Notes under the pieces: model-generated
The model's input: the letters and a program-made list of their open reading frames with translations, nothing else
Told to the model about the DNA's origin: nothing
Database searches by the model: none
In this document: positions 1-64,000 of the stretch, one piece after another
How the letters are laid out: each line of letters begins with the position of its first letter
Position numbering within the stretch: position 1 is the first letter of the stretch
Assembly (NCBI RefSeq): GCF_003018255.1
Contig: NZ_CP027440.1
Origin: Escherichia coli
GTDB lineage: Bacteria > Pseudomonadota > Gammaproteobacteria > Enterobacterales > Enterobacteriaceae
Strand: one strand, 5' to 3'
Length of the DNA stretch: 64,000 nt
Program-made: the position numbers and the translations under genes

Positions 1-180
1 CAACGCTCGTCCTACTTCCGATGCCGGGACAGAAAAAGAACCCTGCATCAGACCGAATATCAGTATTCCAACCGCAAACAGAAACAGCCCACCAAGCAAC
101 AGCAGATTTTTAGGGCGTACCAGTGTCGAAAACTTACCAACACGTAGTGGGCGTAGCCCGACGTTCATTATCCGACTCAT
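1..180 (-). CDS. iron-siderophore ABC transporter permease (FecCD family), 5' part only; gene runs off the window start
   Basis: Minus-strand ATG at 180-178 overlaps the TGA stop (179-177) of the upstream permease. Translation MSRIMNVGLRPLRVGKFSTLVRPKNLLLLGGLFLFAVGILIFGLMQG is a typical hydrophobic FecCD N-terminus. Absent from the ORF track because it has no in-window stop. Confidence 0.5.
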   Translation of the reverse strand, partial: MSRIMNVGLRPLRVGKFSTLVRPKNLLLLGGLFLFAVGILIFGLMQGSFSVPASEVGRAL

Positions 181-1160
181 TTGAACATCCTCGTCGCCAT
201 AATGACAAAAACAGGCGCACCAACTAACGCCGTCATGACACCGGTCGCTAACTCATGGGGCGTGAAAAGCGTCCGGGCAATAATATCTGCCAGTAATAAC
301 AAAAGTGCGCCGACACAAGCTGAAAGAGGGAGCAGAACGCGCAGATCCGCTGATACCAGACGCCGGACAATCTGCGGTACCAACAGGCCGACAAAACCAA
401 TGGGGCCAGCAATCGATACGGCTGCGCCACAGAGCAACGCGATCGCAAGCAGGGTAAATGTTCGCGTGCGGAGTACAGAGACGCCCAGCCCCTGCGCCAT
501 GCGATCGCCCAGTGCCAACATGTTAAGGTAGGGTGCAAGGTAAAGGGCTAACACAAATCCCCCCAGAGAAAACCAGGCGGACGTACCCAGCGTCGCCCAA
601 TCCTGCCCCGCTAAATCACCTGCTAGCCATGTCCGCATCGCCAGCAGTGTTTGTTCGTCAAGAATCAGGATTGCAGCCGTTATTGAGGACACGAACGCCG
701 ATAGCGCCACGCCGCATAAAGTAACTTTCATTGGCGTTACCCCTGAACGCCCTGCGGAGGAAAGCAGCAATATCAACAGGAACAATAACGCGCCCCCCGT
801 AGATGCCAGCAGTGGGCGTCCAACCGGAAAGGCCAGTCCAAGCGCACTGGCGGCAACGACAGCAAGAGCGGCTCCGGCATTTAAGCCTAAAATATGTGGC
901 TCCCCCAATGGGTTACGAATGACAGCCTGCAACAAAGCACCAGCAACACCAAGAGAAGCACCGGTAAGCAATGCTGCCGCTAAACGCGGCAAACGGAGTC
1001 TTACAATTACGTTGTGATCGAAGTTTTGCGGATCAAAATGAAGAAATGCCTGCAACACCGTTTGTGGTGCAATAAATCGGGCACCAATCCCTGGATATAC
1101 CACGCATCCCACCAGCAGTAAGGCGAGGAAAATTACAGTAACCAGCCCTGTGCGCATCAT
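177..1160 (-). CDS. iron-siderophore/B12-type ABC transporter permease (FecCD family)
   Basis: 327 aa polytopic membrane protein with FecCD-like C-terminal region (GAPVFV...); ATGA overlap with the upstream ATPase gene and with the next permease. Confidence 0.85.
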   Translation of the reverse strand: MMRTGLVTVIFLALLLVGCVVYPGIGARFIAPQTVLQAFLHFDPQNFDHNVIVRLRLPRLAAALLTGASLGVAGALLQAVIRNPLGEPHILGLNAGAALAVVAASALGLAFPVGRPLLASTGGALLFLLILLLSSAGRSGVTPMKVTLCGVALSAFVSSITAAILILDEQTLLAMRTWLAGDLAGQDWATLGTSAWFSLGGFVLALYLAPYLNMLALGDRMAQGLGVSVLRTRTFTLLAIALLCGAAVSIAGPIGFVGLLVPQIVRRLVSADLRVLLPLSACVGALLLLLADIIARTLFTPHELATGVMTALVGAPVFVIMATRMFK

Positions 1161-1966
1161 ACTTTTTCTACACCACGAAACGGCATGAAGAACGGCTTTC
1201 CCGTCAGAGGATTTATTGATGCGTGAACATCAACGTCAAAGACAGCTTTTACCAGCTCAGGCGTGCAATGCTCCCCCTCATTCAACACACGCACCACTTT
1301 CCCCTGGCGTAAAAATATCAACGTATCGCCATAATTGACGGCAAAATTCAGATCATGCAACACCACGACGACTGTACGCCCGTGATGACGCGTTAAATCA
1401 TGTAATAACTCAAGAATTTCAACCTGATAACGTAAATCAAGCCAGGTTGTGGGTTCATCCAGCAGGATATAAGGCGTCTTTTGCGCCAACACCATCGCAA
1501 TCCAGCAACGCTGGCGCTGCCCACCAGAGAGTTTTTCAACAGGTAAATGTGCAAACTCCTGCGTACCGGTTAATTTCAGGGCCTCTTCCACCGCCTGCTC
1601 ATCGGCGTCGCTCCATTGACGTATGAAATTTTGCCAGGGAAAACGCCCACGCGACACCAGTTCATAAACGGTTAAGCCCTCCGGCAATAATGGCGACTGC
1701 GGCAAGATCCCAAGTCTACGGGATAACGCTTTCGTTGGTTGCTCGTGAATCGCTTTGCCATCAAGCAATATCGAACCGCCCATAGGTTGCAAGATACGTG
1801 CAATGGTGCTGAGCAACGTCGACTTTCCACAGCCGTTTGCCCCAACCAGAACGGTCATTTTTTCTGTGGGAACGGAGAAAGAAACACCATCAACAATGAT
1901 CTTCTTGTGATACCCGGCAGAAACATTGTCGAGGATCAGCCCCTGCCCTTTTGCGTTATGTGCCAC
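1157..1966 (-). CDS. ABC transporter ATP-binding protein, FecE/FepC-like (iron-siderophore import)
   Basis: 269 aa; Walker A GANGCGKST, ABC signature LSGGQRQR, Walker B ILLDEPT; first gene of a minus-strand operon divergent from the TonB-dependent receptor. Confidence 0.9.
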   Translation of the reverse strand: MAHNAKGQGLILDNVSAGYHKKIIVDGVSFSVPTEKMTVLVGANGCGKSTLLSTIARILQPMGGSILLDGKAIHEQPTKALSRRLGILPQSPLLPEGLTVYELVSRGRFPWQNFIRQWSDADEQAVEEALKLTGTQEFAHLPVEKLSGGQRQRCWIAMVLAQKTPYILLDEPTTWLDLRYQVEILELLHDLTRHHGRTVVVVLHDLNFAVNYGDTLIFLRQGKVVRVLNEGEHCTPELVKAVFDVDVHASINPLTGKPFFMPFRGVEKV

Positions 1967-2218
1967 GTGTACGCCAACTTAATCAAAGACAAACAAAAAT
2001 AAAACTCATTCTCCTTTGAGAGTTTGACGCCACAAAATGTAGTAGTCAAGCAGTTAAAAGCCACACAAAAACAAGGTAAATAACAGGTAAAATATTTTTA
2101 TACATAAAAATAAAAACATTAAATATCAATAAATTAAAAGCAATCAAATTGTATAAGCCTTTCATAAAAACACATGTAGCAATTTTTTGTTATTTCTCAT
2201 TTACTACTACATTACTGC

Positions 2219-2241
2219 GTGATTGAATGATTCTCAATTAC
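2219..2241. promoter_or_regulatory. weak candidate Fur box in the divergent promoter region between ABC operon and receptor gene
   Basis: GATTGAATGATTCTCAATTA has partial hexamer similarity to the Fur consensus GATAATGATAATCATTATC (about 11 of 21 by eye), inside a 370 bp AT-rich intergenic region. Confidence 0.25.
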
Positions 2242-2339
2242 ATATCCGATGGCGAAATAACAAACGGATAGTGCTTAGTGAGCAATAAGAAACAATTTTC
2301 ACTCGCGACAATCCGCGAGTTTTTGGGATAACAGACTAA

Positions 2340-4481
2340 ATGGCTATGTTCACACCTTCATTCTCAGGACTCAAAGGTCGGGCGCTCTTTTCACTGCTTT
2401 TTGCGGCACCGATGATTCATGCAACAGACTCTGTAACGACCAAAGATGGCGAAACAATCACTGTTACAGCAGATGCAAATACCGCAACTGAGGCAACCGA
2501 TGGTTATCAACCTCTGAGCACCTCCACGGCGACATTAACCGATATGCCGATGCTGGATATCCCGCAGGTGGTCAATACGGTTAGCGATCAGGTTCTGGAA
2601 AACCAGAATGCGACGACGCTGGATGAGGCGCTTTATAACGTCAGTAACGTGGTACAGACCAATACATTAGGCGGGACTCAGGATGCTTTTGTACGCCGTG
2701 GGTTTGGCGCAAACCGGGATGGCTCCATCATGACCAACGGTCTGCGAACCGTACTTCCTCGCAGTTTCAACGCCGCCACAGAACGTGTGGAAGTGCTAAA
2801 AGGCCCGGCCTCCACGCTGTATGGCATTCTCGATCCTGGCGGACTGATTAACGTCGTGACCAAGCGCCCGGAAAAAACATTCCATGGTTCGGTTTCAGCC
2901 ACCTCCTCCAGTTTTGGTGGCGGCACTGGGCAACTTGATATCACAGGTCCCATTGAAGGCACTCAGCTGGCGTATCGCCTTACCGGGGAAGTGCAGGATG
3001 AAGATTACTGGCGAAACTTCGGTAAAGAGCGCAGTACATTTATTGCCCCGTCACTCACCTGGTTTGGTGATAATGCAACAGTAACCATGCTCTATTCCCA
3101 TCGGGACTATAAAACTCCGTTCGATCGTGGAACGATTTTCGACCTTACGACGAAACAGCCCGTAAACGTTGATCGAAAAATACGTTTTGACGAACCGTTT
3201 AATATTACAGATGGTCAGTCCGATCTGGCGCAACTCAACGCAGAATATCATCTCAATAGCCAGTGGACAGCGCGCTTTGATTACAGCTACAGCCAGGATA
3301 AATACAGCGATAATCAGGCGCGTGTTACCGCGTATGATGCAACGACAGGAACACTGACACGGCGTGTTGATGCAACTCAGGGATCTACCCAGCGTATGCA
3401 TGCTACTCGTGCGGATCTGCAAGGGAATGTTGATATTGCCGGATTCTATAATGAGATTCTGGGTGGGGTGTCATATGAATATTATGATCTTCTGCGTACA
3501 GATATGATTCGCTGTAAAAAAGCTAAAGATTTCAATATCTACAACCCTGTTTATGGTAATACCAGCAAATGTACAACGGTTTCGGCGTCGGACAGTGATC
3601 AGACGATCAAACAGGAGAGCTACTCAGCGTATGCACAGGACGCACTCTATCTGACCGATAACTGGATTGCCGTCGCCGGGATCCGCTATCAGTATTACAC
3701 GCAGTATGCGGGTAAAGGCCGTCCTTTTAATGTCAATACTGACAGCCGCGATGAACAATGGACTCCCAAACTGGGGTTGGTCTACAAACTGACGCCATCG
3801 GTATCCTTATTTGCCAATTATTCGCAAACATTTATGCCGCAGTCGTCAATTGCCAGCTACATTGGCGATCTTCCACCGGAATCATCTAATGCTTACGAAG
3901 TCGGGGCAAAATTCGAGCTATTCGATGGTATCACCGCAGATATTGCGCTGTTTGATATCCATAAACGTAATGTGTTGTATACCGAAAGTGTTGGTGATGA
4001 AACCATTGCCAAAACGGCAGGCCGTGTTCGTTCAAGAGGGGTAGAAGTCGACCTTGCGGGAGCATTAACTGAAAACATTAATATCATTGCCAGCTACGGC
4101 TATACCGATGCTAAGGTTCTGGAAGATCCTGATTATGCAGGTAAACCATTGCCGAATGTTCCTCGTCATACCGGTTCGCTATTCCTGACCTATGACATTC
4201 ATAACATGCCTGGCAATAACACACTGACGTTTGGCGGTGGTGGACATGGCGTAAGCCGTCGTTCGGCAACCAATGGGGCTGACTATTATCTGCCAGGCTA
4301 TTTTGTTGCCGATGCCTTCGCCGCATACAAAATGAAATTGCAGTATCCGGTCACACTGCAATTAAACGTCAAAAACCTGTTTGATAAAACGTATTACACC
4401 TCTTCCATCGCCACAAATAATCTGGGGAATCAGATTGGCGATCCGCGTGAAGTGCAATTCACGGTGAAAATGGAATTTTGA
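2340..4481 (+). CDS. TonB-dependent outer-membrane siderophore receptor (FhuA/FhuE-like)
   Basis: 713 aa; signal peptide; TonB-box-like ETITVTA near the N-terminus; plug-domain motifs; C-terminal aromatic residue (VKMEF) typical of OM beta-barrels. Confidence 0.9.
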   Translation: MAMFTPSFSGLKGRALFSLLFAAPMIHATDSVTTKDGETITVTADANTATEATDGYQPLSTSTATLTDMPMLDIPQVVNTVSDQVLENQNATTLDEALYNVSNVVQTNTLGGTQDAFVRRGFGANRDGSIMTNGLRTVLPRSFNAATERVEVLKGPASTLYGILDPGGLINVVTKRPEKTFHGSVSATSSSFGGGTGQLDITGPIEGTQLAYRLTGEVQDEDYWRNFGKERSTFIAPSLTWFGDNATVTMLYSHRDYKTPFDRGTIFDLTTKQPVNVDRKIRFDEPFNITDGQSDLAQLNAEYHLNSQWTARFDYSYSQDKYSDNQARVTAYDATTGTLTRRVDATQGSTQRMHATRADLQGNVDIAGFYNEILGGVSYEYYDLLRTDMIRCKKAKDFNIYNPVYGNTSKCTTVSASDSDQTIKQESYSAYAQDALYLTDNWIAVAGIRYQYYTQYAGKGRPFNVNTDSRDEQWTPKLGLVYKLTPSVSLFANYSQTFMPQSSIASYIGDLPPESSNAYEVGAKFELFDGITADIALFDIHKRNVLYTESVGDETIAKTAGRVRSRGVEVDLAGALTENINIIASYGYTDAKVLEDPDYAGKPLPNVPRHTGSLFLTYDIHNMPGNNTLTFGGGGHGVSRRSATNGADYYLPGYFVADAFAAYKMKLQYPVTLQLNVKNLFDKTYYTSSIATNNLGNQIGDPREVQFTVKMEF

Positions 4482-4488
4482 TCAAAAA

Positions 4489-4510
4489 AGCCCGGTATGT
4501 TTACCGGGCT
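4489..4510. terminator. hairpin between convergent receptor gene and GPH transporter gene
   Basis: AGCCCGGTA-tgtt-TACCGGGCT perfect stem, preceded by an A-run (T-run on the minus strand). Confidence 0.5.
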
Positions 4511-4588
4511 GAGACTGATGACAAACTCCAAATTGTCTGATGCGCTACGCCCATCAGATCTACCATAGAAATTCAATATATTAAATTT

Positions 4589-5929
4589 TCATATATTTTT
4601 AGGCTGTAAACACACCTTAATCTGTTCGTAATATTCATTATTAATCAGATAAAATCTCATGATGAGTCCGGTAATCAGGTTAAGTATCGCGGGAATGATC
4701 GTCATTAACAGGCAGATCCCCCACAACGCCTGTGGTGTTTGTTCTACGCCAGGTTGATAGTCCATAAACGCTAAAGCGATTCCGATAAACCCTCCCGCCA
4801 GTCCCATACCAAACTTTTGAAAAAAGAGAATCCCGCCAAATGCCAGTCCAGAAACACGTTGCCCCGTTTTCATTTCACCATAATCCACTGACTCAGCAAT
4901 GGATGCCCAATAAATGGGAAGCTGAATATCAGTCAGAAAGGTCACCACAATATAAAATGTAAAAGCTAACACTATAGAATTTGGTTGCACGAAATACATC
5001 GCACCACCCACCACGAACGCCAGTAATTGGGTATAACGAAATATTTTTATTTTGTCGTAGAGTCGAGTAAGCCAGGTGCAAGCGATCATAGCCAGAACAG
5101 AGGCGATCACGCCTGAAGTTAAAAACGGTGAAATTAAAGCATCCCCACCATTCAGGTAATATTTTGCATAATATGCAGCGACAGAGTTACGAATAATCCC
5201 GCCAAACATAATGATCGCAATTACAGCGCCCAAAATGAGCCATTGATCATTTTTGATCAGTAACCGAAACTGCGCGGCCATACCGAGACTGGGTTTTGGA
5301 TGGTAGATGCGCTCTCTCACGCTAAAAAAACAATACAGGCATAAACACGTTGCCAGAATTCCCATTGCCCCCATTGCTATTTGATAACCCAGTTGTACGT
5401 TATTCTTCCCAAGATACATTGCAGATAAAGGAACAATAATTGTTACGGCGAACATGGCAATTTTTGTCATAACAAAACGATAACCATTGGCGCTCAATCG
5501 CTCTTGTGGATCATCCGTGATAACGCTGATTAATGAAACATAAGGAATAGCGATTAACGTATAGGTCAAGGTAAGTAACACATAGGTAGCCCAAGCCCAT
5601 AAAAGCTTAACTGAATAATCGGTATTAGGTGTGGTGAACATCAACCAAATGCTTATCCCAAACGGTATTGACATAAAAAGCAACCACGGCCGATATTTTC
5701 CCCAACGTGTATTCGTTCTGTCTGTCATTGTTCCCACAACTGGATCAATCACAGCATCAAGGATACGTACAGAAAATAACAGAATACCTAAGTCGACGGG
5801 TTTCAGACCAAATACATCCGTGTAAAAATAAGTGATGATCATGGCCAAAGACATCATTACTATCGCGATAGCCATATCACCAGCACCAAAACCTATCTTT
5901 TCATTTATTGTAAGTTTCATACACAGCAC
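4589..5929 (-). CDS. GPH-family (glycoside-pentoside-hexuronide) cation symporter
   Basis: About 445 aa polytopic protein; N-terminal GPH/MelB-type signature YFYTDVFGL...RILDAVIDPVVGTMTDRTNTRWGKYRPWLL; true start may be the second Met (5920). Confidence 0.85.
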   Translation of the reverse strand: MLCMKLTINEKIGFGAGDMAIAIVMMSLAMIITYFYTDVFGLKPVDLGILLFSVRILDAVIDPVVGTMTDRTNTRWGKYRPWLLFMSIPFGISIWLMFTTPNTDYSVKLLWAWATYVLLTLTYTLIAIPYVSLISVITDDPQERLSANGYRFVMTKIAMFAVTIIVPLSAMYLGKNNVQLGYQIAMGAMGILATCLCLYCFFSVRERIYHPKPSLGMAAQFRLLIKNDQWLILGAVIAIIMFGGIIRNSVAAYYAKYYLNGGDALISPFLTSGVIASVLAMIACTWLTRLYDKIKIFRYTQLLAFVVGGAMYFVQPNSIVLAFTFYIVVTFLTDIQLPIYWASIAESVDYGEMKTGQRVSGLAFGGILFFQKFGMGLAGGFIGIALAFMDYQPGVEQTPQALWGICLLMTIIPAILNLITGLIMRFYLINNEYYEQIKVCLQPKNI

Positions 5930-6010
5930 TCATTGATTACGTGAACTTATATTAAAAACAAATATATCTGAACTCATTCAGCACATAACTTTACGAGTGA
6001 GCATAAATGC

Positions 6011-6025
6011 ATTGGTTGATACCAC
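6011..6025. promoter_or_regulatory. candidate operator dyad TTGGT-N4-ACCAC (site 1)
   Basis: ATTGGTTGATACCAC in the divergent intergenic region, about 90 bp upstream of the GPH transporter start; same dyad ends as site 2. Confidence 0.35.
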
Positions 6026-6173
6026 AACAAACCATTGAGTCAATATTGAGCAACATCACATAAAAACCAATTTCACTTAATCTCATGATTTATATATTTA
6101 ATTGTGGTTTTTTCTGTTTTATGTCACAGATAGTGAACAAGCACCATGCGTAATAAAAGTTAAAGAATGTAGA

Positions 6174-6188
6174 GTTGGTATCAACCAC
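6174..6188. promoter_or_regulatory. candidate operator dyad TTGGT-N4-ACCAC (site 2)
   Basis: GTTGGTATCAACCAC just upstream of the RBS of the GntR-family gene; the central 4 nt are the reverse complement of site 1. Confidence 0.35.
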
Positions 6189-6206
6189 TTGAAATGAGGC
6201 TTTGTC

Positions 6207-6959
6207 ATGATAAAAATTTATAAAGCCAGTAAAGGTCAGCTAAAGCATCGTGAAATCTTTGATGAAATAAAGAAAAAAGTAGATAACGGTGAATGGAAAG
6301 AAGGCAAAGCCATACCGACAGAAAGGGAATTGTCAGAATATTATTTAAGTAGCAGAACAACTATTCGAAAGGCAATAGAAAGTCTTAAACAACGCGGCTA
6401 CCTGCATAGTGTCCACGGGCAAGGAACATTTGTATTGCCTTCTCGTAGTAGAGAAAATCATTTATTGCATAGTTTTACCGACGATATTAAAGCTCGAGGT
6501 GGTATACCAGCACAGAATATTCTTGAGATAGGCTATGTTCCTGTCAGTGATGTTATCAGAAAAAATCTCGACCTGGATATCCATATCCAAACCGTATTCT
6601 GTATAAAACGCGTTCGCTATATGGGAAGTACCCCCCTGGGTATTCAGACATCATGGCTTGCATTAAATGACAGGCAAGAAATAACCCAAGAAGATCTGCT
6701 GGCGACGGGTTCGCTCTATATTTTACTGGAAGAAAAACTCGCTATTAAACCTTTAGAAGCAACAGAAATTATCTCTGCCCGGCTTCCCTCGCCCCTTGAG
6801 CGTCAATTACTGGAACTGACTGCCGATGATGTCGTATTAAGTTGTACCCGCGTCACGTTATCCGTGGAACGCAAACCAATGGAGTATGTAGAGATGGTGT
6901 ATCCCGCAAGCCGGTACTCCTACAAAGCACGAATTACAAAAGACAGTTTTAGCGTGTAA
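6207..6959 (+). CDS. GntR-family transcriptional regulator, HutC/FrlR-like (HTH plus UTRA-type C-terminal domain)
   Basis: 250 aa; N-terminal GntR HTH pattern (ERELSEYYLSSRTTIRKAIESL...GYL.SVHGQGTFV); first gene of a tightly packed co-directional array. Confidence 0.85.
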   Translation: MIKIYKASKGQLKHREIFDEIKKKVDNGEWKEGKAIPTERELSEYYLSSRTTIRKAIESLKQRGYLHSVHGQGTFVLPSRSRENHLLHSFTDDIKARGGIPAQNILEIGYVPVSDVIRKNLDLDIHIQTVFCIKRVRYMGSTPLGIQTSWLALNDRQEITQEDLLATGSLYILLEEKLAIKPLEATEIISARLPSPLERQLLELTADDVVLSCTRVTLSVERKPMEYVEMVYPASRYSYKARITKDSFSV

Positions 6960-6972
6960 CAGAGAGAATATT

Positions 6973-8049
6973 GTGAACAAAATAGAACAAGCTGTAATTT
7001 ATAACAAAATATTAGGTTCTTTAGCCTGCGCAGGTATGGGCGATGCATTAGGCGCAGCGACTGAACTCTACAGCATTGATGAAATAAAAGCTCAATGGGG
7101 AGGTTTTTTAAATGCCTTTGTTTCTCCTCCTGCCGATACATTCGCTGGCTCATTAAATGGTATTGCGGGACTTATCACCGACGATTCCAGCCAAATGTAT
7201 GTGTTTTCAGAAGGGTTAATTGAGGCTGGATTTGATAACTTCACCAATAATGACTGGTTAGCTTGTCTTCTGCGTTGGGCCGATATGCAGCCCTACGCAA
7301 ATTATAAAGGCCCCACAACAGAACAAATCGTCAAGGCACTAAAAGAAGGTAGACCAACAAACACCATTGGGCGTATTGGAACATCTTCTCGTCAGGCACC
7401 CAATGTCGGCACCACGAATGGAGCAGGAATGCGTGTAGCCCCTGCAGGATTGATCTGGCCAGGCAAGAAAGAAAAAGCGTGTCACCTGGCGCTAATAACT
7501 TGCCTACCTTCGCATGACACCAATATTGCGATTGCCAGCGCTTGCGCCATCGCTGCGGCGACATCACAAGCTATGTTACCAGAAGCTTCGCTCACATCAT
7601 TACTGGACGCCGCAATCTGGGGAGCGAATTACGGCGAACGCCTGGCCAAACAATATGCACGATGTGTCGCAGGGCCATCTATCGCCATGCGCATCCAACT
7701 TGCAGCGGACATCGCCAGACGAGCCAATGACCTGGAGTCTTGTCTGCGAGAAATGGAAGGTTTGGTTGGTAACTCTGTTGCCGCCCATGAATCCATTCCT
7801 GCGGCAATCGGTCTATTGCTGTACTGCAAAGGAGAACCCTGGGAAACCATTCATGCCTGCGCCAATATTGGCAATGACACCGATAGCATCGCTACGATGG
7901 CAGGCGCAATTGCAGGGGCATGGCGCGGTTTTGATGCGCTCCCTGAAGATAAATATGCCTTTTTCCGCGCCGTAAATAATAAAGATTTCGATATTGAAGC
8001 GATCGCATCGGGTCTGACATTGCTTGCATTAGAGGCACAGGAGAAATAA
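6973..8049 (+). CDS. ADP-ribosylglycohydrolase-family (DraG/ARH-like) hydrolase
   Basis: 358 aa; GTG start 14 nt after the regulator stop; N-terminal GSLACAGMGDALGAATE and C-terminal GNDTDSIATMAGAIAGA match the two metal-binding signature regions of the family. Confidence 0.8.
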   Translation: MNKIEQAVIYNKILGSLACAGMGDALGAATELYSIDEIKAQWGGFLNAFVSPPADTFAGSLNGIAGLITDDSSQMYVFSEGLIEAGFDNFTNNDWLACLLRWADMQPYANYKGPTTEQIVKALKEGRPTNTIGRIGTSSRQAPNVGTTNGAGMRVAPAGLIWPGKKEKACHLALITCLPSHDTNIAIASACAIAAATSQAMLPEASLTSLLDAAIWGANYGERLAKQYARCVAGPSIAMRIQLAADIARRANDLESCLREMEGLVGNSVAAHESIPAAIGLLLYCKGEPWETIHACANIGNDTDSIATMAGAIAGAWRGFDALPEDKYAFFRAVNNKDFDIEAIASGLTLLALEAQEK

Positions 8050-9047
8050 TGAACATGCCAGCCCGTACTCCTGTTATGCCATTAGCGCAAACTCGTGAGG
8101 AGATAAATGCTACGGCGGCATCGTTACGCCATTTGGCAGCTATCTGGGGTGAATGTTTTTCTACTTTTCAGCTCGATAAACGTGCTGTTGAACGCGTCTG
8201 TATAGTGGGATCGGGCGACTCCTGGACGGTGGCACTATGTGCCGCCGCCTGGCTGGGGAAATACACACATCTGTTTTGTTACGCATTGCAAACGTGGGAT
8301 TTTCTTCAGACTGATTTAACCCGTTATCAGAAAGAAACGTTAATCATTATTCTCAGTGCAAGTGGCAGACCATCAATGACCGTTGACGCCCTCTGCCACG
8401 CAGTATGCTCAAACGCGCAAGTGCTGGGTGTGACGAATTGCCCTGGAACACCATTTTGCGCAATAACAGAAAACATGCTCTATACATGGGCGAATAAGCA
8501 GGGTATTCCAACGCAAAGTAGTAGCGTCACACTTTATGCCCTCCTGCGCTTAGCGCAAAAATTATGTCCAGGCTTAACACCACTGCAGATTGAAGATGAT
8601 TTGGAAGGGAAATTTAGCCAGATTAATCAGCACTGGCAGCAAAAGAAGCGCCATTTTTACCAACAAAAAGAGATAACGTTTCTTGGGAGTGGCTTAAGTT
8701 GGGGACTGGCAATATCGGGGAGCAATTTACTTTCTTGCGGCCCACAGATTCGTGCGACAGCCCTTCCACTGGAAGAATTTTATCATTCATTACGCTTACA
8801 TCAGGCTGGTGTCGGTCAGCATTATATTTTACTACCAGCCACATCCTGCGAGTCCCCATTTTACCTTGCAACCCAAAAAGCAATTGTTGAACAGGGAGCG
8901 ACAGCAGAATTAATCAGTTTTATACCTGACGCCAGTGAGTCCAACAATTTATTTCTGGTCATGCAGTGGTTATATGAAATGTGCTGGAATTTAAGTTGTG
9001 ATTATGTCGACGCAGGCGGGCAACGCGTTAGCCATAGGGAGAAATAA
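8049..9047 (+). CDS. double SIS-domain sugar-phosphate isomerase/deglycase-like protein
   Basis: 332 aa; start overlaps the upstream stop (TAATG); SIS motifs VCIVGSGDSWTVAL...LIIILSASGRPSMTVDAL...VLGVTN and a second GSGLSW repeat; unusually Cys/Trp rich. Confidence 0.65.
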   Translation: MNMPARTPVMPLAQTREEINATAASLRHLAAIWGECFSTFQLDKRAVERVCIVGSGDSWTVALCAAAWLGKYTHLFCYALQTWDFLQTDLTRYQKETLIIILSASGRPSMTVDALCHAVCSNAQVLGVTNCPGTPFCAITENMLYTWANKQGIPTQSSSVTLYALLRLAQKLCPGLTPLQIEDDLEGKFSQINQHWQQKKRHFYQQKEITFLGSGLSWGLAISGSNLLSCGPQIRATALPLEEFYHSLRLHQAGVGQHYILLPATSCESPFYLATQKAIVEQGATAELISFIPDASESNNLFLVMQWLYEMCWNLSCDYVDAGGQRVSHREK

Positions 9048-9051
9048 GACT

Positions 9052-9966
9052 ATGAAGAAATTTGATGTCGCCGCTTTAGGCAGTGGAAATATAGATATTT
9101 TTTTATCTATCCCGTCACTCCCCACTCGTGGCGGTAAAGTTGTCGGGACACGTCTGGGTGAACAAGCTGGCGGCACAGTCGCCAACAGTGCCTGTGCGAT
9201 GGGACAACTGGGTCTCAATGTGGTATCTGTTTCATGTGTGGGCAATGATCATTCAGCCTCGATCATTCTTGATGGATTTAAAAAATATCATGTAAATTGT
9301 GATTTCGTTCAGGTAATTCCGGAATTGATTGCCAATACCGCGATTATCTTTATTGATGAATTAGGTGAAAAAACGTTGGTTTACTCGCCTGGTAGTGATC
9401 ATGAGTGGGATAAAGAAAAAGCCCTGCAGGCAATTGCGCAAAGCCGTTATTTTTATACGATGCCAGCAGATATCGAGAAATTTCGTATGCTGGCCGAATA
9501 TTCCCGTAGCCAGATGACAAAAGTTGTCGTTGATATTGAGCCTCATATCATTGCAACACCTGAACACCTTGCCAGAATTTTACACCTTGCTGATATTGCG
9601 ATATTTAATTATGACGGTTTTATTCGTGGCTATGCAACAGAGCCAGATTTTACACTTCTGCATGATATACAAGACGAGTATCAACTTGACGCTGTCGTGG
9701 TTACGCTGGATGTTAGGGGAGTAATTGCAGTCAAAGGCAATGAGCAAGTAAAAATAGGTAGTTATACAATTCCCGTTATTGATACCACAGGCGCTGGAGA
9801 TACTTTTAATGGTGCATTTGTTTATAGCTTAATAAAAAATATGCCCTTAATTGAAGCACTAAAATTTGCTTCTGCCACAGCAGCAATAAATATTACTGCA
9901 TTAGGTGCCAGAGGTCATCTGCCGACACCATCGGAGGTTAATCTTTTTCTTTCACAACACGACTAA
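9052..9966 (+). CDS. PfkB-family carbohydrate/nucleoside kinase (ribokinase-like)
   Basis: About 304 aa taking Met at 9052, 5 nt after the SIS stop (the ORF-track start 8998 is an upstream extension); PfkB signature DTTGAGDTFNGAF and N-terminal AALGSGNIDIF. Confidence 0.85.
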   Translation: MKKFDVAALGSGNIDIFLSIPSLPTRGGKVVGTRLGEQAGGTVANSACAMGQLGLNVVSVSCVGNDHSASIILDGFKKYHVNCDFVQVIPELIANTAIIFIDELGEKTLVYSPGSDHEWDKEKALQAIAQSRYFYTMPADIEKFRMLAEYSRSQMTKVVVDIEPHIIATPEHLARILHLADIAIFNYDGFIRGYATEPDFTLLHDIQDEYQLDAVVVTLDVRGVIAVKGNEQVKIGSYTIPVIDTTGAGDTFNGAFVYSLIKNMPLIEALKFASATAAINITALGARGHLPTPSEVNLFLSQHD

Positions 9967-9993
9967 AATCATATATATACAAAGGTAAATATC

Positions 9994-11118
9994 ATGAAAA
10001 TAAGATATGCCGCTATTTTTCTGGCATTACCGCTGTTATGCACAACAGCGCAGGCAAACAGTTTTCTTCATTATGCTGGGGAGTTTAACTTCCGGACGGG
10101 AGAAAAGCAGAACAATGTCACAATCGCGGGGCTATCAGCCATCACATTTGATGCAAAAAAAAATATTTTCTATGCTATTAACGATAGCAGAAACAATAAT
10201 AAAGAAGGAGATGCCAGTCTTTATACACTAAAAATACAGGTATCATCCAGGGGCATTGAGCAAGTGAATTTTCTCAACCAGCGTCCACTGCTTGATGCAA
10301 AACAGCAACCTTTCGTGACCAATACGGTGGATGCCGAAGGTCTGGCCCTGACACACAATGGTAAATCATTACTCTGGAGTTCGGAGTTAGGTGCTCCACT
10401 GCGTCTGAGCACTCTCGATGGCGTAATGGAGAAAGATTTTACGTCTTTATTTCCTGCTCGCTTTAATATTAGTTCTGACAAAGAGAGCAGCAATGGTATT
10501 CGCAGCGGCAACGCCTGGGAGGGCCTGACAGTTACACCAGATGGAAAATCACTTTTTATCGCCGTTGAAAGCAGCCTTAAACAGGATGGGCCTATTGCAA
10601 GTCCAATAAATTCAGGCACATCACGCTTACTGCAATTTTCTATAGATGCAGACGGTCGACCTTCAAAGCAATTGCATGAATATCTCTATATTACTGATCC
10701 TGTTCCGCAAGTGAGTAAGTTCGGTATTAATGATAATGGCGTATCCGAGGTCATGGCGCTGAATGATCACCAATTGTTGGTCATCGAACGTTCCGGCAGA
10801 AACGTCAGTGCTGGGTTCAATGACTGGGATTACTCTGTCAGAGTTTATATGGTCGATTTAACTGCTGCCAGCGATATCAAGAATATTGACAGTCTGCAAG
10901 ATTGGTCCAATAAATCCACGTTACAACCCGTCAGTAAAAAATTATTAATTGATTTTGCTGATTACACTTCCTCTGCGGATTGTATTGAAGGGGTAACCTT
11001 CGGTCCTCTGATTGATGGGCATACATCGTTAATATTTGTATCTGATAATAATTTCCAGCCCCATCAACAGACGAAATTTTATCTATTCATTGATAAGGAA
11101 AACAAACTTAAAATTTAA
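9994..11118 (+). CDS. secreted protein of unknown function, possibly phytase-like/beta-propeller esterase fold (tentative)
   Basis: 374 aa; N-terminal signal peptide (LALPLLCTTAQA); AT-rich codon usage; function inferred only from general resemblance. Confidence 0.5.
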   Translation: MKIRYAAIFLALPLLCTTAQANSFLHYAGEFNFRTGEKQNNVTIAGLSAITFDAKKNIFYAINDSRNNNKEGDASLYTLKIQVSSRGIEQVNFLNQRPLLDAKQQPFVTNTVDAEGLALTHNGKSLLWSSELGAPLRLSTLDGVMEKDFTSLFPARFNISSDKESSNGIRSGNAWEGLTVTPDGKSLFIAVESSLKQDGPIASPINSGTSRLLQFSIDADGRPSKQLHEYLYITDPVPQVSKFGINDNGVSEVMALNDHQLLVIERSGRNVSAGFNDWDYSVRVYMVDLTAASDIKNIDSLQDWSNKSTLQPVSKKLLIDFADYTSSADCIEGVTFGPLIDGHTSLIFVSDNNFQPHQQTKFYLFIDKENKLKI

Positions 11119-11213
11119 AGTCAAACTATAGATACAAAAACATTCTAATACATGGAATCATCAGATGGTGTATTCGATCACCAAAAATATATTTTATTCT
11201 GAAAGGGAATATT

Positions 11214-11948
11214 ATGAATTCTTATCTTAAAATATCACTTGCAGGAATAACAATGTTATCCTGCCTGTCACCTACACTAGTCTGTGCAGAACAGCCGCAT
11301 GGATTTATTGATTATCGCCATGAGTATCTTGATGATACTCGCACCCACGCGGACCGCGTTGAATTTGGTACATTTTTTAGTAATGGTATCGGTTTGATGG
11401 GAGAATTACGCTATAACACCGATGAAGGTGATAAAGATAAGTGGGACCCCTCACAATTTGGCAATAACGGAACAGGATTATCTGTTGTTTACCGCTTTAA
11501 GCCGCTGGATGACAAAAAATTCTGGTTAGAACCCATGTTCTGGCTTGATACCACGCAATATTGGTCAACTTACGAATATGGTCTTTCTGCGGGTTATGAC
11601 TTCAGCAAAGAATGGAAAGTTTCAGGTCGGTTTCGTTATGACATGGATAAAGCCACCGATAAATCCAAAGGTTATGGCAACGATGATCGTAATAACCGCC
11701 GTTACGATGTGTGGATCGACTATCGACCACAAAAAACCAACTTCCAATATCAGTTAAACCTGGTCTATTACAATAATGGTTATTTAACCTGGAATGATGG
11801 CCATAAAAACTATACCGCATCATTTAAAGTAGGGTACAAAATGGGATCGTGGATACCCTATATGAGTATTGCGGATTATAAAGGTGTGGATAAAACATCA
11901 AGTAATCGCCAAATCCGCTGGCGCTGGGGTCTGACTTATACTTTCTAA
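11214..11948 (+). CDS. small outer-membrane beta-barrel protein, KdgM/NanC-like porin (tentative)
   Basis: 244 aa; signal peptide; alternating aromatic/hydrophilic strands; C-terminal WRWGLTYTF ending in Phe as in OM barrels. Confidence 0.5.
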   Translation: MNSYLKISLAGITMLSCLSPTLVCAEQPHGFIDYRHEYLDDTRTHADRVEFGTFFSNGIGLMGELRYNTDEGDKDKWDPSQFGNNGTGLSVVYRFKPLDDKKFWLEPMFWLDTTQYWSTYEYGLSAGYDFSKEWKVSGRFRYDMDKATDKSKGYGNDDRNNRRYDVWIDYRPQKTNFQYQLNLVYYNNGYLTWNDGHKNYTASFKVGYKMGSWIPYMSIADYKGVDKTSSNRQIRWRWGLTYTF

Positions 11949-11961
11949 TCTGGAATAAAAA

Positions 11962-12831
11962 ATGAATAATAAATTTAAAATCATTCTCTGGATGATGCTC
12001 TCTGCTCTGCCTGCTTTATCTTACGCACAGGTAAAAAATATAGTTACTGGCGAATATAGTGCGGTCAGTAAAATTATCACAGAAAAGGAAACTCTCTATC
12101 CATCCGATAAGATATTATTGGTTTTTGACATTGATAACACGTTATTAACGAGTGGCACTCGCATTGGCGGTGATATCTGGTATCAATGGCAAACCGATAA
12201 ATTGCCTTTAAAGCCGGATGACTCGCAAAAAGTTCCTTGCCTGTATGAAAATACAATCAGTATGCTTTACGAACTTAGCCCTATGCAGCTTACCGAGCCA
12301 CAGTTACCGACAATGTTAAAACAGTGGCAACAAAAGCATACCGCTTTTGCTCTGACATCCCGTGCACCGGATACTCTCTTTCCGACATTGCGGGAATTAA
12401 AGCGAAACGGCATTGATTTTTCGTCTTCCGCACTCAGGAAGAAAGAGGATACTTTGCCACCCTTTGAAAAAGGGAAACTCAAACGGTCATGGCTGTACAG
12501 CCAGGGGGTATTTTTTTCTTCCGGGCAAGATAAAGGCGTAATTCTCGATTATATGCTGGATAAAATGGGGAACAAATATGACGCGATTGTTTTTATCGAT
12601 GACGGGCAAGCAAACATTCATGCGATGACGAAGATGTTCTCTAAGGATAAATGGTCCTCTACGGATTTTACCATTATTCACTATACCAGAGTGGAGGATG
12701 AGCTTATTAAACAACAAGGTGCAGTAATAACAACTGCACAAGCAGAAAAAATGGCTACGGACTGGAAAACTCTGGCTGGTTCGCTGGCAACACTATTTCC
12801 AGATCGTAATAAACTGTGCCCAATAAAATAA
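11962..12831 (+). CDS. secreted HAD-superfamily phosphatase (acid-phosphatase-like)
   Basis: 289 aa; signal peptide; HAD motif I LVFDIDNTLL and motif IV-like VFIDDGQAN. Confidence 0.55.
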   Translation: MNNKFKIILWMMLSALPALSYAQVKNIVTGEYSAVSKIITEKETLYPSDKILLVFDIDNTLLTSGTRIGGDIWYQWQTDKLPLKPDDSQKVPCLYENTISMLYELSPMQLTEPQLPTMLKQWQQKHTAFALTSRAPDTLFPTLRELKRNGIDFSSSALRKKEDTLPPFEKGKLKRSWLYSQGVFFSSGQDKGVILDYMLDKMGNKYDAIVFIDDGQANIHAMTKMFSKDKWSSTDFTIIHYTRVEDELIKQQGAVITTAQAEKMATDWKTLAGSLATLFPDRNKLCPIK

Positions 12832-12839
12832 TCAACGAC

Positions 12840-12868
12840 AACCCGGCAAAACACATGTTTGCCGGGTT
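12840..12868. terminator. bidirectional hairpin between the accessory operon and parE
   Basis: AACCCGGCAAA-acacatg-TTTGCCGGGTT perfect 11 bp stem between convergent genes. Confidence 0.55.
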
Positions 12869-12875
12869 AAGATTA

Positions 12876-14771
<1,896 letters not shown>

Positions 14772-14796
14772 TTAAGTTAGCAATTCGAGTTGATCG

Positions 14797-15378
14797 TCAG
14801 AGATGGTGCAGACCAAGAAAATCGACGATCGGGTTGAAATAATCTTCGAAGCCCGTGAATGCGTGGTTGCCGCCTTCTATGACAGTCTGGCGGCAGGAAG
14901 CGTAGTACGCCACCGCCTGGCGGTAATCCAGCACTTCATCTCCCGTCTGTTGCAGCAGCCAGATCAAATCCGGCGCTTCCAGCGGGTCAATCTGCATGAC
15001 TTTGAGATCGTAAATATGGCGTGACTCTAGCACATATTGCTGCCCGGTGTAGGGGTTCTCGTTCTGACCGAGATAGTCCGTCAGCAGTTCAAACGGGCGC
15101 ACCGCCGGGTTTACCACCACTGCGGGCAGCATAAAACATTGCGACAACCAGGTGGCGTAATATCCCCCCAGTGACGAACCGACAATACCCAGCGAATCGC
15201 CGCCATGTTCCAGGACAATGGATTCCAGCAGTTCTGCCGCATCGGAAGGATACGGCGGCAACTGCGGGATGATCATCTCAACGTCAGGGTGATGTTCCGC
15301 AAGCCAGTTTTTTAACAAGCTCGCTTTTGCAGAGCGCGGCGAGCTGTTGAAACCGTGTAAATAAAGAAGCGTAGACAT
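14797..15378 (-). CDS. yqiA: esterase YqiA
   Basis: 193 aa alpha/beta hydrolase ([10 protein letters not shown]); conserved position upstream of parE. Confidence 0.85.
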
Positions 15379-16205
15379 CAGTAGCCTTCTGAAGCGGTAT
15401 CAGGTTGGAAACGTGTGTCCGCCAGGCGATGCACCTCGGTGGTCAGCGTGCCATCAGCATGTAACTCGAGAGTACGCCAGCCGGGCGCGATGGTGTCCAG
15501 CGTAAAGTTGGAACAGTGCGGCTTAAACTGCACACAGGTCGACGGCGTTGCCAGCAAGCGGCGACCGTTCCAGTCGAGATCCAGCTCCTGATGAATATGA
15601 CCGCACAGCAAGTATTTGACGTGCGGAAACTTCGCCAGCACGGTATCCAGTTCGCCCGCGTTACGCAGGCTGTGTTGATCAAGCCAACTACAACCCGCAG
15701 GTAGCGGATGATGATGCAGCAGCAGCAACGTATGGCGTTCTGGCGCATCGGCCAGTTTACGTTCCAGCCACTCAAGCTGAAACTCGCTCAGCTCACCGTG
15801 CGGCACGCCAAACACCTGGCTATCCAGCAACAGGATTTGCCATTGCTCACCAATAAACACCCGCTTCGCCGGGGAGATACCCGCATCCTGTAACGCGCTG
15901 TACATCGCGGGCTGGAAATCGTGGTTGCCCGGCAGCCAGACGCAGGGCGCACGAAAACTTGCGATGCCTTCAGCGAAATGCTGATAGGCCGCAGAGGATT
16001 GATCCTGCGCTAAATCACCTGTCGCGACAATCAGGTCGAATTCGTGCTGGTGTGGACGAATCGCCTCCAGCACCGCCTGGTAGCTTTCCCAGGTGTTTAC
16101 CCCTAACAGGGCTTCGTGCTTTTGTGCAAACAGGTGAGTGTCGGTAATTTGTAAAATCCTGACTCTGGCCTCACCAGCCAGAGGAAGGGTTAACAGGCTT
16201 TCCAA
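15378..16205 (-). CDS. cpdA: 3',5'-cyclic AMP phosphodiesterase
   Basis: 275 aa metallophosphoesterase (GDLAQD, GNHD motifs); synteny. Confidence 0.9.
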
Positions 16206-16229
16206 ATGGTGTCCTTAGGTTTCACGACG

Positions 16230-16652
16230 CTAGTAAACCGGAATCGCCATCGCTCCATGTGCTAAACAGTATCGCAACCAGTCCGCTAAAAACTGGTTAA
16301 TTTGATGCTTTTCGTCGCGTTGATGCAACTTTTTATTAGGATAATCATACCGCGCTTTGAAGCGAAAAATCTGCTGGCTTGAACACACTTCAGCCACCAT
16401 CGCGTCATGATACAGACGCACCGTCATTGACGGAAGGCTCCAGTAACTGATCGCGGGCGCAGTCTGTTCTATTGTCACCAGGGTAGTGTATCGGGTCGAT
16501 TCCACAATCGTCAGCCGATATTGTGCGTTTGCCACCTGATAGCTTACAGTTTCGCCGGGTGCGTCATTGCGCGGTAACAAACGGCGCAATTGTGAAAAGT
16601 TCATCTCGCACAGGCGCATCATTTCAGGAAAGTCAGGTGTGTAACGCTTCAT
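16230..16652 (-). CDS. yqiB: DUF1249 protein YqiB
   Basis: 140 aa; conserved position between cpdA and nudF. Confidence 0.8.
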
Positions 16653-17282
16653 TTATGCCCACTCATTTTTTAACGCTTGATGATGCAGCTGCAGCCATTG
16701 CAAAGCGATGACCGACGCTGCGTTGTCGATTTTCCCCTCTTCTACCCACTGGTATGCCTGTTCCCGGCTTACCACATGAACGCGAATATCTTCGTTTTCA
16801 TCAGCCAGACCGTGAATACCGCTTGCGGTCGTGGCGTCCACTTCGCCCACCATAATTGACGAACGCTCACTGGTGCCCCCCGGGCTTGCCAGGAAACTTA
16901 ACACCGGTTTGGTCCGTTTGACTATCAGTCCCGCCTCTTCAATCGCTTCGCGACGGGCAACATCTTCCACACTTTCACCCTCTTCAATCATCCCGGCAAC
17001 CATCTCCAGTAGCCAGGGGGTTTCGCTAGTGTCGTACGCGGCAATTCGAATCTGCTCAATCAGCACAACTTCATCACGCACTGGGTCAAAGGGTAGCAAG
17101 ACTGCGGCGTGACCGCGCTCAAAAATTTCCCGCCGTACCTCATGACTCATTTGCCCGTTGAATAGACGATGACGAAATCTATAAAGATCTAATGAAAAAA
17201 AGCCGCGATAAAGTGTTTCTCGTGCAATAATTTCTACATCGTTTTTGCCAAATGTAACGGGCAGGTTGTCTGGCTTAAGCAT
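16653..17282 (-). CDS. nudF: ADP-ribose pyrophosphatase (Nudix)
   Basis: 209 aa; Nudix box ([22 protein letters not shown]); synteny. Confidence 0.9.
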
Positions 17283-17486
17283 TGTTAATGTCCTGGCACT
17301 AATAGTGAATTAAATGTGAATTTCAGCGACGTTTGACTGCCGTTTGAGCAGTCATGTGTTAAATTGAGGCACATTAACGCCCTATGGCACGTAACGCCAA
17401 CCTTTTGCGGTAGCGGCTTCTGCTAGAATCCGCAATAATTTTACAGTTTGATCGCGCTAAATACTGCTTCACCACAAGGAATGCAA

Positions 17487-18968
17487 ATGAAGAAATTGCT
17501 CCCCATTCTTATCGGCCTGAGCCTTTCTGGTTTCAGTTCGTTGAGCCAGGCCGAGAACCTGATGCAAGTTTATCAGCAAGCACGCCTTAGTAACCCGGAA
17601 TTGCGTAAGTCTGCCGCCGATCGTGATGCTGCCTTTGAAAAAATTAATGAAGCGCGCAGTCCATTACTGCCACAGCTAGGTTTAGGTGCAGATTACACCT
17701 ATAGCAACGGCTACCGCGACGCGAACGGCATCAACTCTAACGCGACCAGTGCGTCCCTGCAGTTAACTCAATCCATTTTTGATATGTCGAAATGGCGTGC
17801 GTTAACGCTGCAGGAAAAAGCAGCTGGGATTCAGGACGTCACGTATCAGACCGATCAACAAACCTTGATCCTCAACACCGCGACCGCTTATTTCAACGTG
17901 TTGAATGCTATTGACGTTCTTTCCTATACACAGGCGCAAAAAGAAGCGATCTACCGTCAATTAGATCAAACCACCCAACGTTTTAACGTGGGCCTGGTAG
18001 CGATCACTGACGTGCAGAACGCCCGCGCACAGTACGATACCGTGCTGGCGAACGAAGTGACCGCACGTAATAACCTTGATAACGCGGTAGAGCAGCTGCG
18101 CCAGATCACCGGTAACTACTATCCAGAACTGGCGGCGCTGAATGTCGAAAACTTTAAAACCGACAAACCACAGCCGGTTAACACGCTGCTGAAAGAAGCC
18201 GAAAAACGCAACCTGTCGCTGTTACAGGCGCGCTTGAGCCAGGACCTGGCGCGCGAGCAAATTCGCCAGGCGCAGGATGGTCACTTACCGACTCTGGATT
18301 TAACGGCTTCTACCGGGATTTCTGACACCTCTTATAGCGGTTCGAAAACCCGTGGTGCCGCTGGTACCCAGTATGACGACAGCAATATGGGCCAGAACAA
18401 AGTTGGCCTGAGCTTCTCGCTGCCGATTTATCAGGGCGGAATGGTTAACTCGCAGGTGAAACAGGCCCAGTACAACTTTGTTGGTGCCAGCGAGCAACTG
18501 GAAAGCGCGCATCGTAGCGTCGTGCAAACCGTACGTTCCTCCTTCAACAACATTAATGCTTCTATCAGTAGCATTAACGCCTACAAACAAGCCGTAGTTT
18601 CCGCTCAAAGCTCATTAGACGCGATGGAAGCGGGTTACTCGGTCGGTACGCGTACCATTGTTGATGTGTTGGATGCGACCACCACGCTGTACAACGCCAA
18701 GCAAGAGCTGGCGAATGCGCGTTATAACTACCTGATTAACCAGTTGAATATTAAATCAGCTCTGGGTACGTTGAACGAGCAGGATCTTCTGGCACTGAAC
18801 AATGCGCTGAGCAAACCGGTTTCCACTAATCCGGAAAACGTTGCCCCGCAAACGCCGGAACAGAATGCTATTGCTGATGGTTATGCGCCTGATAGCCCGG
18901 CACCCGTCGTTCAGCAAACATCCGCACGCACTACCACCAGTAACGGTCATAACCCTTTCCGTAACTGA
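17487..18968 (+). CDS. tolC: outer-membrane efflux channel TolC
   Basis: 493 aa from MKKLLPILIGLSLSGFSSLSQA; the ORF-track start 17448 is an upstream extension. Confidence 0.97.
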   Translation: MKKLLPILIGLSLSGFSSLSQAENLMQVYQQARLSNPELRKSAADRDAAFEKINEARSPLLPQLGLGADYTYSNGYRDANGINSNATSASLQLTQSIFDMSKWRALTLQEKAAGIQDVTYQTDQQTLILNTATAYFNVLNAIDVLSYTQAQKEAIYRQLDQTTQRFNVGLVAITDVQNARAQYDTVLANEVTARNNLDNAVEQLRQITGNYYPELAALNVENFKTDKPQPVNTLLKEAEKRNLSLLQARLSQDLAREQIRQAQDGHLPTLDLTASTGISDTSYSGSKTRGAAGTQYDDSNMGQNKVGLSFSLPIYQGGMVNSQVKQAQYNFVGASEQLESAHRSVVQTVRSSFNNINASISSINAYKQAVVSAQSSLDAMEAGYSVGTRTIVDVLDATTTLYNAKQELANARYNYLINQLNIKSALGTLNEQDLLALNNALSKPVSTNPENVAPQTPEQNAIADGYAPDSPAPVVQQTSARTTTSNGHNPFRN

Positions 18969-19115
18969 TGACGACGACGGGGCTTCGGCCCCGTCTGAAC
19001 GTAAGGCAACGTAAAGATACGGGTTATCTGCCGCATTCTTCCCCCTTCTCGCTTCAATTTCGACCAGCCATCCTCTATTCTGATGGGTATTTACCACTGG
19101 TCCCGGAAGACAAAA

Positions 19116-19787
19116 ATGAAACGGACAAAATCCATACGCCACGCATCGTTCCGCAAAAACTGGAGCGCACGCCATCTGACACCAGTCGCTCTCGCGGTTG
19201 CCACTGTTTTTATGCTGGCTGGCTGTGAAAAGAGTGATGAAACAGTGTCTCTCTATCAAAATGCTGACGACTGTTCAGCTGCAAACCCAGGCAAAAGCGC
19301 CGAATGTACCACCGCGTACAACAATGCGCTGAAAGAAGCCGAACGTACTGCGCCGAAATACGCCACTCGTGAAGACTGTATTGCTGAATTTGGCGAAGGT
19401 CAGTGCCAGCAGGCACCAGCCCAGGCTGGCATGGCACCGGAAAACCAGGCGCAGGCCCAGCAATCCAGCGGGAGTTTCTGGATGCCGCTGATGGCCGGTT
19501 ACATGATGGGTCGTCTGATGGGCGGCGGTGCGGGATTTGCACAGCAGCCGCTGTTCTCCTCGAAAAACCCAGCCAGCCCGGCTTACGGTAAATATACCGA
19601 CGCGACGGGTAAAAACTATGGCGCAGCCCAGCCAGGCCGCACCATGACCGTACCGAAGACAGCCATGGCACCAAAACCGGCGACCACCACTACCGTTACC
19701 CGTGGCGGTTTTGGTGAATCTGTTGCCAAACAAAGCACTATGCAGCGTAGCGCAACCGGCACCTCTTCTCGTTCAATGGGTGGCTGA
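19116..19787 (+). CDS. ygiB: DUF1190 lipoprotein YgiB
   Basis: 223 aa from [12 protein letters not shown]...; lipobox LAGC; tolC-ygiBC synteny. Confidence 0.8.
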
Positions 19788-19792
19788 TACCG

Positions 19793-20953
19793 ATGGAAAG
19801 AGTCAGTATTACCGAGCGCCCGGACTGGCGTGAGAAAGCCCACGAATACGGTTTCAATTTTCACACCATGTACGGCGAGCCGTACTGGTGTGAAGATGCT
19901 TACTACAAGTTGACCCTCGCCCAGGTTGAAAAGCTGGAAGAAGTCACCGCCGAACTGCACCAGATGTGCCTGAAAGTGGTGGAAAAAGTGATCGCCAGCG
20001 ATGAGCTGATGACCAAATTCCGCATTCCAAAACACACCTGGAGTTTTGTGCGCCAGTCATGGCTGACGCACCAGCCATCGCTTTATTCGCGTCTTGATCT
20101 GGCATGGGATGGCACTGGTGAACCTAAGCTGCTGGAAAATAACGCCGATACGCCAACGTCACTATACGAGGCGGCGTTCTTTCAGTGGATCTGGCTGGAA
20201 GATCAGCTTAACGCCGGTAACTTGCCGGAGGGCAGCGACCAGTTTAACAGTTTGCAAGAAAAGCTGATCGATCGCTTCGTTGAGCTGCGTGAACAGTATG
20301 GCTTCCAGTTGCTGCATCTCACCTGCTGTCGCGACACGGTGGAAGATCGCGGAACCATTCAGTATTTGCAGGACTGCGCGACGGAAGCTGAAATCGCTAC
20401 CGAGTTCCTCTACATCGACGATATCGGGTTAGGTGAAAAAGGTCAGTTCACGGATTTACAGGATCAGGTGATTTCCAACCTGTTCAAGCTGTATCCGTGG
20501 GAATTTATGTTGCGTGAGATGTTCTCCACCAAGCTGGAGGATGCAGGCGTACGCTGGCTGGAACCGGCGTGGAAGAGCATTATCTCCAACAAAGCGCTTC
20601 TACCGCTACTGTGGGAGATGTTCCCGAAACACCCGAACCTGCTGCCCGCTTATTTTGCGGAAGATAATCATCCGCAAATGGAAAAATATGTGGTTAAACC
20701 GATCTTCTCCCGTGAAGGCGCAAACGTGTCGATCATTGAGAACGGCAAAACCATTGAAGCAGCGGAAGGTCCGTATGGCGAAGAAGGGATGATTGTTCAG
20801 CAATTCCACCCGTTACCGAAATTCGGCGACAGCTATATGCTGATTGGTAGCTGGCTGGTGAACGATCAACCTGCCGGAATTGGCATTCGTGAAGACCGTG
20901 CATTGATCACCCAGGATATGTCTCGGTTTTATCCGCATATTTTTGTTGAGTAA
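19793..20953 (+). CDS. ygiC: glutathionylspermidine synthase-family ATP-grasp protein YgiC
   Basis: 386 aa; synteny after ygiB. Confidence 0.85.
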
Positions 20954-20964
20954 TACAGCTTAAT

Positions 20965-20990
20965 ATTGCCCCGATAAGCGGGGCAATCTC
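20965..20990 (+). terminator. rho-independent terminator after ygiC
   Basis: ATTGCCCCG-ataa-GCGGGGCAAT stem followed by a T-rich tract. Confidence 0.6.
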
Positions 20991-21048
20991 TTATAATCCA
21001 CCATTCATAATTCCCATCAATATATAAACACATACATATCCAACCTTT

Positions 21049-21080
21049 ATTTAACATTAATACTCAATTTAATGTTAAAT
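21049..21080. promoter_or_regulatory. perfect 12 bp inverted repeat (ATTTAACATTAA-N8-TTAATGTTAAAT) in AT-rich region upstream of assT
   Basis: Arms are exact reverse complements, separated by tactcaat; about 360 bp upstream of the assT start. Confidence 0.3.
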
Positions 21081-31410: not shown

Positions 31411-32844
31411 TTAGCCTTTTTTATCCTGTTGGATCTTCTTGATGATGTTGGTCGTCGAGCAACCGTCTTCAAAGTTGAGCACCAGCACTTCACCACCGTT
31501 GGCCCAGACTTCTTTACTCCCGGCAATCTCTTCTGGTTTATAGTCGCCGCCTTTCACCAGTAGATCTGGCAAGATACCGGCGATCAAGCGCTGCGGCGTG
31601 TCCTCTTCAAACGACACCACCCAGTCGACCGCTTCCAGTGCGCCCAGCACAATCATACGCTGTTCGAGCTGGTTAACGGGGCGGGAATCCCCTTTCAGCC
31701 GTTTGGTGGAGGCATCGCTGTTCACAGCGACAATCAAACGGTCACCCAGTTTACGGGCATTTGCCAGATAAGAGACGTGCCCAGCGTGCAGGATGTCAAA
31801 GACACCGTTGGTCATCACCACTTTTTCACCGCGTTTACGCGCTGCCGCTACAGCAAGCTTCAGTTCCTCTTCGGTCATCACACCAAAGCCGGTATCTGCA
31901 CGTCCACGTACAGCGTTTTCCAGCTCGATCGGCGAAACCGTGGATGTCCCCAGTTTGCCGACCACCACACCAGCCGCCGCATTGGCAAAGAAGCAGGCTT
32001 CTTCCAGTGAATTACCCGCTGCCAGCGTTGCCGCCAGGACGCCAATCACCGTGTCGCCCGCACCGGTAACGTCATACACTTCCTGCGCCTGGGTTGGCAT
32101 ATGCAGTGGCGCTTTACCCGGTTGCAGCAGCGACATACCCTGTTCGGAACGGGTCACTAACAGAGCCGAGAGTTCGTAATCGGCAATCAGTTTCATGCCG
32201 CGCTCAACAATCTCTTCTTCGGTCTTACATTTACCGACAACAGCTTCAAATTCCGAGAGATTCGGCGTTAACAGCGTAGCGCCGCGGTAGCGCTCAAAAT
32301 CGGTACCTTTTGGATCAATCAGCACCGGAACACCCGCTTTACGCGCCAGTTGGATCATCTGCTGTACGCTTGCCAGCGCACCTTTGGCGTAATCAGAAAG
32401 CACCAGCGCGCCAATCGAACTCAGTGCCTGATTAATCCGCTCGTGCAGCGGCTGCGGATCAACCCCTTCGAAACCTTCTTCGAAATCCAGACGGATCAGT
32501 TGTTGGTTGCGGGAAAGTACCCGTAATTTGGTGATGGTCGGATGCGTCGGTACAGAAACAAAGTCGCATTTGACGTTGACGTCGGCCAGAGATTTACTGA
32601 GCGCGCACGCCGCATCGTCAATGCCCGTCAACCCGACCAGGCGTGCATTAGCACCGAGAGAAGCGATATTCATCGCCACGTTAGCCGCGCCGCCCGGACG
32701 TTCTTCGATGGTATTCACTTTAACCACGGGCACCGGCGCTTCCGGCGAGATACGGCTGGTGGGACCGTACCAGTAACGATCCAGCATCACATCACCAACC
32801 ACCATCACTCCTGCACGTTCAAACTCTGGCAGCGTTACTTTCAT
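31411..32844 (-). CDS. hldE: bifunctional D-beta-D-heptose 7-phosphate kinase / heptose 1-phosphate adenylyltransferase
   Basis: 477 aa; N-terminal PfkB-like kinase and C-terminal cytidylyltransferase-like domain ([10 protein letters not shown]). Confidence 0.95.
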
Positions 32845-32891
32845 TCCTGTCTCCTGAGAGATTCAAAATTTGCGCGCGATAATACCATACT

Positions 32892-35732
32892 TCATTCTTC
32901 CACCAGCCACTTCTGCCAGCTTGCCCGCACCAGTTCACGCTCTGCGGTGAAGCAATCCTCCGACACATGACCCGGCAATTCCTGTAATGCCAGATGATGA
33001 AGTTCATCGCGCAGCGTCGTGTAAGCACGGGTCAGCGCCATCGCTTCCTGCTCTTCCATAATGTCGTTTTGCGCCAGTAGTTCCAGAATGCGCACGTTGT
33101 CTGACCAGCGCGTTAACTTCGGTTTTTCGTGAGCGTAGCGCAACACCAGATATTGAGTAATAAATTCGATATCGGTAATTCCGCCTTCATCGGCTTTGAT
33201 ATCAAAGCGATCGCGATGTTTATTGCCGAGATGGGCACGCATTTTCTCGCGCATTTCCCGCACTTCTGTTTGCAGGGTTTTGCCTTCGCGCGGCAGCGTC
33301 ATAATCTCCCGGCGTACTGCGTCAAAGTGCGCGGTGAGCTGCGGATCGCCGTACACTACACGCGCACGCACCAGCGCCTGATGCTCCCACGTCCAGGCCT
33401 CGTTTTTCTGATAATCAGCAAATGCTTCTGCGGATGTCACCAGCATTCCCGCCGCCCCGGACGGACGCAGTCGTGCATCCACTTCATACAAAATGCCGGA
33501 AGAGGTTCGCGTACTGAACAGATGCATAATGCGTTGCGCCAGACGCAGATAAAACTGTCGCCCGTCGATTTCCCGCTCGCCGTCAGTCATCGCATCCATT
33601 GGGCAATCATGGAGGAAGATCAGGTCAAGATCGGAACTGTAGCCTAACTCCCAGCCACCCAGCTTGCCGTAGCCGACCACCGCAAAACCACGCCCTTCGC
33701 GTTCGTTCAGGTGATTTGGCTTACCGTAGCGGGCAACCATTTGAACCCACGCCTGCTGAACGACGGCATCAATCATGGCTTCTGCCAGCCAGGTTAAGTG
33801 ATCGCTCACTTTCATTACCGGTAGCGTACCGGCGATATCCGCTGCCGCAATGCGTAACAGCTGCGCCTGTTTGAACTGACGCAGCGCCTCAAGCTGTTGT
33901 TCTTCGTCATCTTCCGGCACGCGCAGCAAATACTGGCGCAGTTCATCACGGTAGGCATCCGTCGCCGTTGGTTGGTAGAGGGTATTTGGATCGAGCAATT
34001 CATCCAGCAATAATGGATAACGCGCTAGCTGGCTGGCAATCATCGGCGATGCAGCACACAGAGAAATCAAATGTTTAAGCGCCGCAGGGAATTCACTAAG
34101 CAGCTCAAGATAAGTGGTGCGAGTAACAATCCCCACCAGCAAGGCGGTAATGCGCGACAGCGTGACAGCAGCGTCTTCACGCGCACAGACATCACTTAGC
34201 AGATGTGGCATCAGATGGTCGAGCACCTGACGTCCTCGCGGCCCGATGGTGCGCTTATCCAGCTCTTTGCGGAAATCAGCAATCAGCATTAGCACCTGTT
34301 TGCGATCATCCTCGCTAAGATGCGCCAGCACTGGCGTGGTGTCATCTTCCTGCAACGCATCCTGCCACAGCTCACGCCACTGTTCCGACAGCGACTCTTC
34401 CTGAGTTTCACTTTCGTCGTCGCCAATCAATTCATTAAACACCCGGCGCACATTGGCCATATGTGCGGTCAGCACCCCGGTCAATTGCGGCCAGTCAGCA
34501 AAGTCCATCGCCCACGCCAGCCGCGCACGGTTAAGCTCATCAAAAGGAAGCGTCTGGGTTTGTTCGTCGTTAATGCTTTGCAGCAGGTTTTCCAGACGCC
34601 GCAGGAACAGATACGCCACTCGCAATTGTTCAGCATCGTTTTCAGAAAGCAGATGCAGCGCGGCAATGGCGCTGAGCGTTGGCAGTAAAGAGCGCGATTG
34701 CAGCGACGGTTCGCGCCCGCCGCGAATGAGCTGGAACACCTGGACGATAAATTCAATTTCGCGAATGCCGCCTGCGCCAAGTTTGATGTTGTCGGTCAAA
34801 CCGCGTCGACGCACTTCACGGGCAATCATTCCTTTCATGTTGCGCAGCGACTGAATCACGCTGAAATCGATGTAACGACGGAAAACAAACGGACGCAGCA
34901 TCGCACGCAACTCGTTAGCATAGACGCCGTCGCTATCCCCCATAATCCGCGCCTTGACCATCGCGTAACGCTCCCAGTCGCGCCCCTGCTCCTGGTAATA
35001 ATCTTCCAGCGCCGCAAAACTCAGCACCAGCGGGCCACTTTCACCAAACGGACGCAGCCGCATATCCACGCGATAGACGAAACCATCCTGCGTTGGTTGA
35101 TCCAGCACTTTAATCAGCCGCTGCCCCATGCGGGTAAAAAACTGCGCGTTATCCAGTTCCCGGCGTCCGCCCTGGGTACAACCATGTTCCGGCCAGGCAA
35201 AAATCAGATCGATATCTGAGGAGAAATTCAGTTCCCCACCGCCCAGCTTACCCATGCCTAAAATCAGCAGCGGTTGCGCTTCGCCCTGCGCATTGCACGG
35301 CGTTCCCCATTCGCGGCAGCAGGCGTCATACAGCCAGTCACGCGCCGCAACAATCAGCGTCTCCGCCAGATGGCTGAGCTGCTGCAATATGCTCTCTTCA
35401 GTAACCAGTGCCAGCGTTTGCGCCCAGGCGATGCGCACCATAATGCGCCGCCGGAATAGCCGCAGCTCGCGCATTAACCCGGCTTCGTCACTCACATTAC
35501 TGAGCGCCTCCTGCAACCATGCTGCGTAATGCTGCCATTCGTCGGCCTGCGGCGGTTGGCTTTCCAGTTCCGTCAGCCACTCTGGATGCGCAATTATGCT
35601 GTCCTGCAGAAAATCACTGAAAGTAAGTACTGACTTCGCCTGTGCGCTAAGTGATTCCTCGGCTAAAGGCTCTGGCAGCCGCTCAACAACGGTCTGCCAG
35701 TACTGCTGTAACGGTGAAGAGAGCGGCTTCAT
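32892..35732 (-). CDS. glnE: glutamine synthetase adenylyltransferase/deadenylase
   Basis: 946 aa from [12 protein letters not shown]; the ORF-track N-terminal extension (to 35936) overlaps ygiF. Confidence 0.95.
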
Positions 35733-35754
35733 AAGCGATTTTATCCTTGCCTGA

Positions 35755-37056
35755 TTAACGTTTTCCGCTGTGCAACCAGAACGGTTCCTGATTGTTTGCC
35801 TCATTACGGAAATGTTCAATTTCAATGCGTTGCCCGGTCGCAATAGCGTGACGCAGCCCCTGCCAGTTCTCCAGCCAGGCTTGCGCGACGACAGGATCGT
35901 AGTAACCCGCCAGCAACAGGATTGAGTCAATATCACGCGTCAGGCGTGGCAACTGGTCACGGTAGCGATCGCCCAACGGCTGGCAGAAAACGCTTTTCAG
36001 TTCAGCGGCATGGCGGGAAAGATGGATATCGGCAAAGCGTTTGAAGGAATCGCTCATTTTACTCTGCGCTTTGGCATCTAAAAACGGCTGCCAGGCTTTG
36101 CTTACCAGCCATTCGGTCAATGCCAGCTTCGCCATTGCCGTTTCGGTAGAGTAGACCGCCGTCACGGCAGAAACCGCTGAAGCGATGGTCGCTTCGCATT
36201 GAGTCAATAAATCACGTAAGTGAGTGCTCGCTTTACGCGGCACAATGCCACCGAACAGCATCAGCGTATGACGGACCAGGCCAATGGCTGCCAGCACCTG
36301 CTCTTTCGCCGCATCATTGCCGCGTACCCATAGTTCTTCATGATACTGCCATTGCGCTAACGCCAGCTCGAGCGCCGCTTCCAGCCCCTGTTCCACATCA
36401 GCTTTTGCCGCAACATGTAAAATGGTGGTCGGTTTGATTTCACGCGCCGGATTGCCCTGCGCCAGATGATAGCCACGCGCCGCTTTGCTCAGACTGCCCT
36501 GGCGTAATCCGGTTTGCGATACCAGTTGGTTCGCCAGTTTCAGCACCGCGCGCGTGTCGCCGCTAAGCAGTTCCAGTTCCAGCTCGCAGATAGGTTCAGC
36601 AAATTCACCCGCTTTCACTTCCCCCTGGTCGAGGGCGATTTCAATTTGGCTACCATCAACCTCTACCAGCCACTTTTCGCGATAAAAATCGGTGCTAAAC
36701 AGCGGCTGCACGCGGGAAGCGAGATCGGTAGGCAATTCGCCGTTCGGCCAGACTTCCGTCGGTAACTGCGCCAGGTCGAGCGTCGGTTCGCTCAACGCCA
36801 CGTTATATTCCGGGCGCTGGTGTAAGCCGCCTGTCACTCTTCCTGCAACTTTCATGGTCATCTCATAGCGACCGTTTTCGCCACGAATACGCAAGCCCAT
36901 GTCGTGCCCACGCAGCCAGTTATCCGGCGTTTCGTAGTAAATATTCAGCAACTGCACGGGGTCATGGTGCTTGCCGCCCAGCGTATTGAGATGGTCACGC
37001 AACGCCTCAACGGCACTGTGATTAACAATAAACTTTAATTCGATTTCCTGAGCCAT
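35755..37056 (-). CDS. ygiF: inorganic triphosphatase (CYTH plus CHAD domains) YgiF
   Basis: 433 aa; N-terminal EIELKF CYTH motif. Confidence 0.85.
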
Positions 37057-37297
37057 AGCCTTTACTTATCGGTTATGTCACATAAGTGACGATGAACGGC
37101 GAACTTAATGCGATCTTTTTTGTCAGTAGATAGTATTTTGCGCCAAATTGCCATGCAACGGGCAATTTGACGGGCGTAAAAGTTTGAAGCAGTGGCAAGA
37201 CCTGACACAGAGGATTCCGATTGATGTCGAATGCTTTGCGTAGCGACACTGATGCCACTACTATCGTTCCACTTTCCATGACAATAACGACAGCCTG

Positions 37298-37918
37298 ATG
37301 CCAAAATTACGCCTGATCGGATTAACTTTACTCGCACTTAGCGCCACTGCCGTCTCACACGCTGAAGAAACGCGCTATGTTTCTGATGAACTGAATACCT
37401 GGGTCCGTAGCGGTCCGGGAGATCATTATCGCCTCGTGGGCACGGTTAACGCCGGCGAGGAAGTGACCTTATTACAAACTGACGCCAACACCAATTATGC
37501 CCAGGTGAAAGACAGCTCTGGCCGTACCGCCTGGATCCCGTTGAAACAACTTAGCACAGAGCCAAGCCTGCGCTCCCGTGTGCCAGATCTGGAAAATCAG
37601 GTCAAAACCCTGACCGATAAACTCACCAATATCGATAACACCTGGAACCAACGCACCGCAGAAATGCAGCAAAAAGTGGCGCAGAGCGACAGCGTGATCA
37701 ACGGGTTAAAAGAAGAAAATCAGAAACTGAAAAACGAGCTGATTGTCGCGCAGAAAAAGGTCGATGCCGCCAGCGTACAGCTGGATGACAAACAGCGCAC
37801 CATCATCATGCAGTGGTTTATGTATGGCGGTGGCGTGCTGGGGCTTGGCTTGCTGCTTGGTCTGGTACTGCCGCACCTGATCCCAAGCCGCAAACGCAAA
37901 GATCGCTGGATGAACTAA
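37298..37918 (+). CDS. ygiM: SH3-domain membrane-anchored protein YgiM
   Basis: 206 aa; signal peptide, SH3-like region, C-terminal TM. Confidence 0.8.
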   Translation: MPKLRLIGLTLLALSATAVSHAEETRYVSDELNTWVRSGPGDHYRLVGTVNAGEEVTLLQTDANTNYAQVKDSSGRTAWIPLKQLSTEPSLRSRVPDLENQVKTLTDKLTNIDNTWNQRTAEMQQKVAQSDSVINGLKEENQKLKNELIVAQKKVDAASVQLDDKQRTIIMQWFMYGGGVLGLGLLLGLVLPHLIPSRKRKDRWMN

Positions 37919-37981
37919 ATCGCCTTCTTCGTTGCACTGTCTTATTATTAGGAATTGTGTATTTGACGAAGGGATGATGGC

Positions 37982-39220
37982 GTGAAGATTTATCTGGTCG
38001 GTGGTGCTGTTCGGGATGCATTGTTAGGGCTACCGGTCAAAGACAGAGATTGGGTGGTGGTCGGCAGTACGCCACAGGAGATGCTCGACGCGGGCTACCA
38101 GCAGGTAGGCCGCGATTTTCCTGTGTTTCTGCATCCGCAAACGCATGAAGAGTATGCACTGGCACGTACCGAACGGAAATCTGGTTCCGGTTACACCGGT
38201 TTTACCTGCTATGCCGCACCGGATGTCACGCTGGAAGATGATCTTAAGCGTCGCGATCTGACCATTAATGCGCTGGCCCAGGACGATAACGGCGAGATTA
38301 TCGACCCGTACAACGGTCTGGGCGATCTGCAAAATCGTCTGTTGCGCCATGTTTCCCCCGCTTTTGGCGAAGATCCGTTACGCGTGTTGCGCGTAGCGCG
38401 TTTTGCTGCGCGTTATGCCCACCTCAGTTTCCGTATTGCCGATGAAACTCTGGCGCTGATGCGCGAGATGACCCATGCGGGTGAACTGGAACACCTGACG
38501 CCTGAACGGGTATGGAAAGAGACGGAAAACGCCCTCACCACCCGCAATCCCCAGGTGTTCTTCCAGGTACTGCGCGATTGCGGCGCACTGCGCGTTTTAT
38601 TCCCGGAAATTGACGCCCTGTTTGGCGTTCCGGCCCCTGCCAGGTGGCATCCGGAAATCGACACGGGTATTCATACCTTAATGACGCTCTCAATGGCGGC
38701 GATGCTGAGTCCGCAGGTCGATGTCCGTTTCGCAACGTTATGCCACGATCTCGGTAAAGGACTGACGCCACCAGAACTTTGGCCGCGTCATCATGGTCAT
38801 GGCCCGGCGGGTGTGAAGTTAGTGGAACAACTATGCCAGCGTCTGCGCGTGCCAAATGAAATTCGCGATTTAGCCAGACTGGTGGCTGAGTTTCACGATC
38901 TCATCCACACCTTCCCAATGCTGAACCCAAAAACCATCGTCAAATTGTTTGATTCCATCGACGCCTGGCGTAAACCGCAGCGTGTCGAGCAACTGGCGCT
39001 GACCAGCGAGGCTGATGTGCGCGGCAGAACCGGTTTTGAATCAGCCGACTACCCGCAAGGCCGCTGGTTGCGCGAAGCCTGGGAAGTGGCACAGTCAGTG
39101 CCGACAAAAGCCGTCGTTGAAGCGGGATTTAAAGGTGTGGAGATTCGCGAGGAGCTGACCCGACGGCGGATTGCGGCGGTGGCTGGCTGGAAGGAACAGC
39201 GTTGCCCAAAACCTGAGTGA
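37982..39220 (+). CDS. cca: tRNA CCA-adding nucleotidyltransferase/phosphohydrolase
   Basis: 412 aa; GTG start; GGAVRD motif and HD domain. Confidence 0.95.
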
Positions 39221-39229
39221 GTGTTGGAT

Positions 39230-39395
39230 ATTTTGCCGGATGCGACGTAAGCGTCTTATCCGGCTACATGTCAACGACAGTTGTAGGCCTGATAAGACGC
39301 GCGAGCGTCGCATCAGGCGTTGATTGCCGGATGCGGCGTGAACGCCTTATCCGGCCTACGCAATCTGATAAGACGCGTCAGCATCATATCCGACA
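39230..39395. repeat. cluster of REP (BIME) palindromic elements
   Basis: Several copies of the GCCGGATGCGGCGTGAACGCCTTATCCGGCCTAC / CTGATAAGACGCG family between cca and uppP. Confidence 0.85.
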
Positions 39396-39407
39396 CTGTT
39401 CTTCACA

Positions 39408-40229
39408 TCAAAAGAACACAACGTACACCGCAGCCGCCACAATAAAGCGATAAATGGCGAACGGGATAAACGAAATGCGCTTAATCAATTGCAGGAAGGT
39501 TTTAATCGCTATCAGCGCCACCACAAAAGCGGTGATAAACCCAACGGCAAACATCGGGATATCGCCGGTAGTCAGGAAGCCCCAGCTTTTGTAGAGATCG
39601 AGCGCCGTTGCGCCCATCATCATCGGCACCGCCAGCAGGAACGAGAACTCGGAAGCAGCGTAACGGCTCACCCCCATCAGCATCCCACCTGAAATGGTCG
39701 CCCCGGAACGGGAGAAACCCGGCCACAGCGCCAGACACTGGAAACAGCCAATCATAAACGCCTGACGATAGGTCATATCATCAAGACCCGGCGCACGCGG
39801 CTCTTTCGGCTTCAGGCATTCGGCGGCAATCAGCAACAGACCGCCAACAACCAGCGCATACATCACATTTATCGGGTTAAACAATGACTTAATCGTGTCG
39901 TGGAACAACAGCCCCAGTACCACCGCCGGAATCATCCCCAGCAAAATGTGGATCAGCGTTAAACGACCTTTGCTTTCTCCTTCGTGCTGCAACGGGCGGC
40001 CAAAGTGGATGCCAATCAGGCCAAACAGACGCCGCCAGAACATCACTACTACCGCTAGAATTGATCCTAACTGGATCACAACCTCAAAGGTTTTCGCCGT
40101 GTCGCCCTCAAACCCCAACAAGTGACCGACAATAATCATATGGCCCGTGCTGGATACCGGCAGAAATTCTGTCAATCCTTCGACCACACCCAATATTGCC
40201 GCTATCAGCAGCGAGTGCATATCGCTCAT
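39408..40229 (-). CDS. uppP: undecaprenyl-diphosphate phosphatase
   Basis: 273 aa from [30 protein letters not shown]. Confidence 0.92.
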
Positions 40230-40319
40230 CAATAAACCCCTAAATTATTAAAATGTACCGCTTGTCCGAACTACTGCAGTATGACCAGGTTATAACCGTT
40301 TGGTTTAACAGCTGTAAAA

Positions 40320-40688
40320 TTAATTATTTTCTTTCAGATTATTGCCACGCTCAATGATTACGCCAACATTCGCCGCCCGCGCCACTGCGCCTGGCTTGCT
40401 GAGTTTGATACGCACCCACGGCGAGTTGAAGCGTGCTAACAGCAGCTCCGCCACCTCTTCCGCCACACGTTCCACCAGCGCAAAACGCGCCCCCTCGACG
40501 TGGCTGACCACCGTTTCTGCAATGTCAGCGTAACTGAGGCAATCCGCCACATCATCACTTTTCGCCGCTTTACGGTTATCCCACGCCATTTCGATATCGA
40601 ACACTAACTTCTGTTCGATGGTCTGTTCCCAGTCGTAAACACCAATAGTGGTGATTACCGAAAGTTGCTCTATAAATACAATATCCAT
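40320..40688 (-). CDS. folB: dihydroneopterin aldolase
   Basis: 122 aa from MDIVFIEQLSVITTIGVYDWEQ. Confidence 0.92.
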   Translation of the reverse strand: MDIVFIEQLSVITTIGVYDWEQTIEQKLVFDIEMAWDNRKAAKSDDVADCLSYADIAETVVSHVEGARFALVERVAEEVAELLLARFNSPWVRIKLSKPGAVARAANVGVIIERGNNLKENN

Positions 40689-40792
40689 CACGTCCTGCCT
40701 GCTTTTTGGCTAACCGGATACCACTTCCGGCGAAATGTGCGTATTATCCACAGATTCATCGTTGAACACGAATTTTCAAAACGGAACAGCTT

Positions 40793-41410
40793 ATGAGTGC
40801 AATCGCGCCTGGAATGATCCTCATCGCGTACCTCTGCGGCTCCATTTCCAGTGCCATTCTGGTTTGCCGCTTGTGTGGGCTGCCCGATCCGCGAACCAGC
40901 GGCTCCGGCAATCCTGGCGCAACCAATGTGTTACGTATCGGTGGCAAGGGAGCAGCCGTAGCAGTACTGATTTTCGACGTTCTGAAAGGAATGTTGCCTG
41001 TCTGGGGCGCGTATGAATTAGGTGTCAGCCCCTTCTGGCTAGGCTTAATTGCCATCGCCGCCTGTCTTGGACACATCTGGCCCGTTTTCTTCGGTTTTAA
41101 AGGAGGAAAAGGCGTTGCTACCGCTTTTGGTGCCATCGCACCAATTGGCTGGGATCTTACCGGAGTAATGGCGGGAACCTGGTTACTGACCGTGCTATTG
41201 AGCGGATATTCGTCGCTGGGAGCGATTGTCAGTGCACTGATTGCTCCGTTTTATGTCTGGTGGTTTAAGCCACAATTCACCTTCCCGGTTTCGATGCTCT
41301 CTTGCCTGATCCTGCTGCGTCATCATGACAACATCCAGCGTCTGTGGCGTCGTCAGGAGACAAAAATCTGGACGAAATTCAAAAGAAAGCGCGAAAAGGA
41401 TCCCGAGTGA
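40793..41410 (+). CDS. plsY: glycerol-3-phosphate acyltransferase PlsY
   Basis: 205 aa membrane protein; sequence as E. coli YgiH/PlsY. Confidence 0.9.
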
Positions 41411-41422
41411 TTTCTGGTGGAT

Positions 41423-42355
41423 CTACATAATCTGATAGCCTTCGTCGGGCTTGCCCAGCCGTTGCTGGCACCATGCCGCCAGAAATTCCACGCAGACACG
41501 TAATTTCATGCTGCGATAGAGCGGCTCCCGGTAAACAGCCCAGATATTGGCGCTTTGTGCATACTCCGGCAATACTCGCACCAGTTTGCCACTCTCCAGA
41601 AACGGCAACACATCCCACTCGGAACGCAACATAATCCCTTTGCCCTCCAGCGCCCATTGCAACACTATCTCGCCGCTATTGGAGGAAAGATGCCCGCTTA
41701 CCTTCACCGATTTTTTCTCCTGACCGTTCCCCAACTCCCATATTCCGTGGGTCATATCACGCTCTTTGGTCACCAGACAGTCATGACGACTTAATTCCTG
41801 CAAGGATTGTGGCTGCGGATATTTTTGCAGATACTCAGGTGCAGCACATAATATTCGTTTATTTTTTGTCAAAAGATGCGCAATATAATAATCAGGAATT
41901 TCGTCATTAATACGAATATCCAGATCAATATTATCCTGCACTAAATCAATTTGCCGATCGAACAATTCAAAATGCACCTGTAACTCAGGATAATTGCGCA
42001 TCAGTTCGGTAATAGCTGGCGCAATATGGCTGCGCCCAAAACCAAAACTACAGCCAATACGAATCATCCCCTCCGGGCGCGTTTTGATTTGCGTGACGTC
42101 ATCGACCAGTCGCTGATATTGGGTGAGGATTTCCAGCGCATGCTCGTAACAACGTTGGCCACTTTCAGTCAGCGCCACGCCGCGAGCGGAGCGGTTCAGC
42201 AGCGTTGTTGCCAGCGTATTTTCAAGGATTTGGATCCGCTTGGTGACAAATGCAGGCGTCTGCCCAAGCGTCGCCGCTGCGGCGCTAAAACTCCCGCTGT
42301 GGACGATTTCTACCAGTACCTGCAAATCTTTGGCTAAAGGCCAGCTATTCAGCAT
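41423..42355 (-). CDS. ttdR: LysR-family activator of the L-tartrate operon
   Basis: 310 aa; LysR HTH; divergent from ttdA. Confidence 0.85.
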
Positions 42356-42561
42356 CGTTAATTATCCGCAGTTGTGATAAGCGCAGTGTATTTCGCAAAA
42401 CATTGCCATTCCCTGCTCTGGCGCAATATTCATTCTTATTTTCGCGTTGATTCACGAACTGTGAATTACATATTCACGGCAGCAAAAAATATAAAACCAC
42501 ATTTTTAGTGGTAGTTTGTGGCGGTGAGTTTTTCCAGACAAATACATAAACTGGAGTTGCC

Positions 42562-43473
42562 ATGATGAGCGAAAGTAATAAGCAACAGGCAGTGAATAAG
42601 TTGACGGAGATTGTCGCTAACTTTACCGCCATGATTTCTACCCGAATGCCCGATGACGTGGTGGACAAACTAAAACAGCTAAAGGATGCCGAAACGTCGT
42701 CGATGGGGAAAATCATCTACCACACGATGTTCGACAACATGCAAAAAGCAATCGACCTGAATCGTCCTGCCTGTCAGGACACCGGGGAGATTATGTTCTT
42801 CGTTAAAGTCGGTTCCCGTTTCCCGCTGCTTGGCGAGCTGCAAAGCATTCTTAAGCAAGCTGTGGAAGAAGCAACCGTCAAAGCGCCACTGCGCCACAAC
42901 GCGGTGGAAATTTTTGACGAAGTGAACACCGGCAAAAATACCGGCAGCGGCGTACCGTGGGTCACCTGGGATATCGTCCCCGACGGTGACGATGCGGAAA
43001 TCGAAGTTTACATGGCAGGCGGCGGCTGCACACTACCTGGTCGTTCGAAAGTGTTAATGCCGTCAGAAGGCTACGAAGGCGTAGTGAAATTCGTCTTCGA
43101 AAATATCTCCACCCTCGCCGTAAACGCCTGTCCACCGGTACTGGTGGGCGTGGGCATCGCCACCTCGGTGGAAACCGCCGCCGTGCTCTCGCGAAAAGCC
43201 ATTTTGCGCCCGATTGGCAGCCGCCACCCCAATCCGAAAGCGGCAGAGCTGGAGCTACGCCTGGAAGAAGGACTCAACCGTCTGGGGATTGGTCCACAAG
43301 GGCTGACTGGCAACAGTTCAGTGATGGGCGTACATATCGAATCTGCCGCCCGCCATCCGTCAACCATCGGCGTTGCTGTTTCTACAGGCTGCTGGGCGCA
43401 TCGTCGCGGCACACTGCTGGTTCATGCCGATCTCACCTTTGAAAATCTGTCTCATACCCGGAGCGCGTTATGA
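42562..43473 (+). CDS. ttdA: L(+)-tartrate dehydratase alpha subunit
   Basis: 303 aa Fe-S hydro-lyase alpha chain. Confidence 0.9.
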
Positions 43474-44075
43474 AAAAGATCCTGACAACCCCGATCAAAG
43501 CTGAAGATCTGCAAGATATTCGCGTCGGCGATGTGATCTACCTGACCGGTACGCTGGTGACCTGCCGTGACGTTTGTCACCGCCGATTGATCGAACTGAA
43601 ACGTCCGATCCCTTACGATCTCAACGGCAAAGCGATTTTCCACGCTGGCCCCATCGTGCGCAAAAACGGCGACAAATGGGAGATGGTGTCCGTCGGCCCG
43701 ACAACCAGTATGCGTATGGAAAGTTTTGAACGTGAATTTATCGAGCAGACCGGCGTGAAACTGGTGGTCGGCAAAGGCGGAATGGGGCCGCTGACCGAAG
43801 AAGGCTGCCAGAAATTCAAGGCGCTGCATGTGATTTTCCCGGCTGGCTGTGCGGTACTGGCGGCAACTCAAGTGGAAGAAATTGAAGAGGTACACTGGAC
43901 AGAACTCGGGATGCCAGAGTCGCTGTGGGTCTGCCGGGTCAAAGAGTTTGGCCCGCTGATTGTCTCTATAGATACCCACGGCAACAACCTGATAGCCGAA
44001 AACAAAAAGCTGTTCGCCGAACGCCGCGATCCCATCGTGGAAGAGATTTGCGAGCACGTCCACTACATCAAATAA
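43470..44075 (+). CDS. ttdB: L(+)-tartrate dehydratase beta subunit
   Basis: 201 aa; 4 bp overlap with ttdA. Confidence 0.9.
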
Positions 44076-44122
44076 CCCTCACGGAGAGGCTCGCCCCTCT
44101 CCTTTTTCGCAGGCATAACACG

Positions 44123-45586
44123 ATGAAACCTTCCACTGAATGGTGGCGATACCTTGCGCCGCTGGCGGTCATCGCCATTATTGCTCTACTTCCGCTTCCC
44201 GCAGGGCTGGAGAGTCATACCTGGCTCTACTTTGCCGTTTTTACTGGCGTGATCGTTGGACTGATCCTCGAACCCGTGCCGGGTGCCGTGGTGGCGATGG
44301 TGGGTATATCCATCATCGCCATTCTTTCGCCGTGGCTGCTGTTTAGCCCGGAGCAGCTCGCCCAGCCAGGTTTTAAGTTCACCGCCAAATCCCTCTCCTG
44401 GGCGGTTTCTGGTTTTTCTAATTCAGTTATCTGGCTTATTTTCGCCGCCTTTATGTTTGGTACGGGCTATGAAAAAACCGGGCTTGGACGTCGCATCGCG
44501 CTGATTCTGGTGAAAAAAATGGGGCATCGCACGCTGTTTCTCGGCTATGCAGTGATGTTCTCCGAGCTGATACTCGCGCCTGTAACACCGTCCAACTCGG
44601 CGCGTGGTGCGGGGATTATCTATCCCATCATCCGTAACCTGCCACCGCTCTATCAATCACAGCCGAACGACAGCAGTTCGCGAAGCATTGGCTCGTACAT
44701 CATGTGGATGGGGATTGTTACCGACTGCGTGACCAGCGCCATTTTCCTGACGGCGATGGCACCTAACTTGCTGTTAATTGGCCTGATGAAAAGCGCATCT
44801 CACGCCACACTGAGTTGGGGCGACTGGTTCCTCGGGATGTTGCCGCTCAGTATTTTACTGGTTCTGCTGGTTCCCTGGCTGGCTTACGTGCTGTACCCGC
44901 CGGTACTGAAGTCTGGTGATCAGGTGCCGCGCTGGGCAGAGACGGAACTGCAGGCAATGGGCCCGCTCTGTTCGCGTGAAAAACGAATGCTGGGGCTGAT
45001 GGTAGGCGCACTGGTGCTGTGGATTTTCGGCGGTGATTATATCGATGCCGCGATGGTCGGTTACAGCGTGGTGGCACTGATGCTGCTTCTGCGCATTATC
45101 AGTTGGGACGACATTGTCAGTAATAAAGCCGCGTGGAACGTTTTCTTCTGGCTGGCCTCGCTTATCACCCTCGCGACCGGACTCAACAACACCGGTTTTA
45201 TTAGCTGGTTTGGCAAACTGTTAGCAGGCAGCTTAAGCGGTTATTCGCCGACGATGGTGATGGTGGCGTTGATTGTGGTCTTTTATCTGCTGCGCTACTT
45301 CTTTGCCAGCGCCACGGCGTATACCTCCGCTCTCGCGCCGATGATGATTGCCGCCGCGCTGGCGATGCCGGAAATCCCGCTGCCGGTGTTCTGCCTGATG
45401 GTTGGCGCGGCAATTGGTCTGGGGAGCATTCTTACGCCATACGCCACCGGACCCAGTCCGATTTACTACGGTAGTGGTTATCTGCCAACGGTGGATTACT
45501 GGCGACTGGGGGCAATTTTTGGGCTGATATTCCTCGTGTTGCTGGTGATTACCGGCTTACTGTGGATGCCCGTGGTGTTGCTTTAA
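44123..45586 (+). CDS. ttdT: tartrate/succinate antiporter (DASS family)
   Basis: 487 aa from MKPSTEWWRYLAPLAV; the ORF-track start 43925 is an extension into ttdB. Confidence 0.88.
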   Translation: MKPSTEWWRYLAPLAVIAIIALLPLPAGLESHTWLYFAVFTGVIVGLILEPVPGAVVAMVGISIIAILSPWLLFSPEQLAQPGFKFTAKSLSWAVSGFSNSVIWLIFAAFMFGTGYEKTGLGRRIALILVKKMGHRTLFLGYAVMFSELILAPVTPSNSARGAGIIYPIIRNLPPLYQSQPNDSSSRSIGSYIMWMGIVTDCVTSAIFLTAMAPNLLLIGLMKSASHATLSWGDWFLGMLPLSILLVLLVPWLAYVLYPPVLKSGDQVPRWAETELQAMGPLCSREKRMLGLMVGALVLWIFGGDYIDAAMVGYSVVALMLLLRIISWDDIVSNKAAWNVFFWLASLITLATGLNNTGFISWFGKLLAGSLSGYSPTMVMVALIVVFYLLRYFFASATAYTSALAPMMIAAALAMPEIPLPVFCLMVGAAIGLGSILTPYATGPSPIYYGSGYLPTVDYWRLGAIFGLIFLVLLVITGLLWMPVVLL

Positions 45587-45628
45587 GTGAGGACGGTGCC
45601 GGAAGTGACTCTCCGGCACCTAAGAGTT

Positions 45629-46642
45629 TTACGCGGCCGGTAACTCTGCCAGCGGCCAGCGCGGACGCACGCTAACGCCAAGATCCGCCGTCGCGCCTGC
45701 TTTAAACCGCACCATTCCGGCATAGGCGATCATCGCGCCGTTATCAGTACAAAATTCCGGACGCGCGTAGAACACTTCGCCACGGCGTTTTTTCATCATT
45801 TCAGCCAGCTTCGCCCGTAACGTGCGGTTAGCACTCACGCCACCTGCCATTACCAGTCGCTTAAAGCCCGTCTGATCCAGCGCTCGCTTACACTTAATCA
45901 TCAACGTATCGACCACCGCATCTTCAAAGGCGCGGGCGATATCAGCACGCGTCTGGTCGTCGGTGCCGTTATCACGAATGGTATTTGCCGCGAAGGTTTT
46001 CAGACCAGAAAAGCTGAAATCCAGCCCCGGACGGTCGGTCATCGGGCGCGGGAAGACAAAGCGCCCGGCAGTACCCTGAGCCGCCATTTTCGACAGTAAT
46101 GGCCCGCCAGGATAATCCAGCCCCAGCAGCTTCGCGGTTTTATCAAACGCTTCACCAGCCGCATCATCGATAGACTCGCCGAGCAGCTCGTACTGACCAA
46201 TGCCAGTCACGCTGATTAACTGCGTATGACCGCCGGAAACCAGCAGCGCCACAAACGGAAATTCCGGTGGGTTATCTTCCAGCATCGGCGCTAACAGATG
46301 CCCTTCCATATGGTGTACAGGGATCGCCGGAACGTTCCAGGCAAACGCCAGAGAACGCCCCACGGTCGCGCCAACCAGCAGTGCGCCGACTAATCCAGGG
46401 CCTGCGGTATAGGCCACAGCATCAATGTCTTTTGCCGTTAAACCAGACTCCTTTAGCGCCGCCTGGATCAACGGTACGGTTTTACGCACGTGATCGCGGG
46501 AGGCCAGTTCAGGCACGACGCCGCCGTAGTCAGCGTGCAATTTCACCTGACTATACAATTGGTTGGCTAACAAACCTTTTTCATCGTCGTAAATGGCGAT
46601 GCCGGTTTCATCGCAGGAAGTTTCAATACCCAGTACACGCAT
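45629..46642 (-). CDS. tsaD: tRNA N6-adenosine threonylcarbamoyltransferase
   Basis: 337 aa; [15 protein letters not shown]-terminus. Confidence 0.95.
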
Positions 46643-46840
46643 GACTTGTTTTACCTCGCTTTATTACCGCGCAGTGTAGGACCAATGCGGGTTGATGTAA
46701 AACTTTGTTCGCCCCTGGAGAAAGCCTCGTGTATACTCCTCACCCTTATAAAAGTCCCTTTCAAAAAAGGCCGCGGTGCTTTACAAAGCAGCAGCAATTG
46801 CAGTAAAATTCCGCACCATTTTGAAATAAGCTGGCGTTGA

Positions 46841-47095
<255 letters not shown>

Positions 47096-47101
47096 TTCCC
47101 C

Positions 47102-47116
47102 GAGAGCGTTGCTCTC
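47102..47116 (+). terminator. short hairpin between rpsU and dnaG (possible partial terminator)
   Basis: GAGAGC-gtt-GCTCTC; no T-run, so at best an attenuating structure. Confidence 0.3.
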
Positions 47117-47205
47117 CGATCAGACCGAGTTGTAGTTGTAAGGCCGTGCTTCCGAAAGGAATGCGCGGCTTATTTTCGTTTATGAATTGCTAAAAATCGG
47201 GGCCT

Positions 47206-48951
47206 ATGGCTGGACGAATCCCACGCGTATTCATTAATGATCTGCTGGCACGCACTGACATCGTCGATCTGATCGATGCCCGTGTGAAGCTGAAAAAGCA
47301 GGGCAAGAATTTCCACGCGTGTTGTCCATTCCACAACGAGAAAACCCCGTCATTCACCGTTAACGGTGAGAAACAGTTTTACCACTGCTTTGGATGTGGC
47401 GCGCACGGCAACGCGATCGACTTCCTGATGAACTACGACAAGCTCGAGTTCGTCGAAACGGTCGAAGAGCTGGCAGCAATGCACAATCTTGAAGTGCCAT
47501 TTGAAGCAGGCAGCGGCCCCAGCCAGATCGAGCGCCATCAGCGGCAAACGCTTTATCAGTTGATGGACGGTCTGAATACGTTTTACCAACAATCTTTACA
47601 GCAACCTGTTGCCACGTCTGCGCGCCAGTATCTGGAAAAACGCGGATTAAGCCACGAGGTTATCGCCCGCTTTGCGATTGGTTTTGCCCCCCCTGGCTGG
47701 GACAACGTCCTGAAGCGGTTTGGCGGCAATCCAGAAAATCGCCAGTCATTGATTGATGCGGGCATGTTGGTCACTAACGATCAGGGTCGCAGTTACGATC
47801 GTTTCCGCGAGCGGGTGATGTTCCCCATTCGTGATAAACGCGGTCGGGTGATTGGTTTTGGCGGACGCGTGCTGGGCAACGATACCCCCAAATACCTGAA
47901 CTCGCCGGAAACGGACATTTTCCATAAAGGCCGCCAGCTTTACGGTCTTTATGAAGCGCAGCAGGATAACGCTGAACCCAATCGTCTGCTTGTGGTCGAA
48001 GGCTATATGGACGTGGTGGCGCTGGCGCAATACGGCATTAATTACGCCGTTGCGTCGTTAGGTACGTCAACCACCGCCGATCACATACAACTGTTGTTCC
48101 GCGCGACCAACAATGTCATTTGCTGTTATGACGGCGACCGTGCAGGCCGCGATGCCGCCTGGCGAGCGCTGGAAACGGCGTTGCCTTACATGACAGACGG
48201 CCGTCAGCTACGCTTTATGTTTTTGCCGGATGGCGAAGACCCTGACACGCTGGTACGAAAAGAAGGTAAAGAAGCGTTTGAAGCGCGGATGGAGCAGGCG
48301 ATGCCACTCTCCGCATTTCTGTTTAACAGTCTGATGCCGCAAGTTGATCTGAGTACCCCTGACGGGCGCGCACGTTTGAGTACGCTGGCACTGCCATTGA
48401 TATCGCAAGTGCCGGGCGAAACGCTGCGAATATATCTTCGTCAGGAATTAGGCAACAAATTAGGCATACTTGATGACAGCCAGCTTGAACGATTAATCCC
48501 AAAAGCGGCAGAGAGCGGCGTTTCTCGCCCTGTTCCGCAGCTAAAACGCACGACCATGCGTATACTTATAGGGTTGCTGGTGCAAAATCCAGAATTAGCG
48601 ACGTTGGTCCCGCCGCTTGAGAATCTGGATGAAAATAAGCTCCCTGGACTTGGCTTATTCAGAGAACTGGTCAACACTTGTCTCTCCCAGCCAGGTCTGA
48701 CCACCGGGCAACTTTTAGAGCACTATCGTGGTACAAATAATGCTGCCACCCTTGAAAAACTGTCGATGTGGGACGATATAGCAGATAAGAATATTGCTGA
48801 GCAAACCTTCACCGACTCACTCAACCATATGTTTGATTCGCTGCTTGAACTGCGCCAGGAAGAGTTAATCGCTCGTGAGCGCACGCATGGTTTAAGCAAC
48901 GAAGAACGCCTGGAGCTCTGGACATTAAACCAGGAGCTGGCGAAAAAGTAA
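47206..48951 (+). CDS. dnaG: DNA primase
   Basis: 581 aa; zinc-binding CHACCPFHNEKTPSF...CFGCGAHG and Toprim domain. Confidence 0.97.
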   Translation: MAGRIPRVFINDLLARTDIVDLIDARVKLKKQGKNFHACCPFHNEKTPSFTVNGEKQFYHCFGCGAHGNAIDFLMNYDKLEFVETVEELAAMHNLEVPFEAGSGPSQIERHQRQTLYQLMDGLNTFYQQSLQQPVATSARQYLEKRGLSHEVIARFAIGFAPPGWDNVLKRFGGNPENRQSLIDAGMLVTNDQGRSYDRFRERVMFPIRDKRGRVIGFGGRVLGNDTPKYLNSPETDIFHKGRQLYGLYEAQQDNAEPNRLLVVEGYMDVVALAQYGINYAVASLGTSTTADHIQLLFRATNNVICCYDGDRAGRDAAWRALETALPYMTDGRQLRFMFLPDGEDPDTLVRKEGKEAFEARMEQAMPLSAFLFNSLMPQVDLSTPDGRARLSTLALPLISQVPGETLRIYLRQELGNKLGILDDSQLERLIPKAAESGVSRPVPQLKRTTMRILIGLLVQNPELATLVPPLENLDENKLPGLGLFRELVNTCLSQPGLTTGQLLEHYRGTNNAATLEKLSMWDDIADKNIAEQTFTDSLNHMFDSLLELRQEELIARERTHGLSNEERLELWTLNQELAKK

Positions 48952-49145
48952 TTTAACGGCTTAAGTGCCGAAGAGCGATCGGGAAGCCCCCGACAGCCGC
49001 ACTGAGAGGCAGCGGCAAATATATAAGTACGCCCTCGTAATTATCGTTGGCGGTAAACAACCGTTGGATTTCAGCGTTAACGGCTGAAGGACATCGGGTC
49101 AATCGCCCAACACCAACCTCATGAAATAAGTGTGGATACCGTCTT

Positions 49146-50987
<1,842 letters not shown>

Positions 50988-51040
50988 TCGGTAGGCCGGA
51001 TCAGGTGTTACGCCGCACCCGGCACTAGTCCCTCCGCACA

Positions 51041-51068
51041 AACGCCACCTTTTCGGTGGCGTTTTTAT
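51041..51068 (+). terminator. rho-independent terminator of rpoD
   Basis: GCCACC-ttttc-GGTGGC followed by GTTTTTAT; overlaps the 3' end of mug. Confidence 0.75.
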
Positions 51069-51571
51069 CGCCCACGCACCACCAGTGCCTGGTCCAGCTC
51101 GCGATACGCTTCAACCAGTTTCTCCAGTGAAACGCGACTTAAACCGCTGGGATTTGGCAGCACCCAAATCTGCGTCGAACCAATGGTGAGAGTTTGTTTC
51201 CCCCACTGTGCACCGCGCTGGCTGAATCCCTGTTCATATGCTTGTTTGCCCAGAATCGCCAACGCCTGCGGCTGATAATCTTCAATTTTTTCAATCAGCT
51301 TACGCCCGCCTGCGTGTAGCTCCTGCTTTGAAACTTCATTGGCTTGCACCGTTGGACGGTCTACCAGTTTGGTGACGCCACAACGATAATCCAGCAGATG
51401 CTGTGCCTCCTGCGGCTTCAACTGACGGTCGGTAAACCCGGCCTGATATATCACCTTCCAGAAGCGATTTGCCGGATGAGCAAAGGGAAAACCAGTCCCG
51501 GCGGATGAAAGCCCAGGGTTGATACCGCAAAACACGACCCGTAACCCTGGAGCCAAAATATCCTCAACCAT
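51065..51571 (-). CDS. mug: G/U mismatch-specific uracil-DNA glycosylase
   Basis: 168 aa; GINPGL motif. Confidence 0.9.
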
Positions 51572-51695
51572 ATTTACTCCTTTCTAACATCACCAGGAAA
51601 AGTATAACGGATTGAAAATACATTGTTTATAAAAACAGCAGGCGCGCGGTAATGGCTGGATTGCGACACGGAGTTACTTTATAATCCGCTACCAT

Positions 51696-51771
51696 GGCCC
51701 CTTAGCTCAGTGGTTAGAGCAGGCGACTCATAATCGCTTGGTCGCTGGTTCAAGTCCAGCAGGGGCCACCA
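51696..51771 (+). tRNA. ileX: tRNA-Ile (CAU anticodon, lysidine-modified)
   Basis: 76 nt cloverleaf GGCCCCTTAGCTCAGTGGTTAGAGC...CTCATAATCG...GGTTCAAGTCCAGCAGGGGCCACCA with encoded CCA; anticodon loop CT-CAT-AA. Confidence 0.9.
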
Positions 51772-51780
51772 GATATAGCA

Positions 51781-51812
51781 AAGGCTGACGAGAAATCGTC
51801 AGCCTTTTTCTT
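51781..51812 (+). terminator. rho-independent terminator after ileX
   Basis: AAAGGCTGACG-agaaat-CGTCAGCCTTT followed by TTCTTT. Confidence 0.75.
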
Positions 51813-51824
51813 TATATATATCAG

Positions 51825-52589
51825 TTACTTTGCGTGCCAGTAAGCCGCTGCACGTACCCGCTGTGGGTCATACTGTTCCGCTTCAAAGCGGCGGCTTAAA
51901 TTCTTAACGACTTTGCCTTCGCCGGTTATCCAGATGAAGTAATCATCGGCAGGGATTTGCATCTGCGCCAGACGTGCGTCTACCGCCTGCTCATCATGTG
52001 CCAGCCATTCGATATTAAAATCATCAAGGTGCGCGAGATAATCCTGACAGGCGTTATCCCGCACGCTAACCAGCGCGCTAACTTGCGGTTTAACGGCAAG
52101 TTTACTCAACGTTTCCAGGCGGCGGCGCAGTGCCGGCATTCCGGACTCATCGCAAACATACACCTGATACGCGTAATCTTCCGGCACCACCAGCGAACCG
52201 CGCGGCCCTGCCACCGTAAGTTTATCGCCCGGTTGCGCCTGCATCGCCCAGCCGCTGGCGACCCCACCGTCGTGAATAAAGAAATCGATCGCCAGTTCAT
52301 GGCGTAGTTCGTCATACAGCGGCGTATAGTCACGCGACGGTGGGCGTGGTCCTTCCGGCCAGACGATGCCCTCTTCCGTTACTGTTGGCGGCACAAAGTG
52401 AGCATCAGATTGAGGAAAGAAGAGTTTGCTGTGATCGTCAAAGCCGCGCGATGTAAAACCGTCCAGAGCCTCGCCGCCAAGGACAATGCGCTGAAAACCG
52501 ACGCTAATACGCTCAACGCGTAACACAGTCAGTTCACGGAAGCGCAGATCATTGCGAACGCGCTGCGGGTAGCGGGGGGAGTTATTCAT
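51825..52589 (-). CDS. yqjH: NADPH-dependent ferric-siderophore reductase
   Basis: 254 aa siderophore-interacting FAD-binding protein. Confidence 0.9.
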   Translation of the reverse strand: MNNSPRYPQRVRNDLRFRELTVLRVERISVGFQRIVLGGEALDGFTSRGFDDHSKLFFPQSDAHFVPPTVTEEGIVWPEGPRPPSRDYTPLYDELRHELAIDFFIHDGGVASGWAMQAQPGDKLTVAGPRGSLVVPEDYAYQVYVCDESGMPALRRRLETLSKLAVKPQVSALVSVRDNACQDYLAHLDDFNIEWLAHDEQAVDARLAQMQIPADDYFIWITGEGKVVKNLSRRFEAEQYDPQRVRAAAYWHAK

Positions 52590-52601
52590 TGTTATCGCCT
52601 T

Positions 52602-52618
52602 CGTGATGGTAATCAGAT
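52602..52618. promoter_or_regulatory. palindrome ATCAGATATATCTAAAT near the yqjH promoter (candidate YqjI operator)
   Basis: Dyad CAGATATATCTA adjacent to the yqjH start; a related copy lies upstream of yqjI. Confidence 0.4.
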
Positions 52619-52628
52619 ATATCTAAAT

Positions 52629-52656
52629 AATTTTCGTAAATGATAATGATTGTTAA
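52629..52656. promoter_or_regulatory. Fur box upstream of yqjH
   Basis: AATGATAATGATTGTTAATCATGATAAAT closely matches the GATAAT-repeat Fur consensus. Confidence 0.6.
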
Positions 52657-52699
52657 TCATGATAAATGCAAGCGATTTGTAGAACTGATATGTCTATAG

Positions 52700-52780
52700 T
52701 CTGATAAGACGAACCGCCTCTTCTCAGGCATCATTACTCAACGCCGGATGCGGCGTGAACGCCTTATCCGGCCTACGTGT
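52700..52780. repeat. REP element(s) in the yqjH-yqjI intergenic region
   Basis: CTGATAAGACG... and GCCGGATGCGGCGTGAACGCCTTATCCGGCCTAC. Confidence 0.8.
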
Positions 52781-52829
52781 GAGATGAGTCCACGTTTAAA
52801 AATCATTTTTATTCTTGCAAGAGTGCTCA

Positions 52830-52858
52830 TATCAGATATAAATTAGATATATCTAATT
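52830..52858. promoter_or_regulatory. palindromic repeat ATCAGATATAAATTAGATATATCTAATT upstream of yqjI (candidate autoregulatory operator)
   Basis: Shares the AGATATATCT core with the site at 52602-52618. Confidence 0.4.
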
Positions 52859-52876
52859 AAGCAAAAGGAGGCTGAT

Positions 52877-53500
52877 ATGAGCCATCATCACGAAGGGTGT
52901 TGTAAACATGAAGGCCAGCCACGCCATGAGGGCTGCTGCAAAGGTGAGAAGTCAGAACATGAGCACTGCGGACACGGTCACCAGCATGAACACGGTCAAT
53001 GCTGCGGTGGTCGCCACGGTCGCGGCGGCGGTCGTCGGCAGCGTTTCTTTGGTCACGGTGAATTGCGTCTGGTGATTCTGGATATTCTCTCGCGCGATGA
53101 CAGCCACGGTTACGAGTTGATTAAAGCGATTGAAAATCTGACCCAGGGGAATTACACCCCAAGCCCGGGCGTCATCTACCCGACGCTGGATTTTCTGCAG
53201 GAGCAGTCGCTGATTACCATCCGCGAAGAGGAAGGTGGTAAGAAGCAGATTGCGTTGACCGAACAAGGCTCGCAGTGGCTGGAAGAAAACCGCGAACAGG
53301 TGGAGATGATTGAAGAACGCATCAAAGCGCGTTGCGTTGGCGCAGCGCTGCGCCAGAACCCGCAAATGAAGCGGGCGCTGGATAATTTTAAAGCGGTGCT
53401 GGATTTACGCGTCAACCAGAGCGATATCACTGATGCACAAATAAAAAAGATCATTGCGGTGATCGACCGCGCCGCTTTTGATATTACCCAACTGGATTAA
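52877..53500 (+). CDS. yqjI: PadR-family metal-responsive repressor YqjI with His/Cys-rich N-terminus
   Basis: 207 aa; N-terminal HHHEGCCKHEGQPRHEGCCKGEKSEHEHCGHGHQHEHGQCCGG metal-binding tract then PadR wHTH. Confidence 0.85.
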   Translation: MSHHHEGCCKHEGQPRHEGCCKGEKSEHEHCGHGHQHEHGQCCGGRHGRGGGRRQRFFGHGELRLVILDILSRDDSHGYELIKAIENLTQGNYTPSPGVIYPTLDFLQEQSLITIREEEGGKKQIALTEQGSQWLEENREQVEMIEERIKARCVGAALRQNPQMKRALDNFKAVLDLRVNQSDITDAQIKKIIAVIDRAAFDITQLD

Positions 53501-53590
53501 CGGATGCGGCGTACCCTACCCCCCCCGTAGGCCTGATAAGATGCGCCAGCATCGCATCAGGCATTGTGCTCCAACCGCCGGATCCGGCAT
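53500..53590. repeat. REP-like palindromic elements between yqjI and aer
   Basis: CGGATGCGGCGTACCC...GTAGGCCTGATAAGATGCGCCAGCATCGCATCAGGC. Confidence 0.7.
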
Positions 53591-53595
53591 ACCGA

Positions 53596-55116
53596 TTAAT
53601 GCAGCACCGTCACCGCGTCTTCCAGTCGGCTGGCGCGGTGTTTCACCATCGCCGACACCTGCGCACTCTCTTCCACTAACTCGGCGTTTTTCTGGGTGAT
53701 CAGGTTAAGCTCATCCACTGCACGGGTCAGGCTGGAAAGCCCATCGGCCTGTTCCAGCGTTGAATGGCTAATCTGAGCTATCAACTGGGTGACGTTTTTT
53801 ACCTGTGCCACAATATCTTCCATCGTCCGTCCGGCGGCGTGTACCTGCTGCGAACCGGATTGCACCTTATCAGCACTGGCATCAATCAGCTTGCGAATAT
53901 CGTTGGCAGCATTGGCGCTGCGGCTGGCTAAATGACGCACTTCCCCCGCCACCACTGCAAAACCTTTGCCCTGTTCGCCGGCACGCGCCGCTTCCACCGC
54001 CGCATTCAGGGCCAGAATATTGGTCTGAAACGCAATATCGTTAATCAGCGAAGTAATGGTGCCAATGCGCTGGGTACTGTCGGCAATATCGTCCATTGTC
54101 TTGATCACCGTAGTCATCGCCTCTCCGCCCTGCACTGCCGCATTACTGGCAGTGATAGAAAGTTTATCGGCAGCCGACGCCGTGGCAGAGTTCTGTTTCA
54201 CCGACGCCGCCATTTGGTTCATGGTCGCCACCGTTTGCTGAACGTTATCAACTGTCTGCTGGGTATGTTCGTTCAGTTCATCGGTGCCTTTCGCCAGCGT
54301 CTCACTGCCATTTCTGACACTGGACACCTGGCTTGAGACATCGTTAATTAGCCAACGGCACATCAGACCAAGCTGCCCTACCGCGCGTAATGTCAGCCCC
54401 AGCTCATCGCTGCGATTCAGATGCTCAACACTATTACGCTCTCCGGTCGCCACCTTCAGCGCCTGACGGGCGACATTTTCTATCGGGCGCACAATCTGCC
54501 ATTCAAAACAAGCGCTTGCCAACAATACCACTAACGCACAGAGGATATACGTCACCACCGGGGCAGCAACAAACCATAGCATGGCCGTCAGCAAGATAAA
54601 CATCAGGGTCATCACGCCACGCGCCCGCCAGCGAAGCGGTAATGAAGGCAGTTTACCCAGCCAGCCTTTACGCACCACCAGGCCTTTATGAATACGCTTA
54701 CTGGTACGTCCGGCGTTCAACGCTTTGTACAGCGGCTCCACCGCCGCGATCTCTTCATCCGTCGCCCGGGTACGAATCGACATATAGCCACTGATTTTTC
54801 CCTCGCGCACCATCGGTACCGCATTGGCCCGCACCCAATAATGGTCGCCATTTTTGCGGCGATTTTTCACGATGCCGCTCCAGGGCTCCCCTTTTTTCAG
54901 GGTGAACCACATATCCGCAAACGCCGCTTTTGGCATATCCGGGTGACGCACCATGTTGTGCGGCTGCCATTGTAACTCTTGCAAGGTAAAGCCGCTCACC
55001 TGCACAAAAGTGTCATTAGCATGAGTGATATAGCTTTGCAGATCGGTAGTGGACATCAGAGTGGTATCGTCCGCCAGCGGGGTATTTTGCTGGGTGACAT
55101 ACGGATGAGAAGACAT
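53596..55116 (-). CDS. aer: aerotaxis receptor Aer (PAS-FAD plus MCP signalling domain)
   Basis: 506 aa; N-terminal PAS domain, HAMP and methyl-accepting signalling domain. Confidence 0.92.
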
Positions 55117-55398
55117 GTTCGCGTCCTGTGCAGGTTATATGGTTGTTAACTTCTTGTCAGAGTTTATGTCGGCCCCGCTGCGGTTATCTTTAACTGATTA
55201 ATTTGATTTAGATCGCAATTTGCGATTAAAGCATAAATCTAATCCCTTGATTTAAAATACTTTCACTCTGTTACTATACGAAAACGTTAATTATCTTGCC
55301 CAAAAATCAGGCTGTTGTTGCCCTGAAAGTGTGCATTTGCGCAGCAATCGCCAAATCCATACCCGACAAAAACCGTGCAAAATAACAACATATGTTAA

Positions 55399-56913
<1,515 letters not shown>

Positions 56914-56954
56914 TATCAAATCGGATGACGATACGACGTCGCCATCCGATCTTT

Positions 56955-57311
<357 letters not shown>

Positions 57312-57331
57312 TTACTAAACTATAGCAAAAA

Positions 57332-57384
<53 letters not shown>

Positions 57385-57386
57385 CA

Positions 57387-64000
<6,614 letters not shown>

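Follow-up and report, generated by a model that had tools for sequence, protein, structure and literature searches.

A candidate two-compartment system for scavenging a phosphorylated riboside of nucleotide origin, encoded by an accessory island beside parE in Escherichia coli

What does an island of eight genes beside parE contribute to the Escherichia coli strains that carry it? We analyzed this island within a window of 64,000 nucleotides (one strand, 5' to 3') from E. coli (GCF_003018255.1, NZ_CP027440.1). A preliminary description had taken it for a candidate glycoside or N-glycoside catabolic system; our results agree with that view and narrow it to a riboside of nucleotide origin. We put the probability at roughly 0.6 that its genes specify a system divided between two compartments, by which a phosphorylated riboside of this kind is scavenged and catabolized; every biochemical step of this pathway, like the identity of the substrate, is inferred from the evidence set out below.

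The island (4589-12831) has a fit-type iron-uptake cluster on one side and parE (12876-14768, minus strand) on the other and is the tight eight-gene unit that had been described, with every open reading frame intact. A GPH/MFS symporter gene (4589-5920, minus strand, with the RefSeq ATG start; an upstream GTG at 5929 is also in frame) is followed on the plus strand by genes for a GntR/HutC regulator (6207-6959), an ADP-ribosylglycohydrolase (ARH)-family hydrolase (PF03747; 6973-8049), a double-SIS protein (8049-9047), a PfkB kinase (9052-9966), a secreted PF13449 "phytase-like" β-propeller (9994-11118), a KdgM porin (PF06178; 11214-11948), and a secreted DUF2608/HAD phosphatase (11962-12831), the last convergent with parE. 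All eight are annotated alike in the 100%-identical RefSeq record NZ_CP019273, where the symporter gene is named an MFS transporter. From gntR onward, the ARH gene follows after 13 nt and the SIS gene overlaps it by 1 nt; the PfkB gene comes 4 nt later, and the remaining gaps are 27, 95, and 13 nt. The preliminary description had these junctions right except for the first and third, which it gave as 14 and 5 nt. Inspection by eye revealed signal-peptide-like N termini in the three putatively exported proteins (...TAQA/NS, ...LVCA/EQ, and ...LSYA/QV).

Both boundaries are marked by hairpins. The left one, found in a terminator scan (4489-4510; ΔG, −17.5 kcal/mol; z = −6.1), occupies the gap that separates the stop codon of the fit-type TonB receptor gene (4481) from the 3' end of the symporter gene, and alignment to island-free genomes stops at about window position 4498. 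The right one (12840-12868; ΔG, −17.3 kcal/mol; z = −4.6) is common to the convergent HAD gene and parE and closes the array against the 3' end of parE, as previously noted. GC content within the island is 0.36 to 0.50, compared to 0.53 to 0.56 for parE and its flank, in line with the AT richness reported earlier. The island is carried, all or none, by 404 of 5,426 complete E. coli genomes (∼7%), and K-12 differs at this position, as previously noted, with ygiN directly adjoining parE. The all-or-none distribution, the low GC content, and the nesting at a site that is empty in K-12 support the view that the island is accessory and was acquired horizontally.

That no characterised pathway has this gene combination held up in our searches: in the NCBIfam profile search none of the eight proteins reached a curated equivalog, the matches being at family level only and none identifying an orthologue of a characterised operon, and a full-text literature search found no paper characterising the gene cluster. 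The genes are kept together over a wide phylogenetic range that spans Enterobacterales, Vibrio, Burkholderiales, Rhizobiales, and Chloroflexi. Among 45 loci with orthologues of the ARH hydrolase, the signature enzyme of the island, a PfkB gene of the island subfamily adjoins the ARH gene in 39, a nucleoside-type Bmp ABC importer or GPH carrier lies nearby in 32, an IU-nucleoside hydrolase (IUNH) in 31, PF13449 in 17, and SIS in 13, so that SIS is missing from most. Further recurrent neighbors are UshA-like 5'-nucleotidases, Tsx, and adenosine deaminases. Adenosine deaminase genes stand beside the ARH gene in five lineages; four of the five proteins exceed the equivalog cutoff (one marginally), and the fifth is a Pfam match. 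Neither a riboswitch nor an aglycone-specific gene, such as one for nicotinamidase, recurs in these neighborhoods, which counts against the proposed pathway.

Individual clusters illustrate which parts are exchanged. The Vibrio cluster has a 5'-nucleotidase, PF13449, KdgM, and Tsx on one side and GntR, Bmp ABC, ARH, SIS, and PfkB on the other. In Providencia, adenosine deaminase, GPH, and KdgM on one side face GntR, ARH, SIS, PfkB, PF13449, and an UshA-type enzyme (739 bits against a cutoff of 600) on the other. The Klebsiella oxytoca cluster comprises ARH, SIS, PfkB, PF13449, GntR, adenosine deaminase, KdgM, and DUF2608, and that of Herbaspirillum a TonB receptor, GntR, Bmp ABC, ARH, PfkB, IUNH, and PF13449. 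KdgM genes accompany the ARH orthologues in Vibrio, Providencia, Kosakonia, Trabulsiella, Enterobacter, and Klebsiella; in β-proteobacterial clusters of the island type a TonB receptor is found instead. Likewise, the Bmp-type ABC importer, whose binding protein has its best matches among solved binding proteins of the Bmp/PnrA family (PnrA/TmpC and BmpD), stands in for the GPH carrier, and UshA-like 5'-nucleotidase genes take the place of the DUF2608 HAD gene.

These observations can be arranged into a pathway that would start at the outer membrane. The porin belongs to the KdgM family of small outer-membrane porins (PF06178, 3.6e-30, model positions 9 to 222 of 222, with a signal-like N terminus), and we propose that it lets an anionic precursor enter. 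In the periplasm, the PF13449 β-propeller, a proposed phosphoesterase, and the DUF2608 HAD protein, a proposed phosphomonoesterase, would strip phosphoester groups, the latter being replaced in other taxa by an UshA-like 5'-nucleotidase. The resulting neutral riboside would cross the inner membrane through the symporter, a member of the glycoside-pentoside-hexuronide:cation (GPH) family (TIGR00792, 348 bits against a cutoff of 231.35, residues 11 to 442) that stays below the cutoff of the YagG-like subfamily model (360 bits against 610) and for which we propose the importer role; in other taxa the Bmp-type nucleoside ABC importer would serve. In the cytoplasm, the PfkB enzyme may phosphorylate the riboside at O5', and the presumably Mg2+-dependent ARH hydrolase may then cut the ribosyl C1 bond to yield ribose 5-phosphate and the aglycone, although the two steps could also run in the alternative order, with hydrolysis first and phosphorylation second.

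The residues of the two cytoplasmic enzymes bear on these steps. PF03747 is recorded on every homologue of the island ARH, and the 18 orthologues compared all keep E31, T69-D70-D71, and D302-T303-D304 unchanged; in a profile alignment they match E41, T76-D77-D78, and D314-D316-T317 of ARH3, which we take to be its di-Mg2+ site. By sequence and by these conserved residues, the protein belongs to the ARH family. In the same kind of alignment, ARH3 F143, presumably one of two adenine-stacking residues, faces a small residue, and the second, Y149, falls in an insertion missing from the island ARH family, which argues, as far as sequence can tell, against ADP-ribose itself as the ligand. ARH enzymes characterised to date act on α-linked ADP-ribosyl groups, and we know of no abundant free α-ribosides in the gut, points that speak against the riboside reading. 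The closest solved relative, MJ1187, has no assigned function.

The PfkB kinase resembles ribokinases, staying well below the RbsK cutoffs (TIGR02152, 148.2 bits against 299.65; NF008353, 135 against 341). It keeps N14, D16, G41, G42, N46, and D255 of E. coli ribokinase and departs from the full ribose-contact set at K43 (T in the window protein) and E143 (P). The window kinase shares the replacement of both positions, K43 by T or P and E143 by P or A, with each of the 16 cluster-linked relatives examined. In the human enzyme, the equivalent of E143 (E154) contacts the C1-OH of ribose, and K54 is the equivalent of K43 (PMC12621476). The island kinase lacks the residue reading a free C1-OH, and we propose that it is a ribokinase-like riboside 5'-kinase; the kinase-first order is likewise a proposal, based on these two substitutions only.

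Control of the island appears to be dedicated. The regulator and its orthologues combine a GntR helix-turn-helix (PF00392) with a UTRA effector domain (PF07702); HutC-, PhnF-, and TreR-type models match best, each below its cutoff. The 286-bp control region between the divergent units contains a putative operator on the symporter-promoter side, TGGTTGATACCA (6013-6024), and an inverted copy, TGGTATCAACCA (6176-6187), 20 nt upstream of the GntR start codon; these are the only two copies of the motif in the 64 kb. Of 14 related loci examined, 13 have a pair of TGGT-N4-ACCA sites upstream of the regulator gene, and such sites are kept in γ-, β-, and α-proteobacterial loci. Together with the domain architecture, this conserved palindrome, of a kind that we take to be typical of HutC-type regulators, places the protein in the HutC subfamily, at least by sequence. 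We propose that it is an autoregulated repressor of both divergent units, bound to the paired operators until a pathway intermediate lifts repression. A putative operator between the KdgM and Tsx genes of Vibrio links the envelope genes to this regulon as well.

Which riboside might feed such a system? The leading candidates are adenine dinucleotide-type molecules that would yield adenosine and a ribosyl-X half, such as NAD-type or ADP-ribosyl conjugates; RNA-derived ribosides that ordinary IUNHs do not cleave are the second candidate. Spelled out in full, the dinucleotide would be cleaved and stripped of phosphate by enzymes of the periplasm, adenosine would pass to adenosine deaminase or IUNH, and the remaining riboside would be 5'-phosphorylated and then hydrolyzed by the ARH enzyme to ribose 5-phosphate, so that ARH and kinase would together degrade the ribosyl-X half of ADP-ribose-type molecules (NAD, NMN, NR, ADP-ribosyl conjugates, or poly(ADP-ribose) fragments such as ribosyl-adenosine). 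We regard this full version as speculative, with odds well below even. If true, it would give the ARH family its first defined metabolic, nonsignaling role and would imply that ADP-ribose chemistry derived from host or prey can nourish some E. coli, Vibrio, and plant- or soil-associated proteobacteria.

Among the competing explanations, ordinary salvage of nucleosides or RNA breakdown products fares best, even if we consider it unlikely. Here, the ARH enzyme would be one more hydrolase of canonical nucleosides or their monophosphates, the kinase would act on nucleosides or ribose, and no special riboside would be needed; the recurrent Tsx, Bmp importers, IUNH, adenosine deaminase, and UshA-like enzymes are indeed canonical salvage parts. 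However, E. coli is already equipped with UshA, CpdB, Tsx, Nup carriers, RihABC, and RbsK, and the IUNH, in the loci where it occurs, accompanies the ARH gene rather than taking its place. A dedicated regulon with an ARH enzyme, a cluster-specific SIS protein, and a ribokinase variant without the C1-OH contact suggests a distinct substrate.

The double-SIS protein invites another comparison, that with the frl and fra operons, which also combine a GntR regulator, a PfkB kinase, and a double-SIS enzyme. By analogy with frlRBD and fraRBD, the kinase would act on a ketosamine and the SIS protein would be a deglycase in the breakdown of Amadori compounds (glycated amines). At the family level the SIS protein is GlmS/FrlB-like, yet it scores 19.2 bits with FrlB (cutoff, 430) and the kinase 45.3 bits with FrlD (cutoff, 247), the kinase being nearest to ribokinases. 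Moreover, SIS is dispensable in most clusters, where ARH, PfkB, and the nucleoside importer are constant, and neither frl nor fra accounts for the ARH enzyme, the porin, and the periplasmic phosphatases, which frl lacks. The analogy with frl drawn in the preliminary description is therefore weak, and an Amadori pathway is very unlikely. The subfamily of the SIS protein is confined to ARH clusters, where scores exceed 220 bits and from which they drop to about 100 bits for its nearest relative, the isomerase domain of GlmS; its invariant motifs are GSGDS, SSGR, KxGMPTQ, and EExxHxLR. Within the riboside pathway, this cluster-specific enzyme might carry out phosphosugar isomerization or deamination, although the absence of SIS from most orthologous clusters counts against that pathway too.

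The secreted proteins could, in turn, point to an island for scavenging phosphate from phytate or organophosphates, with the carbon-side genes incidental. PF13449 is named in Pfam for the "esterase-like activity of phytase," PF13449 genes appear in papers on P limitation and phosphate solubilization, and the HAD protein is a secreted phosphatase by family (PF11019, 5.8e-60), with FDIDNT, ALTSR, and FIDDG as motifs I, II, and IV, a weak match to the HAD-IIIC model, and many relatives that also match the class B/C acid phosphatase family PF03767. However, the top fold matches of the PF13449 protein are five-bladed propellers, and its closest structural neighbors are neither β-propeller phytase nor PhoX; the constant core of the clusters consists of ARH, kinase, and importer, not of the phosphatases; and control is apparently exerted by a sugar-type HutC repressor. 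We thus see little chance that phosphate is the purpose of the island. Finally, a role in signaling or conflict, with the ARH enzyme reversing ADP-ribosylation of proteins or nucleic acids for regulatory or anti-phage/anti-toxin ends like DraG, Tri1, or ARH3, accords with its fold family and intact, conserved catalytic site and is still the least probable explanation, given that there is no ADP-ribosyltransferase partner and not a single PADLOC match, that the protein misses the cutoffs of the DraG (41 bits; cutoff, 337) and Tri1 models by a wide margin, that similarity to ARH3 is distant (E ∼1e-9) and the presumed adenine-stacking residues are missing, and that dozens of taxa have the gene embedded in an operon with transporter, kinase, and regulator, a catabolic rather than regulatory context.

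Parallels to the proposed riboside pathway can be found in known systems. Haemophilus influenzae takes up NAD, NMN, and NR via the porin OmpP2, NadN, e(P4), and PnuC; the logic resembles that of our model, with porin entry of a dinucleotide followed by a periplasmic UshA-family nucleotidase and a HAD-type acid phosphatase and by import of the neutral riboside. That route ends in salvage by the kinase/adenylyltransferase NadR, whereas ours would end in ARH hydrolysis, and the island contains neither PnuC nor NadR. Pseudouridine catabolism by YeiC and YeiN, a kinase followed by a phospho-glycosidase, parallels the cytoplasmic steps in that a PfkB-family riboside 5'-kinase precedes a 5'-phosphate glycosidase that releases ribose 5-phosphate; YeiN, however, has another fold than the island ARH and cleaves a C-glycoside, and the island kinase scores only 23 bits with the pseudouridine kinase model.

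The closest functional analogue is the ribose utilization systems (RUS) of Bacteroidetes, regulated loci with outer-membrane uptake, a permease, ribokinase-type kinases, and variable hydrolases, among them IUNHs, ADP-ribosylglycohydrolases, phosphodiesterases, and HAD enzymes, for which ribose release from nucleosides, cofactors, and (poly)ADP-ribose has been proposed (Glowacki et al., bioRxiv 10.1101/574913). Ribose utilization loci of analogous function that include ARH genes are already known, although those ARH genes, too, are uncharacterised. The logic of uptake, kinase, and hydrolase is common to both, but where RUS has SusC/D, RusR, and RusT, the island-type clusters have the KdgM porin, a HutC-type GntR protein, and a GPH or Bmp ABC importer. 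Without SusC/D, and with regulator and carrier from other families, the island would work like a RUS and is not a member.

Closer to home, yegTUV with yegW (GgaR), like Salmonella STM4065-4068, combines a transporter, an ARH-family protein, a PfkB kinase, and a GntR repressor. The yegTUV genes are themselves uncharacterised (PMC10819704). The analogy to yegTUV suggested previously applies to the kinds of protein and not to their closeness, the system being only a distant paralogue: identities are 32% (ARH/YegU), 22% (kinase/YegV), and 26% (regulator/YegW), and the GPH carrier has no significant match to YegT, an NHS-family carrier, which speaks against orthology with yegTUV-ggaR. In addition, yegTUV lacks SIS, porin, and periplasmic enzymes. 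STM4066 is, we assume, the AIRs kinase that phosphorylates aminoimidazole riboside and, if so, would set a precedent for ARH-linked PfkB riboside kinases; the island kinase matches its structure (1tyy) at 1e-14 and true ribokinases at 1e-32.

The eight-gene island between a fit-type iron-uptake cluster and parE (window 4589-12831) looks like an uncharacterised, horizontally acquired and cross-phylum-conserved riboside-scavenging system, centred on a predicted hydrolase of the ADP-ribosylglycohydrolase (ARH) family. The preliminary description, which saw here an uncharacterised glycoside or N-glycoside catabolic system, gave an accurate account of the locus—ORFs, RefSeq annotation, GC and terminal hairpin agree—and its interpretation was essentially right: none of the eight proteins reaches the level of a curated NCBIfam equivalog, the system is conserved across phyla and bears signs of horizontal acquisition, and literature searches found no study of the cluster and no match for DUF2608. 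All eight genes are intact, the ORF listing agreeing with the RefSeq annotation of the 100%-identical NZ_CP019273, an E. coli chromosome from a pig isolate. A GPH/MFS symporter gene (4589-5920, minus strand) diverges from the other seven, which all lie on the plus strand and encode a GntR regulator (6207-6959), the ARH family protein (6973-8049), a SIS protein (8049-9047), a PfkB kinase (9052-9966), a PF13449 protein ("esterase-like activity of phytase"; 9994-11118), a porin (11214-11948) and a DUF2608 protein (11962-12831), with intergenic gaps of 13, -1, 4, 27, 95 and 13 nt. This array converges with parE (12876-14768), whose stop codon lies 44 nt from its end. Hairpins of about -17 kcal/mol each, equalled by no shuffle, flank the island (4489-4510 and 12840-12868), and a sequence resembling the REP/BIME consensus, tgtctgatgcgctacgcccatcagatctacc (4536-4565), follows the left one just within the island, before the GPH gene's 3' end. 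Extra ORFs of 84 to 153 aa that overlap or run antisense within annotated genes (7514-7975 and 12816-13118 on the plus strand; 8623-8883, 8991-9245, 10221-10619 and 12487-12741 on the minus strand) are absent from the RefSeq annotation and were treated as chance ORFs.

Of 5426 complete E. coli genomes, 404 (∼7%) carry the island, which is invariably complete and chromosomal and whose alleles fall into two groups, at least 99% and ∼97.8% identical. The ygiN/parE site has three nested states, that is, empty, fit only, and fit plus island. In K-12, ygiN adjoins parE and the island is absent; in ∼1750 genomes the fit-type cluster alone separates the two genes; and in the 404 carriers the island sits between the fit TonB receptor gene, whose end is matched in 2157 of the 5426 genomes, and parE. 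The fit-type cluster (window 177-4481; also locus L089) is in turn an accessory insertion at this junction; it encodes an ABC ATPase, two FecCD permeases, a binding protein, an RpiR regulator and a TonB-dependent siderophore receptor of 713 aa. Island-free genomes carry one hairpin only between the receptor gene and parE. No mobility genes lie within the island. Its low GC (0.36 to 0.50 compared to 0.53 to 0.56 in the parE flank), its patchy distribution and its nested insertion at a site that is empty in K-12 support the horizontal acquisition proposed earlier. The closest relatives of the island ARH, 76 to 85% identical, come from other Enterobacteriaceae (Enterobacter, Leclercia) and metagenomes. 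Beyond parE stand the core genes yqiA, cpdA (cAMP phosphodiesterase), yqiB and nudF (ADP-ribose/ADP-sugar pyrophosphatase) (window 14797-16205; 16398-18883 in locus L001); the proximity of nudF to the ARH gene looks coincidental, since K-12 has the same neighbourhood without the island.

Among the proteins, the carrier is a genuine GPH symporter (348 bits compared to a cut-off of 231), the regulator belongs to the HutC subfamily of GntR proteins, and the porin to the KdgM family. The last protein is a DUF2608 member with clear HAD motifs, and many of its relatives also match the class B/C acid phosphatase family; sequence searches of solved structures with it and with the PF13449 protein gave no matches, even at E ≤ 1, and the gene context of DUF2608 outside ARH clusters, in Vibrio splendidus, gave no functional clue. 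The best solved relative of the ARH is MJ1187, which has no assigned function, followed by ARH3. Residues aligning with the di-Mg2+ site of ARH3 are invariant in 18 orthologues of 49 to 79% identity, and the alignment with ARH3 shows no counterpart of the two aromatic residues that sandwich the adenine ring in that enzyme. The SIS protein carries conserved phosphosugar-binding and candidate catalytic motifs (GSGDS, SSGR, KxGMPTQ and EExxHxLR) and belongs to a subfamily confined to ARH clusters; a profile search with the SIS alignment gave ARH-cluster members only, then the GlmS isomerase domain as next relative, and no other pathway context. The kinase is nearest to true ribokinases (1e-32 to 4x8f and 1e-29 to E. 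coli RbsK), with a score half of the ribokinase equivalog cut-off. In this protein and in 16 of 16 cluster-linked relatives examined, D16, G41-G42, N46 and the catalytic D255 of RbsK are retained, K43 is replaced by Thr or Pro, and E143, whose human equivalent contacts the ribose C1-OH (PMC12621476), by Pro or Ala. As this lost contact is what would be expected with a substituent on C1, we infer from the alignment that the PfkB enzyme acts on ribosides.

The neighbourhoods of ARH genes supply the main evidence. We gathered at least 80 loci encoding ARH relatives by three look-ups and one genome-collection scan; their annotation relied on BLASTP comparison with a reference set and on NCBIfam. 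ARH orthologues (at least 46% identity) occur in Enterobacterales, Vibrio, Burkholderiales, Rhizobiales, Azospirillales, Rhodobacterales and Chloroflexi. Among the 45 loci with such an orthologue, several of which are incomplete, (i) a PfkB kinase adjoins the ARH in 39; (ii) a Bmp-type nucleoside ABC importer or a GPH carrier is found in 32; (iii) at least one IU-nucleoside hydrolase (IUNH) is found in 31, and two or more in 10; and (iv) a PF13449 protein is found in 17 and a SIS protein in 13. The core genes of the island are co-conserved elsewhere, across phyla. On the envelope side, gammaproteobacterial clusters have a KdgM porin, at times together with the nucleoside channel Tsx, and those of Burkholderiales and Nitrospirillum a TonB-dependent receptor in its place; the DUF2608 phosphatase of E. 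coli, Enterobacter sp. and Klebsiella is replaced in other clusters by a UshA-type 5'-nucleotidase (739 bits in Providencia, compared to a cut-off of 600). The Vibrio Bmp binding protein is nearest to solved members of the Bmp/PnrA family, including PnrA/TmpC and BmpD, and genes for adenosine deaminase are found within or next to the clusters of Providencia, Kosakonia, Klebsiella oxytoca, a Woeseiaceae MAG and Enterococcus. All recurrent neighbours point to ribosides of nucleotide origin, none to hexose Amadori compounds or pectin.

A shared putative operator footprint would tie envelope and cytoplasmic genes into one regulon. Two exact copies of TGGTTGATACCA in inverted orientation, at 6013 and 6176, lie in the divergent control region of 286 bp, and the 64-kb window has no others. 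Examination of 14 related loci showed the motif TGGT-N4-ACCA, which resembles HutC-type operators, immediately before the regulator gene in 13, from Enterobacter to Rhizobium and Yoonia, and often as a pair (consensus TGGTACGTACCA); an additional site lies between the KdgM and Tsx genes in Vibrio, and another precedes the Bmp gene in Yoonia.

We consider it fairly probable, at roughly 0.6, that the island serves the two-compartment scavenging and catabolism of a phosphorylated riboside of nucleotide origin. A phosphorylated, anionic precursor would enter via the KdgM-type porin, and in the periplasm the PF13449 hydrolase and the DUF2608 phosphatase would strip its phosphoester groups. The neutral riboside would then be imported by the GPH carrier, phosphorylated at O5' by the PfkB enzyme and cleaved at its ribosyl bond by the ARH to give ribose 5-phosphate and the aglycone, with the SIS enzyme performing some phosphosugar step and the GntR repressor sensing a pathway intermediate. 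The lost C1-OH contact suggests this kinase-first order, which is consistent with ARH enzymes normally acting on ribose that bears a 5-phosphoryl group; the opposite order, with the ARH before the kinase, is possible. Salmonella stm4065-4068 reportedly holds a PfkB enzyme that phosphorylates aminoimidazole riboside, which would be a precedent for ARH-linked riboside kinases. As for the substrate, we tentatively rank first adenine dinucleotide-type molecules (NAD-type, ADP-ribosyl conjugates) that yield adenosine and a ribosyl-X half, which would account for the periplasmic pair of pyrophosphatase/nucleotidase type, the adenosine deaminases, the IUNHs and the use of an ARH, and second, also tentatively, RNA-derived ribosides resistant to IUNH. 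This ranking is weakly supported because no aglycone-naming gene, such as for nicotinamidase or PnuC, recurs among the clustered unassigned ORFs of related loci—only TonB receptors, sugar-type ABC parts, a second GlmS-like SIS, kinases, regulators and Rhs fragments—and because Rfam searches found no riboswitch in window 4300-13000 (E ≤ 1) and, in seven Firmicutes loci, rRNA and tRNA matches only.

Known systems resemble the island to different degrees. The nearest concept is that of the Bacteroidetes ribose-utilisation systems, ribose-induced loci of kinases, a permease, outer-membrane uptake and variable hydrolases (including IUNH, ARH, phosphodiesterase and HAD) for which nucleosides, cofactors and (poly)ADP-ribose have been proposed as the sources of the ribose released (bioRxiv 10.1101/574913). 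The working logic is similar, but the island is built from different families (KdgM or TonB receptor, HutC-GntR, GPH or Bmp ABC) and is therefore not a member. Of the two analogies drawn in the preliminary description, that with E. coli yegTUV-ggaR, whose function is not established (PMC10819704), stands for its parallel core and not for closeness, as it is a distant paralogue (22 to 32% identity); that with frl fell on the NCBIfam equivalog scores, which did not indicate membership. The Haemophilus NadN/e(P4)/PnuC route and the YeiC/YeiN pseudouridine pathway are alike in logic only. Pectin or oligogalacturonate use, suggested by the KdgM match, was rejected because pectinolytic genes are absent, and a defence system because PADLOC matches none of the eight proteins.

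We found no catabolic-operon ARH with an established substrate, K-12 YegU, Salmonella STM4067 and the ARHs of the ribose-utilisation systems included. The value of the island lies in a tractable E. coli entry to this question: it is a compact, self-contained, naturally variable version, which K-12 lacks, in a host amenable to genetics, and its regulator and putative operator pair could serve as a reporter for inducer discovery. Solving it would give function to four little-understood families—this ARH clade, the SIS clade specific to the clusters, PF13449 and DUF2608—and reveal which ribose-containing nutrient sets carrier strains apart in gut, animal and water habitats.

Several related loci show further features. 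In Vibrio bivalvicida, the orthologous cluster is followed by a full Tn7-like transposition module (TnsA, TnsB, TnsC, TnsD/TniQ and TnsE; 13485-21062 of locus L002) whose start lies ∼400 bp downstream of PfkB, which hints at a mobility route for such clusters or at a common insertion hotspot. Several Enterobacterales clusters are adjoined by conserved genes without Pfam or NCBIfam match and an Rhs-associated core fragment (L010 15826-17706; L005 15929-18015; L007 13202-15276), absent from the E. coli island and probably unrelated polymorphic-toxin debris. In Klebsiella oxytoca (L093 5444-6770), the A_deaminase gene call is not translatable in a single frame: the first yields a hydrophobic peptide of 55 aa, reminiscent of XapX, and then stops, so the deaminase lies in another. 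The call is either wrong or spans two neighbouring genes. Four Chloroflexi MAGs (Caldilineaceae/Anaerolineales; L011, L021, L030 and L054) combine one ARH orthologue (∼50% identical) with three to four IUNH paralogues, two GlmS-like SIS proteins, two PfkB kinases and a CUT1-type sugar ABC transporter. Firmicutes carry more distant ARH paralogues (33 to 45% identity) in two to five tandem copies beside a PfkB kinase and an ABC importer of the Bmp type; in Hungatella, Erysipelotrichaceae, Lachnoclostridium and Oscillospiraceae (L062, L063, L077 and L080), where such copies are 29 to 38% identical to the window protein, this looks like diversifying ARH specificity in gut Firmicutes. Finally, in Woeseiaceae and other gammaproteobacterial MAGs (L067, L069 and L070), a GPH carrier 63 to 64% identical to those of enterobacterial clusters adjoins a PfkB kinase and an ARH only 34 to 35% identical to the window protein; here the carrier is far better conserved than the hydrolase.

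Follow-up and report, generated by a model that had tools for sequence, protein, structure and literature searches.

Two regulators of N-acetylglucosamine and chitin genes, DasR of Streptomyces coelicolor and NagR (YvoA) of Bacillus subtilis, combine a GntR wHTH with a UTRA domain. The core of their dre operator is TGGTCTAGACCA, and the nag operator of B. subtilis reads TGGTATAGATCA (PMC2853113). A GT-N4-AC spacing is the rule for operators of the HutC subfamily (PMC4494728). In the crystal structure of the NagR-DNA complex, Arg38, Arg48 and Gly69 contact G-5, G-4 and G-7 of the dre half-site, the last of them through the wing, and native Bacillus dre sites carry the G at -7 in one half-site only (PMC4333415). 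The operator of FadR, which belongs to a GntR subfamily of its own name, also has TGGT/ACCA arms, which are read by two arginines (PMC2853113 Table 3; PMC4333415), but its spacer is 3 nt long (TGGTNNNACCA) instead of the 4 nt of the sites discussed here, and its effector domain is FCD rather than UTRA.

Among the E. coli systems that have been studied, GgaR (YegW) with yegTUV of strain K-12 comes closest in its genes: a HutC-type repressor lies beside a transporter, the ADP-ribosylglycohydrolase YegU and the PfkB kinase YegV. FrlR/FraR-type HutC regulators of the frl and fra operons for Amadori compounds are repressors encoded beside a SIS enzyme, a PfkB kinase and a transporter, an arrangement that is also found here. 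The frl/fra operons are not known to contain ADP-ribosylglycohydrolase, periplasmic esterase or porin genes or to be associated with nucleoside genes. GgaR is described as a single-target regulator with two adjacent binding sites that is released by a nucleotide-sugar effector; no motif was defined in the corresponding paper (PMC10819704).

The present analysis concerns two TGGT-N4-ACCA dyads, O1 and O2, found in an accessory island of E. coli within the window, i.e., the whole stretch of 64,000 nucleotides that was analysed. Based on sequence comparison, O1 and O2 are in all likelihood operators of the island's own HutC-subfamily GntR regulator, whose repression would extend to the transporter gene, its own gene and the operon that follows, putatively one for sugar or nucleoside breakdown. 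The switch is of an ordinary kind with a conventional mechanism, and it appears to have been undescribed so far.

Genomic setting and gene content of the island

The window belongs to the E. coli chromosome, with parE, yqiA and cpdA to the right of the region, and positions 4589-12831 form an AT-rich accessory island. This island is carried by approximately 405 of the 5426 complete E. coli genomes (~7%) and is also present in Enterobacter, Providencia, Leclercia, Kosakonia and Vibrio. Its leftmost gene (4589-5920, minus strand) encodes a GPH/MFS_2 (glycoside-pentoside-hexuronide) symporter, which scores 348 bits against TIGR00792 gph, above the cut-off, and is annotated as an MFS transporter in RefSeq. 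The remaining genes lie on the plus strand. A GntR/HutC-subfamily regulator of 250 aa (6207-6959; Pfam GntR and UTRA) is followed by an ADP-ribosylglycohydrolase (ARH, 6973-8049), a SIS-domain protein (8049-9047), a PfkB/ribokinase-like kinase (9052-9966), a phytase-like esterase (9994-11118), a KdgM-family porin (11214-11948) and a DUF2608 protein (11962-12831), the last six being assigned from open reading frames, RefSeq annotation and Pfam matches obtained via orthologues. From 6973 to 12831, the intergenic gaps range from an overlap up to 27 bp, except for the 95 bp preceding the porin gene, and the genes of this stretch probably constitute one operon transcribed from the promoter that O2 would control.

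The best PDB matches of the ARH are MJ1187 and ARH3. In other genera (L009, L010, L012, L003, L013 and L008), the cluster is accompanied by adenosine deaminase, purine nucleoside phosphorylase (PNP), a 5'-nucleotidase, a Tsx channel or a Bmp-type ABC transporter. Literature searches on the gene cluster found nothing specific to it. In one strain, E. coli Z142-3 (L017, 463-5409), three copies of IS1 have broken up the island: a frameshift interrupts the transporter gene, the genes for the regulator and the enzymes have been lost by deletion, and what is left of the porin gene is truncated.

The likeness to the yeg cluster is one of gene content, and the two systems are only distantly related. 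The regulators share 26% identity, the ARH proteins 32% and the kinases 22%, and genes for SIS, phytase-like, KdgM and DUF2608 proteins, all of which are present in the island, are missing from the yeg cluster. The fbaB/yegT spacer of E. coli K-12 (L015) contains no TGGT-N4-ACCA; GGTATT-type repeats are found there instead. Given the low identity of the regulators and the different repeats in the target spacer, GgaR/YegW was rejected as the same system. The repeats themselves, which lie just upstream of yegT (L015, 2566-2821), are of the GGTATT/AATACC type (AAGGTATTT, AAGGTATTA, GTGGTATTG, GTACCTT and TTACCTG) and represent a candidate for the GgaR motif.

The regulator

Pfam places a GntR domain at residues 15-76 of the island regulator (PF00392, E = 3.3e-16) and a UTRA effector domain of the chorismate-lyase fold at residues 97-237 (PF07702, E = 4.8e-23), and this combination of a GntR wHTH with UTRA is, as judged from these domain matches, the architecture of the HutC subfamily. 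The same two domains occur in every homologue that covers at least 95% of the query. Five partial homologues with 42-72% coverage (P0017, P0032, P0034, P0037 and the 182-aa P0018) are truncated, and four of them have UTRA without GntR. The NCBIfam models for HutC, PhnF and TreR all score below their curated cut-offs and no equivalog model passes; therefore, the protein is no equivalog of HutC, PhnF, TreR or another named regulator.

The closest relatives of solved structure are DasR (1e-25) and YvoA/NagR (2e-19), which have the same domain architecture and the identical Arg/Arg/Gly contacts. In a gap-free alignment to YvoA, R40 (in helix 2), R50 (where the recognition helix begins) and G71 (in the wing) of the island regulator correspond to Arg38, Arg48 and Gly69 of NagR, and they are retained in 33, 32 and 30, respectively, of the 33 aligned sequences (that of the window and 32 orthologues). 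Nevertheless, DasR and NagR are not orthologous to the island regulator, as the NCBIfam equivalogs all remain below cut-off, and their targets differ: in place of N-acetylglucosamine and chitin genes, the island holds ARH, SIS, PfkB, esterase, porin, DUF2608 and GPH genes with no nag genes, in a gamma-proteobacterial host.

A substitution at one of the contact residues was encountered in E. coli. P0001, the database representative of the regulator cluster of the second E. coli allele (allele B, see below), is 92% identical to the regulator of the window and has the substitution R50G; the corresponding NagR residue is Arg48, the one in contact with G-4. R50G was ruled out as a property of allele B, since the allele-B protein of strain RM10466 has R50, and P0001 is thus a single natural variant. 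It is predicted to be defective in operator binding.

The putative operator pair

O1 and O2 both lie in the 286-bp divergent region between the GPH transporter gene on the minus strand and the regulator gene on the plus strand, and as dyads neither has a strand of its own. O1 (ATTGGTTGATACCAC, 6011-6025) has its core TGGTTGATACCA at 6013-6024, on the side of the transporter promoter, 93 bp ahead of the start codon of the transporter gene (ATG at 5920, minus strand). O2 (GTTGGTATCAACCAC, 6174-6188), with the core TGGTATCAACCA at 6176-6187, stands directly 5' of the ribosome-binding site of the regulator gene; it ends 20 bp before the ATG (6207), ahead of the GAGG Shine-Dalgarno sequence at 6196-6199. 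The sequences and coordinates given in the original prediction were exact on re-reading, including the identity of the arms, and these distances bear out its placement of one dyad upstream of the GPH transporter and the other 5' of the regulator RBS.

The 12-nt cores are perfect inverted copies of one another, 151 bp apart, and the distance from centre to centre is 163 bp, or about 15.5 helical turns. The reverse complementarity of the two central tetranucleotides, TGAT and ATCA, had also been pointed out. This is true of the allele in the window but is lost in the commoner allele B, in which site 1 is TGGTAGATACCA; hence, the relation is allele-specific and has no functional meaning.

Both sites conform to the HutC-operator rule NyGT-N4-ACNy, and their resemblance to DasR/NagR-type boxes, as originally proposed, is borne out by arms and a GT-N4-AC spacing that match the dre core, with DasR and NagR being the closest solved relatives of the regulator. 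Their flanks are asymmetric on the plus strand (TTGGT...ACCAC), with a G at -7 in one half-site only, as in the native dre sites of Bacillus. The two motifs differ in the centre, which is CTAG or ATAG in dre and variable in the island sites (ATCA, TGAT, AGAT, GTAG or ACGT). Because of this variable centre, a regulator from another orthologous group and unrelated target genes, the system falls outside the DasR/NagR regulon.

The dyads do not occur at the frequency expected by chance. Five TGGT-N4-ACCA sequences were found in the 64-kb window against 0.86 expected from shuffled sequence, and at a background of 0.043 per kb, derived from 117 kb of related loci, the probability of two such dyads within 286 bp is ~7e-5. 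A position weight matrix (PWM) trained on orthologue sites alone (consensus ATATTGGTATATACCAATAT) places O1 first (18.6 bits) and O2 third (16.9 bits) among all positions of the window.

The second rank (17.0 bits) is taken by a perfect site with good flanks, TGGTACAGACCA, at 2650-2661, approximately 310 bp inside the coding sequence of the neighbouring TonB-dependent siderophore receptor. This site is probably due to chance, because the coding DNA of related loci contains a perfect core roughly every 20 kb. Owing to such chance occurrences inside coding regions, a perfect core alone is no proof of function.

Conservation across orthologous loci

The comparison covered related loci with 47-92% regulator identity, namely those of Enterobacter sp. 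(L002), Vibrio europaeus (L003), Providencia (L010), Leclercia (L011), Kosakonia (L012) and V. artabrorum (L013), together with metagenomic contigs (L006-L009 and L014) and the second E. coli allele (L016). A scan of the genome collection with the regulator protein contributed 2 useful loci, and most of the others were obtained by exact-protein look-ups.

The dyads are kept in both position and arms across 12 related loci. All eight enterobacterial loci in which the arms are perfect have a perfect dyad 15-23 bp ahead of the regulator ATG, and in six of these eight it is the identical TGGTATCAACCA. A second dyad, adjoining a divergent GPH or KdgM-GPH operon, is located 162-166 bp from the first in seven loci (177 bp in Kosakonia; 152/178 bp in L014). 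At the position of O1, the loci L002, L006, L008, L009, L010 and E. coli allele B share a perfect TGGT-N4-ACCA and the flank ACCACAA; the core of L012 is likewise perfect there, but its flank reads ACCAAAG. Two places have a single site each, namely L007 and the lone regulator gene of L011. With a mean column identity of 53% in the intergenic alignment, both dyads stand out as conserved blocks.

Among the orthologues only, 21 perfect cores fall within 4,556 bp of regulatory DNA, compared with 5 in 116,994 bp elsewhere (Poisson P ~2e-35), and all 21, like both sites of the window, have the 4-nt spacer. When every dyad with 4-nt arms and a spacer of 0-12 nt was counted, TGGT-N4 came first (10 of 11 loci), and the runners-up were nested readings of the same site. 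Such conservation across orthologues excludes chance.

The sites also follow their target genes. In Leclercia, which has a rearranged cluster, the regulator gene stands alone with one site 15 bp upstream, and the ARH operon and the GPH gene, which have become divergent from each other, share two sites 162 bp apart, one of them 55 bp before the GPH start. The dyads of this cluster have thus migrated together with the genes they serve. In the Vibrio loci, sites are located ahead of the KdgM porin, Tsx channel and regulator genes. The V. artabrorum locus (L013, 2005-3876) has two divergent paralogues with GntR and UTRA domains, and between them lie a perfect TGGTTCGTACCA and a one-mismatch TGGTACGAACCT.

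While the arms are essentially invariant, the centre varies (ATCA, TGAT, AGAT, AACT, ATAT, GTAG and ACGT). In a subclade comprising L012 and L014, and also P0031 of Yersinia, the recognition helix reads NRIT instead of SRTT and the wing AK-GN instead of HG-GT, and the operators of the NRIT subclade have the centre GTAG or GTAC (L012 5798-5809 and 5975-5986; L014 2562-2573, 2740-2751 and 2892-2903). The arms in L014 are asymmetric throughout, TGGT...TCCA, with three copies of TGGTGTACTCCA. Judged from these alignments, the pairing of the NRIT helix with the GTAG/GTAC centre looks like a case of protein-DNA co-variation.

Within E. coli, the allele of the window is present in about 121 complete genomes, and allele B (L016, strain RM10466) is commoner, with about 284. 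The two alleles are 90.6% identical in the divergent region (window 5915-6212) and their regulators differ at 18 residues. The dyad arms are unchanged in allele B, and the one alteration within the sites affects the first central base of site 1. Taken alone, this within-species comparison does not reach significance, as no change was observed among the 16 arm positions and 1.6 were expected. At the other end of the island, the porin protein is identical between the alleles and the spacer upstream of its gene (11100-11220) is 99% identical; a diverged promoter and regulator next to a near-identical porin end implies a recombination mosaic. The left sides differ as well: the island follows directly after ygiN in allele B, and genes for a TonB-dependent receptor and an ABC transporter (177-4481) lie there in the window.

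Proposed regulation of the divergent promoters

Conservation in 12 loci, the domains and contact residues of the regulator and the GT-N4-AC spacing all support the earlier suggestion that the dyads are candidate operators of the adjacent GntR/HutC regulator. By homology to NagR, a dimer would bind each 12-14 bp dyad, (T/G)TGGT-N4-ACCA(C/A). In the major groove, both guanines of a TGGT arm would be recognised by Arg40 and Arg50, and the wing with Gly71 would be placed in the minor groove.

For the regulator operon, a hand-read -10 candidate, TAGAGT (6170-6175, plus strand), abuts O2, which would then lie between this hexamer and the RBS of the regulator gene. On the minus strand, the transporter may have a -35 at TTGTGG (6027-6022), overlapping the ACCACAA flank of O1, and a -10 at TATGCT (6005-6000), also read by hand; O1 would thus cover the -35 and spacer of the proposed transporter promoter. 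A consensus sigma-70 scan of the region yielded no convincing promoter, its sole match being an implausible one that overlaps a start codon. As the hand-read hexamers are weak and the scan does not return them, the overlap of operators and promoters is put forward as a hypothesis only. With this placement, the bound regulator would exclude or block RNA polymerase at both promoters, and the repressed set would consist of the transporter gene, the regulator gene and the ARH-SIS-PfkB-esterase(-porin-DUF2608) genes. Release of the repressor would be brought about by a small molecule on the UTRA domain, most likely an intermediate of the pathway such as the phosphorylated product of the PfkB kinase. 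The TATCAA found in both operators was considered as an extended -10 (TGnTATCAA) and set aside, since it lacks the last T and L010, L011, L012 and Vibrio do not conserve the centre.

Two CRP-like sites, each matching 8 of 10 consensus positions and likewise without a strand of their own, are located between the operators. The centre of ATTGAGCAACATCACA (6045-6060) is 34 bp from that of O1, an offset (33-34 bp) that is repeated in L002, L006, L008, L009, L010 and L012 and mirrored in L011; the site forms a conserved block of the intergenic alignment. The centre of TCTGTTTTATGTCACA (6113-6128) is 61 bp from that of O2; a CRP-like site occurs 59-62 bp from O2 in L007, L009 and L012, again mirrored in L011, and that of L009, AGTGATTTCTGTCACA, matches 9 of 10 positions. 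If the right-hand site stood at about -61.5, transcription of the regulator operon would start near 6182, and O2 would cover the start site. The matches and their offsets suggest that cAMP-CRP also activates both divergent promoters, as a form of catabolite control.

The local regulator might also bind the dyads in a different capacity, by activating or acting dually at one of the promoters, or by bridging O1 and O2 so that repression would depend on a loop between the two sites. The tight spacing of the pair (162-166 bp in seven loci, including the rearranged divergent region of Leclercia) would suit such a loop, and a site 93 bp from the transporter start codon also fits the position of an upstream activator. 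We consider this unlikely. The characterised members of the HutC family, among them NagR, DasR and GgaR, act as dimers that repress until an effector releases them (PMC4333415, PMC10819704). About 15.5 turns would place the sites on opposite faces of the helix, the spacing departs to 177 bp in Kosakonia and to 152/178 bp in L014, and single sites exist in L007 and at the lone L011 regulator gene. The common distance may merely reflect an inherited promoter architecture with two CRP-like sites.

Binding by another transcription factor of the host genome, either a further GntR-family protein such as FadR or a paralogue of HutC, is very unlikely. TGGT/ACCA arms are indeed common to several GntR-family operators, including that of FadR (TGGTNNNACCA; PMC2853113 Table 3), and several HutC-type paralogues exist in E. 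coli, e.g., GgaR/YegW. However, in the various genera that carry the island, the dyad is invariably found next to the regulator gene of the island itself. The spacing of FadR is N3 and not N4, and GgaR is just 26% identical, with GGTATT repeats and no TGGT-N4-ACCA at its own promoter. Moreover, the operator centre co-varies with the recognition helix and wing of the local regulator, which points to the latter as the binder.

That the pair is non-regulatory, consisting of chance palindromes in AT-rich DNA, terminal inverted repeats of a small mobile element (MITE) or hairpins of a 5'-leader RNA, is extremely improbable: the cores do form a perfect 12-nt inverted repeat flanking 151 bp in an island that was horizontally acquired and is interrupted by IS1 copies in one strain, but conservation over 12 loci (P ~2e-35) speaks against chance, the mobile element is rejected given sites that are not inverted copies in allele B, L010 and others and an interval of 151 bp made up of conserved promoter-like and CRP-like blocks with no transposase, and RNA hairpins are rejected on the basis of unremarkable folds (z-scores +0.16 and -0.40) and arms that are strictly conserved and not co-varying.

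Predicted pathway and regulon

With O1 and O2 taken as operators of the local regulator, the motif delimits a predicted regulon, i.e., the transporter gene and the six or seven genes of the operon. Judging by these genes, the island may serve a so far uncharacterised pathway that acts on a compound containing a nucleoside or ribose. A more specific reading, which we offer tentatively as plausible but short of favoured, is that the regulon belongs to an uncharacterised catabolic pathway, spread by horizontal transfer, whose substrate is an extracellular compound of the nucleoside type in ribosylated or phosphorylated form. On this reading, the compound would enter through a KdgM or Tsx porin, be trimmed in the periplasm by the phytase-like esterase, the DUF2608 protein and a 5'-nucleotidase, and be imported by a GPH or Bmp-ABC transporter. 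In the cytoplasm, an ARH3-like glycohydrolase, the SIS enzyme and the ribokinase-like kinase, often with adenosine deaminase and PNP, would take part. The regulator would then sense a new effector, and the operator pair at a fixed ~163 bp together with the two CRP sites would act as a dual-input divergent switch.

The dyad motif provides a testable handle on an unstudied accessory island of ~7% of complete E. coli genomes. It permits the use of reporter fusions to seek the inducer, and hence the substrate, of the ADP-ribosylglycohydrolase/SIS/PfkB pathway. In addition, the system would represent a proteobacterial case in which the dre-like TGGT-N4-ACCA frame and the Arg/Arg/Gly contacts of NagR have been reused for a different regulon.

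The dyad upstream of the porin gene

The original prediction included a related dyad, TGGTG-N8-CACCA, upstream of the porin gene. The dyad is present at 11166-11183, within the 95-bp spacer and 31 bp before the porin ATG (11214), but its relatedness to O1 and O2 is not supported. Neither L006, the nearest of the orthologous loci that keep this gene order, nor L002 contains it, and in these two loci the gap between the esterase and porin genes is 34-47 bp. The corresponding spacing, TGGT-N10-ACCA, has no occurrence in 4.6 kb of orthologous regulatory DNA, and the maximum of the PWM in the porin-upstream spacer is -5.0 bits. On these grounds, the N8 dyad was rejected as a third operator. Between the E. 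coli alleles, the near-identity of this spacer (99%) makes it uninformative with regard to the dyad. As an RNA hairpin, the dyad is unremarkable (z = -0.79), with no U-tract after the stem. It could be part of an internal promoter specific to E. coli, or nothing. The Vibrio porin genes, which have their own promoters, are preceded by normal N4 sites.

Follow-up and report, generated by a model that had tools for sequence, protein, structure and literature searches.

The window, a 64,000-nucleotide stretch of Escherichia coli DNA taken at its full length, carries between fitA and parE a regulated cassette of eight genes and ~8.4 kb (window ~4511-12870), three of which code for a hydrolase of the ARH fold, a SIS protein with two domains and a kinase of the PfkB family (Table 1). 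The preliminary description of this DNA had singled out these three genes as an enzymatic core; they are the cytoplasmic core of the cassette and no stand-alone unit, and the periplasmic front end, the porin and the transporter, which had been left unlinked to them, belong to the same set. The GC content of the cassette is 0.421 compared with 0.50 for the window. Of 5426 complete E. coli genomes, 406 (about 7%) contain the trio and 1870 contain the neighbouring fit locus; at the empty site fitA directly abuts parE. The cassette is accessory, and its horizontal acquisition forms part of the explanation that we favor below.

Table 1. Features of the cassette and their positions in the window
Feature	Position	Strand	Remarks
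GPH-family (MFS_2) glycoside-pentoside-hexuronide:cation symporter	4589-5920	-	divergent; NCBIfam TIGR00792 gph
Operator-like palindrome TGGTTGATACCA (HutC/GntR type)	6013-6024	.	transporter side, divergent promoter region
Operator-like palindrome TGGTATCAACCA	6176-6187	.	20 nt upstream of gntR start codon
GntR/HutC-subfamily regulator (HTH + UTRA)	6207-6959	+	first gene of + strand operon
ARH-fold hydrolase	6973-8049	+	GTG start; Pfam
Two-domain SIS protein	8049-9047	+	ATG start; Pfam
PfkB kinase	9052-9966	+	ATG start; Pfam
Secreted 'phytase-like' (PF13449) beta-propeller	9994-11118	+	signal-peptide-like N-terminus
KdgM-family outer-membrane porin	11214-11948	+	Pfam KdgM 3.6e-30
Secreted DUF2608 protein, weak HAD-phosphatase similarity	11962-12831	+	Pfam DUF2608 5.8e-60

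Junctions, operators and envelope genes

The three ORFs of the trio agree with the genes that RefSeq annotates in identical E. coli genomes. The hydrolase stop and the SIS start overlap in gagaaaTAATGaac (TAATG) at 8047-8051, and the SIS stop codon (TAA, 9045-9047) is separated from the kinase ATG by GACT, so the second junction is a gap of 4 nt and not the 5 nt given earlier; a Shine-Dalgarno sequence, GGGAGA, lies at 9037-9042 ahead of the kinase start. An alternative kinase start, the GTG at 8998, was rejected because the orthologues all begin with MKK[FY]DV, which corresponds to 9052. The tight packing reported before is real, and co-transcription and tight coupling of the co-directional ORFs are supported, whereas 'stoichiometric co-expression' overstates an overlap that suggests translational coupling. 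Junctions are also tight in the Vibrio (+1/+9 nt) and Providencia (-4/+15 nt) orthologues, and the order hydrolase-SIS-kinase is kept in Enterobacterales, Vibrio and Nitrospirillum/Azospirillum, with ARH/IUNH...SIS-PfkB as the Chloroflexi arrangement. Thus, given the conserved gene order and the recurring tight junctions, we conclude that the linkage of the trio is no chance adjacency.

The regulator matches HutC/PhnF/TreR-like NCBIfam models, all under their equivalog cutoffs, and its orthologues have Pfam GntR and UTRA domains; we predict that it is the repressor of the cassette. The two palindromes are exact inverted partners and are the only exact matches to TGGTWKMWACCA in the 64 kb, and TGGT-N4-ACCA pairs also lie upstream of the GntR gene in the examined loci of Enterobacterales, Vibrio, Burkholderiales and Rhizobium. 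The symporter, a YagG-like protein named MFS transporter in RefSeq, scores 348 bits against the gph model, over its cutoff, and its orthologues adjoin the ARH gene in Providencia, Enterobacter, Kosakonia, Trabulsiella and Woeseiaceae loci.

Downstream of the trio, the phytase-like protein (RefSeq: 'esterase-like activity of phytase family protein') has orthologues with PF13449 and retains invariant Asp/Glu/Arg residues; its model (pLDDT 89.1) is an all-beta propeller for which sequence and structure comparison with the PDB returned no specific or informative neighbour. Its gene adjoins ARH loci in Enterobacterales, Vibrio and Burkholderiales. We predict a periplasmic phosphoesterase acting on an extracellular precursor, because of the family name and the recurrent pairing with a 5'-nucleotidase. 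KdgM orthologues recur in the Vibrio, Providencia, Enterobacter, Kosakonia and Trabulsiella cassettes, sometimes with Tsx. The KdgM family is known for anionic oligosaccharides, and KdgM porins and GPH transporters are usually linked to glycosides or oligosaccharides rather than to nucleosides. The DUF2608 protein has weak HAD_2 and Acid_phosphat_B matches (NCBIfam HAD-IIIC, 6.6e-05), and its slot is taken in Vibrio, Providencia, Kosakonia and Trabulsiella by a UshA-type 5'-nucleotidase (Metallophos + 5_nucleotid_C); it is a predicted periplasmic phosphatase.

Active-site motifs of the cytoplasmic proteins

The hydrolase matches Pfam PF03747 (ADP_ribosyl_GH) over its full length (i-Evalue 4.5e-49, model positions 1-287 of 287), and in a PDB sequence search its nearest solved structure is the orphan MJ1187 (PDB 1t5j, 2.5e-21), followed by ARH3, with DraG also among the matches. 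No substitution occurs at D24, E31, T69-D70-D71 or D302-T303-D304 across 19 orthologues with identities as low as 50%, and GNDTDSIATMAG aligns with the ARH3 motif GGDTDTIATMAG; fold and di-metal Asp/Thr motifs are common to the cassette enzyme, ARH3, ARH1, DraG, Tri1 and MJ1187. Both the ARH assignment and the metal motifs expected in the preliminary description are thereby confirmed. In contrast to DraG and Tri1, whose equivalog models it scores well under the cutoffs (41 bits, cutoff 337, and 22 bits, cutoff 490; NCBIfam), the cassette enzyme lies in a context that is catabolic and not regulatory or toxin-linked. The cassette holds no ADP-ribosyltransferase, toxin or nitrogenase partner; none of these and no macrodomain turned up among those neighbouring genes of related loci that carry Pfam/NCBIfam annotation, these families lying outside those labelled by BLASTP in the 80 loci counted below, and a PADLOC defence-system search gave no matches. 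We predict a cytoplasmic glycosidic-bond hydrolase for a ribosyl conjugate.

The SIS protein matches Pfam SIS at 1.6e-07, and its family profile aligns with the GlmS isomerase domain over both SIS domains (1.2e-19, GlmS residues 288-587); its AlphaFold model (pLDDT 86.6) reaches TM 0.75-0.80 to GlmS-C/NagB-II structures (1moq, 3tbf, 8eym, 2v4m). The family motifs are GSGDS, SxSGR, AxKxGxPxQ and EE[FY]xH[AS]LR, of which the first two (54-58 and 103-107, invariant or nearly so) correspond to the GlmS phosphate loops CGTS../SQSGET, and about 30 residues are invariant, including a polar cluster of D57, R107, K150, Q156, E242, E243, H246 and R249. In GlmS we take E488 to be the base and H504 the ring-opening residue, with K485 as a further functional position, as in the established literature. 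H246, in EE[FY]xH, aligns with H504, whereas the E488 column holds Cys in E. coli, Enterobacter, Providencia, Vibrio, Kosakonia and Trabulsiella; Chloroflexi have Glu there and Nitrospirillum/Azospirillum have Ala, and Leu occupies the K485 column throughout. Isomerase activity is unproven because the E488 position is a Cys that is not conserved across the family and K485 is replaced by Leu. The protein falls in the GlmS-isomerase/NagB-II/AgaS/FrlB structural class, and we predict an isomerase-like enzyme that binds a phosphosugar; of the earlier statement that it would isomerize or deglycate a sugar phosphate, the SIS family assignment stands, but this lineage does without the GlmS/FrlB-type catalytic Glu.

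The kinase was correctly assigned to PfkB (PF00294, 7.9e-44) with its GAGD motif, as DTTGAGDTF is kept in all orthologues. Its best PDB matches are ribokinases, and it scores 148.2 bits against the NCBIfam ribokinase RbsK model (TIGR02152, cutoff 299.65). Among the residues that we take to form the ribose contacts and metal motif of E. coli RbsK (N14, D16, K43, N46, E143, N187/E190 and D255), it keeps D16, N46, N187 and D255, together with G41, G42 and G254, while K43 is T or P in the family, E143 an invariant P, E190 an invariant G and N14 variable. By sequence it is a ribokinase-like protein and no RbsK orthologue, and we predict a 5-OH kinase for a (substituted) ribofuranose. The loss of K43, E143 and E190 implies that it may phosphorylate an intact riboside rather than released ribose, and the order of steps proposed in the preliminary description therefore stays open.

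Related loci and known systems

Neighbours within 7 kb of the ARH gene were counted, with our own BLASTP labelling, in 80 loci from many phyla that contain an ARH relative. PfkB is near ARH in 68 of the 80, the binding protein of a Bmp-type nucleoside ABC transporter in 36, an IUNH nucleoside hydrolase in 33, the phytase-like gene in 14, SIS in 13 and GPH/MFS in 6, and a few loci contain Tsx, 5'-nucleotidase or adenosine deaminase. The SIS-PfkB pair lies downstream of IUNH genes in Chloroflexi loci without ARH and in one with ARH, and the hydrolase slot is therefore interchangeable. Other variants add pentose-phosphate enzymes (R15P/MTR-1-P isomerase-like, transaldolase and TrpF-like genes), and in Firmicutes loci 2-5 ARH paralogues stand in tandem next to a nucleoside-type transporter. 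The Bmp, Tsx, IUNH, 5'-nucleotidase and adenosine deaminase neighbours indicate nucleoside- or nucleotide-derived ribosides, not fructosamines or protein-bound ADP-ribose. The interpretation offered before is partly supported as a whole: cleavage of a ribosyl conjugate, phosphorylation and processing of the sugar phosphate are consistent with family chemistry and context.

In E. coli K-12, yegTUV with GgaR (YegW) unites, as the cassette does, a transporter (nucleoside/glycoside MFS), an ARH, a PfkB kinase and a HutC-type GntR repressor in tightly packed genes, whose enzyme functions are likewise not established. Identities of 32% for ARH (YegU), 22% for the kinase and 26% for the regulator (GgaR/YegW) mark the proteins of the two systems as paralogues, not orthologues. 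yegTUV is core in K-12 whereas the cassette is accessory, it has no SIS gene, periplasmic esterase, phosphatase or porin, and no TGGT-N4-ACCA site was found in the yegT region. Bacteroidetes Rus PULs combine ribokinase(s), a transporter and a regulator with variable ribose-releasing enzymes, including nucleoside hydrolases and ADP-ribosylglycohydrolases, and are proposed to free the ribose of nucleosides, cofactors and ADP-ribose, the last of which B. thetaiotaomicron can use through Rus (Glowacki et al., bioRxiv 10.1101/574913). The likeness to the cassette is conceptual; Rus loci are SusC/D-based, with other regulators and no SIS partner, and their ARH members are also uncharacterised. The pseudouridine genes YeiC/PsuK and YeiN/PsuG likewise place a PfkB kinase beside a metal-dependent ribose C1 glycosidase, and there the nucleoside is phosphorylated first and then cleaved to base and ribose-5-P; PsuG, however, has another fold than ARH and cuts a C-glycoside, and the cassette kinase scores 23 bits against the pseudouridine kinase model (cutoff 540, NCBIfam). 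The cassette pathway appears analogous to yegTUV and Rus, and fructosamine or protein de-ADP-ribosylation would fit less well.

A putative scavenging pathway and its alternatives

On balance, we lean towards a cassette that scavenges a ribose-containing, nucleotide-derived compound under GntR(HutC) control, with the trio as its cytoplasmic catabolic core. Gene content, motifs, conserved linkage, the conserved operator and the accessory status are direct observations; we infer the substrate, each chemical step and the order of steps. The precursor, phosphorylated and anionic (a nucleotide, a dinucleotide or an ADP-ribose-like compound), would enter through the KdgM-type porin, and the periplasmic phytase-like esterase and HAD-like phosphatase would strip its phosphate esters, the phosphatase step being presumably assigned to a 5'-nucleotidase elsewhere. 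The neutral, dephosphorylated riboside would be imported by the GPH symporter, the predicted inner-membrane importer, for which most other taxa would use the Bmp-type nucleoside ABC transporter. In the cytoplasm the ARH-fold enzyme, which occupies the slot of IUNH in related loci, would hydrolyse the ribose C1 bond, and PfkB would phosphorylate the 5-OH of the ribofuranose, acting either on the still uncleaved riboside, following YeiC/YeiN logic, or on the released sugar. The SIS protein would bind the sugar phosphate and probably isomerize it for pentose-phosphate metabolism. No demonstrated activity is on record for any member of this ARH, SIS or kinase clade. A plain ribose-5-phosphate product would need no dedicated isomerase, which hints at a sugar or a chemistry other than that of this simple scheme.

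We consider it unlikely that the cassette deglycates a glycated amine, with PfkB as the ketosamine kinase FrlD, the SIS protein as the ketosamine-phosphate deglycase FrlB and ARH cutting the un-rearranged N-glycosylamine of an Amadori or glycosylamine substrate such as ribulosamine, fructosamine or a ribosyl-amino acid. The frlABCDR operon does share the architecture of HutC-type GntR (FrlR), PfkB and GlmS-like two-domain SIS, and FrlB-type deglycases belong to the same SIS fold class (3eua, 4e-13). Chloroflexi operons with the same SIS add a TrpF-like Amadori isomerase, an M20 peptidase and a second GlmS-like SIS, an agmatinase-family gene lies between ARH and PfkB in one actinobacterial locus, and known ARH enzymes cut N-ribosyl-guanidine bonds. 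Yet the FrlB and FrlD equivalogs score 19.2 bits (cutoff 430) and 45.3 bits (cutoff 247), the SIS protein is without a catalytic Glu equivalent, and the kinase is nearest to ribokinases. The cassette has GPH in place of a FrlA-type amino-acid permease, no FrlC epimerase and, in addition, ARH and periplasmic phosphoesterases, a front end that would be useless for glycated amines; its relatives adjoin nucleoside-related genes and no amino-acid-type transporter.

It is quite unlikely, in our estimate, that the SIS protein is instead a non-enzymatic phosphosugar sensor that regulates the kinase or the hydrolase, like the SIS-built glucokinase regulatory protein, and leaves the chemistry to ARH and PfkB as in yegUV. 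The variable catalytic-base position and the Leu at K485 would accord with such a role, as would much faster evolution than that of its neighbours (E. coli and Enterobacter sp. share 49% identity in SIS, compared with 79% in ARH and 61% in PfkB), the many ARH-PfkB loci, yegTUV included, that have no SIS, and the constant direct adjacency of the PfkB and SIS genes; however, the invariant residues, with their polar cluster and ring-opening His equivalent, look like an active site, and Cys can act as an isomerase base, as in RpiB. A regulatory or repair function, in which ARH would remove ADP-ribose from protein, nucleic acid or a small molecule in the manner of DraG, ARH1/3 or Tri1 and its neighbours would recycle the ADP-ribose, is very improbable. 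The full-length PF03747 match with intact di-metal motifs, the distant similarity to DraG and Tri1 models and ARH3 structures, and the use of ADP-ribose through Rus point that way, but the low equivalog scores, the lack of partners in the annotated loci and of PADLOC defence matches, and the position of the gene within a transporter-regulator-kinase catabolic operon argue against it, as do the tandem Firmicutes paralogues, which are typical of substrate-diversified catabolic enzymes.

A bolder and rather doubtful reading holds that the ARH of this clade is a cytoplasmic hydrolase of ribosides or riboside-5'-phosphates, replacing or complementing IUNH at a bond that IUNH cannot cut, perhaps an alpha-N- or O-riboside, and that the SIS protein, GlmS-like but with Cys where the catalytic Glu would stand, is a new type of pentose-phosphate isomerase with a riboside-type PfkB kinase as its obligatory partner. 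One candidate substrate for such an ARH would be 2'-O-ribosyladenosine, which remains when phosphodiesterase and phosphatase have digested poly(ADP-ribose) or TIR-type cyclic ADPR signals; a different riboside derived from ADP-ribose would be another.

The trio and its accessory cassette

Segment 6000-12900 of the window, which is E. coli chromosome throughout, is flanked by the fit iron-transport locus and parE and matches several complete genomes at 100% identity. The preliminary description had placed here three tightly joined ORFs encoding an ADP-ribosylglycohydrolase (ARH)-fold hydrolase, a SIS protein and a PfkB kinase. This observation is confirmed by the ORF positions, the RefSeq calls and a stop/start overlap at the ARH/SIS junction (gagaaaTAATGaac), and all three family assignments are upheld by Pfam search. 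One small correction is needed at the SIS/PfkB junction, where the gap, described as 5 nt, measures 4 nt (TAA-GACT-ATG), with GGGAGA ten bases 5' of the ATG. An alternative kinase start at GTG 8998, which would overlap the SIS gene by 50 nt, was ruled out because every orthologue begins MKK[FY]DV. The Vibrio and Providencia orthologues display comparably tight junctions.

Coordinates of the trio, the cassette that contains it and flanking features in the window
Feature	Position	Strand	Description
fit locus	177-4481		FecCD permeases, ATPase, TonB-dependent receptor FitA; independent of cassette
Hairpin	4490-4509		GC-rich, terminator-like
Cassette (8.4 kb)	~4511-12870		Bounds from comparison of filled and empty sites
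GPH-family symporter gene			First in insert order; divergent
HutC-type GntR gene			Second in insert order; 5' of trio
ARH gene	6973-8049	+	GTG start; RefSeq 'ADP-ribosylglycohydrolase family protein'; Pfam ADP_ribosyl_GH, 4.5e-49
SIS gene	8049-9047	+	RefSeq 'SIS domain-containing protein'; Pfam SIS, 1.6e-07
PfkB kinase gene	9052-9966	+	RefSeq 'carbohydrate kinase family protein'; Pfam PfkB, 7.9e-44
PF13449 'phytase-like' gene			After PfkB; product secreted, modelled beta-propeller, pLDDT 89
KdgM-family porin gene			After phytase-like gene
DUF2608/HAD-like gene			Last in insert order; product secreted
Hairpin	12840-12868		GC-rich, terminator-like
nudF	16653-17282	-	ADP-ribose diphosphatase; 4 kb from cassette

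Of 5426 complete E. coli genomes, 406 contain the trio and 1870 the adjacent fit locus, an iron-transport system already described (PMC2593036). Because fit thus exists without the cassette, and fitA is followed directly by parE in fit-only genomes, we rejected the idea that the two form one system, for example around a ribosylated siderophore. The insert has a GC content of 0.421 against 0.50 for the window and is bounded by a hairpin at each end; the empty site of fit-only strains carries one hairpin, a different one, between fitA and parE. Direct repeats, an integrase and a transposase were sought at the cassette ends and none was seen. FitR, which represses fit, is of the MurR/RpiR HTH+SIS type; a sensor of this sugar-phosphate kind is unexpected for a siderophore transporter. 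A functional link to nudF was also discarded: this gene is core and occupies the same place in cassette-free genomes, and its proximity is therefore coincidental. A reading as anti-phage defence failed as well, with no PADLOC match for five cassette proteins.

No convincing plus-strand terminator was detected within 6207-12831. The divergent promoter region contains two 12-bp palindromes, TGGTTGATACCA and TGGTATCAACCA, with no further exact match in the 64 kb. Pairs of TGGT-N4-ACCA also lie just 5' of the GntR gene in Providencia, Enterobacter, Kosakonia, Trabulsiella, Vibrio, Methylibium, Herbaspirillum and Rhizobium, a phylogenetic footprint of a conserved regulon. The cassette is a real, conserved and regulated catabolic unit. 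Sequence searches of the PDB returned no match for either the phytase-like or the DUF2608 protein, and Foldseek with the confident phytase-like model retrieved only generic, uninformative beta-propellers (TM 0.3-0.4). In a large-database search for phytase-like fusions, the 120 best matches listed were all essentially single-domain PF13449 proteins.

Active-site residues of the three proteins

In the ARH protein, D24, E31, T69-D70-D71 and D302-T303-D304 do not vary among 19 orthologues with identities down to 50%, so the metal-binding Asp/Thr residues expected of the family are retained; the C-terminal motif aligns with the GGDTDT motif of ARH3, and the closest solved structure is the orphan MJ1187. 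The kinase likewise keeps its GAGD motif (G254 and D255 in E. coli RbsK numbering), together with D16, G41, G42, N46 and N187. Other RbsK positions are altered: K43 is replaced by T or P, E143 by an invariant Pro and E190 of the NXXE motif by an invariant Gly, N14 is variable, and the score against the NCBIfam ribokinase model is half of the cutoff. We take K43, E143 and N14 of RbsK to be contacts to the anomeric side of free ribose. From the loss of their equivalents we infer, as a suggestion drawn from the alignment, that the kinase substrate bears a substituent at C1, in which case the kinase may act on an intact riboside.

The SIS protein was expected to isomerize or deglycate a sugar phosphate. 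Its fold is certain: the family profile aligns with the GlmS isomerase domain across both SIS domains (E 1e-19), and the structural model (pLDDT 86.6) superimposes on GlmS-C, NagB-II and related structures with TM 0.75-0.80. The phosphate loops are invariant, as is H246, the equivalent of H504. Canonical isomerase or deglycase chemistry is not certain, however, given that gamma-proteobacteria have Cys in the column of the catalytic base E488, Chloroflexi have Glu and Nitrospirillum has Ala, and the K485 column is Leu. The family has invariant polar residues of its own (D57, R107, K150, Q156, E242, E243, H246 and R249). The SIS protein also diverges much faster than its neighbours, with 49% identity to its counterpart in Enterobacter sp. 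BIGb0383 (locus L007, 11083-12090) compared with 79% for the ARH and 61% for the kinase.

Related loci in other taxa

Enterobacterales, Vibrio and Burkholderiales have ARH homologues with 50-85% identity. When one genome per species was scanned, 326 ARH relatives were obtained, and for the best 80 loci of the 326 the neighbours within 7 kb of the ARH were labelled by BLASTP against reference proteins of the cassette and three related loci. Since some contigs are short, the resulting counts are minimum values: a PfkB kinase is present in at least 68 of the 80 loci, a Bmp (nucleoside-type) ABC transporter, scored through the gene for its binding protein, in 36, one or more IUNH nucleoside hydrolases in 33, GntR in 32, PF13449 in 14, a SIS of the cassette type in 13 and a GPH/MFS transporter in 6. 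Individual loci also carry Tsx, adenosine deaminase, TonB-dependent receptors or, at the slot held by DUF2608 in E. coli, a UshA-type 5'-nucleotidase. An archaeal MAG contains an ARH-PfkB pair.

The cassette-type SIS family is commonest in Chloroflexi, where four contexts follow the order two to three IUNH genes (with or without ARH), SIS, PfkB, optionally another PfkB, a second SIS and a nucleoside:H+ symporter. ARH is absent from three of the four; SIS and PfkB therefore form a conserved pair that follows whatever N-ribohydrolase a locus contains, and the E. coli ARH holds the nucleoside hydrolase slot. Chloroflexi nucleoside loci with the cassette-type SIS (L021, 1014-3013 and 17020-19827; L089, L090, L092 and L093) repeatedly include a conserved multi-isomerase set: BtpA/SgcQ, YjbQ, a TrpF-like PRAI isomerase and, as a second SIS, a canonical GlmS-like one, along with as many as three or four PfkB kinases.

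In Firmicutes loci, two to five ARH paralogues stand in tandem next to PfkB and a Bmp ABC transporter, and one such locus also has BtpA and a ribose-1,5-bisphosphate/MTR-1-P isomerase-like gene. Among gut members (Hungatella, Erysipelotrichaceae and Lachnoclostridium; loci L062, 2138-5217; L063, 7834-13153; and L077), three to five tandem ARH genes accompany one PfkB and a Bmp-type transporter, which suggests substrate diversification inside one locus. In a marine actinobacterium, ARH and PfkB are separated by an agmatinase/ureohydrolase-family gene (L048, 14339-15286), a hint that this lineage may use a ribosyl-guanidino substrate. The cassettes of Vibrio (L002, 13485-21062), Providencia (L005, 18297-21083) and a gammaproteobacterial MAG (L068, 11451-12779) abut, respectively, a Tn7-like tnsABCDE set, antirestriction/DUF932/RadC genes and an integrase, consistent with horizontal spread.

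A predicted riboside scavenging route

On the best-supported reading, the cassette scavenges a nucleotide-derived riboside. Its gene content, motifs, linkage, operator and accessory status are demonstrated, whereas we infer the substrate, all of the chemistry and which of kinase and hydrolase acts first. The compound would enter via the porin, lose its phosphate esters in the periplasm to the putative PF13449 esterase and DUF2608 phosphatase, and be imported by the GPH symporter; in the cytoplasm the ARH would cut at ribose C1, PfkB would phosphorylate at the 5 position and the SIS protein would process the sugar phosphate. The family assignments and broad logic of the preliminary description stand, although the SIS chemistry is uncertain, and a nucleotide-derived riboside is the likely substrate class rather than a fructosamine or a protein-bound ADP-ribose.

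A deglycation pathway of the Frl type would share the GntR, PfkB and double-SIS architecture, and distant loci with TrpF-like, M20 and agmatinase-family neighbours give a faint echo of it, but the FrlB and FrlD models score far under their cutoffs and the transport and periplasmic components point to nucleotides. The lack of a writer or partner gene among the annotated neighbours, together with the catabolic layout of the operon, speaks against protein de-ADP-ribosylation. Within the riboside route, a plain ribose-5-phosphate product would leave the need for a GlmS-like SIS to be accounted for, and there are three possible explanations: the pathway sugar may be other than plain ribose, a C1-substituted intermediate may be the SIS substrate, or the SIS protein may have a regulatory role as a non-catalytic phosphosugar sensor.

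Among known systems, the nearest are E. coli yegTUV/GgaR and the Bacteroidetes Rus loci, in which ARHs and nucleoside hydrolases alternate beside ribokinases. The yegTUV/GgaR logic is that of the cassette, at 22-32% identity, although yegTUV lacks a SIS gene; its enzymes, like the trio, have no assigned function. Our literature search found no function for the ARH, SIS or kinase clade of the cassette or for YegU, and no characterization of the cassette proteins, the relevant papers being only the GgaR/yegTUV paper and a Bacteroides Rus preprint. The cassette is a variant of a known yet uncharacterized kind of locus.

To our knowledge, ARH-fold proteins are known almost solely as ADP-ribosylation erasers, yet a large and phylogenetically broad set, E. 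coli YegU included, resides in transporter-kinase operons without a known substrate. The cassette shows no sign of a new kind of molecular machine, and ordinary ribose salvage would be a modest result. It is nevertheless a tractable E. coli case: strains with and without it exist in nature, its predicted repressor has a defined operator, and its predicted route runs the whole way from the outer membrane to the cytoplasm. An answer here would probably supply a substrate for its ARH clade. It would also assign functions to the PF13449 and DUF2608 periplasmic proteins and to a GlmS-like SIS clade whose active site is unusual, and could reveal a nucleotide-derived nutrient that favours certain lineages of gut, avian and porcine E. 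coli. Its main value is as a tractable path to the substrates of the large set of non-signalling ARH-fold enzymes.

What the first reader, a model, noticed from the sequence alone, without database searches (positions are those of the whole stretch)
8049..9047. Unusually Cys/Trp-rich double-SIS protein
The predicted 332 aa SIS protein has many Cys and Trp residues (for example CIVGSGDSWTVALCAAAWLGKYTHLFCYALQTW, CHAVCSNAQVLGVTNCPGTPFCA, WLYEMCWNLSCDY). This is atypical for cytoplasmic SIS isomerases and may indicate metal or redox involvement, or a divergent non-catalytic binding role.
Basis: seen in the sequence. Interest (0 to 1): 0.35.

Follow-up and report, generated by a model that had tools for sequence, protein, structure and literature searches.

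The report
Cys-rich SIS protein with altered catalytic site
This is a real but fast-evolving sugar-phosphate enzyme from a rare, uncharacterised nucleoside-type nutrient-use gene cluster of E. coli; most of its many cysteines are recent and unconserved, but one conserved cysteine occupies the spot where all known relatives have their catalytic glutamate.

Summary
The ORF (8049-9047, +, 332 aa) is real and folds as a two-SIS-domain protein of the GlmS-isomerase/FrlB type. It has 13 Cys (3.9%), the highest fraction of 46 window ORFs and of 134 relatives (binomial P about 8e-5). Its 9 Trp are not significant against the window but tie for highest in the family.

Eleven of the 13 Cys are confined to the E. 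coli lineage. Counts fall from 13 to 3-5 with divergence, two Cys are polymorphic within E. coli, and there is no CxxC motif. A conserved multi-Cys metal or redox centre is therefore not supported.

C230 is the exception. It aligns with the catalytic base Glu of GlmS (E488), FrlB (E224) and FraB (E214), exactly 16 residues before the conserved His (H246). It is Cys in 22 of the 23 closest full-length sequences and Glu in 104 of 136 relatives.

The gene lies in a conserved GntR / ADP-ribosylglycohydrolase / SIS / PfkB operon with nucleoside-type transporters, on an accessory island in about 7.5% of complete E. coli genomes. SIS is the fastest-evolving gene of the cluster (dN/dS about 0.3).

Caveat: a distant ARH-linked homolog has Ala at position 230, so a catalytic role for the Cys is inferred, not shown.

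Verdict: new variant of a known kind, moderate interest.

The parts
8049..9047 (+). SIS gene (332 aa), a two-SIS-domain protein of the GlmS-isomerase/FrlB fold type; the subject of the finding
8736..8738 (+). Codon of C230 (TGC), in the motif NLLSCGPQ. It sits at the position of the canonical catalytic-base Glu (GlmS E488, FrlB E224, FraB E214).
   Evidence: Alignments. Cys in 22 of the 23 closest full-length sequences (one Ser) and Glu in 104 of 136 relatives. TGC and TGT alternate across loci.
8784..8786 (+). Codon of H246, equivalent to GlmS H504, FrlB H240 and FraB H230, and 16 residues after C230
   Evidence: the 16-residue rule comes from PMC10285752
8772..8777 (+). Codons of E242-E243, an invariant Glu pair just before H246 (motif EEFxHSLRL); E242 is clade-specific and could be a relocated base
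8355..8375 (+). Phosphate-binding loop S103-A-S-G-R-P-S109, equivalent to GlmS S347-Q-S-G-E-T352; Arg107 is invariant and replaces the Glu
8277..8279 (+). Codon of C77, the second conserved Cys. It lies in a beta-strand of the first SIS domain, is conserved down to about 30% identity in most members, and is Val, Ala, Ser or Ile in others.
6973..8049 (+). ADP-ribosylglycohydrolase-family gene; its TAA stop overlaps the SIS ATG by one base (TAATG)
9052..9966 (+). PfkB-family, ribokinase-like kinase gene (RefSeq start; the mechanical ORF list offers an upstream GTG at 8998)
6207..6959 (+). GntR/UTRA (HutC-type) regulator gene, first gene of the operon
4589..5920 (-). Divergently transcribed GPH-family (MFS_2) glycoside:cation symporter gene
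9994..11118 (+). Phytase-like esterase gene (PF13449); found next to the core genes in 7 of the 8 related clusters where the downstream flank is available
11214..11948 (+). KdgM-family porin gene, conserved in the enterobacterial versions of the cluster
11962..12831 (+). DUF2608 gene (weak HAD-phosphatase similarity), conserved in the enterobacterial versions of the cluster

Best explanation
The gene encodes a functional, cytoplasmic, two-SIS-domain phosphosugar-processing protein of the GlmS-isomerase / NagB-II / FrlB structural type. It is the third gene of a horizontally acquired operon (GntR, ADP-ribosylglycohydrolase, SIS, PfkB kinase) with a divergent GPH symporter. Inferred pathway: a nucleoside-like or ribosyl-type glycoside is imported. 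Its glycosidic bond is cleaved by the ARH-family hydrolase and the sugar moiety is phosphorylated by the ribokinase-like kinase, in an order not determined here. The SIS protein then isomerises the resulting phosphosugar, or isomerises and de-aminates it, into a central metabolite. The high Cys and Trp content is mainly a by-product of fast, weakly constrained evolution in the E. coli lineage, through Ser, Tyr, Arg or hydrophobic to Cys substitutions. It is not a conserved metal or redox centre. The active site is remodelled: the canonical general-base Glu is replaced by a conserved Cys (C230), while the partner His (H246), the phosphate loop and a clade-specific set (R107, K150, Q156, E242, R249) are invariant. 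The most likely reading is that the C230 thiolate, or alternatively the invariant E242/E243 pair, acts as the proton-shuttling base. Shown here: fold, composition, conservation pattern, residue equivalence, operon conservation, purifying selection. Inferred: substrate class, reaction order and the catalytic role of C230.
For: Fold: pLDDT 90.4, Foldseek TM 0.76-0.79 to GlmS isomerase domains, NagB-II and B. subtilis FrlB; hhalign probability 99.9% to a GlmS-like profile. Residue equivalence: C230 aligns with the Glu of KLKE, and H246 with the His of ELKH, in phmmer, hmmsearch, hmmalign and hhalign alignments. The C-to-H spacing is 16, the same as the Glu-His spacing reported as invariant for GlmS, FrlB and FraB (PMC10285752). 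Glu488, His504 and Lys603 are the catalytic residues of the GlmS isomerase domain (PMC9272926). Conservation: Cys in 22 of the 23 closest full-length sequences (25-100% identity), with both TGC and TGT codons. Lineage-specific Cys; polymorphism within the species. Operon: ARH-SIS-PfkB is conserved in 10 independent loci down to 25-30% SIS identity, with GPH or Bmp-type ABC transporters, a Tsx channel and UshA-like 5'-nucleotidases. A Glu-type relative sits beside three IU-nucleoside hydrolases, PfkB kinases and a nucleoside-symporter-like MFS protein. Selection: dN/dS about 0.3, and the region is present over at least 80% of its length in 404 genomes. Precedent for Cys or Glu as the base in phosphosugar isomerases: E. 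coli RpiB Cys66 and M. tuberculosis RpiB Glu75 (PMC4783025).
Against: P0041, and probably P0042, are more distant ARH-linked homologs with Ala or Gly at the C230 column in an ungapped alignment. One close homolog has Ser. Neither Glu nor Cys is therefore universally required in this cluster type, and A, G, S and C are all small residues. SIS is the most diverged gene in every locus, and its dN/dS is about 3 times that of ARH, which is also compatible with a less critical or non-catalytic role. No substrate, activity or metal content was measured. No dimer model with coordinates was available to check the geometry of C230 and H246 from the partner subunit. The family sample is small (about 22 sequences) and mostly from metagenomes.
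Confidence: 0.55

Rival explanations
1. The protein is a non-catalytic pseudoenzyme. Having lost the catalytic Glu, it only binds a phosphosugar and acts as a regulatory, sensing or specificity subunit, for example of the translationally coupled ARH hydrolase.
For: The canonical base is absent, and the column is Cys, Ser, Ala or Gly across ARH-linked members. In FraB even E214D is inactive (PMC10285752). SIS is the fastest-evolving gene of the cluster, with dN/dS about 0.3 against 0.09 for ARH. Start and stop codons overlap with ARH in all loci examined.
Against: H246, E242/E243, R249, K150 and the phosphate loop are invariant over 25 sequences down to about 25% identity. That is more than phosphate binding alone would need. 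C230 is kept with synonymous codon turnover. The position in the operon between a hydrolase and a kinase is that of a pathway enzyme, as in the frl and fra operons.
Confidence: 0.2
2. C230, H246 from the partner subunit and E242/E243 form a small catalytic metal site (Zn2+, Fe2+ or Mn2+). This would convert the enzyme into a metal-dependent isomerase. It is a restricted version of the first reader's metal idea.
For: Cys, His and two Glu are classic metal ligands and are all conserved at the predicted inter-subunit active site. A Zn-bound SIS domain of E. coli GlmS is among the structural matches (7dnr).
Against: ARH-linked homologs with Ala or Gly at position 230 would lack the Cys ligand. No geometry could be checked. 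The Glu-type relatives carry the same EE-x-x-H motif without needing a Cys.
Confidence: 0.12
3. The many Cys form a conserved Fe-S, Zn or disulfide redox centre that is central to function.
For: 13 Cys, three close pairs (C116-x3-C120, C131-x5-C137, C312-x4-C317) and the highest Cys content in the family.
Against: None of those six Cys is found in homologs at or below 58% identity, except C317 in two and C131 in one. C116 is Ser in an E. coli allele 95% identical at the protein level, and C120 and C317 are Tyr and Ser in the 85% homolog. There is no CxxC motif. The replacements are typical neutral exchanges (Ser, Tyr, Arg, hydrophobic).
Confidence: 0.03

Closest known systems
FrlB / FraB fructosamine-6-phosphate deglycases (E. 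coli and Salmonella frl and fra operons)
   Same: Both are stand-alone two-SIS-domain proteins of about 330 aa. Both are encoded with a PfkB kinase, a GntR/UTRA regulator and a transporter. Both have the phosphate-binding SxSG loop and the catalytic His at the same position.
   Different: The catalytic Glu (E224 in FrlB, E214 in FraB) is Cys here. By motif register, the FrlB T96 and E98 positions read Pro108 and Met110. The NCBIfam FrlB score is 19 bits against a cutoff of 430. The operon carries an ARH-family hydrolase, and its accessory genes point to nucleoside-type rather than Amadori substrates.
GlmS isomerase domain and NagB-II / GlmD GlcN6P deaminases
   Same: These are the best structural matches (TM 0.76-0.79) and the best profile match (hhalign 99.9%). 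The His504 equivalent and the phosphate loop are retained.
   Different: There is no glutaminase domain. E488 becomes C230, K485 becomes L227, E351 becomes R107 and T352 becomes P108. The glmS model scores 39 bits against a cutoff of 418, and no NagB-II or GlmD model matched at E <= 0.001.
E. coli K-12 yegTUV operon with the YegW (GgaR) repressor
   Same: The same parts list: nucleoside-type transporter, ADP-ribosylglycohydrolase-family protein, PfkB kinase and GntR-family repressor. The enzyme functions there are also unknown (PMC10819704).
   Different: yegTUV has no SIS gene and uses an NHS rather than a GPH transporter. Homology between the two ARH and kinase pairs was not tested here.
Bacteroidetes ribose-utilisation systems (Rus loci)
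   Same: [quoted passage not shown] This mirrors the ARH versus IU-hydrolase alternation seen beside SIS and PfkB here (bioRxiv 10.1101/574913).
   Different: Rus loci are SusC/D-based polysaccharide-utilisation-type loci, and no SIS component was noted in the passages read. The relation is an analogy of logic, not homology of the locus.
RpiB ribose-5-phosphate / allose-6-phosphate isomerase
   Same: A phosphosugar aldose-ketose isomerase in which the proton-shuttling base is Cys in some members (E. coli Cys66) and Glu in others (M. tuberculosis Glu75) (PMC4783025). It shows that a thiolate base is chemically workable.
   Different: An unrelated fold (LacAB/RpiB); a mechanistic analogy only.

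Membership tests
SIS domain superfamily (Pfam PF01380) | Profile match above the Pfam gathering score | tested here: met
   34.6 bits against a cutoff of 25, residues 48-162
Two-domain (double-SIS) GlmS-isomerase-type fold | Two tandem SIS alpha/beta subdomains superposable on GlmS, NagB-II or FrlB structures | tested here: met
   AF2 pLDDT 90.4; Foldseek TM 0.76-0.79 and E down to 4.5e-18 over about 350 columns; hhalign 99.9% over 276 columns
GlmS / FrlB / FraB catalytic type | Catalytic Glu (general base) and His (general acid or ring opener) exactly 16 residues apart | tested here: not met
   The His is present (H246), but the Glu position is Cys (C230) at spacing 16; the rule comes from PMC10285752
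GlmS (TIGR01135 / NF001484) | Curated equivalog score and an N-terminal glutaminase domain | tested here: not met
   39 bits against 418, 37 bits against 381; the protein is only 332 aa with no glutaminase domain
FrlB fructoselysine-6-P deglycase (NF008481) | Curated equivalog score | tested here: not met
   19.2 bits against a cutoff of 430
FrlB / FraB | Phosphate-loop motif S-x-S-G-x-T-x-E, with the last Glu anchoring the catalytic His of the partner subunit | tested here: inconclusive
   By motif register the loop reads S103-A-S-G-R-P-S-M110, with Thr replaced by Pro and Glu by Met. No residue-level alignment to FrlB itself was printed.
NagB-II (NF046059), GlmD (NF041128), AgaS (TIGR02815) | Curated family score | tested here: not met
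   No hit to these models at E <= 0.001 for the query. The Cys-type homolog P0020 scores 43.5 bits against 430 for NagB-II.
Cys-ligated metal or redox proteins (Fe-S, Zn-ribbon, thioredoxin-like) | Conserved Cys motif (CxxC or a spaced Cys cluster) shared by homologs | tested here: not met
   No CxxC; 11 of 13 Cys are not conserved beyond homologs of at least 85% identity; two are polymorphic within E. coli
ARH-SIS-PfkB cluster family (defined here) | SIS gene flanked by an ADP-ribosylglycohydrolase-family gene upstream and a PfkB kinase gene downstream on the same strand | tested here: met
   Window and 10 independent related loci
Functional (non-pseudogene) coding sequence | Intact ORF under purifying selection | tested here: met
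   dN/dS 0.28-0.32 between E. coli alleles (16 non-synonymous and 14 synonymous differences, where neutral evolution would give roughly 3.4 non-synonymous per synonymous difference); the ARH-SIS-PfkB region is present over at least 80% of its length in 404 genomes

The most novel reading that the evidence does not exclude
The gamma-proteobacterial ARH-linked SIS proteins would be the first GlmS/FrlB-type SIS enzymes that use a cysteine thiolate (C230) instead of the otherwise obligatory glutamate as the catalytic base. They would act on a phosphosugar, or a phosphoribosylamine- or Amadori-type intermediate, of a so far unrecognised catabolic pathway for a nucleoside-like nutrient, carried by about 7.5% of complete E. 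coli genomes.
Probability: 0.3. Interest if true: 0.6.

Novelty: new variant of a known kind. Interest (0 to 1): 0.4.

Why it matters
The deglycases FrlB and FraB are studied as drug targets and as models of inter-subunit catalysis. In those enzymes the Glu base is considered indispensable, and even Glu to Asp inactivates FraB. A natural, conserved Glu-to-Cys subfamily would be a ready-made test of how much chemical freedom that active site has. It would also predict sensitivity to thiol-reactive compounds.

The ARH-SIS-PfkB operon is an uncharacterised accessory catabolic module of E. coli, Enterobacter, a probable Vibrio-type genome and others. Its context points to a nucleoside-like or ribosyl compound that has not been identified. 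Finding that substrate would add a nutrient niche to E. coli strain variation and might shed light on the equally unexplained yegTUV operon.

The narrower lesson is that a striking amino-acid composition can be mostly drift. Here only one or two of the 13 cysteines carry signal.

Tried and rejected
1. A conserved metal or redox Cys cluster is rejected: 11 of 13 Cys are not conserved, there is no CxxC motif, and two Cys are polymorphic within the species.

2. Trp enrichment as a significant feature of the window is rejected (P = 0.076). It is, however, a feature of the enterobacterial clade relative to the superfamily.

3. An ORF artefact or wrong frame is rejected: homology runs the whole length, the RefSeq annotation is the same, and the opposite strand is full of stops.

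4. A pseudogene is rejected: dN/dS is about 0.3 and the region is intact in about 404 genomes.

5. Membership in GlmS, FrlB, NagB-II, GlmD or AgaS is rejected: all scores are far below the curated cutoffs.

6. A strict rule that all ARH-linked SIS proteins carry Cys is rejected after finding P0041 (Ala) in an ARH-SIS-PfkB cluster.

7. Four literature searches for this cluster found only tangential papers.

8. The scan of about 100,000 species genomes returned one locus, Enterobacter sp. BIGb0383. The pattern used was narrow (NLL[SAY]CGPQ), so variants such as the one in L009 were missed. Rarity is therefore real but overstated by this scan.

9. The contexts of P0034, P0035 and P0037 were too short or lacked Pfam labels and were uninformative.

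10. A first attempt to search PDB with the kinase used a wrong frame and was repeated correctly.

11. I could not measure distances in the 3D model because no coordinates are returned. No claim is made about Cys-Cys proximity or about the geometry of C230 and H246.
Full report
**1. Observation**

The + strand ORF at 8049-9047 translates to 332 aa without internal stops. The opposite strand is full of stops. RefSeq annotates the identical ORF in E. coli genomes as an 'SIS domain-containing protein', WP_001318049.1.

The protein has 13 Cys (3.92%) and 9 Trp (2.71%). Across 46 non-overlapping ORFs of the window, the means are 1.13% Cys and 1.57% Trp, and this ORF has the highest Cys fraction of all.

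- **Cys:** binomial P is 8e-5, with 3.6 expected. This is still significant after allowing for 46 ORFs.
- **Trp:** P is 0.076, which is not significant. Several window ORFs are richer in Trp.
- **Against the family:** among 134 full-length relatives from across the superfamily, the query has the highest Cys fraction (median 1.12%) and ties for the highest Trp fraction (median 0.76%).

So the compositional observation is correct. It is strong for Cys and weaker for Trp.

Pfam sees only the N-terminal SIS domain (residues 48-162). An AlphaFold model built on a 12-sequence alignment is confident (pLDDT 90.4, pTM 0.90). It superposes over its whole length on two-SIS-domain structures: GlmS isomerase domains, NagB-II, TM0813 and B. 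subtilis FrlB (TM 0.76-0.79). 'Double SIS' is therefore right.

**2. Where it is**

The window is E. coli. The 4-kb region around the gene occurs in 407 of 5,426 complete genomes, always on the chromosome. It lies in an accessory island between ygiN and parE.

The island also carries a MurR/RpiR regulator, a siderophore ABC transporter and a TonB-dependent receptor. The cluster's GC content is 41-49%, against 53.5% for parE. This fits horizontal acquisition.

The local genes are as follows:

- a divergent GPH-family symporter;
- a GntR/UTRA regulator;
- an ADP-ribosylglycohydrolase (ARH) family protein;
- the SIS protein;
- a ribokinase-like PfkB kinase;
- a phytase-like esterase, a KdgM-family porin and a DUF2608 protein.

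The ARH stop codon and the SIS start codon overlap (TAATG).

**3. Are the Cys and Trp conserved?**

The family is very small. A word-indexed search of 5.8 billion proteins gave 19 hits. An exhaustive profile search of 1.84 billion representatives gave 28 hits at E <= 1e-30, followed by a continuum of ordinary SIS proteins. A scan of about 100,000 species genomes for the family's signature motif found one locus, in Enterobacter sp. BIGb0383.

In alignments, Cys counts fall steadily with divergence:

| Sequence | Identity to query | Cys count |
|---|---|---|
| Query | 100% | 13 |
| P0001 | 95% | 11 |
| P0002 | 85% | 9 |
| P0007 | 58% | 7 |
| Eight homologs | about 46-50% | 3-5 |

Only C77 and C230 persist. 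C36, C51, C64, C116, C120, C131, C137, C173, C267, C312 and C317 are replaced in relatives by Ser, Tyr, Arg, His, Ile, Leu, Thr and similar residues.

Between E. coli alleles, C116S and C267R are polymorphic. There is no CxxC motif, and the Cx3C, Cx5C and Cx4C pairs are E. coli-only.

Six of the nine Trp (W33, W59, W68, W196, W218, W313) are conserved down to about 46% identity but not beyond.

A conserved multi-Cys metal or redox centre is not supported.

**4. The exception: C230**

C230 lies in the motif NLL(S/A)CGPQ at the C-terminal end of the helix spanning residues 215-230. Four kinds of alignment place it opposite the Glu of the K-L-K-E motif, and place H246 opposite the His of E-L-K-H:

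- phmmer to Francisella GlmS;
- hmmsearch to human GFAT1 and to 3g68;
- hmmalign of 136 relatives;
- hhalign of the Cys-type family against a GlmS-like profile, at 99.9% probability over 276 columns. That profile includes P0157, a protein that passes the curated glmS equivalog cutoff.

By my count of the GlmS sequence from memory, the Glu of KLKE is E488 and the His of ELKH is H504. The 16-residue spacing is consistent with this.

The literature names Glu488, His504 and Lys603 as the catalytic residues of the GlmS isomerase domain (PMC9272926). [quoted passage not shown] Even FraB E214D is inactive (PMC10285752 and PMC12359202). C230 and H246 are 16 residues apart.

Across the 136 aligned relatives, this column is Glu in 104 and Cys in 22. 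The 22 are the closest sequences, at 25-100% identity; one other close homolog has Ser. Across the fetched loci the Cys codon alternates between TGC and TGT, so the amino acid itself is under selection.

Changing Glu (GAA or GAG) to Cys (TGY) needs three nucleotide changes. Ala, Gly and Ser variants exist in the family and could be intermediates; this is an inference.

Other differences from the canonical site are as follows:

- K485 becomes L227;
- E351 becomes R107, which is invariant;
- T352 becomes P108;
- K150, Q156, E242 and R249 are clade-specific invariant residues.

The phosphate-loop serines (S58, S103, S105) and E243 are retained.

**5. Context and likely role**

ARH-SIS-PfkB order is conserved in ten independent loci, down to 25-30% SIS identity. 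The accessory genes vary:

- a GPH symporter or a Bmp-family ABC transporter (a nucleoside-binding family, from my general knowledge);
- a Tsx nucleoside channel (L002);
- UshA-like 5'-nucleotidases (L006, L007);
- phytase-like esterases, a KdgM porin and DUF2608.

A Glu-type relative (P0033) sits beside three IU-nucleoside hydrolases, PfkB kinases, a second SIS protein and a nucleoside-symporter-like MFS protein.

The picture is a nucleoside-like or ribosyl-glycoside catabolic module in which the glycosidase is interchangeable. This resembles what has been described for Bacteroidetes ribose-utilisation loci (bioRxiv 10.1101/574913). It also resembles the uncharacterised E. coli yegTUV/YegW system (PMC10819704).

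The ARH protein's closest solved relatives are the hypothetical protein MJ1187 and then ARH3. The kinase's closest solved relatives are ribokinases. Neither identifies the substrate.

I infer that the SIS protein converts the phosphosugar made by the hydrolase and the kinase into a central metabolite by aldose-ketose chemistry, possibly coupled to C-N cleavage as in NagB-II or FrlB.

**6. Constraint**

In every locus SIS is the most diverged gene. In L003, for example, ARH is 85% identical, GntR 85%, the porin 89% and PfkB 69%, but SIS only 58%. In L008 and L009, ARH is 65% and SIS 30-32%.

Between E. coli alleles, dN/dS is 0.28-0.32 for SIS, 0.06-0.10 for ARH and 0.10-0.25 for PfkB. The gene is under purifying selection and is not a pseudogene. 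Much of its sequence is free to vary, which explains the accumulation of lineage-specific Cys by conservative single-base substitutions.

**7. Caveat**

P0041, a more distant relative, also lies in an ABC-ARH-SIS-PfkB cluster but has Ala at the C230 column. The alignment there is ungapped between the GxG and EEFHH anchors. P0042 has Gly.

The canonical base position is therefore not universally occupied by a catalytic residue in ARH-linked members. Three possibilities remain:

- the base has moved, with the invariant E242/E243 pair as the obvious candidate, and Cys is an add-on in the gamma-proteobacterial clade;
- Cys restored a base that had been lost earlier;
- these proteins are phosphosugar binders rather than enzymes.

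The strong invariance of H246, E242, E243, R249, K150 and the phosphate loop argues for a working active site. RpiB provides precedent that Cys and Glu can both serve as the proton-shuttling base of a phosphosugar isomerase (PMC4783025).

**8. Comparison and novelty**

The protein is a member of the SIS superfamily and has the two-domain GlmS-isomerase fold. It fails every curated family model (GlmS, FrlB, NagB-II, GlmD, AgaS). It also fails the Glu-His catalytic signature.

It works most like FrlB, FraB or NagB-II in operon logic, but it is not a member of those families. I found no paper describing the cluster or a Cys-type SIS active site. The library is incomplete, so this is absence of evidence only.

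I rate it a new variant of a known kind.

**9. Verdict**

The Cys and Trp richness itself is mostly drift and of low interest. The conserved Cys at the catalytic-base position, within a rare uncharacterised ARH-SIS-PfkB operon, is moderately interesting and directly testable.

Overall interest is 0.4.

Noticed in passing
window 6973-9966 compared with loci L002-L009, L013: The SIS gene is the most diverged member of the cluster in every related locus (for example ARH 85%, PfkB 69% and SIS 58% identity in L003; ARH 65% and SIS 30-32% in L008 and L009). Its dN/dS among E. coli alleles is about 3 times that of ARH.
   Followed up: yes
window 1-4481 and upstream (L001 290-7482): The same accessory island, between ygiN and parE, carries a MurR/RpiR regulator, an iron-siderophore ABC transporter (binding protein, two FecCD permeases, ATPase) and a TonB-dependent siderophore receptor. 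It is unclear whether these are functionally linked to the ARH-SIS-PfkB operon or merely co-resident.
   Followed up: no
protein records P0003 and P0006; PDB 7kqa: Fragments of this SIS protein are named 'iron dicitrate transport regulator FecR' in some NCBI records, and a 350-aa SIS-type PDB entry carries the same name. This is probably a propagated misannotation, perhaps seeded by the neighbouring iron-uptake genes.
   Followed up: no
window 8998-9966 versus 9052-9966: The mechanical ORF list starts the PfkB kinase at a GTG at 8998, overlapping the SIS gene by 50 nt. RefSeq and the homologous loci start it at the ATG at 9052, 4 nt after the SIS stop codon.
   Followed up: partly
window 9994-12831; L003, L004, L006, L007, L008, L013: A phytase-like esterase (PF13449) follows the kinase in most versions of the cluster. 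Enterobacterial versions add a KdgM-family porin and a DUF2608 protein; others add a UshA-like 5'-nucleotidase. This suggests periplasmic pre-processing of a phosphorylated, nucleotide-like precursor.
   Followed up: partly
L002 7853-14514: In one metagenomic relative the cluster sits next to AlpA, DUF2857, TraR and VirB3/VirB4/TrbC type IV secretion genes, apparently on an integrative conjugative element. This fits horizontal spread of the module.
   Followed up: no
L010 4087-13341: A Glu-type relative lies in a large cluster with three IU-nucleoside hydrolases, three PfkB kinases, two SIS proteins, a sugar ABC transporter and a nucleoside-symporter-like MFS protein. This is another uncharacterised nucleoside-type catabolic locus.
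   Followed up: no
window 6973-8049: The neighbouring ARH-family protein is also fairly Cys-rich (9 Cys, 2.5%) and is far better conserved than SIS. Its closest solved relative is the uncharacterised MJ1187 (E = 2.5e-21), followed by ARH3.
   Followed up: partly

Follow-up and report, generated by a model that had tools for sequence, protein, structure and literature searches.

An accessory Escherichia coli gene cluster with three exported proteins, predicted to scavenge a phosphorylated nucleotide-derived riboside

Related systems and layout of the cluster

The NAD/NMN route of Haemophilus influenzae consists of the porin OmpP2, NadN, the class C acid phosphatase e(P4), and the importer PnuC; the porin admits the phosphorylated dinucleotide, a periplasmic UshA-family pyrophosphatase/nucleotidase and a HAD class C phosphatase strip its phosphates, and the riboside is imported. 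KdgM-family porins serve oligogalacturonate uptake in Dickeya (KdgM/KdgN) and sialic acid uptake in E. coli (NanC), in each case beside a dedicated inner-membrane transporter and a repressor. The genes stm4065 to stm4068 of Salmonella, with yegTUVW of E. coli, reportedly encode a permease, a PfkB-family aminoimidazole-riboside kinase, a protein of the ADP-ribosylglycohydrolase (ARH) family, and a GntR regulator (work attributed to Dougherty and Downs, 2003). The rus loci of Bacteroides combine one or more ribokinases with a regulator, a transporter, and a set of cleavage enzymes that varies between loci and includes phosphodiesterases, HAD proteins, nucleoside hydrolases, and ADP-ribosylglycohydrolases, and are proposed by their authors to free ribose from diverse ribose-containing nutrients (bioRxiv 10.1101/574913).

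The operon described here, which includes genes for three exported proteins, is uncharacterised and was horizontally acquired in E. coli. It belongs to a low-GC, accessory cluster of eight genes adjoining parE in the window (the whole 64-kb stretch of E. coli DNA that was analysed), and the three envelope genes, annotated in RefSeq as the same open reading frames of 374, 244, and 289 amino acids, stand at the end of the cluster. The cluster is present in 408 of 5,426 complete E. coli genomes (about 7.5%), and many of the carriers were isolated from poultry, pigs, and humans.

According to our analysis, an inner-membrane glycoside:cation symporter of the glycoside-pentoside-hexuronide (GPH) family is encoded on the minus strand (4589..5929, with the RefSeq start at 5920) and is transcribed divergently from the other genes, all on the plus strand. 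It matches NCBIfam TIGR00792 (gph) with 348 bits against a cutoff of 231, its closest named model is YagG, and its gene is linked to the cluster in six enterobacterial genera. The gene at 6207..6959 encodes a GntR/HutC-type regulator with a winged helix-turn-helix and a UTRA effector domain; none of the NCBIfam models that it matches (HutC, PhnF, and TreR-like) is matched above its cutoff, and its orthologues carry the Pfam GntR and UTRA domains. It is followed by a cytoplasmic ARH-family enzyme (6973..8049), whose best PDB sequence matches include MJ1187 (2.5e-21) and ARH3 (about 1e-9). Its translation contains GDALG, ITDDS, and NDTDS, which we take to be the metal-site motifs of ARH enzymes, and its orthologues carry PF03747, placing it in the ADP-ribosylglycohydrolase family. 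It is the most conserved product of the cluster, with orthologues 53 to 85% identical that are always clustered with the PfkB gene. The least conserved is the fast-evolving double-SIS protein (8049..9047; 28 to 49% identity between loci), a sugar-phosphate isomerase or deglycase-like protein which matches the GlmS isomerase domain (3.6e-10) and FrlB (5e-4) weakly in NCBIfam, and whose best PDB match is 3fkj, a putative phosphosugar isomerase. The PfkB-family, ribokinase-like kinase (9052..9966) harbors the DTTGAGD motif; its best NCBIfam match is ribokinase (148 bits, under the cutoff of 300), and it also matches fructoselysine kinase weakly. For this gene, the start at 9052 is more likely than that of the long GTG open reading frame at 8998, since the RefSeq start lies there with a GGGAGA ribosome-binding site.

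The three envelope genes encode a periplasmic five-bladed beta-propeller of the Phytase-like family, here called PHY (9994..11118), a KdgM-family small outer-membrane channel (11214..11948), and a periplasmic, putative HAD-fold phosphatase of the DUF2608 family (11962..12831). The genes of the cluster are closely spaced, with short intergenic gaps, and a strong hairpin is found after the last of them but none after PHY (z -0.4). This GC-rich hairpin (12840..12868; minimum free energy -18.6 kcal/mol, z -5.1, with 0 of 200 shuffles folding equally well) lies where the DUF2608 gene and parE converge, between their stop codons, and is likely a terminator common to both. In the 95-nt spacer between PHY and kdgM, an Rfam scan and folding detected no RNA element.

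The cytoplasmic core of ARH, PfkB-type riboside or ribose kinase, GntR repressor, and transporter resembles that reported for stm4065-4068/yegTUVW; unlike the cluster, that system reportedly has no porin, propeller, phosphatase, or SIS gene. The rus loci are likewise accessory and built from the same kinds of parts, whereas they are Sus-type loci (SusC/D) of Bacteroidetes, and the proteobacterial cluster has a KdgM/Tsx or TonB channel, a PF13449 propeller, and a fixed set of components.

Linkage, replacements, and candidate operators across genera

The envelope genes stay beside those for ARH, SIS, PfkB, GntR, and a transporter, in shuffled order, in Klebsiella, Enterobacter, Kosakonia, Trabulsiella, Providencia, Vibrio, and Herbaspirillum, and the association of PHY, KdgM, and DUF2608 with ARH, SIS, PfkB, GntR, and GPH is kept through at least four gene orders. 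The core that recurs in other genera comprises ARH, PfkB, PHY, and the GntR regulator, and the linkage of PHY to ARH is seen in eight genera. KdgM, PHY, and DUF2608 are kept as a unit in Vibrio mediterranei, and ARH, PfkB, and PHY are still together in Herbaspirillum, from whose locus the SIS gene is absent.

Several components are replaced or supplemented. In Kosakonia, Trabulsiella, Providencia, and Vibrio bivalvicida, a periplasmic 5'-nucleotidase of the UshA type takes the place of DUF2608 (650 to 739 bits against a cutoff of 600, the V. bivalvicida case being assigned by Pfam domains), and this enzyme also scores, under the cutoff, on the nadN model. V. bivalvicida and Herbaspirillum have a Bmp-type (PF02608) nucleoside ABC importer in place of the GPH symporter, and in relatives KdgM is accompanied by Tsx or gives way to a TonB receptor. 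Klebsiella and Providencia also carry adenosine-deaminase paralogues, and Herbaspirillum an additional IU-nucleoside hydrolase; the neighbours of a marine ARH orthologue include five nucleoside hydrolases, a nucleoside symporter, and genes for PfkB and SIS. From Tsx, the Bmp importer, the adenosine-deaminase paralogues, the IU-nucleoside hydrolase, and the 5'-nucleotidase we infer that the substrate is probably a nucleotide-derived riboside and not an acidic sugar.

The cluster had originally been thought reminiscent of the oligogalacturonate and sialic acid systems, and of that analogy the porin family stands, a true KdgM-family porin being encoded here, too, alongside its own inner-membrane transporter and a repressor. 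The remainder does not hold, since the partners are phosphatases and nucleoside-type enzymes and the accessory genes point to a nucleotide or riboside. No pectin, uronate, or sialate enzyme (lyase, KduI/KduD, NanA/K/E) was found in any examined locus, and, with no matching catabolic gene in these loci, we discarded phytate, oligogalacturonate, and sialate as substrates. One could still suppose that an acidic sugar or oligosaccharide, or a phosphorylated or glycated amino sugar handled by an FrlB/FrlD-like SIS protein and kinase, is taken up and that the nucleoside-type neighbours are coincidental. The porin family, an importer of the glycoside-pentoside-hexuronide family, the weak likenesses of SIS to GlmS/FrlB and of the kinase to fructoselysine kinase, and the resemblance of the GntR/SIS/PfkB set to the frl and fra loci, which are gene sets of this type, would agree with it. 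We deem this highly improbable, however, given the absence of those enzymes, the ribokinase as best kinase match, the loss of the poorly conserved SIS gene in Herbaspirillum, and nucleoside-specific components that recur independently in at least five genera.

Two exact inverted copies of a 12-mer were found in the divergent promoter region, TGGTTGATACCA at 6013..6024 and its reverse complement TGGTATCAACCA at 6176..6187, 163 bp apart start to start; the second copy lies 20 bp upstream of the GntR start codon, and no further exact match exists within the 64 kb. Every enterobacterial locus has a TGGT-N4-ACCA pair in the corresponding intergenic region. In Klebsiella, where the envelope genes form a separate operon, the pair occurs both at the promoter of this operon and at that of the catabolic operon. 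Similar sites flank the divergent promoters of V. bivalvicida and lie upstream of kdgM in V. mediterranei. We regard the 12-mer as a candidate GntR/HutC operator which would mark the promoters of the cluster. The cross-genus linkage, the operator pair shared in Klebsiella, and the UshA-type replacement argue for the chain proposed in the original prediction, in which a porin, periplasmic dephosphorylation, symport, and cytoplasmic catabolism would follow one another.

The three exported proteins

All three envelope genes had been predicted to encode signal-peptide proteins, namely a secreted, possibly phytase-like protein, a KdgM-like barrel ending in Phe, and a HAD phosphatase with DIDNT and DDG motifs. 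Export signals were judged by a sequence heuristic (K/R and acidic residues, a Kyte-Doolittle core, residues at -3/-1) instead of SignalP. By this heuristic, a Sec-type signal begins each of the products of 9994-11118, 11214-11948, and 11962-12831: every N terminus has one or two K/R within the first 8 residues and no acidic residue in the first 22, and the hydrophobic cores reach 10-residue Kyte-Doolittle maxima of 2.0 to 2.7. Cleavage after small residues at -3/-1 is predicted at AQA|N (after residue 21 of the 374-amino-acid protein), VCA|E (after 25 of the 244), and SYA|Q (after 22 of the 289). A later transmembrane-like segment or a lipobox was found in none of the three. Signal peptides or lipoboxes also begin the orthologues in six other genera, and the cytoplasmic partners, including the deaminases and hydrolases, carry no export signal. 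In the AlphaFold2 model of the 374-amino-acid protein, the sole low-confidence segment is residues 1 to 22. The families are also as guessed, none pointing to an unrelated function.

The 374-amino-acid protein, PHY, matches Pfam Phytase-like (PF13449) over its full length (E 2.8e-67, model positions 3 to 284 of 284), in agreement with the guess of a phytase-like protein. With the name "Esterase-like activity of phytase", Pfam refers to the Bacillus beta-propeller phytases (PF02333), with which PHY shares a secreted, all-beta propeller and conserved acidic residues. However, PHY was rejected as such a phytase: the 20 strands of its model form five blades instead of six, PF02333 is not matched, and no phytase is among the top fold matches, which are mostly generic propellers, the closest being the uncharacterised C-terminal domain of YjiK. 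NCBIfam holds no model matching PHY or the porin, PDB sequence searches (single sequence and profile) with PHY and DUF2608 returned nothing usable, and literature and PDB searches found no characterised PF13449 member; Caulobacter ElpS was dropped as a PF13449 protein, the ElpS paper reporting no recognised domain. The alignment of PHY contains 37 invariant positions, among them about 11 acidic residues (D64, D113, E115, E131, E176, E192, D198, E265, D329, E332, and D351) and four arginines (R66, R170, R211, and R266), a pattern typical of metal-dependent propeller hydrolases. Homologues of less than 40% identity, taken as paralogous, stand alone in Rhizobium, Carnimonas, and Flavisolibacter and in about 24 genome loci without the cluster. 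In the SRL-island paper, only an unrelated phytase-like open reading frame is listed.

It is conceivable that PHY is no enzyme, serving as a periplasmic binding, lectin-like, or structural protein while DUF2608 or UshA performs all dephosphorylation. The YjiK domain as closest fold, the prevalence of generic propellers, and the presence in UshA-like loci of a pyrophosphatase/nucleotidase would suit this role. We nevertheless consider it very unlikely, given the invariant Asp/Glu and Arg residues, which are as in metal-dependent propeller hydrolases, and given that systems with a GPH symporter need no binding protein and that the variants with a Bmp-type ABC importer bring a binding protein of their own yet keep PHY. 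We retain PHY, like DUF2608, as a putative phosphoesterase on the strength of the motifs and of the UshA-type replacement.

The 244-amino-acid protein proves to be KdgM-like, as foreseen: it matches PF06178 (E 3.6e-30, model positions 9 to 222 of 222), and its only PDB sequence match is KdgM 4fqe (E 1.4e-11, residues 32 to 244 against 3 to 216 of 222), whereas NanC was not among the PDB sequences matched at E up to 1. The mature form of 219 residues ends in GLTYTF, the aromatic last residue being the expected signal for insertion into the outer membrane. As a family member it would be a 12-stranded beta-barrel, presumably a small porin for acidic solutes. Orthologues of 34 to 80% identity are part of the cluster in Enterobacterales and Vibrio.

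The 289-amino-acid protein matches DUF2608 (PF11019, E 5.8e-60) and has the HAD Rossmann-like core fold, and the two motifs noticed originally, DIDNT and DDG, correspond to residues 56 to 60 and 213 to 215. In an alignment of 36 sequences reaching down to 39% identity, D56, D58, T60, R134, K191, D213, and D214 are invariant and T132 and S133 nearly so; all four HAD motifs are thus conserved (D56-I-D58-N-T60, T132/S133, K191, and D213-D214). Two invariant cysteines fit an oxidising compartment. Structurally, the model comes nearest to class C acid phosphatases, a group of envelope nucleotidases. An assignment to the class B/C acid phosphatases themselves (HAD IIIB, PF03767; e(P4), AphA), which would call for a significant profile match together with the bipartite DDDD signature (second motif GDxxxD), was rejected; the match to Pfam Acid_phosphat_B is not significant (E 1.5). 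Many DUF2608 genes stand alone, as does that of V. splendidus, around which no such cluster was seen and which was taken as paralogous. Given these and the stand-alone PHY homologues, neither family is intrinsically tied to the pathway.

A putative pathway and its substrate

We think it reasonably likely, from sequence comparison, that the three genes form the envelope front end of one GntR-controlled, horizontally acquired regulon which scavenges a phosphorylated nucleotide-derived riboside. The KdgM-family channel would admit an anionic phosphorylated compound, with Tsx helping or a TonB receptor replacing it in relatives, and the periplasmic propeller would cleave a substrate-specific phosphoester or phosphoanhydride bond. 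DUF2608 would then take off the remaining phosphomonoester as a nucleotidase, and the GPH symporter would import the uncharged riboside. In the cytoplasm, ARH would cleave the ribosyl linkage, PfkB and SIS would feed the sugar to central metabolism, and the base or nucleoside part would pass to an adenosine deaminase or nucleoside hydrolase. Such a scheme resembles the H. influenzae route, also in that the DUF2608 model is nearest to class C acid phosphatases and that the UshA-type alternative scores on nadN, under the cutoff, as well as on UshA above it. It differs in having a KdgM-family channel in place of OmpP2, a GPH or Bmp-ABC importer in place of PnuC, and the PF13449 propeller as an extra part; moreover, the riboside is salvaged there by the products of scattered genes, whereas here a single regulon would serve catabolism by ARH, PfkB, and SIS.

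A rather unlikely alternative is generic scavenging of extracellular nucleotides or nucleic acids as a carbon source, where PHY would be a phosphodiesterase or nuclease-like enzyme for oligonucleotides and cyclic or 3'-nucleotides, DUF2608 a plain nucleotidase, and ARH an unconventional purine nucleosidase, with no special ribosylated substrate. It would account for the same accessory genes (Tsx, Bmp, UshA-like nucleotidase, and adenosine deaminase), and Bacteroides ribose loci pair ribokinases with nucleoside hydrolases or ADP-ribosylglycohydrolases (bioRxiv 10.1101/574913). However, Herbaspirillum and the marine island hold ARH and IU-nucleoside hydrolases in one operon, so that ARH is probably not just another nucleosidase, and the tight linkage of PHY to ARH suggests a special bond. 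A dedicated propeller and ARH would also be redundant beside the ordinary nucleotide enzymes of E. coli (UshA, AphA, CpdB, Tsx, NupC/G, and the Deo enzymes).

For the riboside pathway, adenine and two glycosidic or ribosyl units are the probable parts of the substrate. Candidates are NAD-type dinucleotides, which would yield nicotinamide riboside and adenosine, and ADP-ribose polymers or isomers, which would yield O-ribosyl-adenosine. The SIS protein is not explained by a simple ribose route; an amino or keto sugar would agree better with its weak likeness to GlmS and FrlB. It seems quite unlikely that the regulon is devoted to the catabolism of disaccharide nucleotides derived from ADP-ribose, with PHY as a new periplasmic pyrophosphatase or phosphodiesterase, DUF2608/UshA yielding O-ribosyl-adenosine, and ARH cleaving the ribose-ribose bond after import. 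Such compounds could come from fragments of poly(ADP-ribose), from phosphoribosyl-AMP, or from cyclic ADP-ribose isomers with a ribose-ribose link, which TIR-domain enzymes of bacteria, plants, and hosts produce. Our literature search returned no biochemical data for PF13449, DUF2608, or this ARH subfamily, and no study of ARH with KdgM, of ARH with SIS/kinase/GntR, or of ribosyladenosine that covers this system.

DUF2608 and PF13449, two sizeable families without known function, are now placed in a testable pathway which also takes in an uncharacterised ADP-ribosylglycohydrolase branch; PF13449 propellers are routinely misread as phytases in genome papers. If the substrate derives from NAD or ADP-ribose, enteric and plant-associated bacteria would draw nutrients from the signalling or cofactor nucleotides of their hosts, and in the case of ADP-ribose, PF13449 and DUF2608 would gain their first functions, and bacteria their first pathway feeding on ADP-ribosylation products. 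As an accessory trait that moves on one island together with a locus for siderophore uptake, the cluster may add to niche fitness.

Cluster organization and the three exported proteins

According to both the RefSeq annotation and our ORF and family scans, which are in agreement, the cluster consists of a divergent GPH symporter gene (4589-5929, minus strand) and, on the plus strand, genes encoding a GntR/HutC regulator (6207-6959), an ADP-ribosylglycohydrolase-family protein (ARH; 6973-8049), a double-SIS protein (8049-9047), a ribokinase-like PfkB kinase (9052-9966), the propeller protein PHY (9994-11118), a KdgM-family porin (11214-11948), and the HAD-type protein DUF2608 (11962-12831). Intergenic gaps among the plus-strand genes span 0 to 95 bp. 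The longest ORF for the PfkB kinase uses a GTG start within the end of the SIS gene (8998-9051); the RefSeq start, ATG at 9052, has a GGGAGA ribosome-binding site and agrees with orthologue lengths (304 aa). The 95-nt spacer 5' of the porin gene lacks significant RNA structure (z -0.4), and the stop codons of DUF2608, the last gene of the cluster, and parE are separated by a strong hairpin (z -5.1). In the divergent promoter region, TGGTTGATACCA is present as two exact, mutually inverted copies, at 6013 and 6176, the only exact copies within the 64 kb.

The original prediction grouped the last three genes into an envelope module, and this observation was confirmed: the ORFs exist as described, and at the start of each product a basic n-region leads into a hydrophobic core and then a small-x-small cleavage site, an arrangement read as a signal peptide by a heuristic rather than by SignalP. 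Cleavage is predicted at AQA↓N after residue 21 (374 aa), VCA↓E after residue 25 (244 aa), and SYA↓Q after residue 22 (289 aa), and a heuristic sequence scan of the three proteins revealed no later membrane-spanning segment or lipobox. All orthologues in Klebsiella, Kosakonia, Providencia, Vibrio, and Herbaspirillum also begin with signal peptides or lipoboxes, and the adenosine-deaminase-like and nucleoside-hydrolase genes of those loci encode neither, which reinforces the heuristic call.

The families guessed earlier were recovered as well. The 374-aa protein, proposed to be phytase-like, matches Pfam Phytase-like (PF13449; E 2.8e-67). Foldseek returned only generic propellers for it, and many GH43 enzymes also figure in the fold comparison. 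Across 27 aligned PHY proteins of the cluster type, 37 positions are invariant, with Asp, Glu, and Arg prominent among them, a pattern that would fit a metal-dependent hydrolase, short of proof. The 244-aa protein ends in Phe and matches KdgM (PF06178; E 3.6e-30), and its sole PDB sequence match is Dickeya KdgM, nearly end to end (E 1.4e-11); the suggested KdgM/NanC analogy holds for the porin family and not beyond it. The 289-aa protein, described as a HAD phosphatase with DIDNT (residues 56-60) and DDG (residues 213-215) motifs, belongs to DUF2608 (PF11019; E 5.8e-60).

Related loci and the predicted substrate

We gathered homologues of PHY, DUF2608, and ARH and inspected the contigs around them, where (-) denotes the minus strand. 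Klebsiella carries GPH(-)/ARH-SIS-PfkB-PHY/GntR(-)/small ORF-adenosine-deaminase paralogue-KdgM-DUF2608, and Enterobacter sp. BIGb0383 and two metagenome contigs carry PfkB-SIS-ARH-GntR(-)/GPH-Tsx-PHY-KdgM-DUF2608. In Kosakonia and Trabulsiella, GPH-KdgM(-) is followed by GntR-ARH-SIS-PfkB-PHY and then by a protein of 520 to 528 aa that exceeds the NCBIfam cutoff for UshA (664 and 650 bits; cutoff, 600), with no DUF2608 within 10 kb of the cluster. Providencia has adenosine-deaminase paralogue-GPH-KdgM(-)/GntR-ARH-SIS-PfkB-PHY-UshA-like (739 bits). Vibrio bivalvicida encodes 5'-nucleotidase-PHY-KdgM(-)/Tsx/GntR, a Bmp-family binding protein, an ABC ATPase, two permeases, and ARH-SIS-PfkB; Vibrio mediterranei encodes KdgM-PHY-DUF2608 at a contig end. 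Herbaspirillum has a TonB receptor and, further along, GntR-Bmp-ABC permeases-ARH-PfkB-IU-nucleoside hydrolase-PHY, the last a lipoprotein. The neighbours of a marine ARH orthologue (51% identity) are five IU-nucleoside hydrolases, several PfkB kinases, a nucleoside symporter, and two SIS proteins; PHY is absent. Many DUF2608 genes, and PHY homologues with less than about 40% identity, occur outside any such cluster.

Since the linkage persists through repeated rearrangement across bacterial orders, the envelope genes are predicted to belong functionally to the catabolic cluster. In each enterobacterial locus compared, the divergent promoter region contains a TGGT-N4-ACCA pair, for which about 0.3 sites per 20 kb are expected by chance. 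Similar sites are present at the promoters of V. bivalvicida and, in V. mediterranei, 40 bp upstream of kdgM. The presence of the pair at both Klebsiella promoters indicates that the separately transcribed deaminase-KdgM-DUF2608 unit is under the same predicted regulator as the catabolic operon.

The slot of DUF2608 is taken by a periplasmic UshA-type 5'-nucleotidase in four genera, a sign of non-orthologous displacement by which DUF2608 is most likely a nucleotidase. The importer slot holds the glycoside symporter in some loci and an ABC system of the Bmp type, a nucleoside-binding family, in others, while the outer-membrane slot holds KdgM, with or without Tsx, or a TonB receptor. Recruited extras are an IU-nucleoside hydrolase or adenosine-deaminase paralogues; the latter score under the equivalog cutoff, and those of Klebsiella and Providencia share 42% identity. 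Together, these swaps and recruitments point to a phosphorylated nucleoside-type substrate, which probably contains adenine. In two lineages ARH is found alongside nucleoside hydrolases of the classical kind, which makes a substrate with two glycosidic or ribosyl linkages probable. Among the candidates, NAD-type dinucleotides and ADP-ribose-derived ribosyl-adenosine fit best, with neither preferred over the other.

Several loci have further features. In Klebsiella (locus L002), a 55-aa, very hydrophobic ORF with zero Pfam matches (12252-12419) heads the envelope operon, between the operator pair and the deaminase paralogue. P0043, an annotated 442-aa Klebsiella pneumoniae protein on 21 contigs, combines a SIS domain (PF01380) with a Phytase-like domain and probably reflects a fusion by deletion or frameshift, with loss of the kinase gene, in some genomes; if real, it would join cytoplasmic and periplasmic domains. 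In Kosakonia (L011), a genuine housekeeping-type adenosine deaminase (2318-3337; 472 bits, cutoff 459) lies immediately downstream of GPH, which may be an accident of insertion or reflect a functional link. A Tn7-like transposition module, complete with TnsA, B, C, D, and E, directly adjoins the V. bivalvicida cluster (L038, 13485-21062), which may be cargo of a mobile element. The marine island, on metagenome contigs L042/L043 (44-21083), is large and of the riboside-catabolism type. Its PfkB kinases number four or more, its nucleoside symporter is of the nucleoside:H+ type, and it also encodes an ABC importer; SIS and PfkB genes again occur as pairs.

Putative pathway and known parallels

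The proposed chain of porin, periplasmic dephosphorylation, symport, and catabolism stands in outline, with its predicted substrate refined. The KdgM-family channel would pass an anionic nucleotide-type compound across the outer membrane, PHY would break a phosphoester or anhydride bond particular to the substrate, and DUF2608 would take off the remaining monoester. GPH would then import the neutral riboside, to be dismantled by ARH, PfkB, and SIS, with the GntR/UTRA repressor sensing an intermediate.

The closest functional parallel is the Haemophilus NAD route, which comprises a porin, the UshA-family NadN, the class C phosphatase e(P4), and riboside import. Conceptually, the closest are the Bacteroides rus loci, which combine ribokinases with nucleoside hydrolases or ADP-ribosylglycohydrolases (bioRxiv 10.1101/574913). 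Literature searches found no publications on DUF2608, on the function of PF13449, or on this cluster, which is a known strategy in a new variant built from two families without assigned function, and which would be considerably more interesting if the substrate were a derivative of ADP-ribose or NAD.

Chromosomal setting

The window is E. coli chromosome, with parE (12876-14768, minus strand), yqiA, cpdA, yqiB, nudF, and tolC beyond the cluster. An island of low GC content (0.36-0.45, versus 0.52-0.56 in the flanks) is inserted between ygiN and parE, and the cluster forms its right end. The 8.4-kb segment 4500-12900 is present in 408 of 5426 complete E. coli genomes, nearly complete in 404, and chromosomal in every carrier. 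Most genomes have one matching place and a few have two, as does strain D10 (NZ_CP010157.1). Besides the cluster, the island encodes (window 1-4481; L041, NZ_AP017610.1 3407496-3414688) a MurR/RpiR regulator, a siderophore ABC uptake system composed of a binding protein, two FecCD permeases, and an ATPase, and a divergent TonB-dependent siderophore receptor (2340-4481). These iron-uptake genes may represent the 'fit' iron system that extraintestinal E. coli carry.

Follow-up and report, generated by a model that had tools for sequence, protein, structure and literature searches.

The closest described system is the assT-dsbL-dsbI operon of Salmonella Typhi, which, as far as PMC4264507 relates the work of Gallego-Hernandez et al. 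(2012), has H-NS as its repressor and LeuO as its activator. For both proteins, sites have been described: a palindromic 7-N5-7 core, ATATTCA-N5-TGAATAT, for LeuO (Fragel et al. 2019, PMC6698644), and the high-affinity site tCGATAAATT for H-NS (Lang et al. 2007, PMC2094087). In the window considered here (the whole 64,000-nucleotide stretch of Escherichia coli DNA that was analysed), the same operon lies, as in S. Typhi, behind some 400 bp of AT-rich upstream sequence, and both upstream sequences carry a probably homologous block, which reads ATTTAACAT..TTTAACGTTAAA in Salmonella and is located at about -380. Unlike its E. coli counterpart, the Salmonella block adjoins an intact, divergently transcribed yqiD gene and contains a contiguous 12-bp palindrome, whereas E. 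coli has an inverted repeat of the form 12-8-12, which is the subject of this study. This repeat resembles the LeuO core in being an AT-rich dyad in an H-NS-silenced promoter region, but the core spans 19 bp around an odd centre and the repeat 32 bp around an even one, and their sequences differ, the agreement of at most 9 of 14 positions being at chance level. With regard to H-NS, both arms have a core, GTTAAAT, that is similar to the template, and the ancestral form ACGTTAAAAT is nearly identical to the site at gadX, whereas the E. coli arms agree at 7 of 10 positions, have no CG step and score below the best matches upstream of assT.

The assT island and its inverted repeat

The genes of the window are ordered tolC-ygiB-ygiC, assT-dsbL-dsbI, ygiD (minus strand), zupT, yqiD (minus strand) and ribB. 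Since ygiC and ygiD are just 37 bp apart at the corresponding site of K-12, the 3.7-kb assT-dsbL-dsbI segment (about 20954 to 24648) is an accessory island, which 1508 of 5426 complete E. coli genomes carry. The operon is found mainly in extra-intestinal and B2/D-type E. coli, and its control in this species is essentially unstudied. On the plus strand, the island encodes AssT (21438-23234; 598 aa, annotated as an aryl-sulfate sulfotransferase in an E. coli genome whose ygiC-assT intergenic region is identical), DsbL (23252-23920) and DsbI (23935-24605, broken by a 1-nt deletion). The ygiC-assT intergenic region (20954-21437, plus strand; 484 bp, 28% GC) forms the left end of the island and includes a terminator-like hairpin of ygiC, ATTGCCCCG/CGGGGCAAT (20965-20987, plus strand; -15.4 kcal/mol), which has a weak U tail and was not called by a terminator scan.

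The repeat consists of a left arm, ATTTAACATTAA (21049-21060), and a right arm, TTAATGTTAAAT (21069-21080), which are exact reverse complements on either side of the 8-nt spacer TACTCAAT (21061-21068). The assT ATG (21438) follows 358 bp after the end of the right arm, so that both the perfect 12-bp symmetry and the distance of about 360 bp reported in the first-pass annotation of this DNA are borne out. All 12 arm positions are complementary, as the dyad symmetry of a palindromic operator would have it, and 0.25% of 2000 dinucleotide-preserving shuffles of the 484-bp region produced a perfect inverted repeat with arms of 12 nt or more and no more than 20 nt between them (P about 0.0025). Five distinct perfect repeats of such size occur in the 64-kb window, and the other four are G+C-rich. 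Two of these, perfect 12-13-bp inverted repeats at the gene ends of dsbI/ygiD (24615-24643) and zupT/yqiD (26365-26395), form hairpins that resemble bidirectional terminators.

A 48-mer across the repeat is 100% identical in 1231 of the 1236 complete E. coli genomes that match it, always at the assT locus except for a single plasmid copy. Given its median of one place per genome across the 1236 genomes, the end of a mobile element or a MITE was rejected. The intergenic region as a whole was likewise seen in one copy on a plasmid record, and one genome has it in two places.

Conservation within Escherichia

We compared six Escherichia lineages (three E. coli alleles, E. whittamii, one Escherichia species and E. 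albertii), whose intergenic regions are 48-87% identical in pairs. Only 29-43% of the columns across this region are invariant, and just two invariant runs reach 11 nt or more: the left arm, as ATTTAACATTA(A), and the assT Shine-Dalgarno region, where TTATATAAGGAGAT and the start codon (21418-21440, plus strand) do not vary. The left arm, the constrained part of the repeat, is invariant in five lineages and agrees at 11 of 12 positions in E. albertii, and its core ATTTAACA was found in 16 of 16 sequences compared, native yqiD upstream regions included. On the plus strand this arm contains TTAACA, which matches five of the six positions of the -35 hexamer; on the minus strand it reads TGTTAAAT.

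The right arm is looser. Its six versions, TTAATGTTAAAT, TTAATATTAAAT, TTAATGTCATAT, TTAATACTAAAT, TTAACGTTAATT and TTTCTCTTTCTT, retain 12, 11, 10, 10, 10 and 5 complementary positions, respectively; in E. albertii it is lost (5/12) and the left arm is retained. The second of these versions belongs to an E. coli allele of 262 genomes (e.g. ST38), with an intergenic region 79% identical to that of the window, in which the left arm is kept and the spacer is different. The length of the spacer is fixed at 8 nt in all six lineages and its sequence is never the same, the other lineages having TTCCTAAT, CGACCAAT, TAACCAAT, CAAATAAC and CCGTTCAT.

Compensatory changes between the arms were not found in any of the six lineages, and selection thus appears to maintain the left arm and the spacing rather than base pairing or perfect symmetry. 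The perfect symmetry, confined to one E. coli allele, is a lineage-specific trait. Because the left arm is invariant, the right arm looser, and the spacer fixed in length and free in sequence, the comparison would indicate a two-part DNA recognition element. A sigma-70-like -35/-10 pair yields the same two-part pattern as a protein site.

Relation to the divergent yqiD gene

Outside Escherichia, Citrobacter and Salmonella have a block, ATTTAACAT...TTTAACGTTAAA, at the same distance from assT as the E. coli repeat: the motif ATTTAACATCATTAAACATTTAACGTTAAAAT of seven Citrobacter species, S. enterica and S. arizonae lies mostly at -377 to -382 from the assT ATG (at -533 in C. amalonaticus), and the Escherichia repeat at -364 to -389. 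The block contains TTTAACGTTAAA as a perfect 12-bp palindrome together with a further TTTAAC copy, and aligns by hand to the E. coli repeat with 26 of 33 columns identical and two 1-nt gaps. C. rodentium possesses assT and a broken palindrome. The gene order in Citrobacter and Salmonella is ygiC-ygiD-zupT-yqiD (minus strand), then assT (plus strand), and the block is found 20-60 bp upstream of the divergent yqiD start. In these genera, yqiD together with 118 bp upstream, block included, aligns to the native yqiD region of E. coli (26413-26701 of the window) with E values of 1e-45 to 1e-59, and to judge from this alignment the yqiD upstream regions are clearly orthologous.

Native yqiD itself (26413-26583, minus strand) codes for a 56-aa small membrane protein, and the YqiD protein has been detected experimentally (PMC6001520). 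The counterpart of the repeat upstream of it, ATTTAACAATACTAAACATTTAGCGCATAAAT (26599-26630), has only 5 of 12 arm positions complementary. The homology of the island block to the yqiD-upstream block is borderline and leans on positional agreement, with an nhmmer E value of 0.038 in one Escherichia lineage and local-alignment P values of 0.01-0.06 in two lineages and not significant in four. A direct BLAST comparison of the island's intergenic region with the native yqiD region was not significant (E=0.32), and we argue their homology through the Citrobacter intermediates.

To the left of the E. coli repeat, the intergenic region contains an SD-like AAAGG, ATG/GTG codons and a TTTAT motif. This stretch, with approximate limits of 20990 and 21037 on the minus strand (AAAGG followed by ATGTATGTGTTTATATATTGA), aligns with the yqiD start in Citrobacter, Salmonella and Pseudocitrobacter. 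Minus-strand open reading frames over it measure 3-42 aa and are not conserved, and a small ORF beginning at the CAT in the left arm was rejected on the same grounds. The E. coli island thus carries a decayed copy of yqiD; since only this 5' remnant of the gene is kept there, the repeat has probably come down from the yqiD-assT control region.

In Pseudocitrobacter, the genes are arranged as ygiC-yqiD-assT-dsbL-dsbI-ygiD, with yqiD intact. Because this island occupies the Escherichia site, the arrangement suggests that it came before the decay of yqiD in Escherichia. In Pseudocitrobacter vendiensis (locus L007, 2465-3000), the intact yqiD lies between ygiC and assT. Of yqiD loci that lack assT outside E. 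coli, we found a single one, a metagenomic locus (L068) that is very divergent and in which the block could not be recognised. Lin, Kim and Slauch are said to have described assT-dsbL-dsbI, in Microbiology in 2009, as ancestral in Enterobacteriaceae and lost in many lineages, a history that fits the synteny observed here.

Our preferred reading, to which we give a probability of about 0.45, is that an ancestral control region lay between divergent yqiD and assT genes and that the repeat derives, in Escherichia, from its yqiD-proximal part. In Citrobacter, Salmonella and, by gene order, Pseudocitrobacter, yqiD is transcribed away from assT, and ATTTAACAT-N15-GTTAAA, with the perfect palindrome TTTAACGTTAAA, precedes yqiD by 20-60 bp and assT by about 380 bp. 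The Escherichia island is located between ygiC and ygiD, with its yqiD copy decayed and the block still in place. The right arm presumably descends from the ancestral palindrome (T)TTAACGTTAAA, and the 12/12 symmetry may be a lineage-specific elaboration through an ACG to ATG change in this old palindrome, added to the self-complementary TTAA of each arm. Perfect symmetry would in that case be an accident of descent from an older palindrome and not a selected feature, and this eye-catching trait cautions against taking symmetry for function.

Several further features were seen around native yqiD. About 105 bp upstream of the gene lies a perfect 6-4-6 palindrome, TATGAT-TTTG-ATCATA (26686-26701), which is kept in E. 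coli, Citrobacter and Salmonella and overlaps the -10 element of the best yqiD promoter candidate; another palindrome, ATATCC-N6-GGATAT (26636-26653), occurs in E. coli and is absent from Citrobacter and Salmonella. Some island-bearing E. coli (loci L062-L064) have a YqiD variant (P0080) that is only 69% identical to the K-12 protein, and upstream of this variant yqiD there are fimbrial subunit and usher genes in place of ribB.

Possible roles of the repeat and its neighbours

On the preferred reading, descent from the yqiD-assT control region, the repeat could act at the DNA level as a recognition element in two parts, similar to a promoter or to a site for a nucleoid protein, within an AT-rich, H-NS-type tract like the one by which assT is silenced in S. 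Typhi. The left arm would provide TG-TTAAAT as a -10-like and the right arm TTAACA as a -35-like element, 18 bp apart on the minus strand. Like a sigma-70 core, the repeat combines two short conserved elements with a spacer of fixed length and free sequence, and TTAACA-18-TTAAAT can be read on both strands, possibly as a divergent pair. A promoter-type core of this kind would account for an invariant left arm, a looser right arm and a spacer that is kept in length but not in sequence, and when placed on the minus strand it seems to fit this pattern slightly better than a symmetric operator.

The E. coli match scores 9 of 12 and was not called by a promoter scan; Citrobacter and Salmonella have TTAACA-18-TAAAAT directed toward assT (10/12). 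Promoter-like matches are no more frequent in these AT-rich regions than in their shuffles. Against a promoter, TTAAAT breaks the usual -10 rule, since it has no A at position 2; moreover, a leftward promoter would be left with no obvious gene once yqiD had decayed, and offers no selective reason for the invariance of the left arm. At the native locus, there is a stronger yqiD promoter candidate further upstream, TTGATA-18-TATGAT at 26725-26696, which, if used, would place the block in the yqiD leader and make it a 5'-UTR element. Taken together, the repeat is most likely, as far as comparative sequence analysis can tell, a genuine and partly constrained cis-element of an ordinary candidate regulatory kind, and not a demonstrated symmetric operator.

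The first-pass annotation had favoured a binding site for a dimeric regulator. Such a symmetric operator of a specific transcription factor, with one subunit on each arm, the arm centres 20 bp apart on the same helix face, and control over assT and ancestrally over yqiD, is unlikely but has part of the evidence on its side. The dyad is perfect and non-random, both arms are better conserved than the spacer sequence, and conserved arms at a fixed 8-nt spacing around a free spacer are what a two-part protein site would look like; complementarity extends to 10 of 12 arm positions even in L005, a lineage of 55% identity, and the perfect palindrome TTTAACGTTAAA with its further TTTAAC copy is kept in Citrobacter and Salmonella. 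However, only the left arm is invariant, the two arms differ in evolutionary rate, and the right arm (10-11 of 12 positions, lost in E. albertii) drifts without compensation. C. rodentium retains assT despite its broken palindrome, and the geometry of the dyad changes from a spacer of 0 in one genus group to 8 in the other.

The search for a matching regulator, as the first-pass annotation had proposed, gave no better support to such an operator. The assT island contains no regulator gene, and the supplements of PMC5001712 hold no entry for assT. We scored LeuO sites with the consensus ATATTCA-N5-TGAATAT, derived from the K-12 Pcas and leuO sites following PMC6698644; the best 19-mers overlapping the repeat reach 7-9 of 14 positions, a level that shuffles commonly exceed or equal (9-11), and a LeuO core site at the repeat was rejected.

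Among other E. coli regulators, to our knowledge none of FNR, Fur, Zur, ArcA, PhoP, CpxR, OmpR and SlyA, and none of CRP, NarL, IHF, the LacI family and the LTTR motif T-N11-A, fits both arms, a comparison made informally and by eye with their consensus sites. It is improbable, furthermore, that the TTTAAC/GTTAAA half-sites form the operator of a specific regulator that jointly controls YqiD and the aryl-sulfotransferase operon in Escherichia, Citrobacter and Salmonella, with the 12-8-12 repeat of E. coli as a re-spaced version of the ancestral palindrome. Part of the original proposal stands, in that the repeat does belong to the upstream region of assT; by origin, it apparently descends from the control region of the divergent yqiD and not from an operator specific to assT.

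A site for H-NS nucleation and/or LeuO antagonism within the assT silencing region is rather unlikely as well, although the S. Typhi operon is controlled by just these two proteins and the AT-rich context needed by an H-NS site is present at the repeat. The intergenic region with its 28% GC has four times the density of H-NS-template matches of the window (87 per kb against 21 per kb), and ACGTTAAAAT of the Citrobacter/Salmonella palindrome is identical in 9 of 10 positions to the footprinted H-NS site of gadX, TCGTTAAAAT. The E. coli arms, however, each match the template tCGtTAaATt at only 7 of 10 positions, as do 42 sites in the 484 bp, and have lost its CG step, whereas the best match (9/10, at 21240) lies outside the repeat; the best LeuO-like sites, at 21351 and 21392, are also elsewhere. 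Degenerate binding by a nucleoid protein would, moreover, not predict a 12-nt invariant run.

We also give little credence to the repeat as a non-functional relic, i.e. leftover promoter or leader DNA of yqiD whose symmetry in this allele is accidental. The decay of yqiD in the island, the restriction of perfect symmetry to one allele, and the self-complementary TTAA of both arms in an AT-rich sequence of low complexity would all agree with a relic. For neutral DNA, an invariant run of 11-12 nt over six lineages in which 29-43% of columns are invariant is unexpected, and the shuffle P of 0.0025 likewise argues against it.

A hairpin that acts at the RNA level, be it as a terminator, as an attenuator or as an sRNA element, in transcripts running through the intergenic region is highly improbable: the predicted 12-pair stem (-9.3 kcal/mol, z=-7.6) and the possible position of the native block in a yqiD 5'-UTR, should the promoter at 26725-26696 be used, are set against a pairing that is free of covariation and degraded in other lineages, and against the absence of a U tract on either strand, of a terminator call on either strand at the repeat, and of an Rfam family at gathering threshold there, where two hits below threshold (E=0.14 and E=0.8) were put down to chance. 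The A/U-rich stem with its one G-C pair in 12 thus bears out the earlier judgement that the repeat is not an intrinsic terminator, and an attenuator hairpin was rejected for want of a U tract and of covariation. Each arm also contains TAATGTTAAAT, a match at 10 of 11 positions to TTATGTTAAAT, the XerD-binding arm of dif. Unlike dif, the repeat has only XerD-like arms, no XerC arm, and a central region of 10 bp rather than 6-8; such XerD-arm-like matches occur at chance-level frequency (3 found, 1.24 expected), a partner dif-like site was not found at the other end of the island, and a Xer site was rejected.

Closer to assT, conserved block B (AAAAACAATGTTGCAGGGATCACACTA, 21193-21219, plus strand; AAAAACAATG..GATCACACTA) shows no variation within Escherichia, and its similarity to Citrobacter and Salmonella is significant. 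It contains TGTTG-N6-TCACA (21201-21216), which reads TGTCG-N6-TCACA in the latter two genera and is CRP-like by comparison with the CRP consensus. As a candidate for regulator binding, this putative CRP-like site is better conserved than the repeat. Block B is followed by a promoter-like TTCACG-17-TAAAAT in S. enterica.

Two LeuO-core-like matches are located 87 and 46 bp before the assT ATG on the plus strand, ATATTCA-CGTAA-CGAATTT (21351-21369; 12/14) and ATATTCA-TCATT-ATTATAT (21392-21410; 11/14). A score of at least 12, that of the best site in the intergenic region, was reached in 12 of 500 shuffles. Their position near assT is consistent with the LeuO dependence reported for S. Typhi. 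The constrained blocks upstream of assT, namely the 12-nt left arm, the CRP-like block at 21193-21219 and the LeuO-like sites near the start codon, provide reporter and footprinting work with precise targets.

Within the operon, a 1-nt deletion at 24126-24127 relative to intact dsbI splits the gene into open reading frames of 66 and 166 aa. Since the 66-nt stretch at this frameshift has an exact match in none of 1496 gene-bearing E. coli genomes (best 98.5%), the frameshift is private to the source or a sequencing error. A genuine frameshift would prevent the re-oxidation of DsbL and should impair AssT activity. In strain 2014C-3338, whose ygiC-assT intergenic region is identical to that of the window, nudF is annotated as frameshifted (locus L001, 701-1329).
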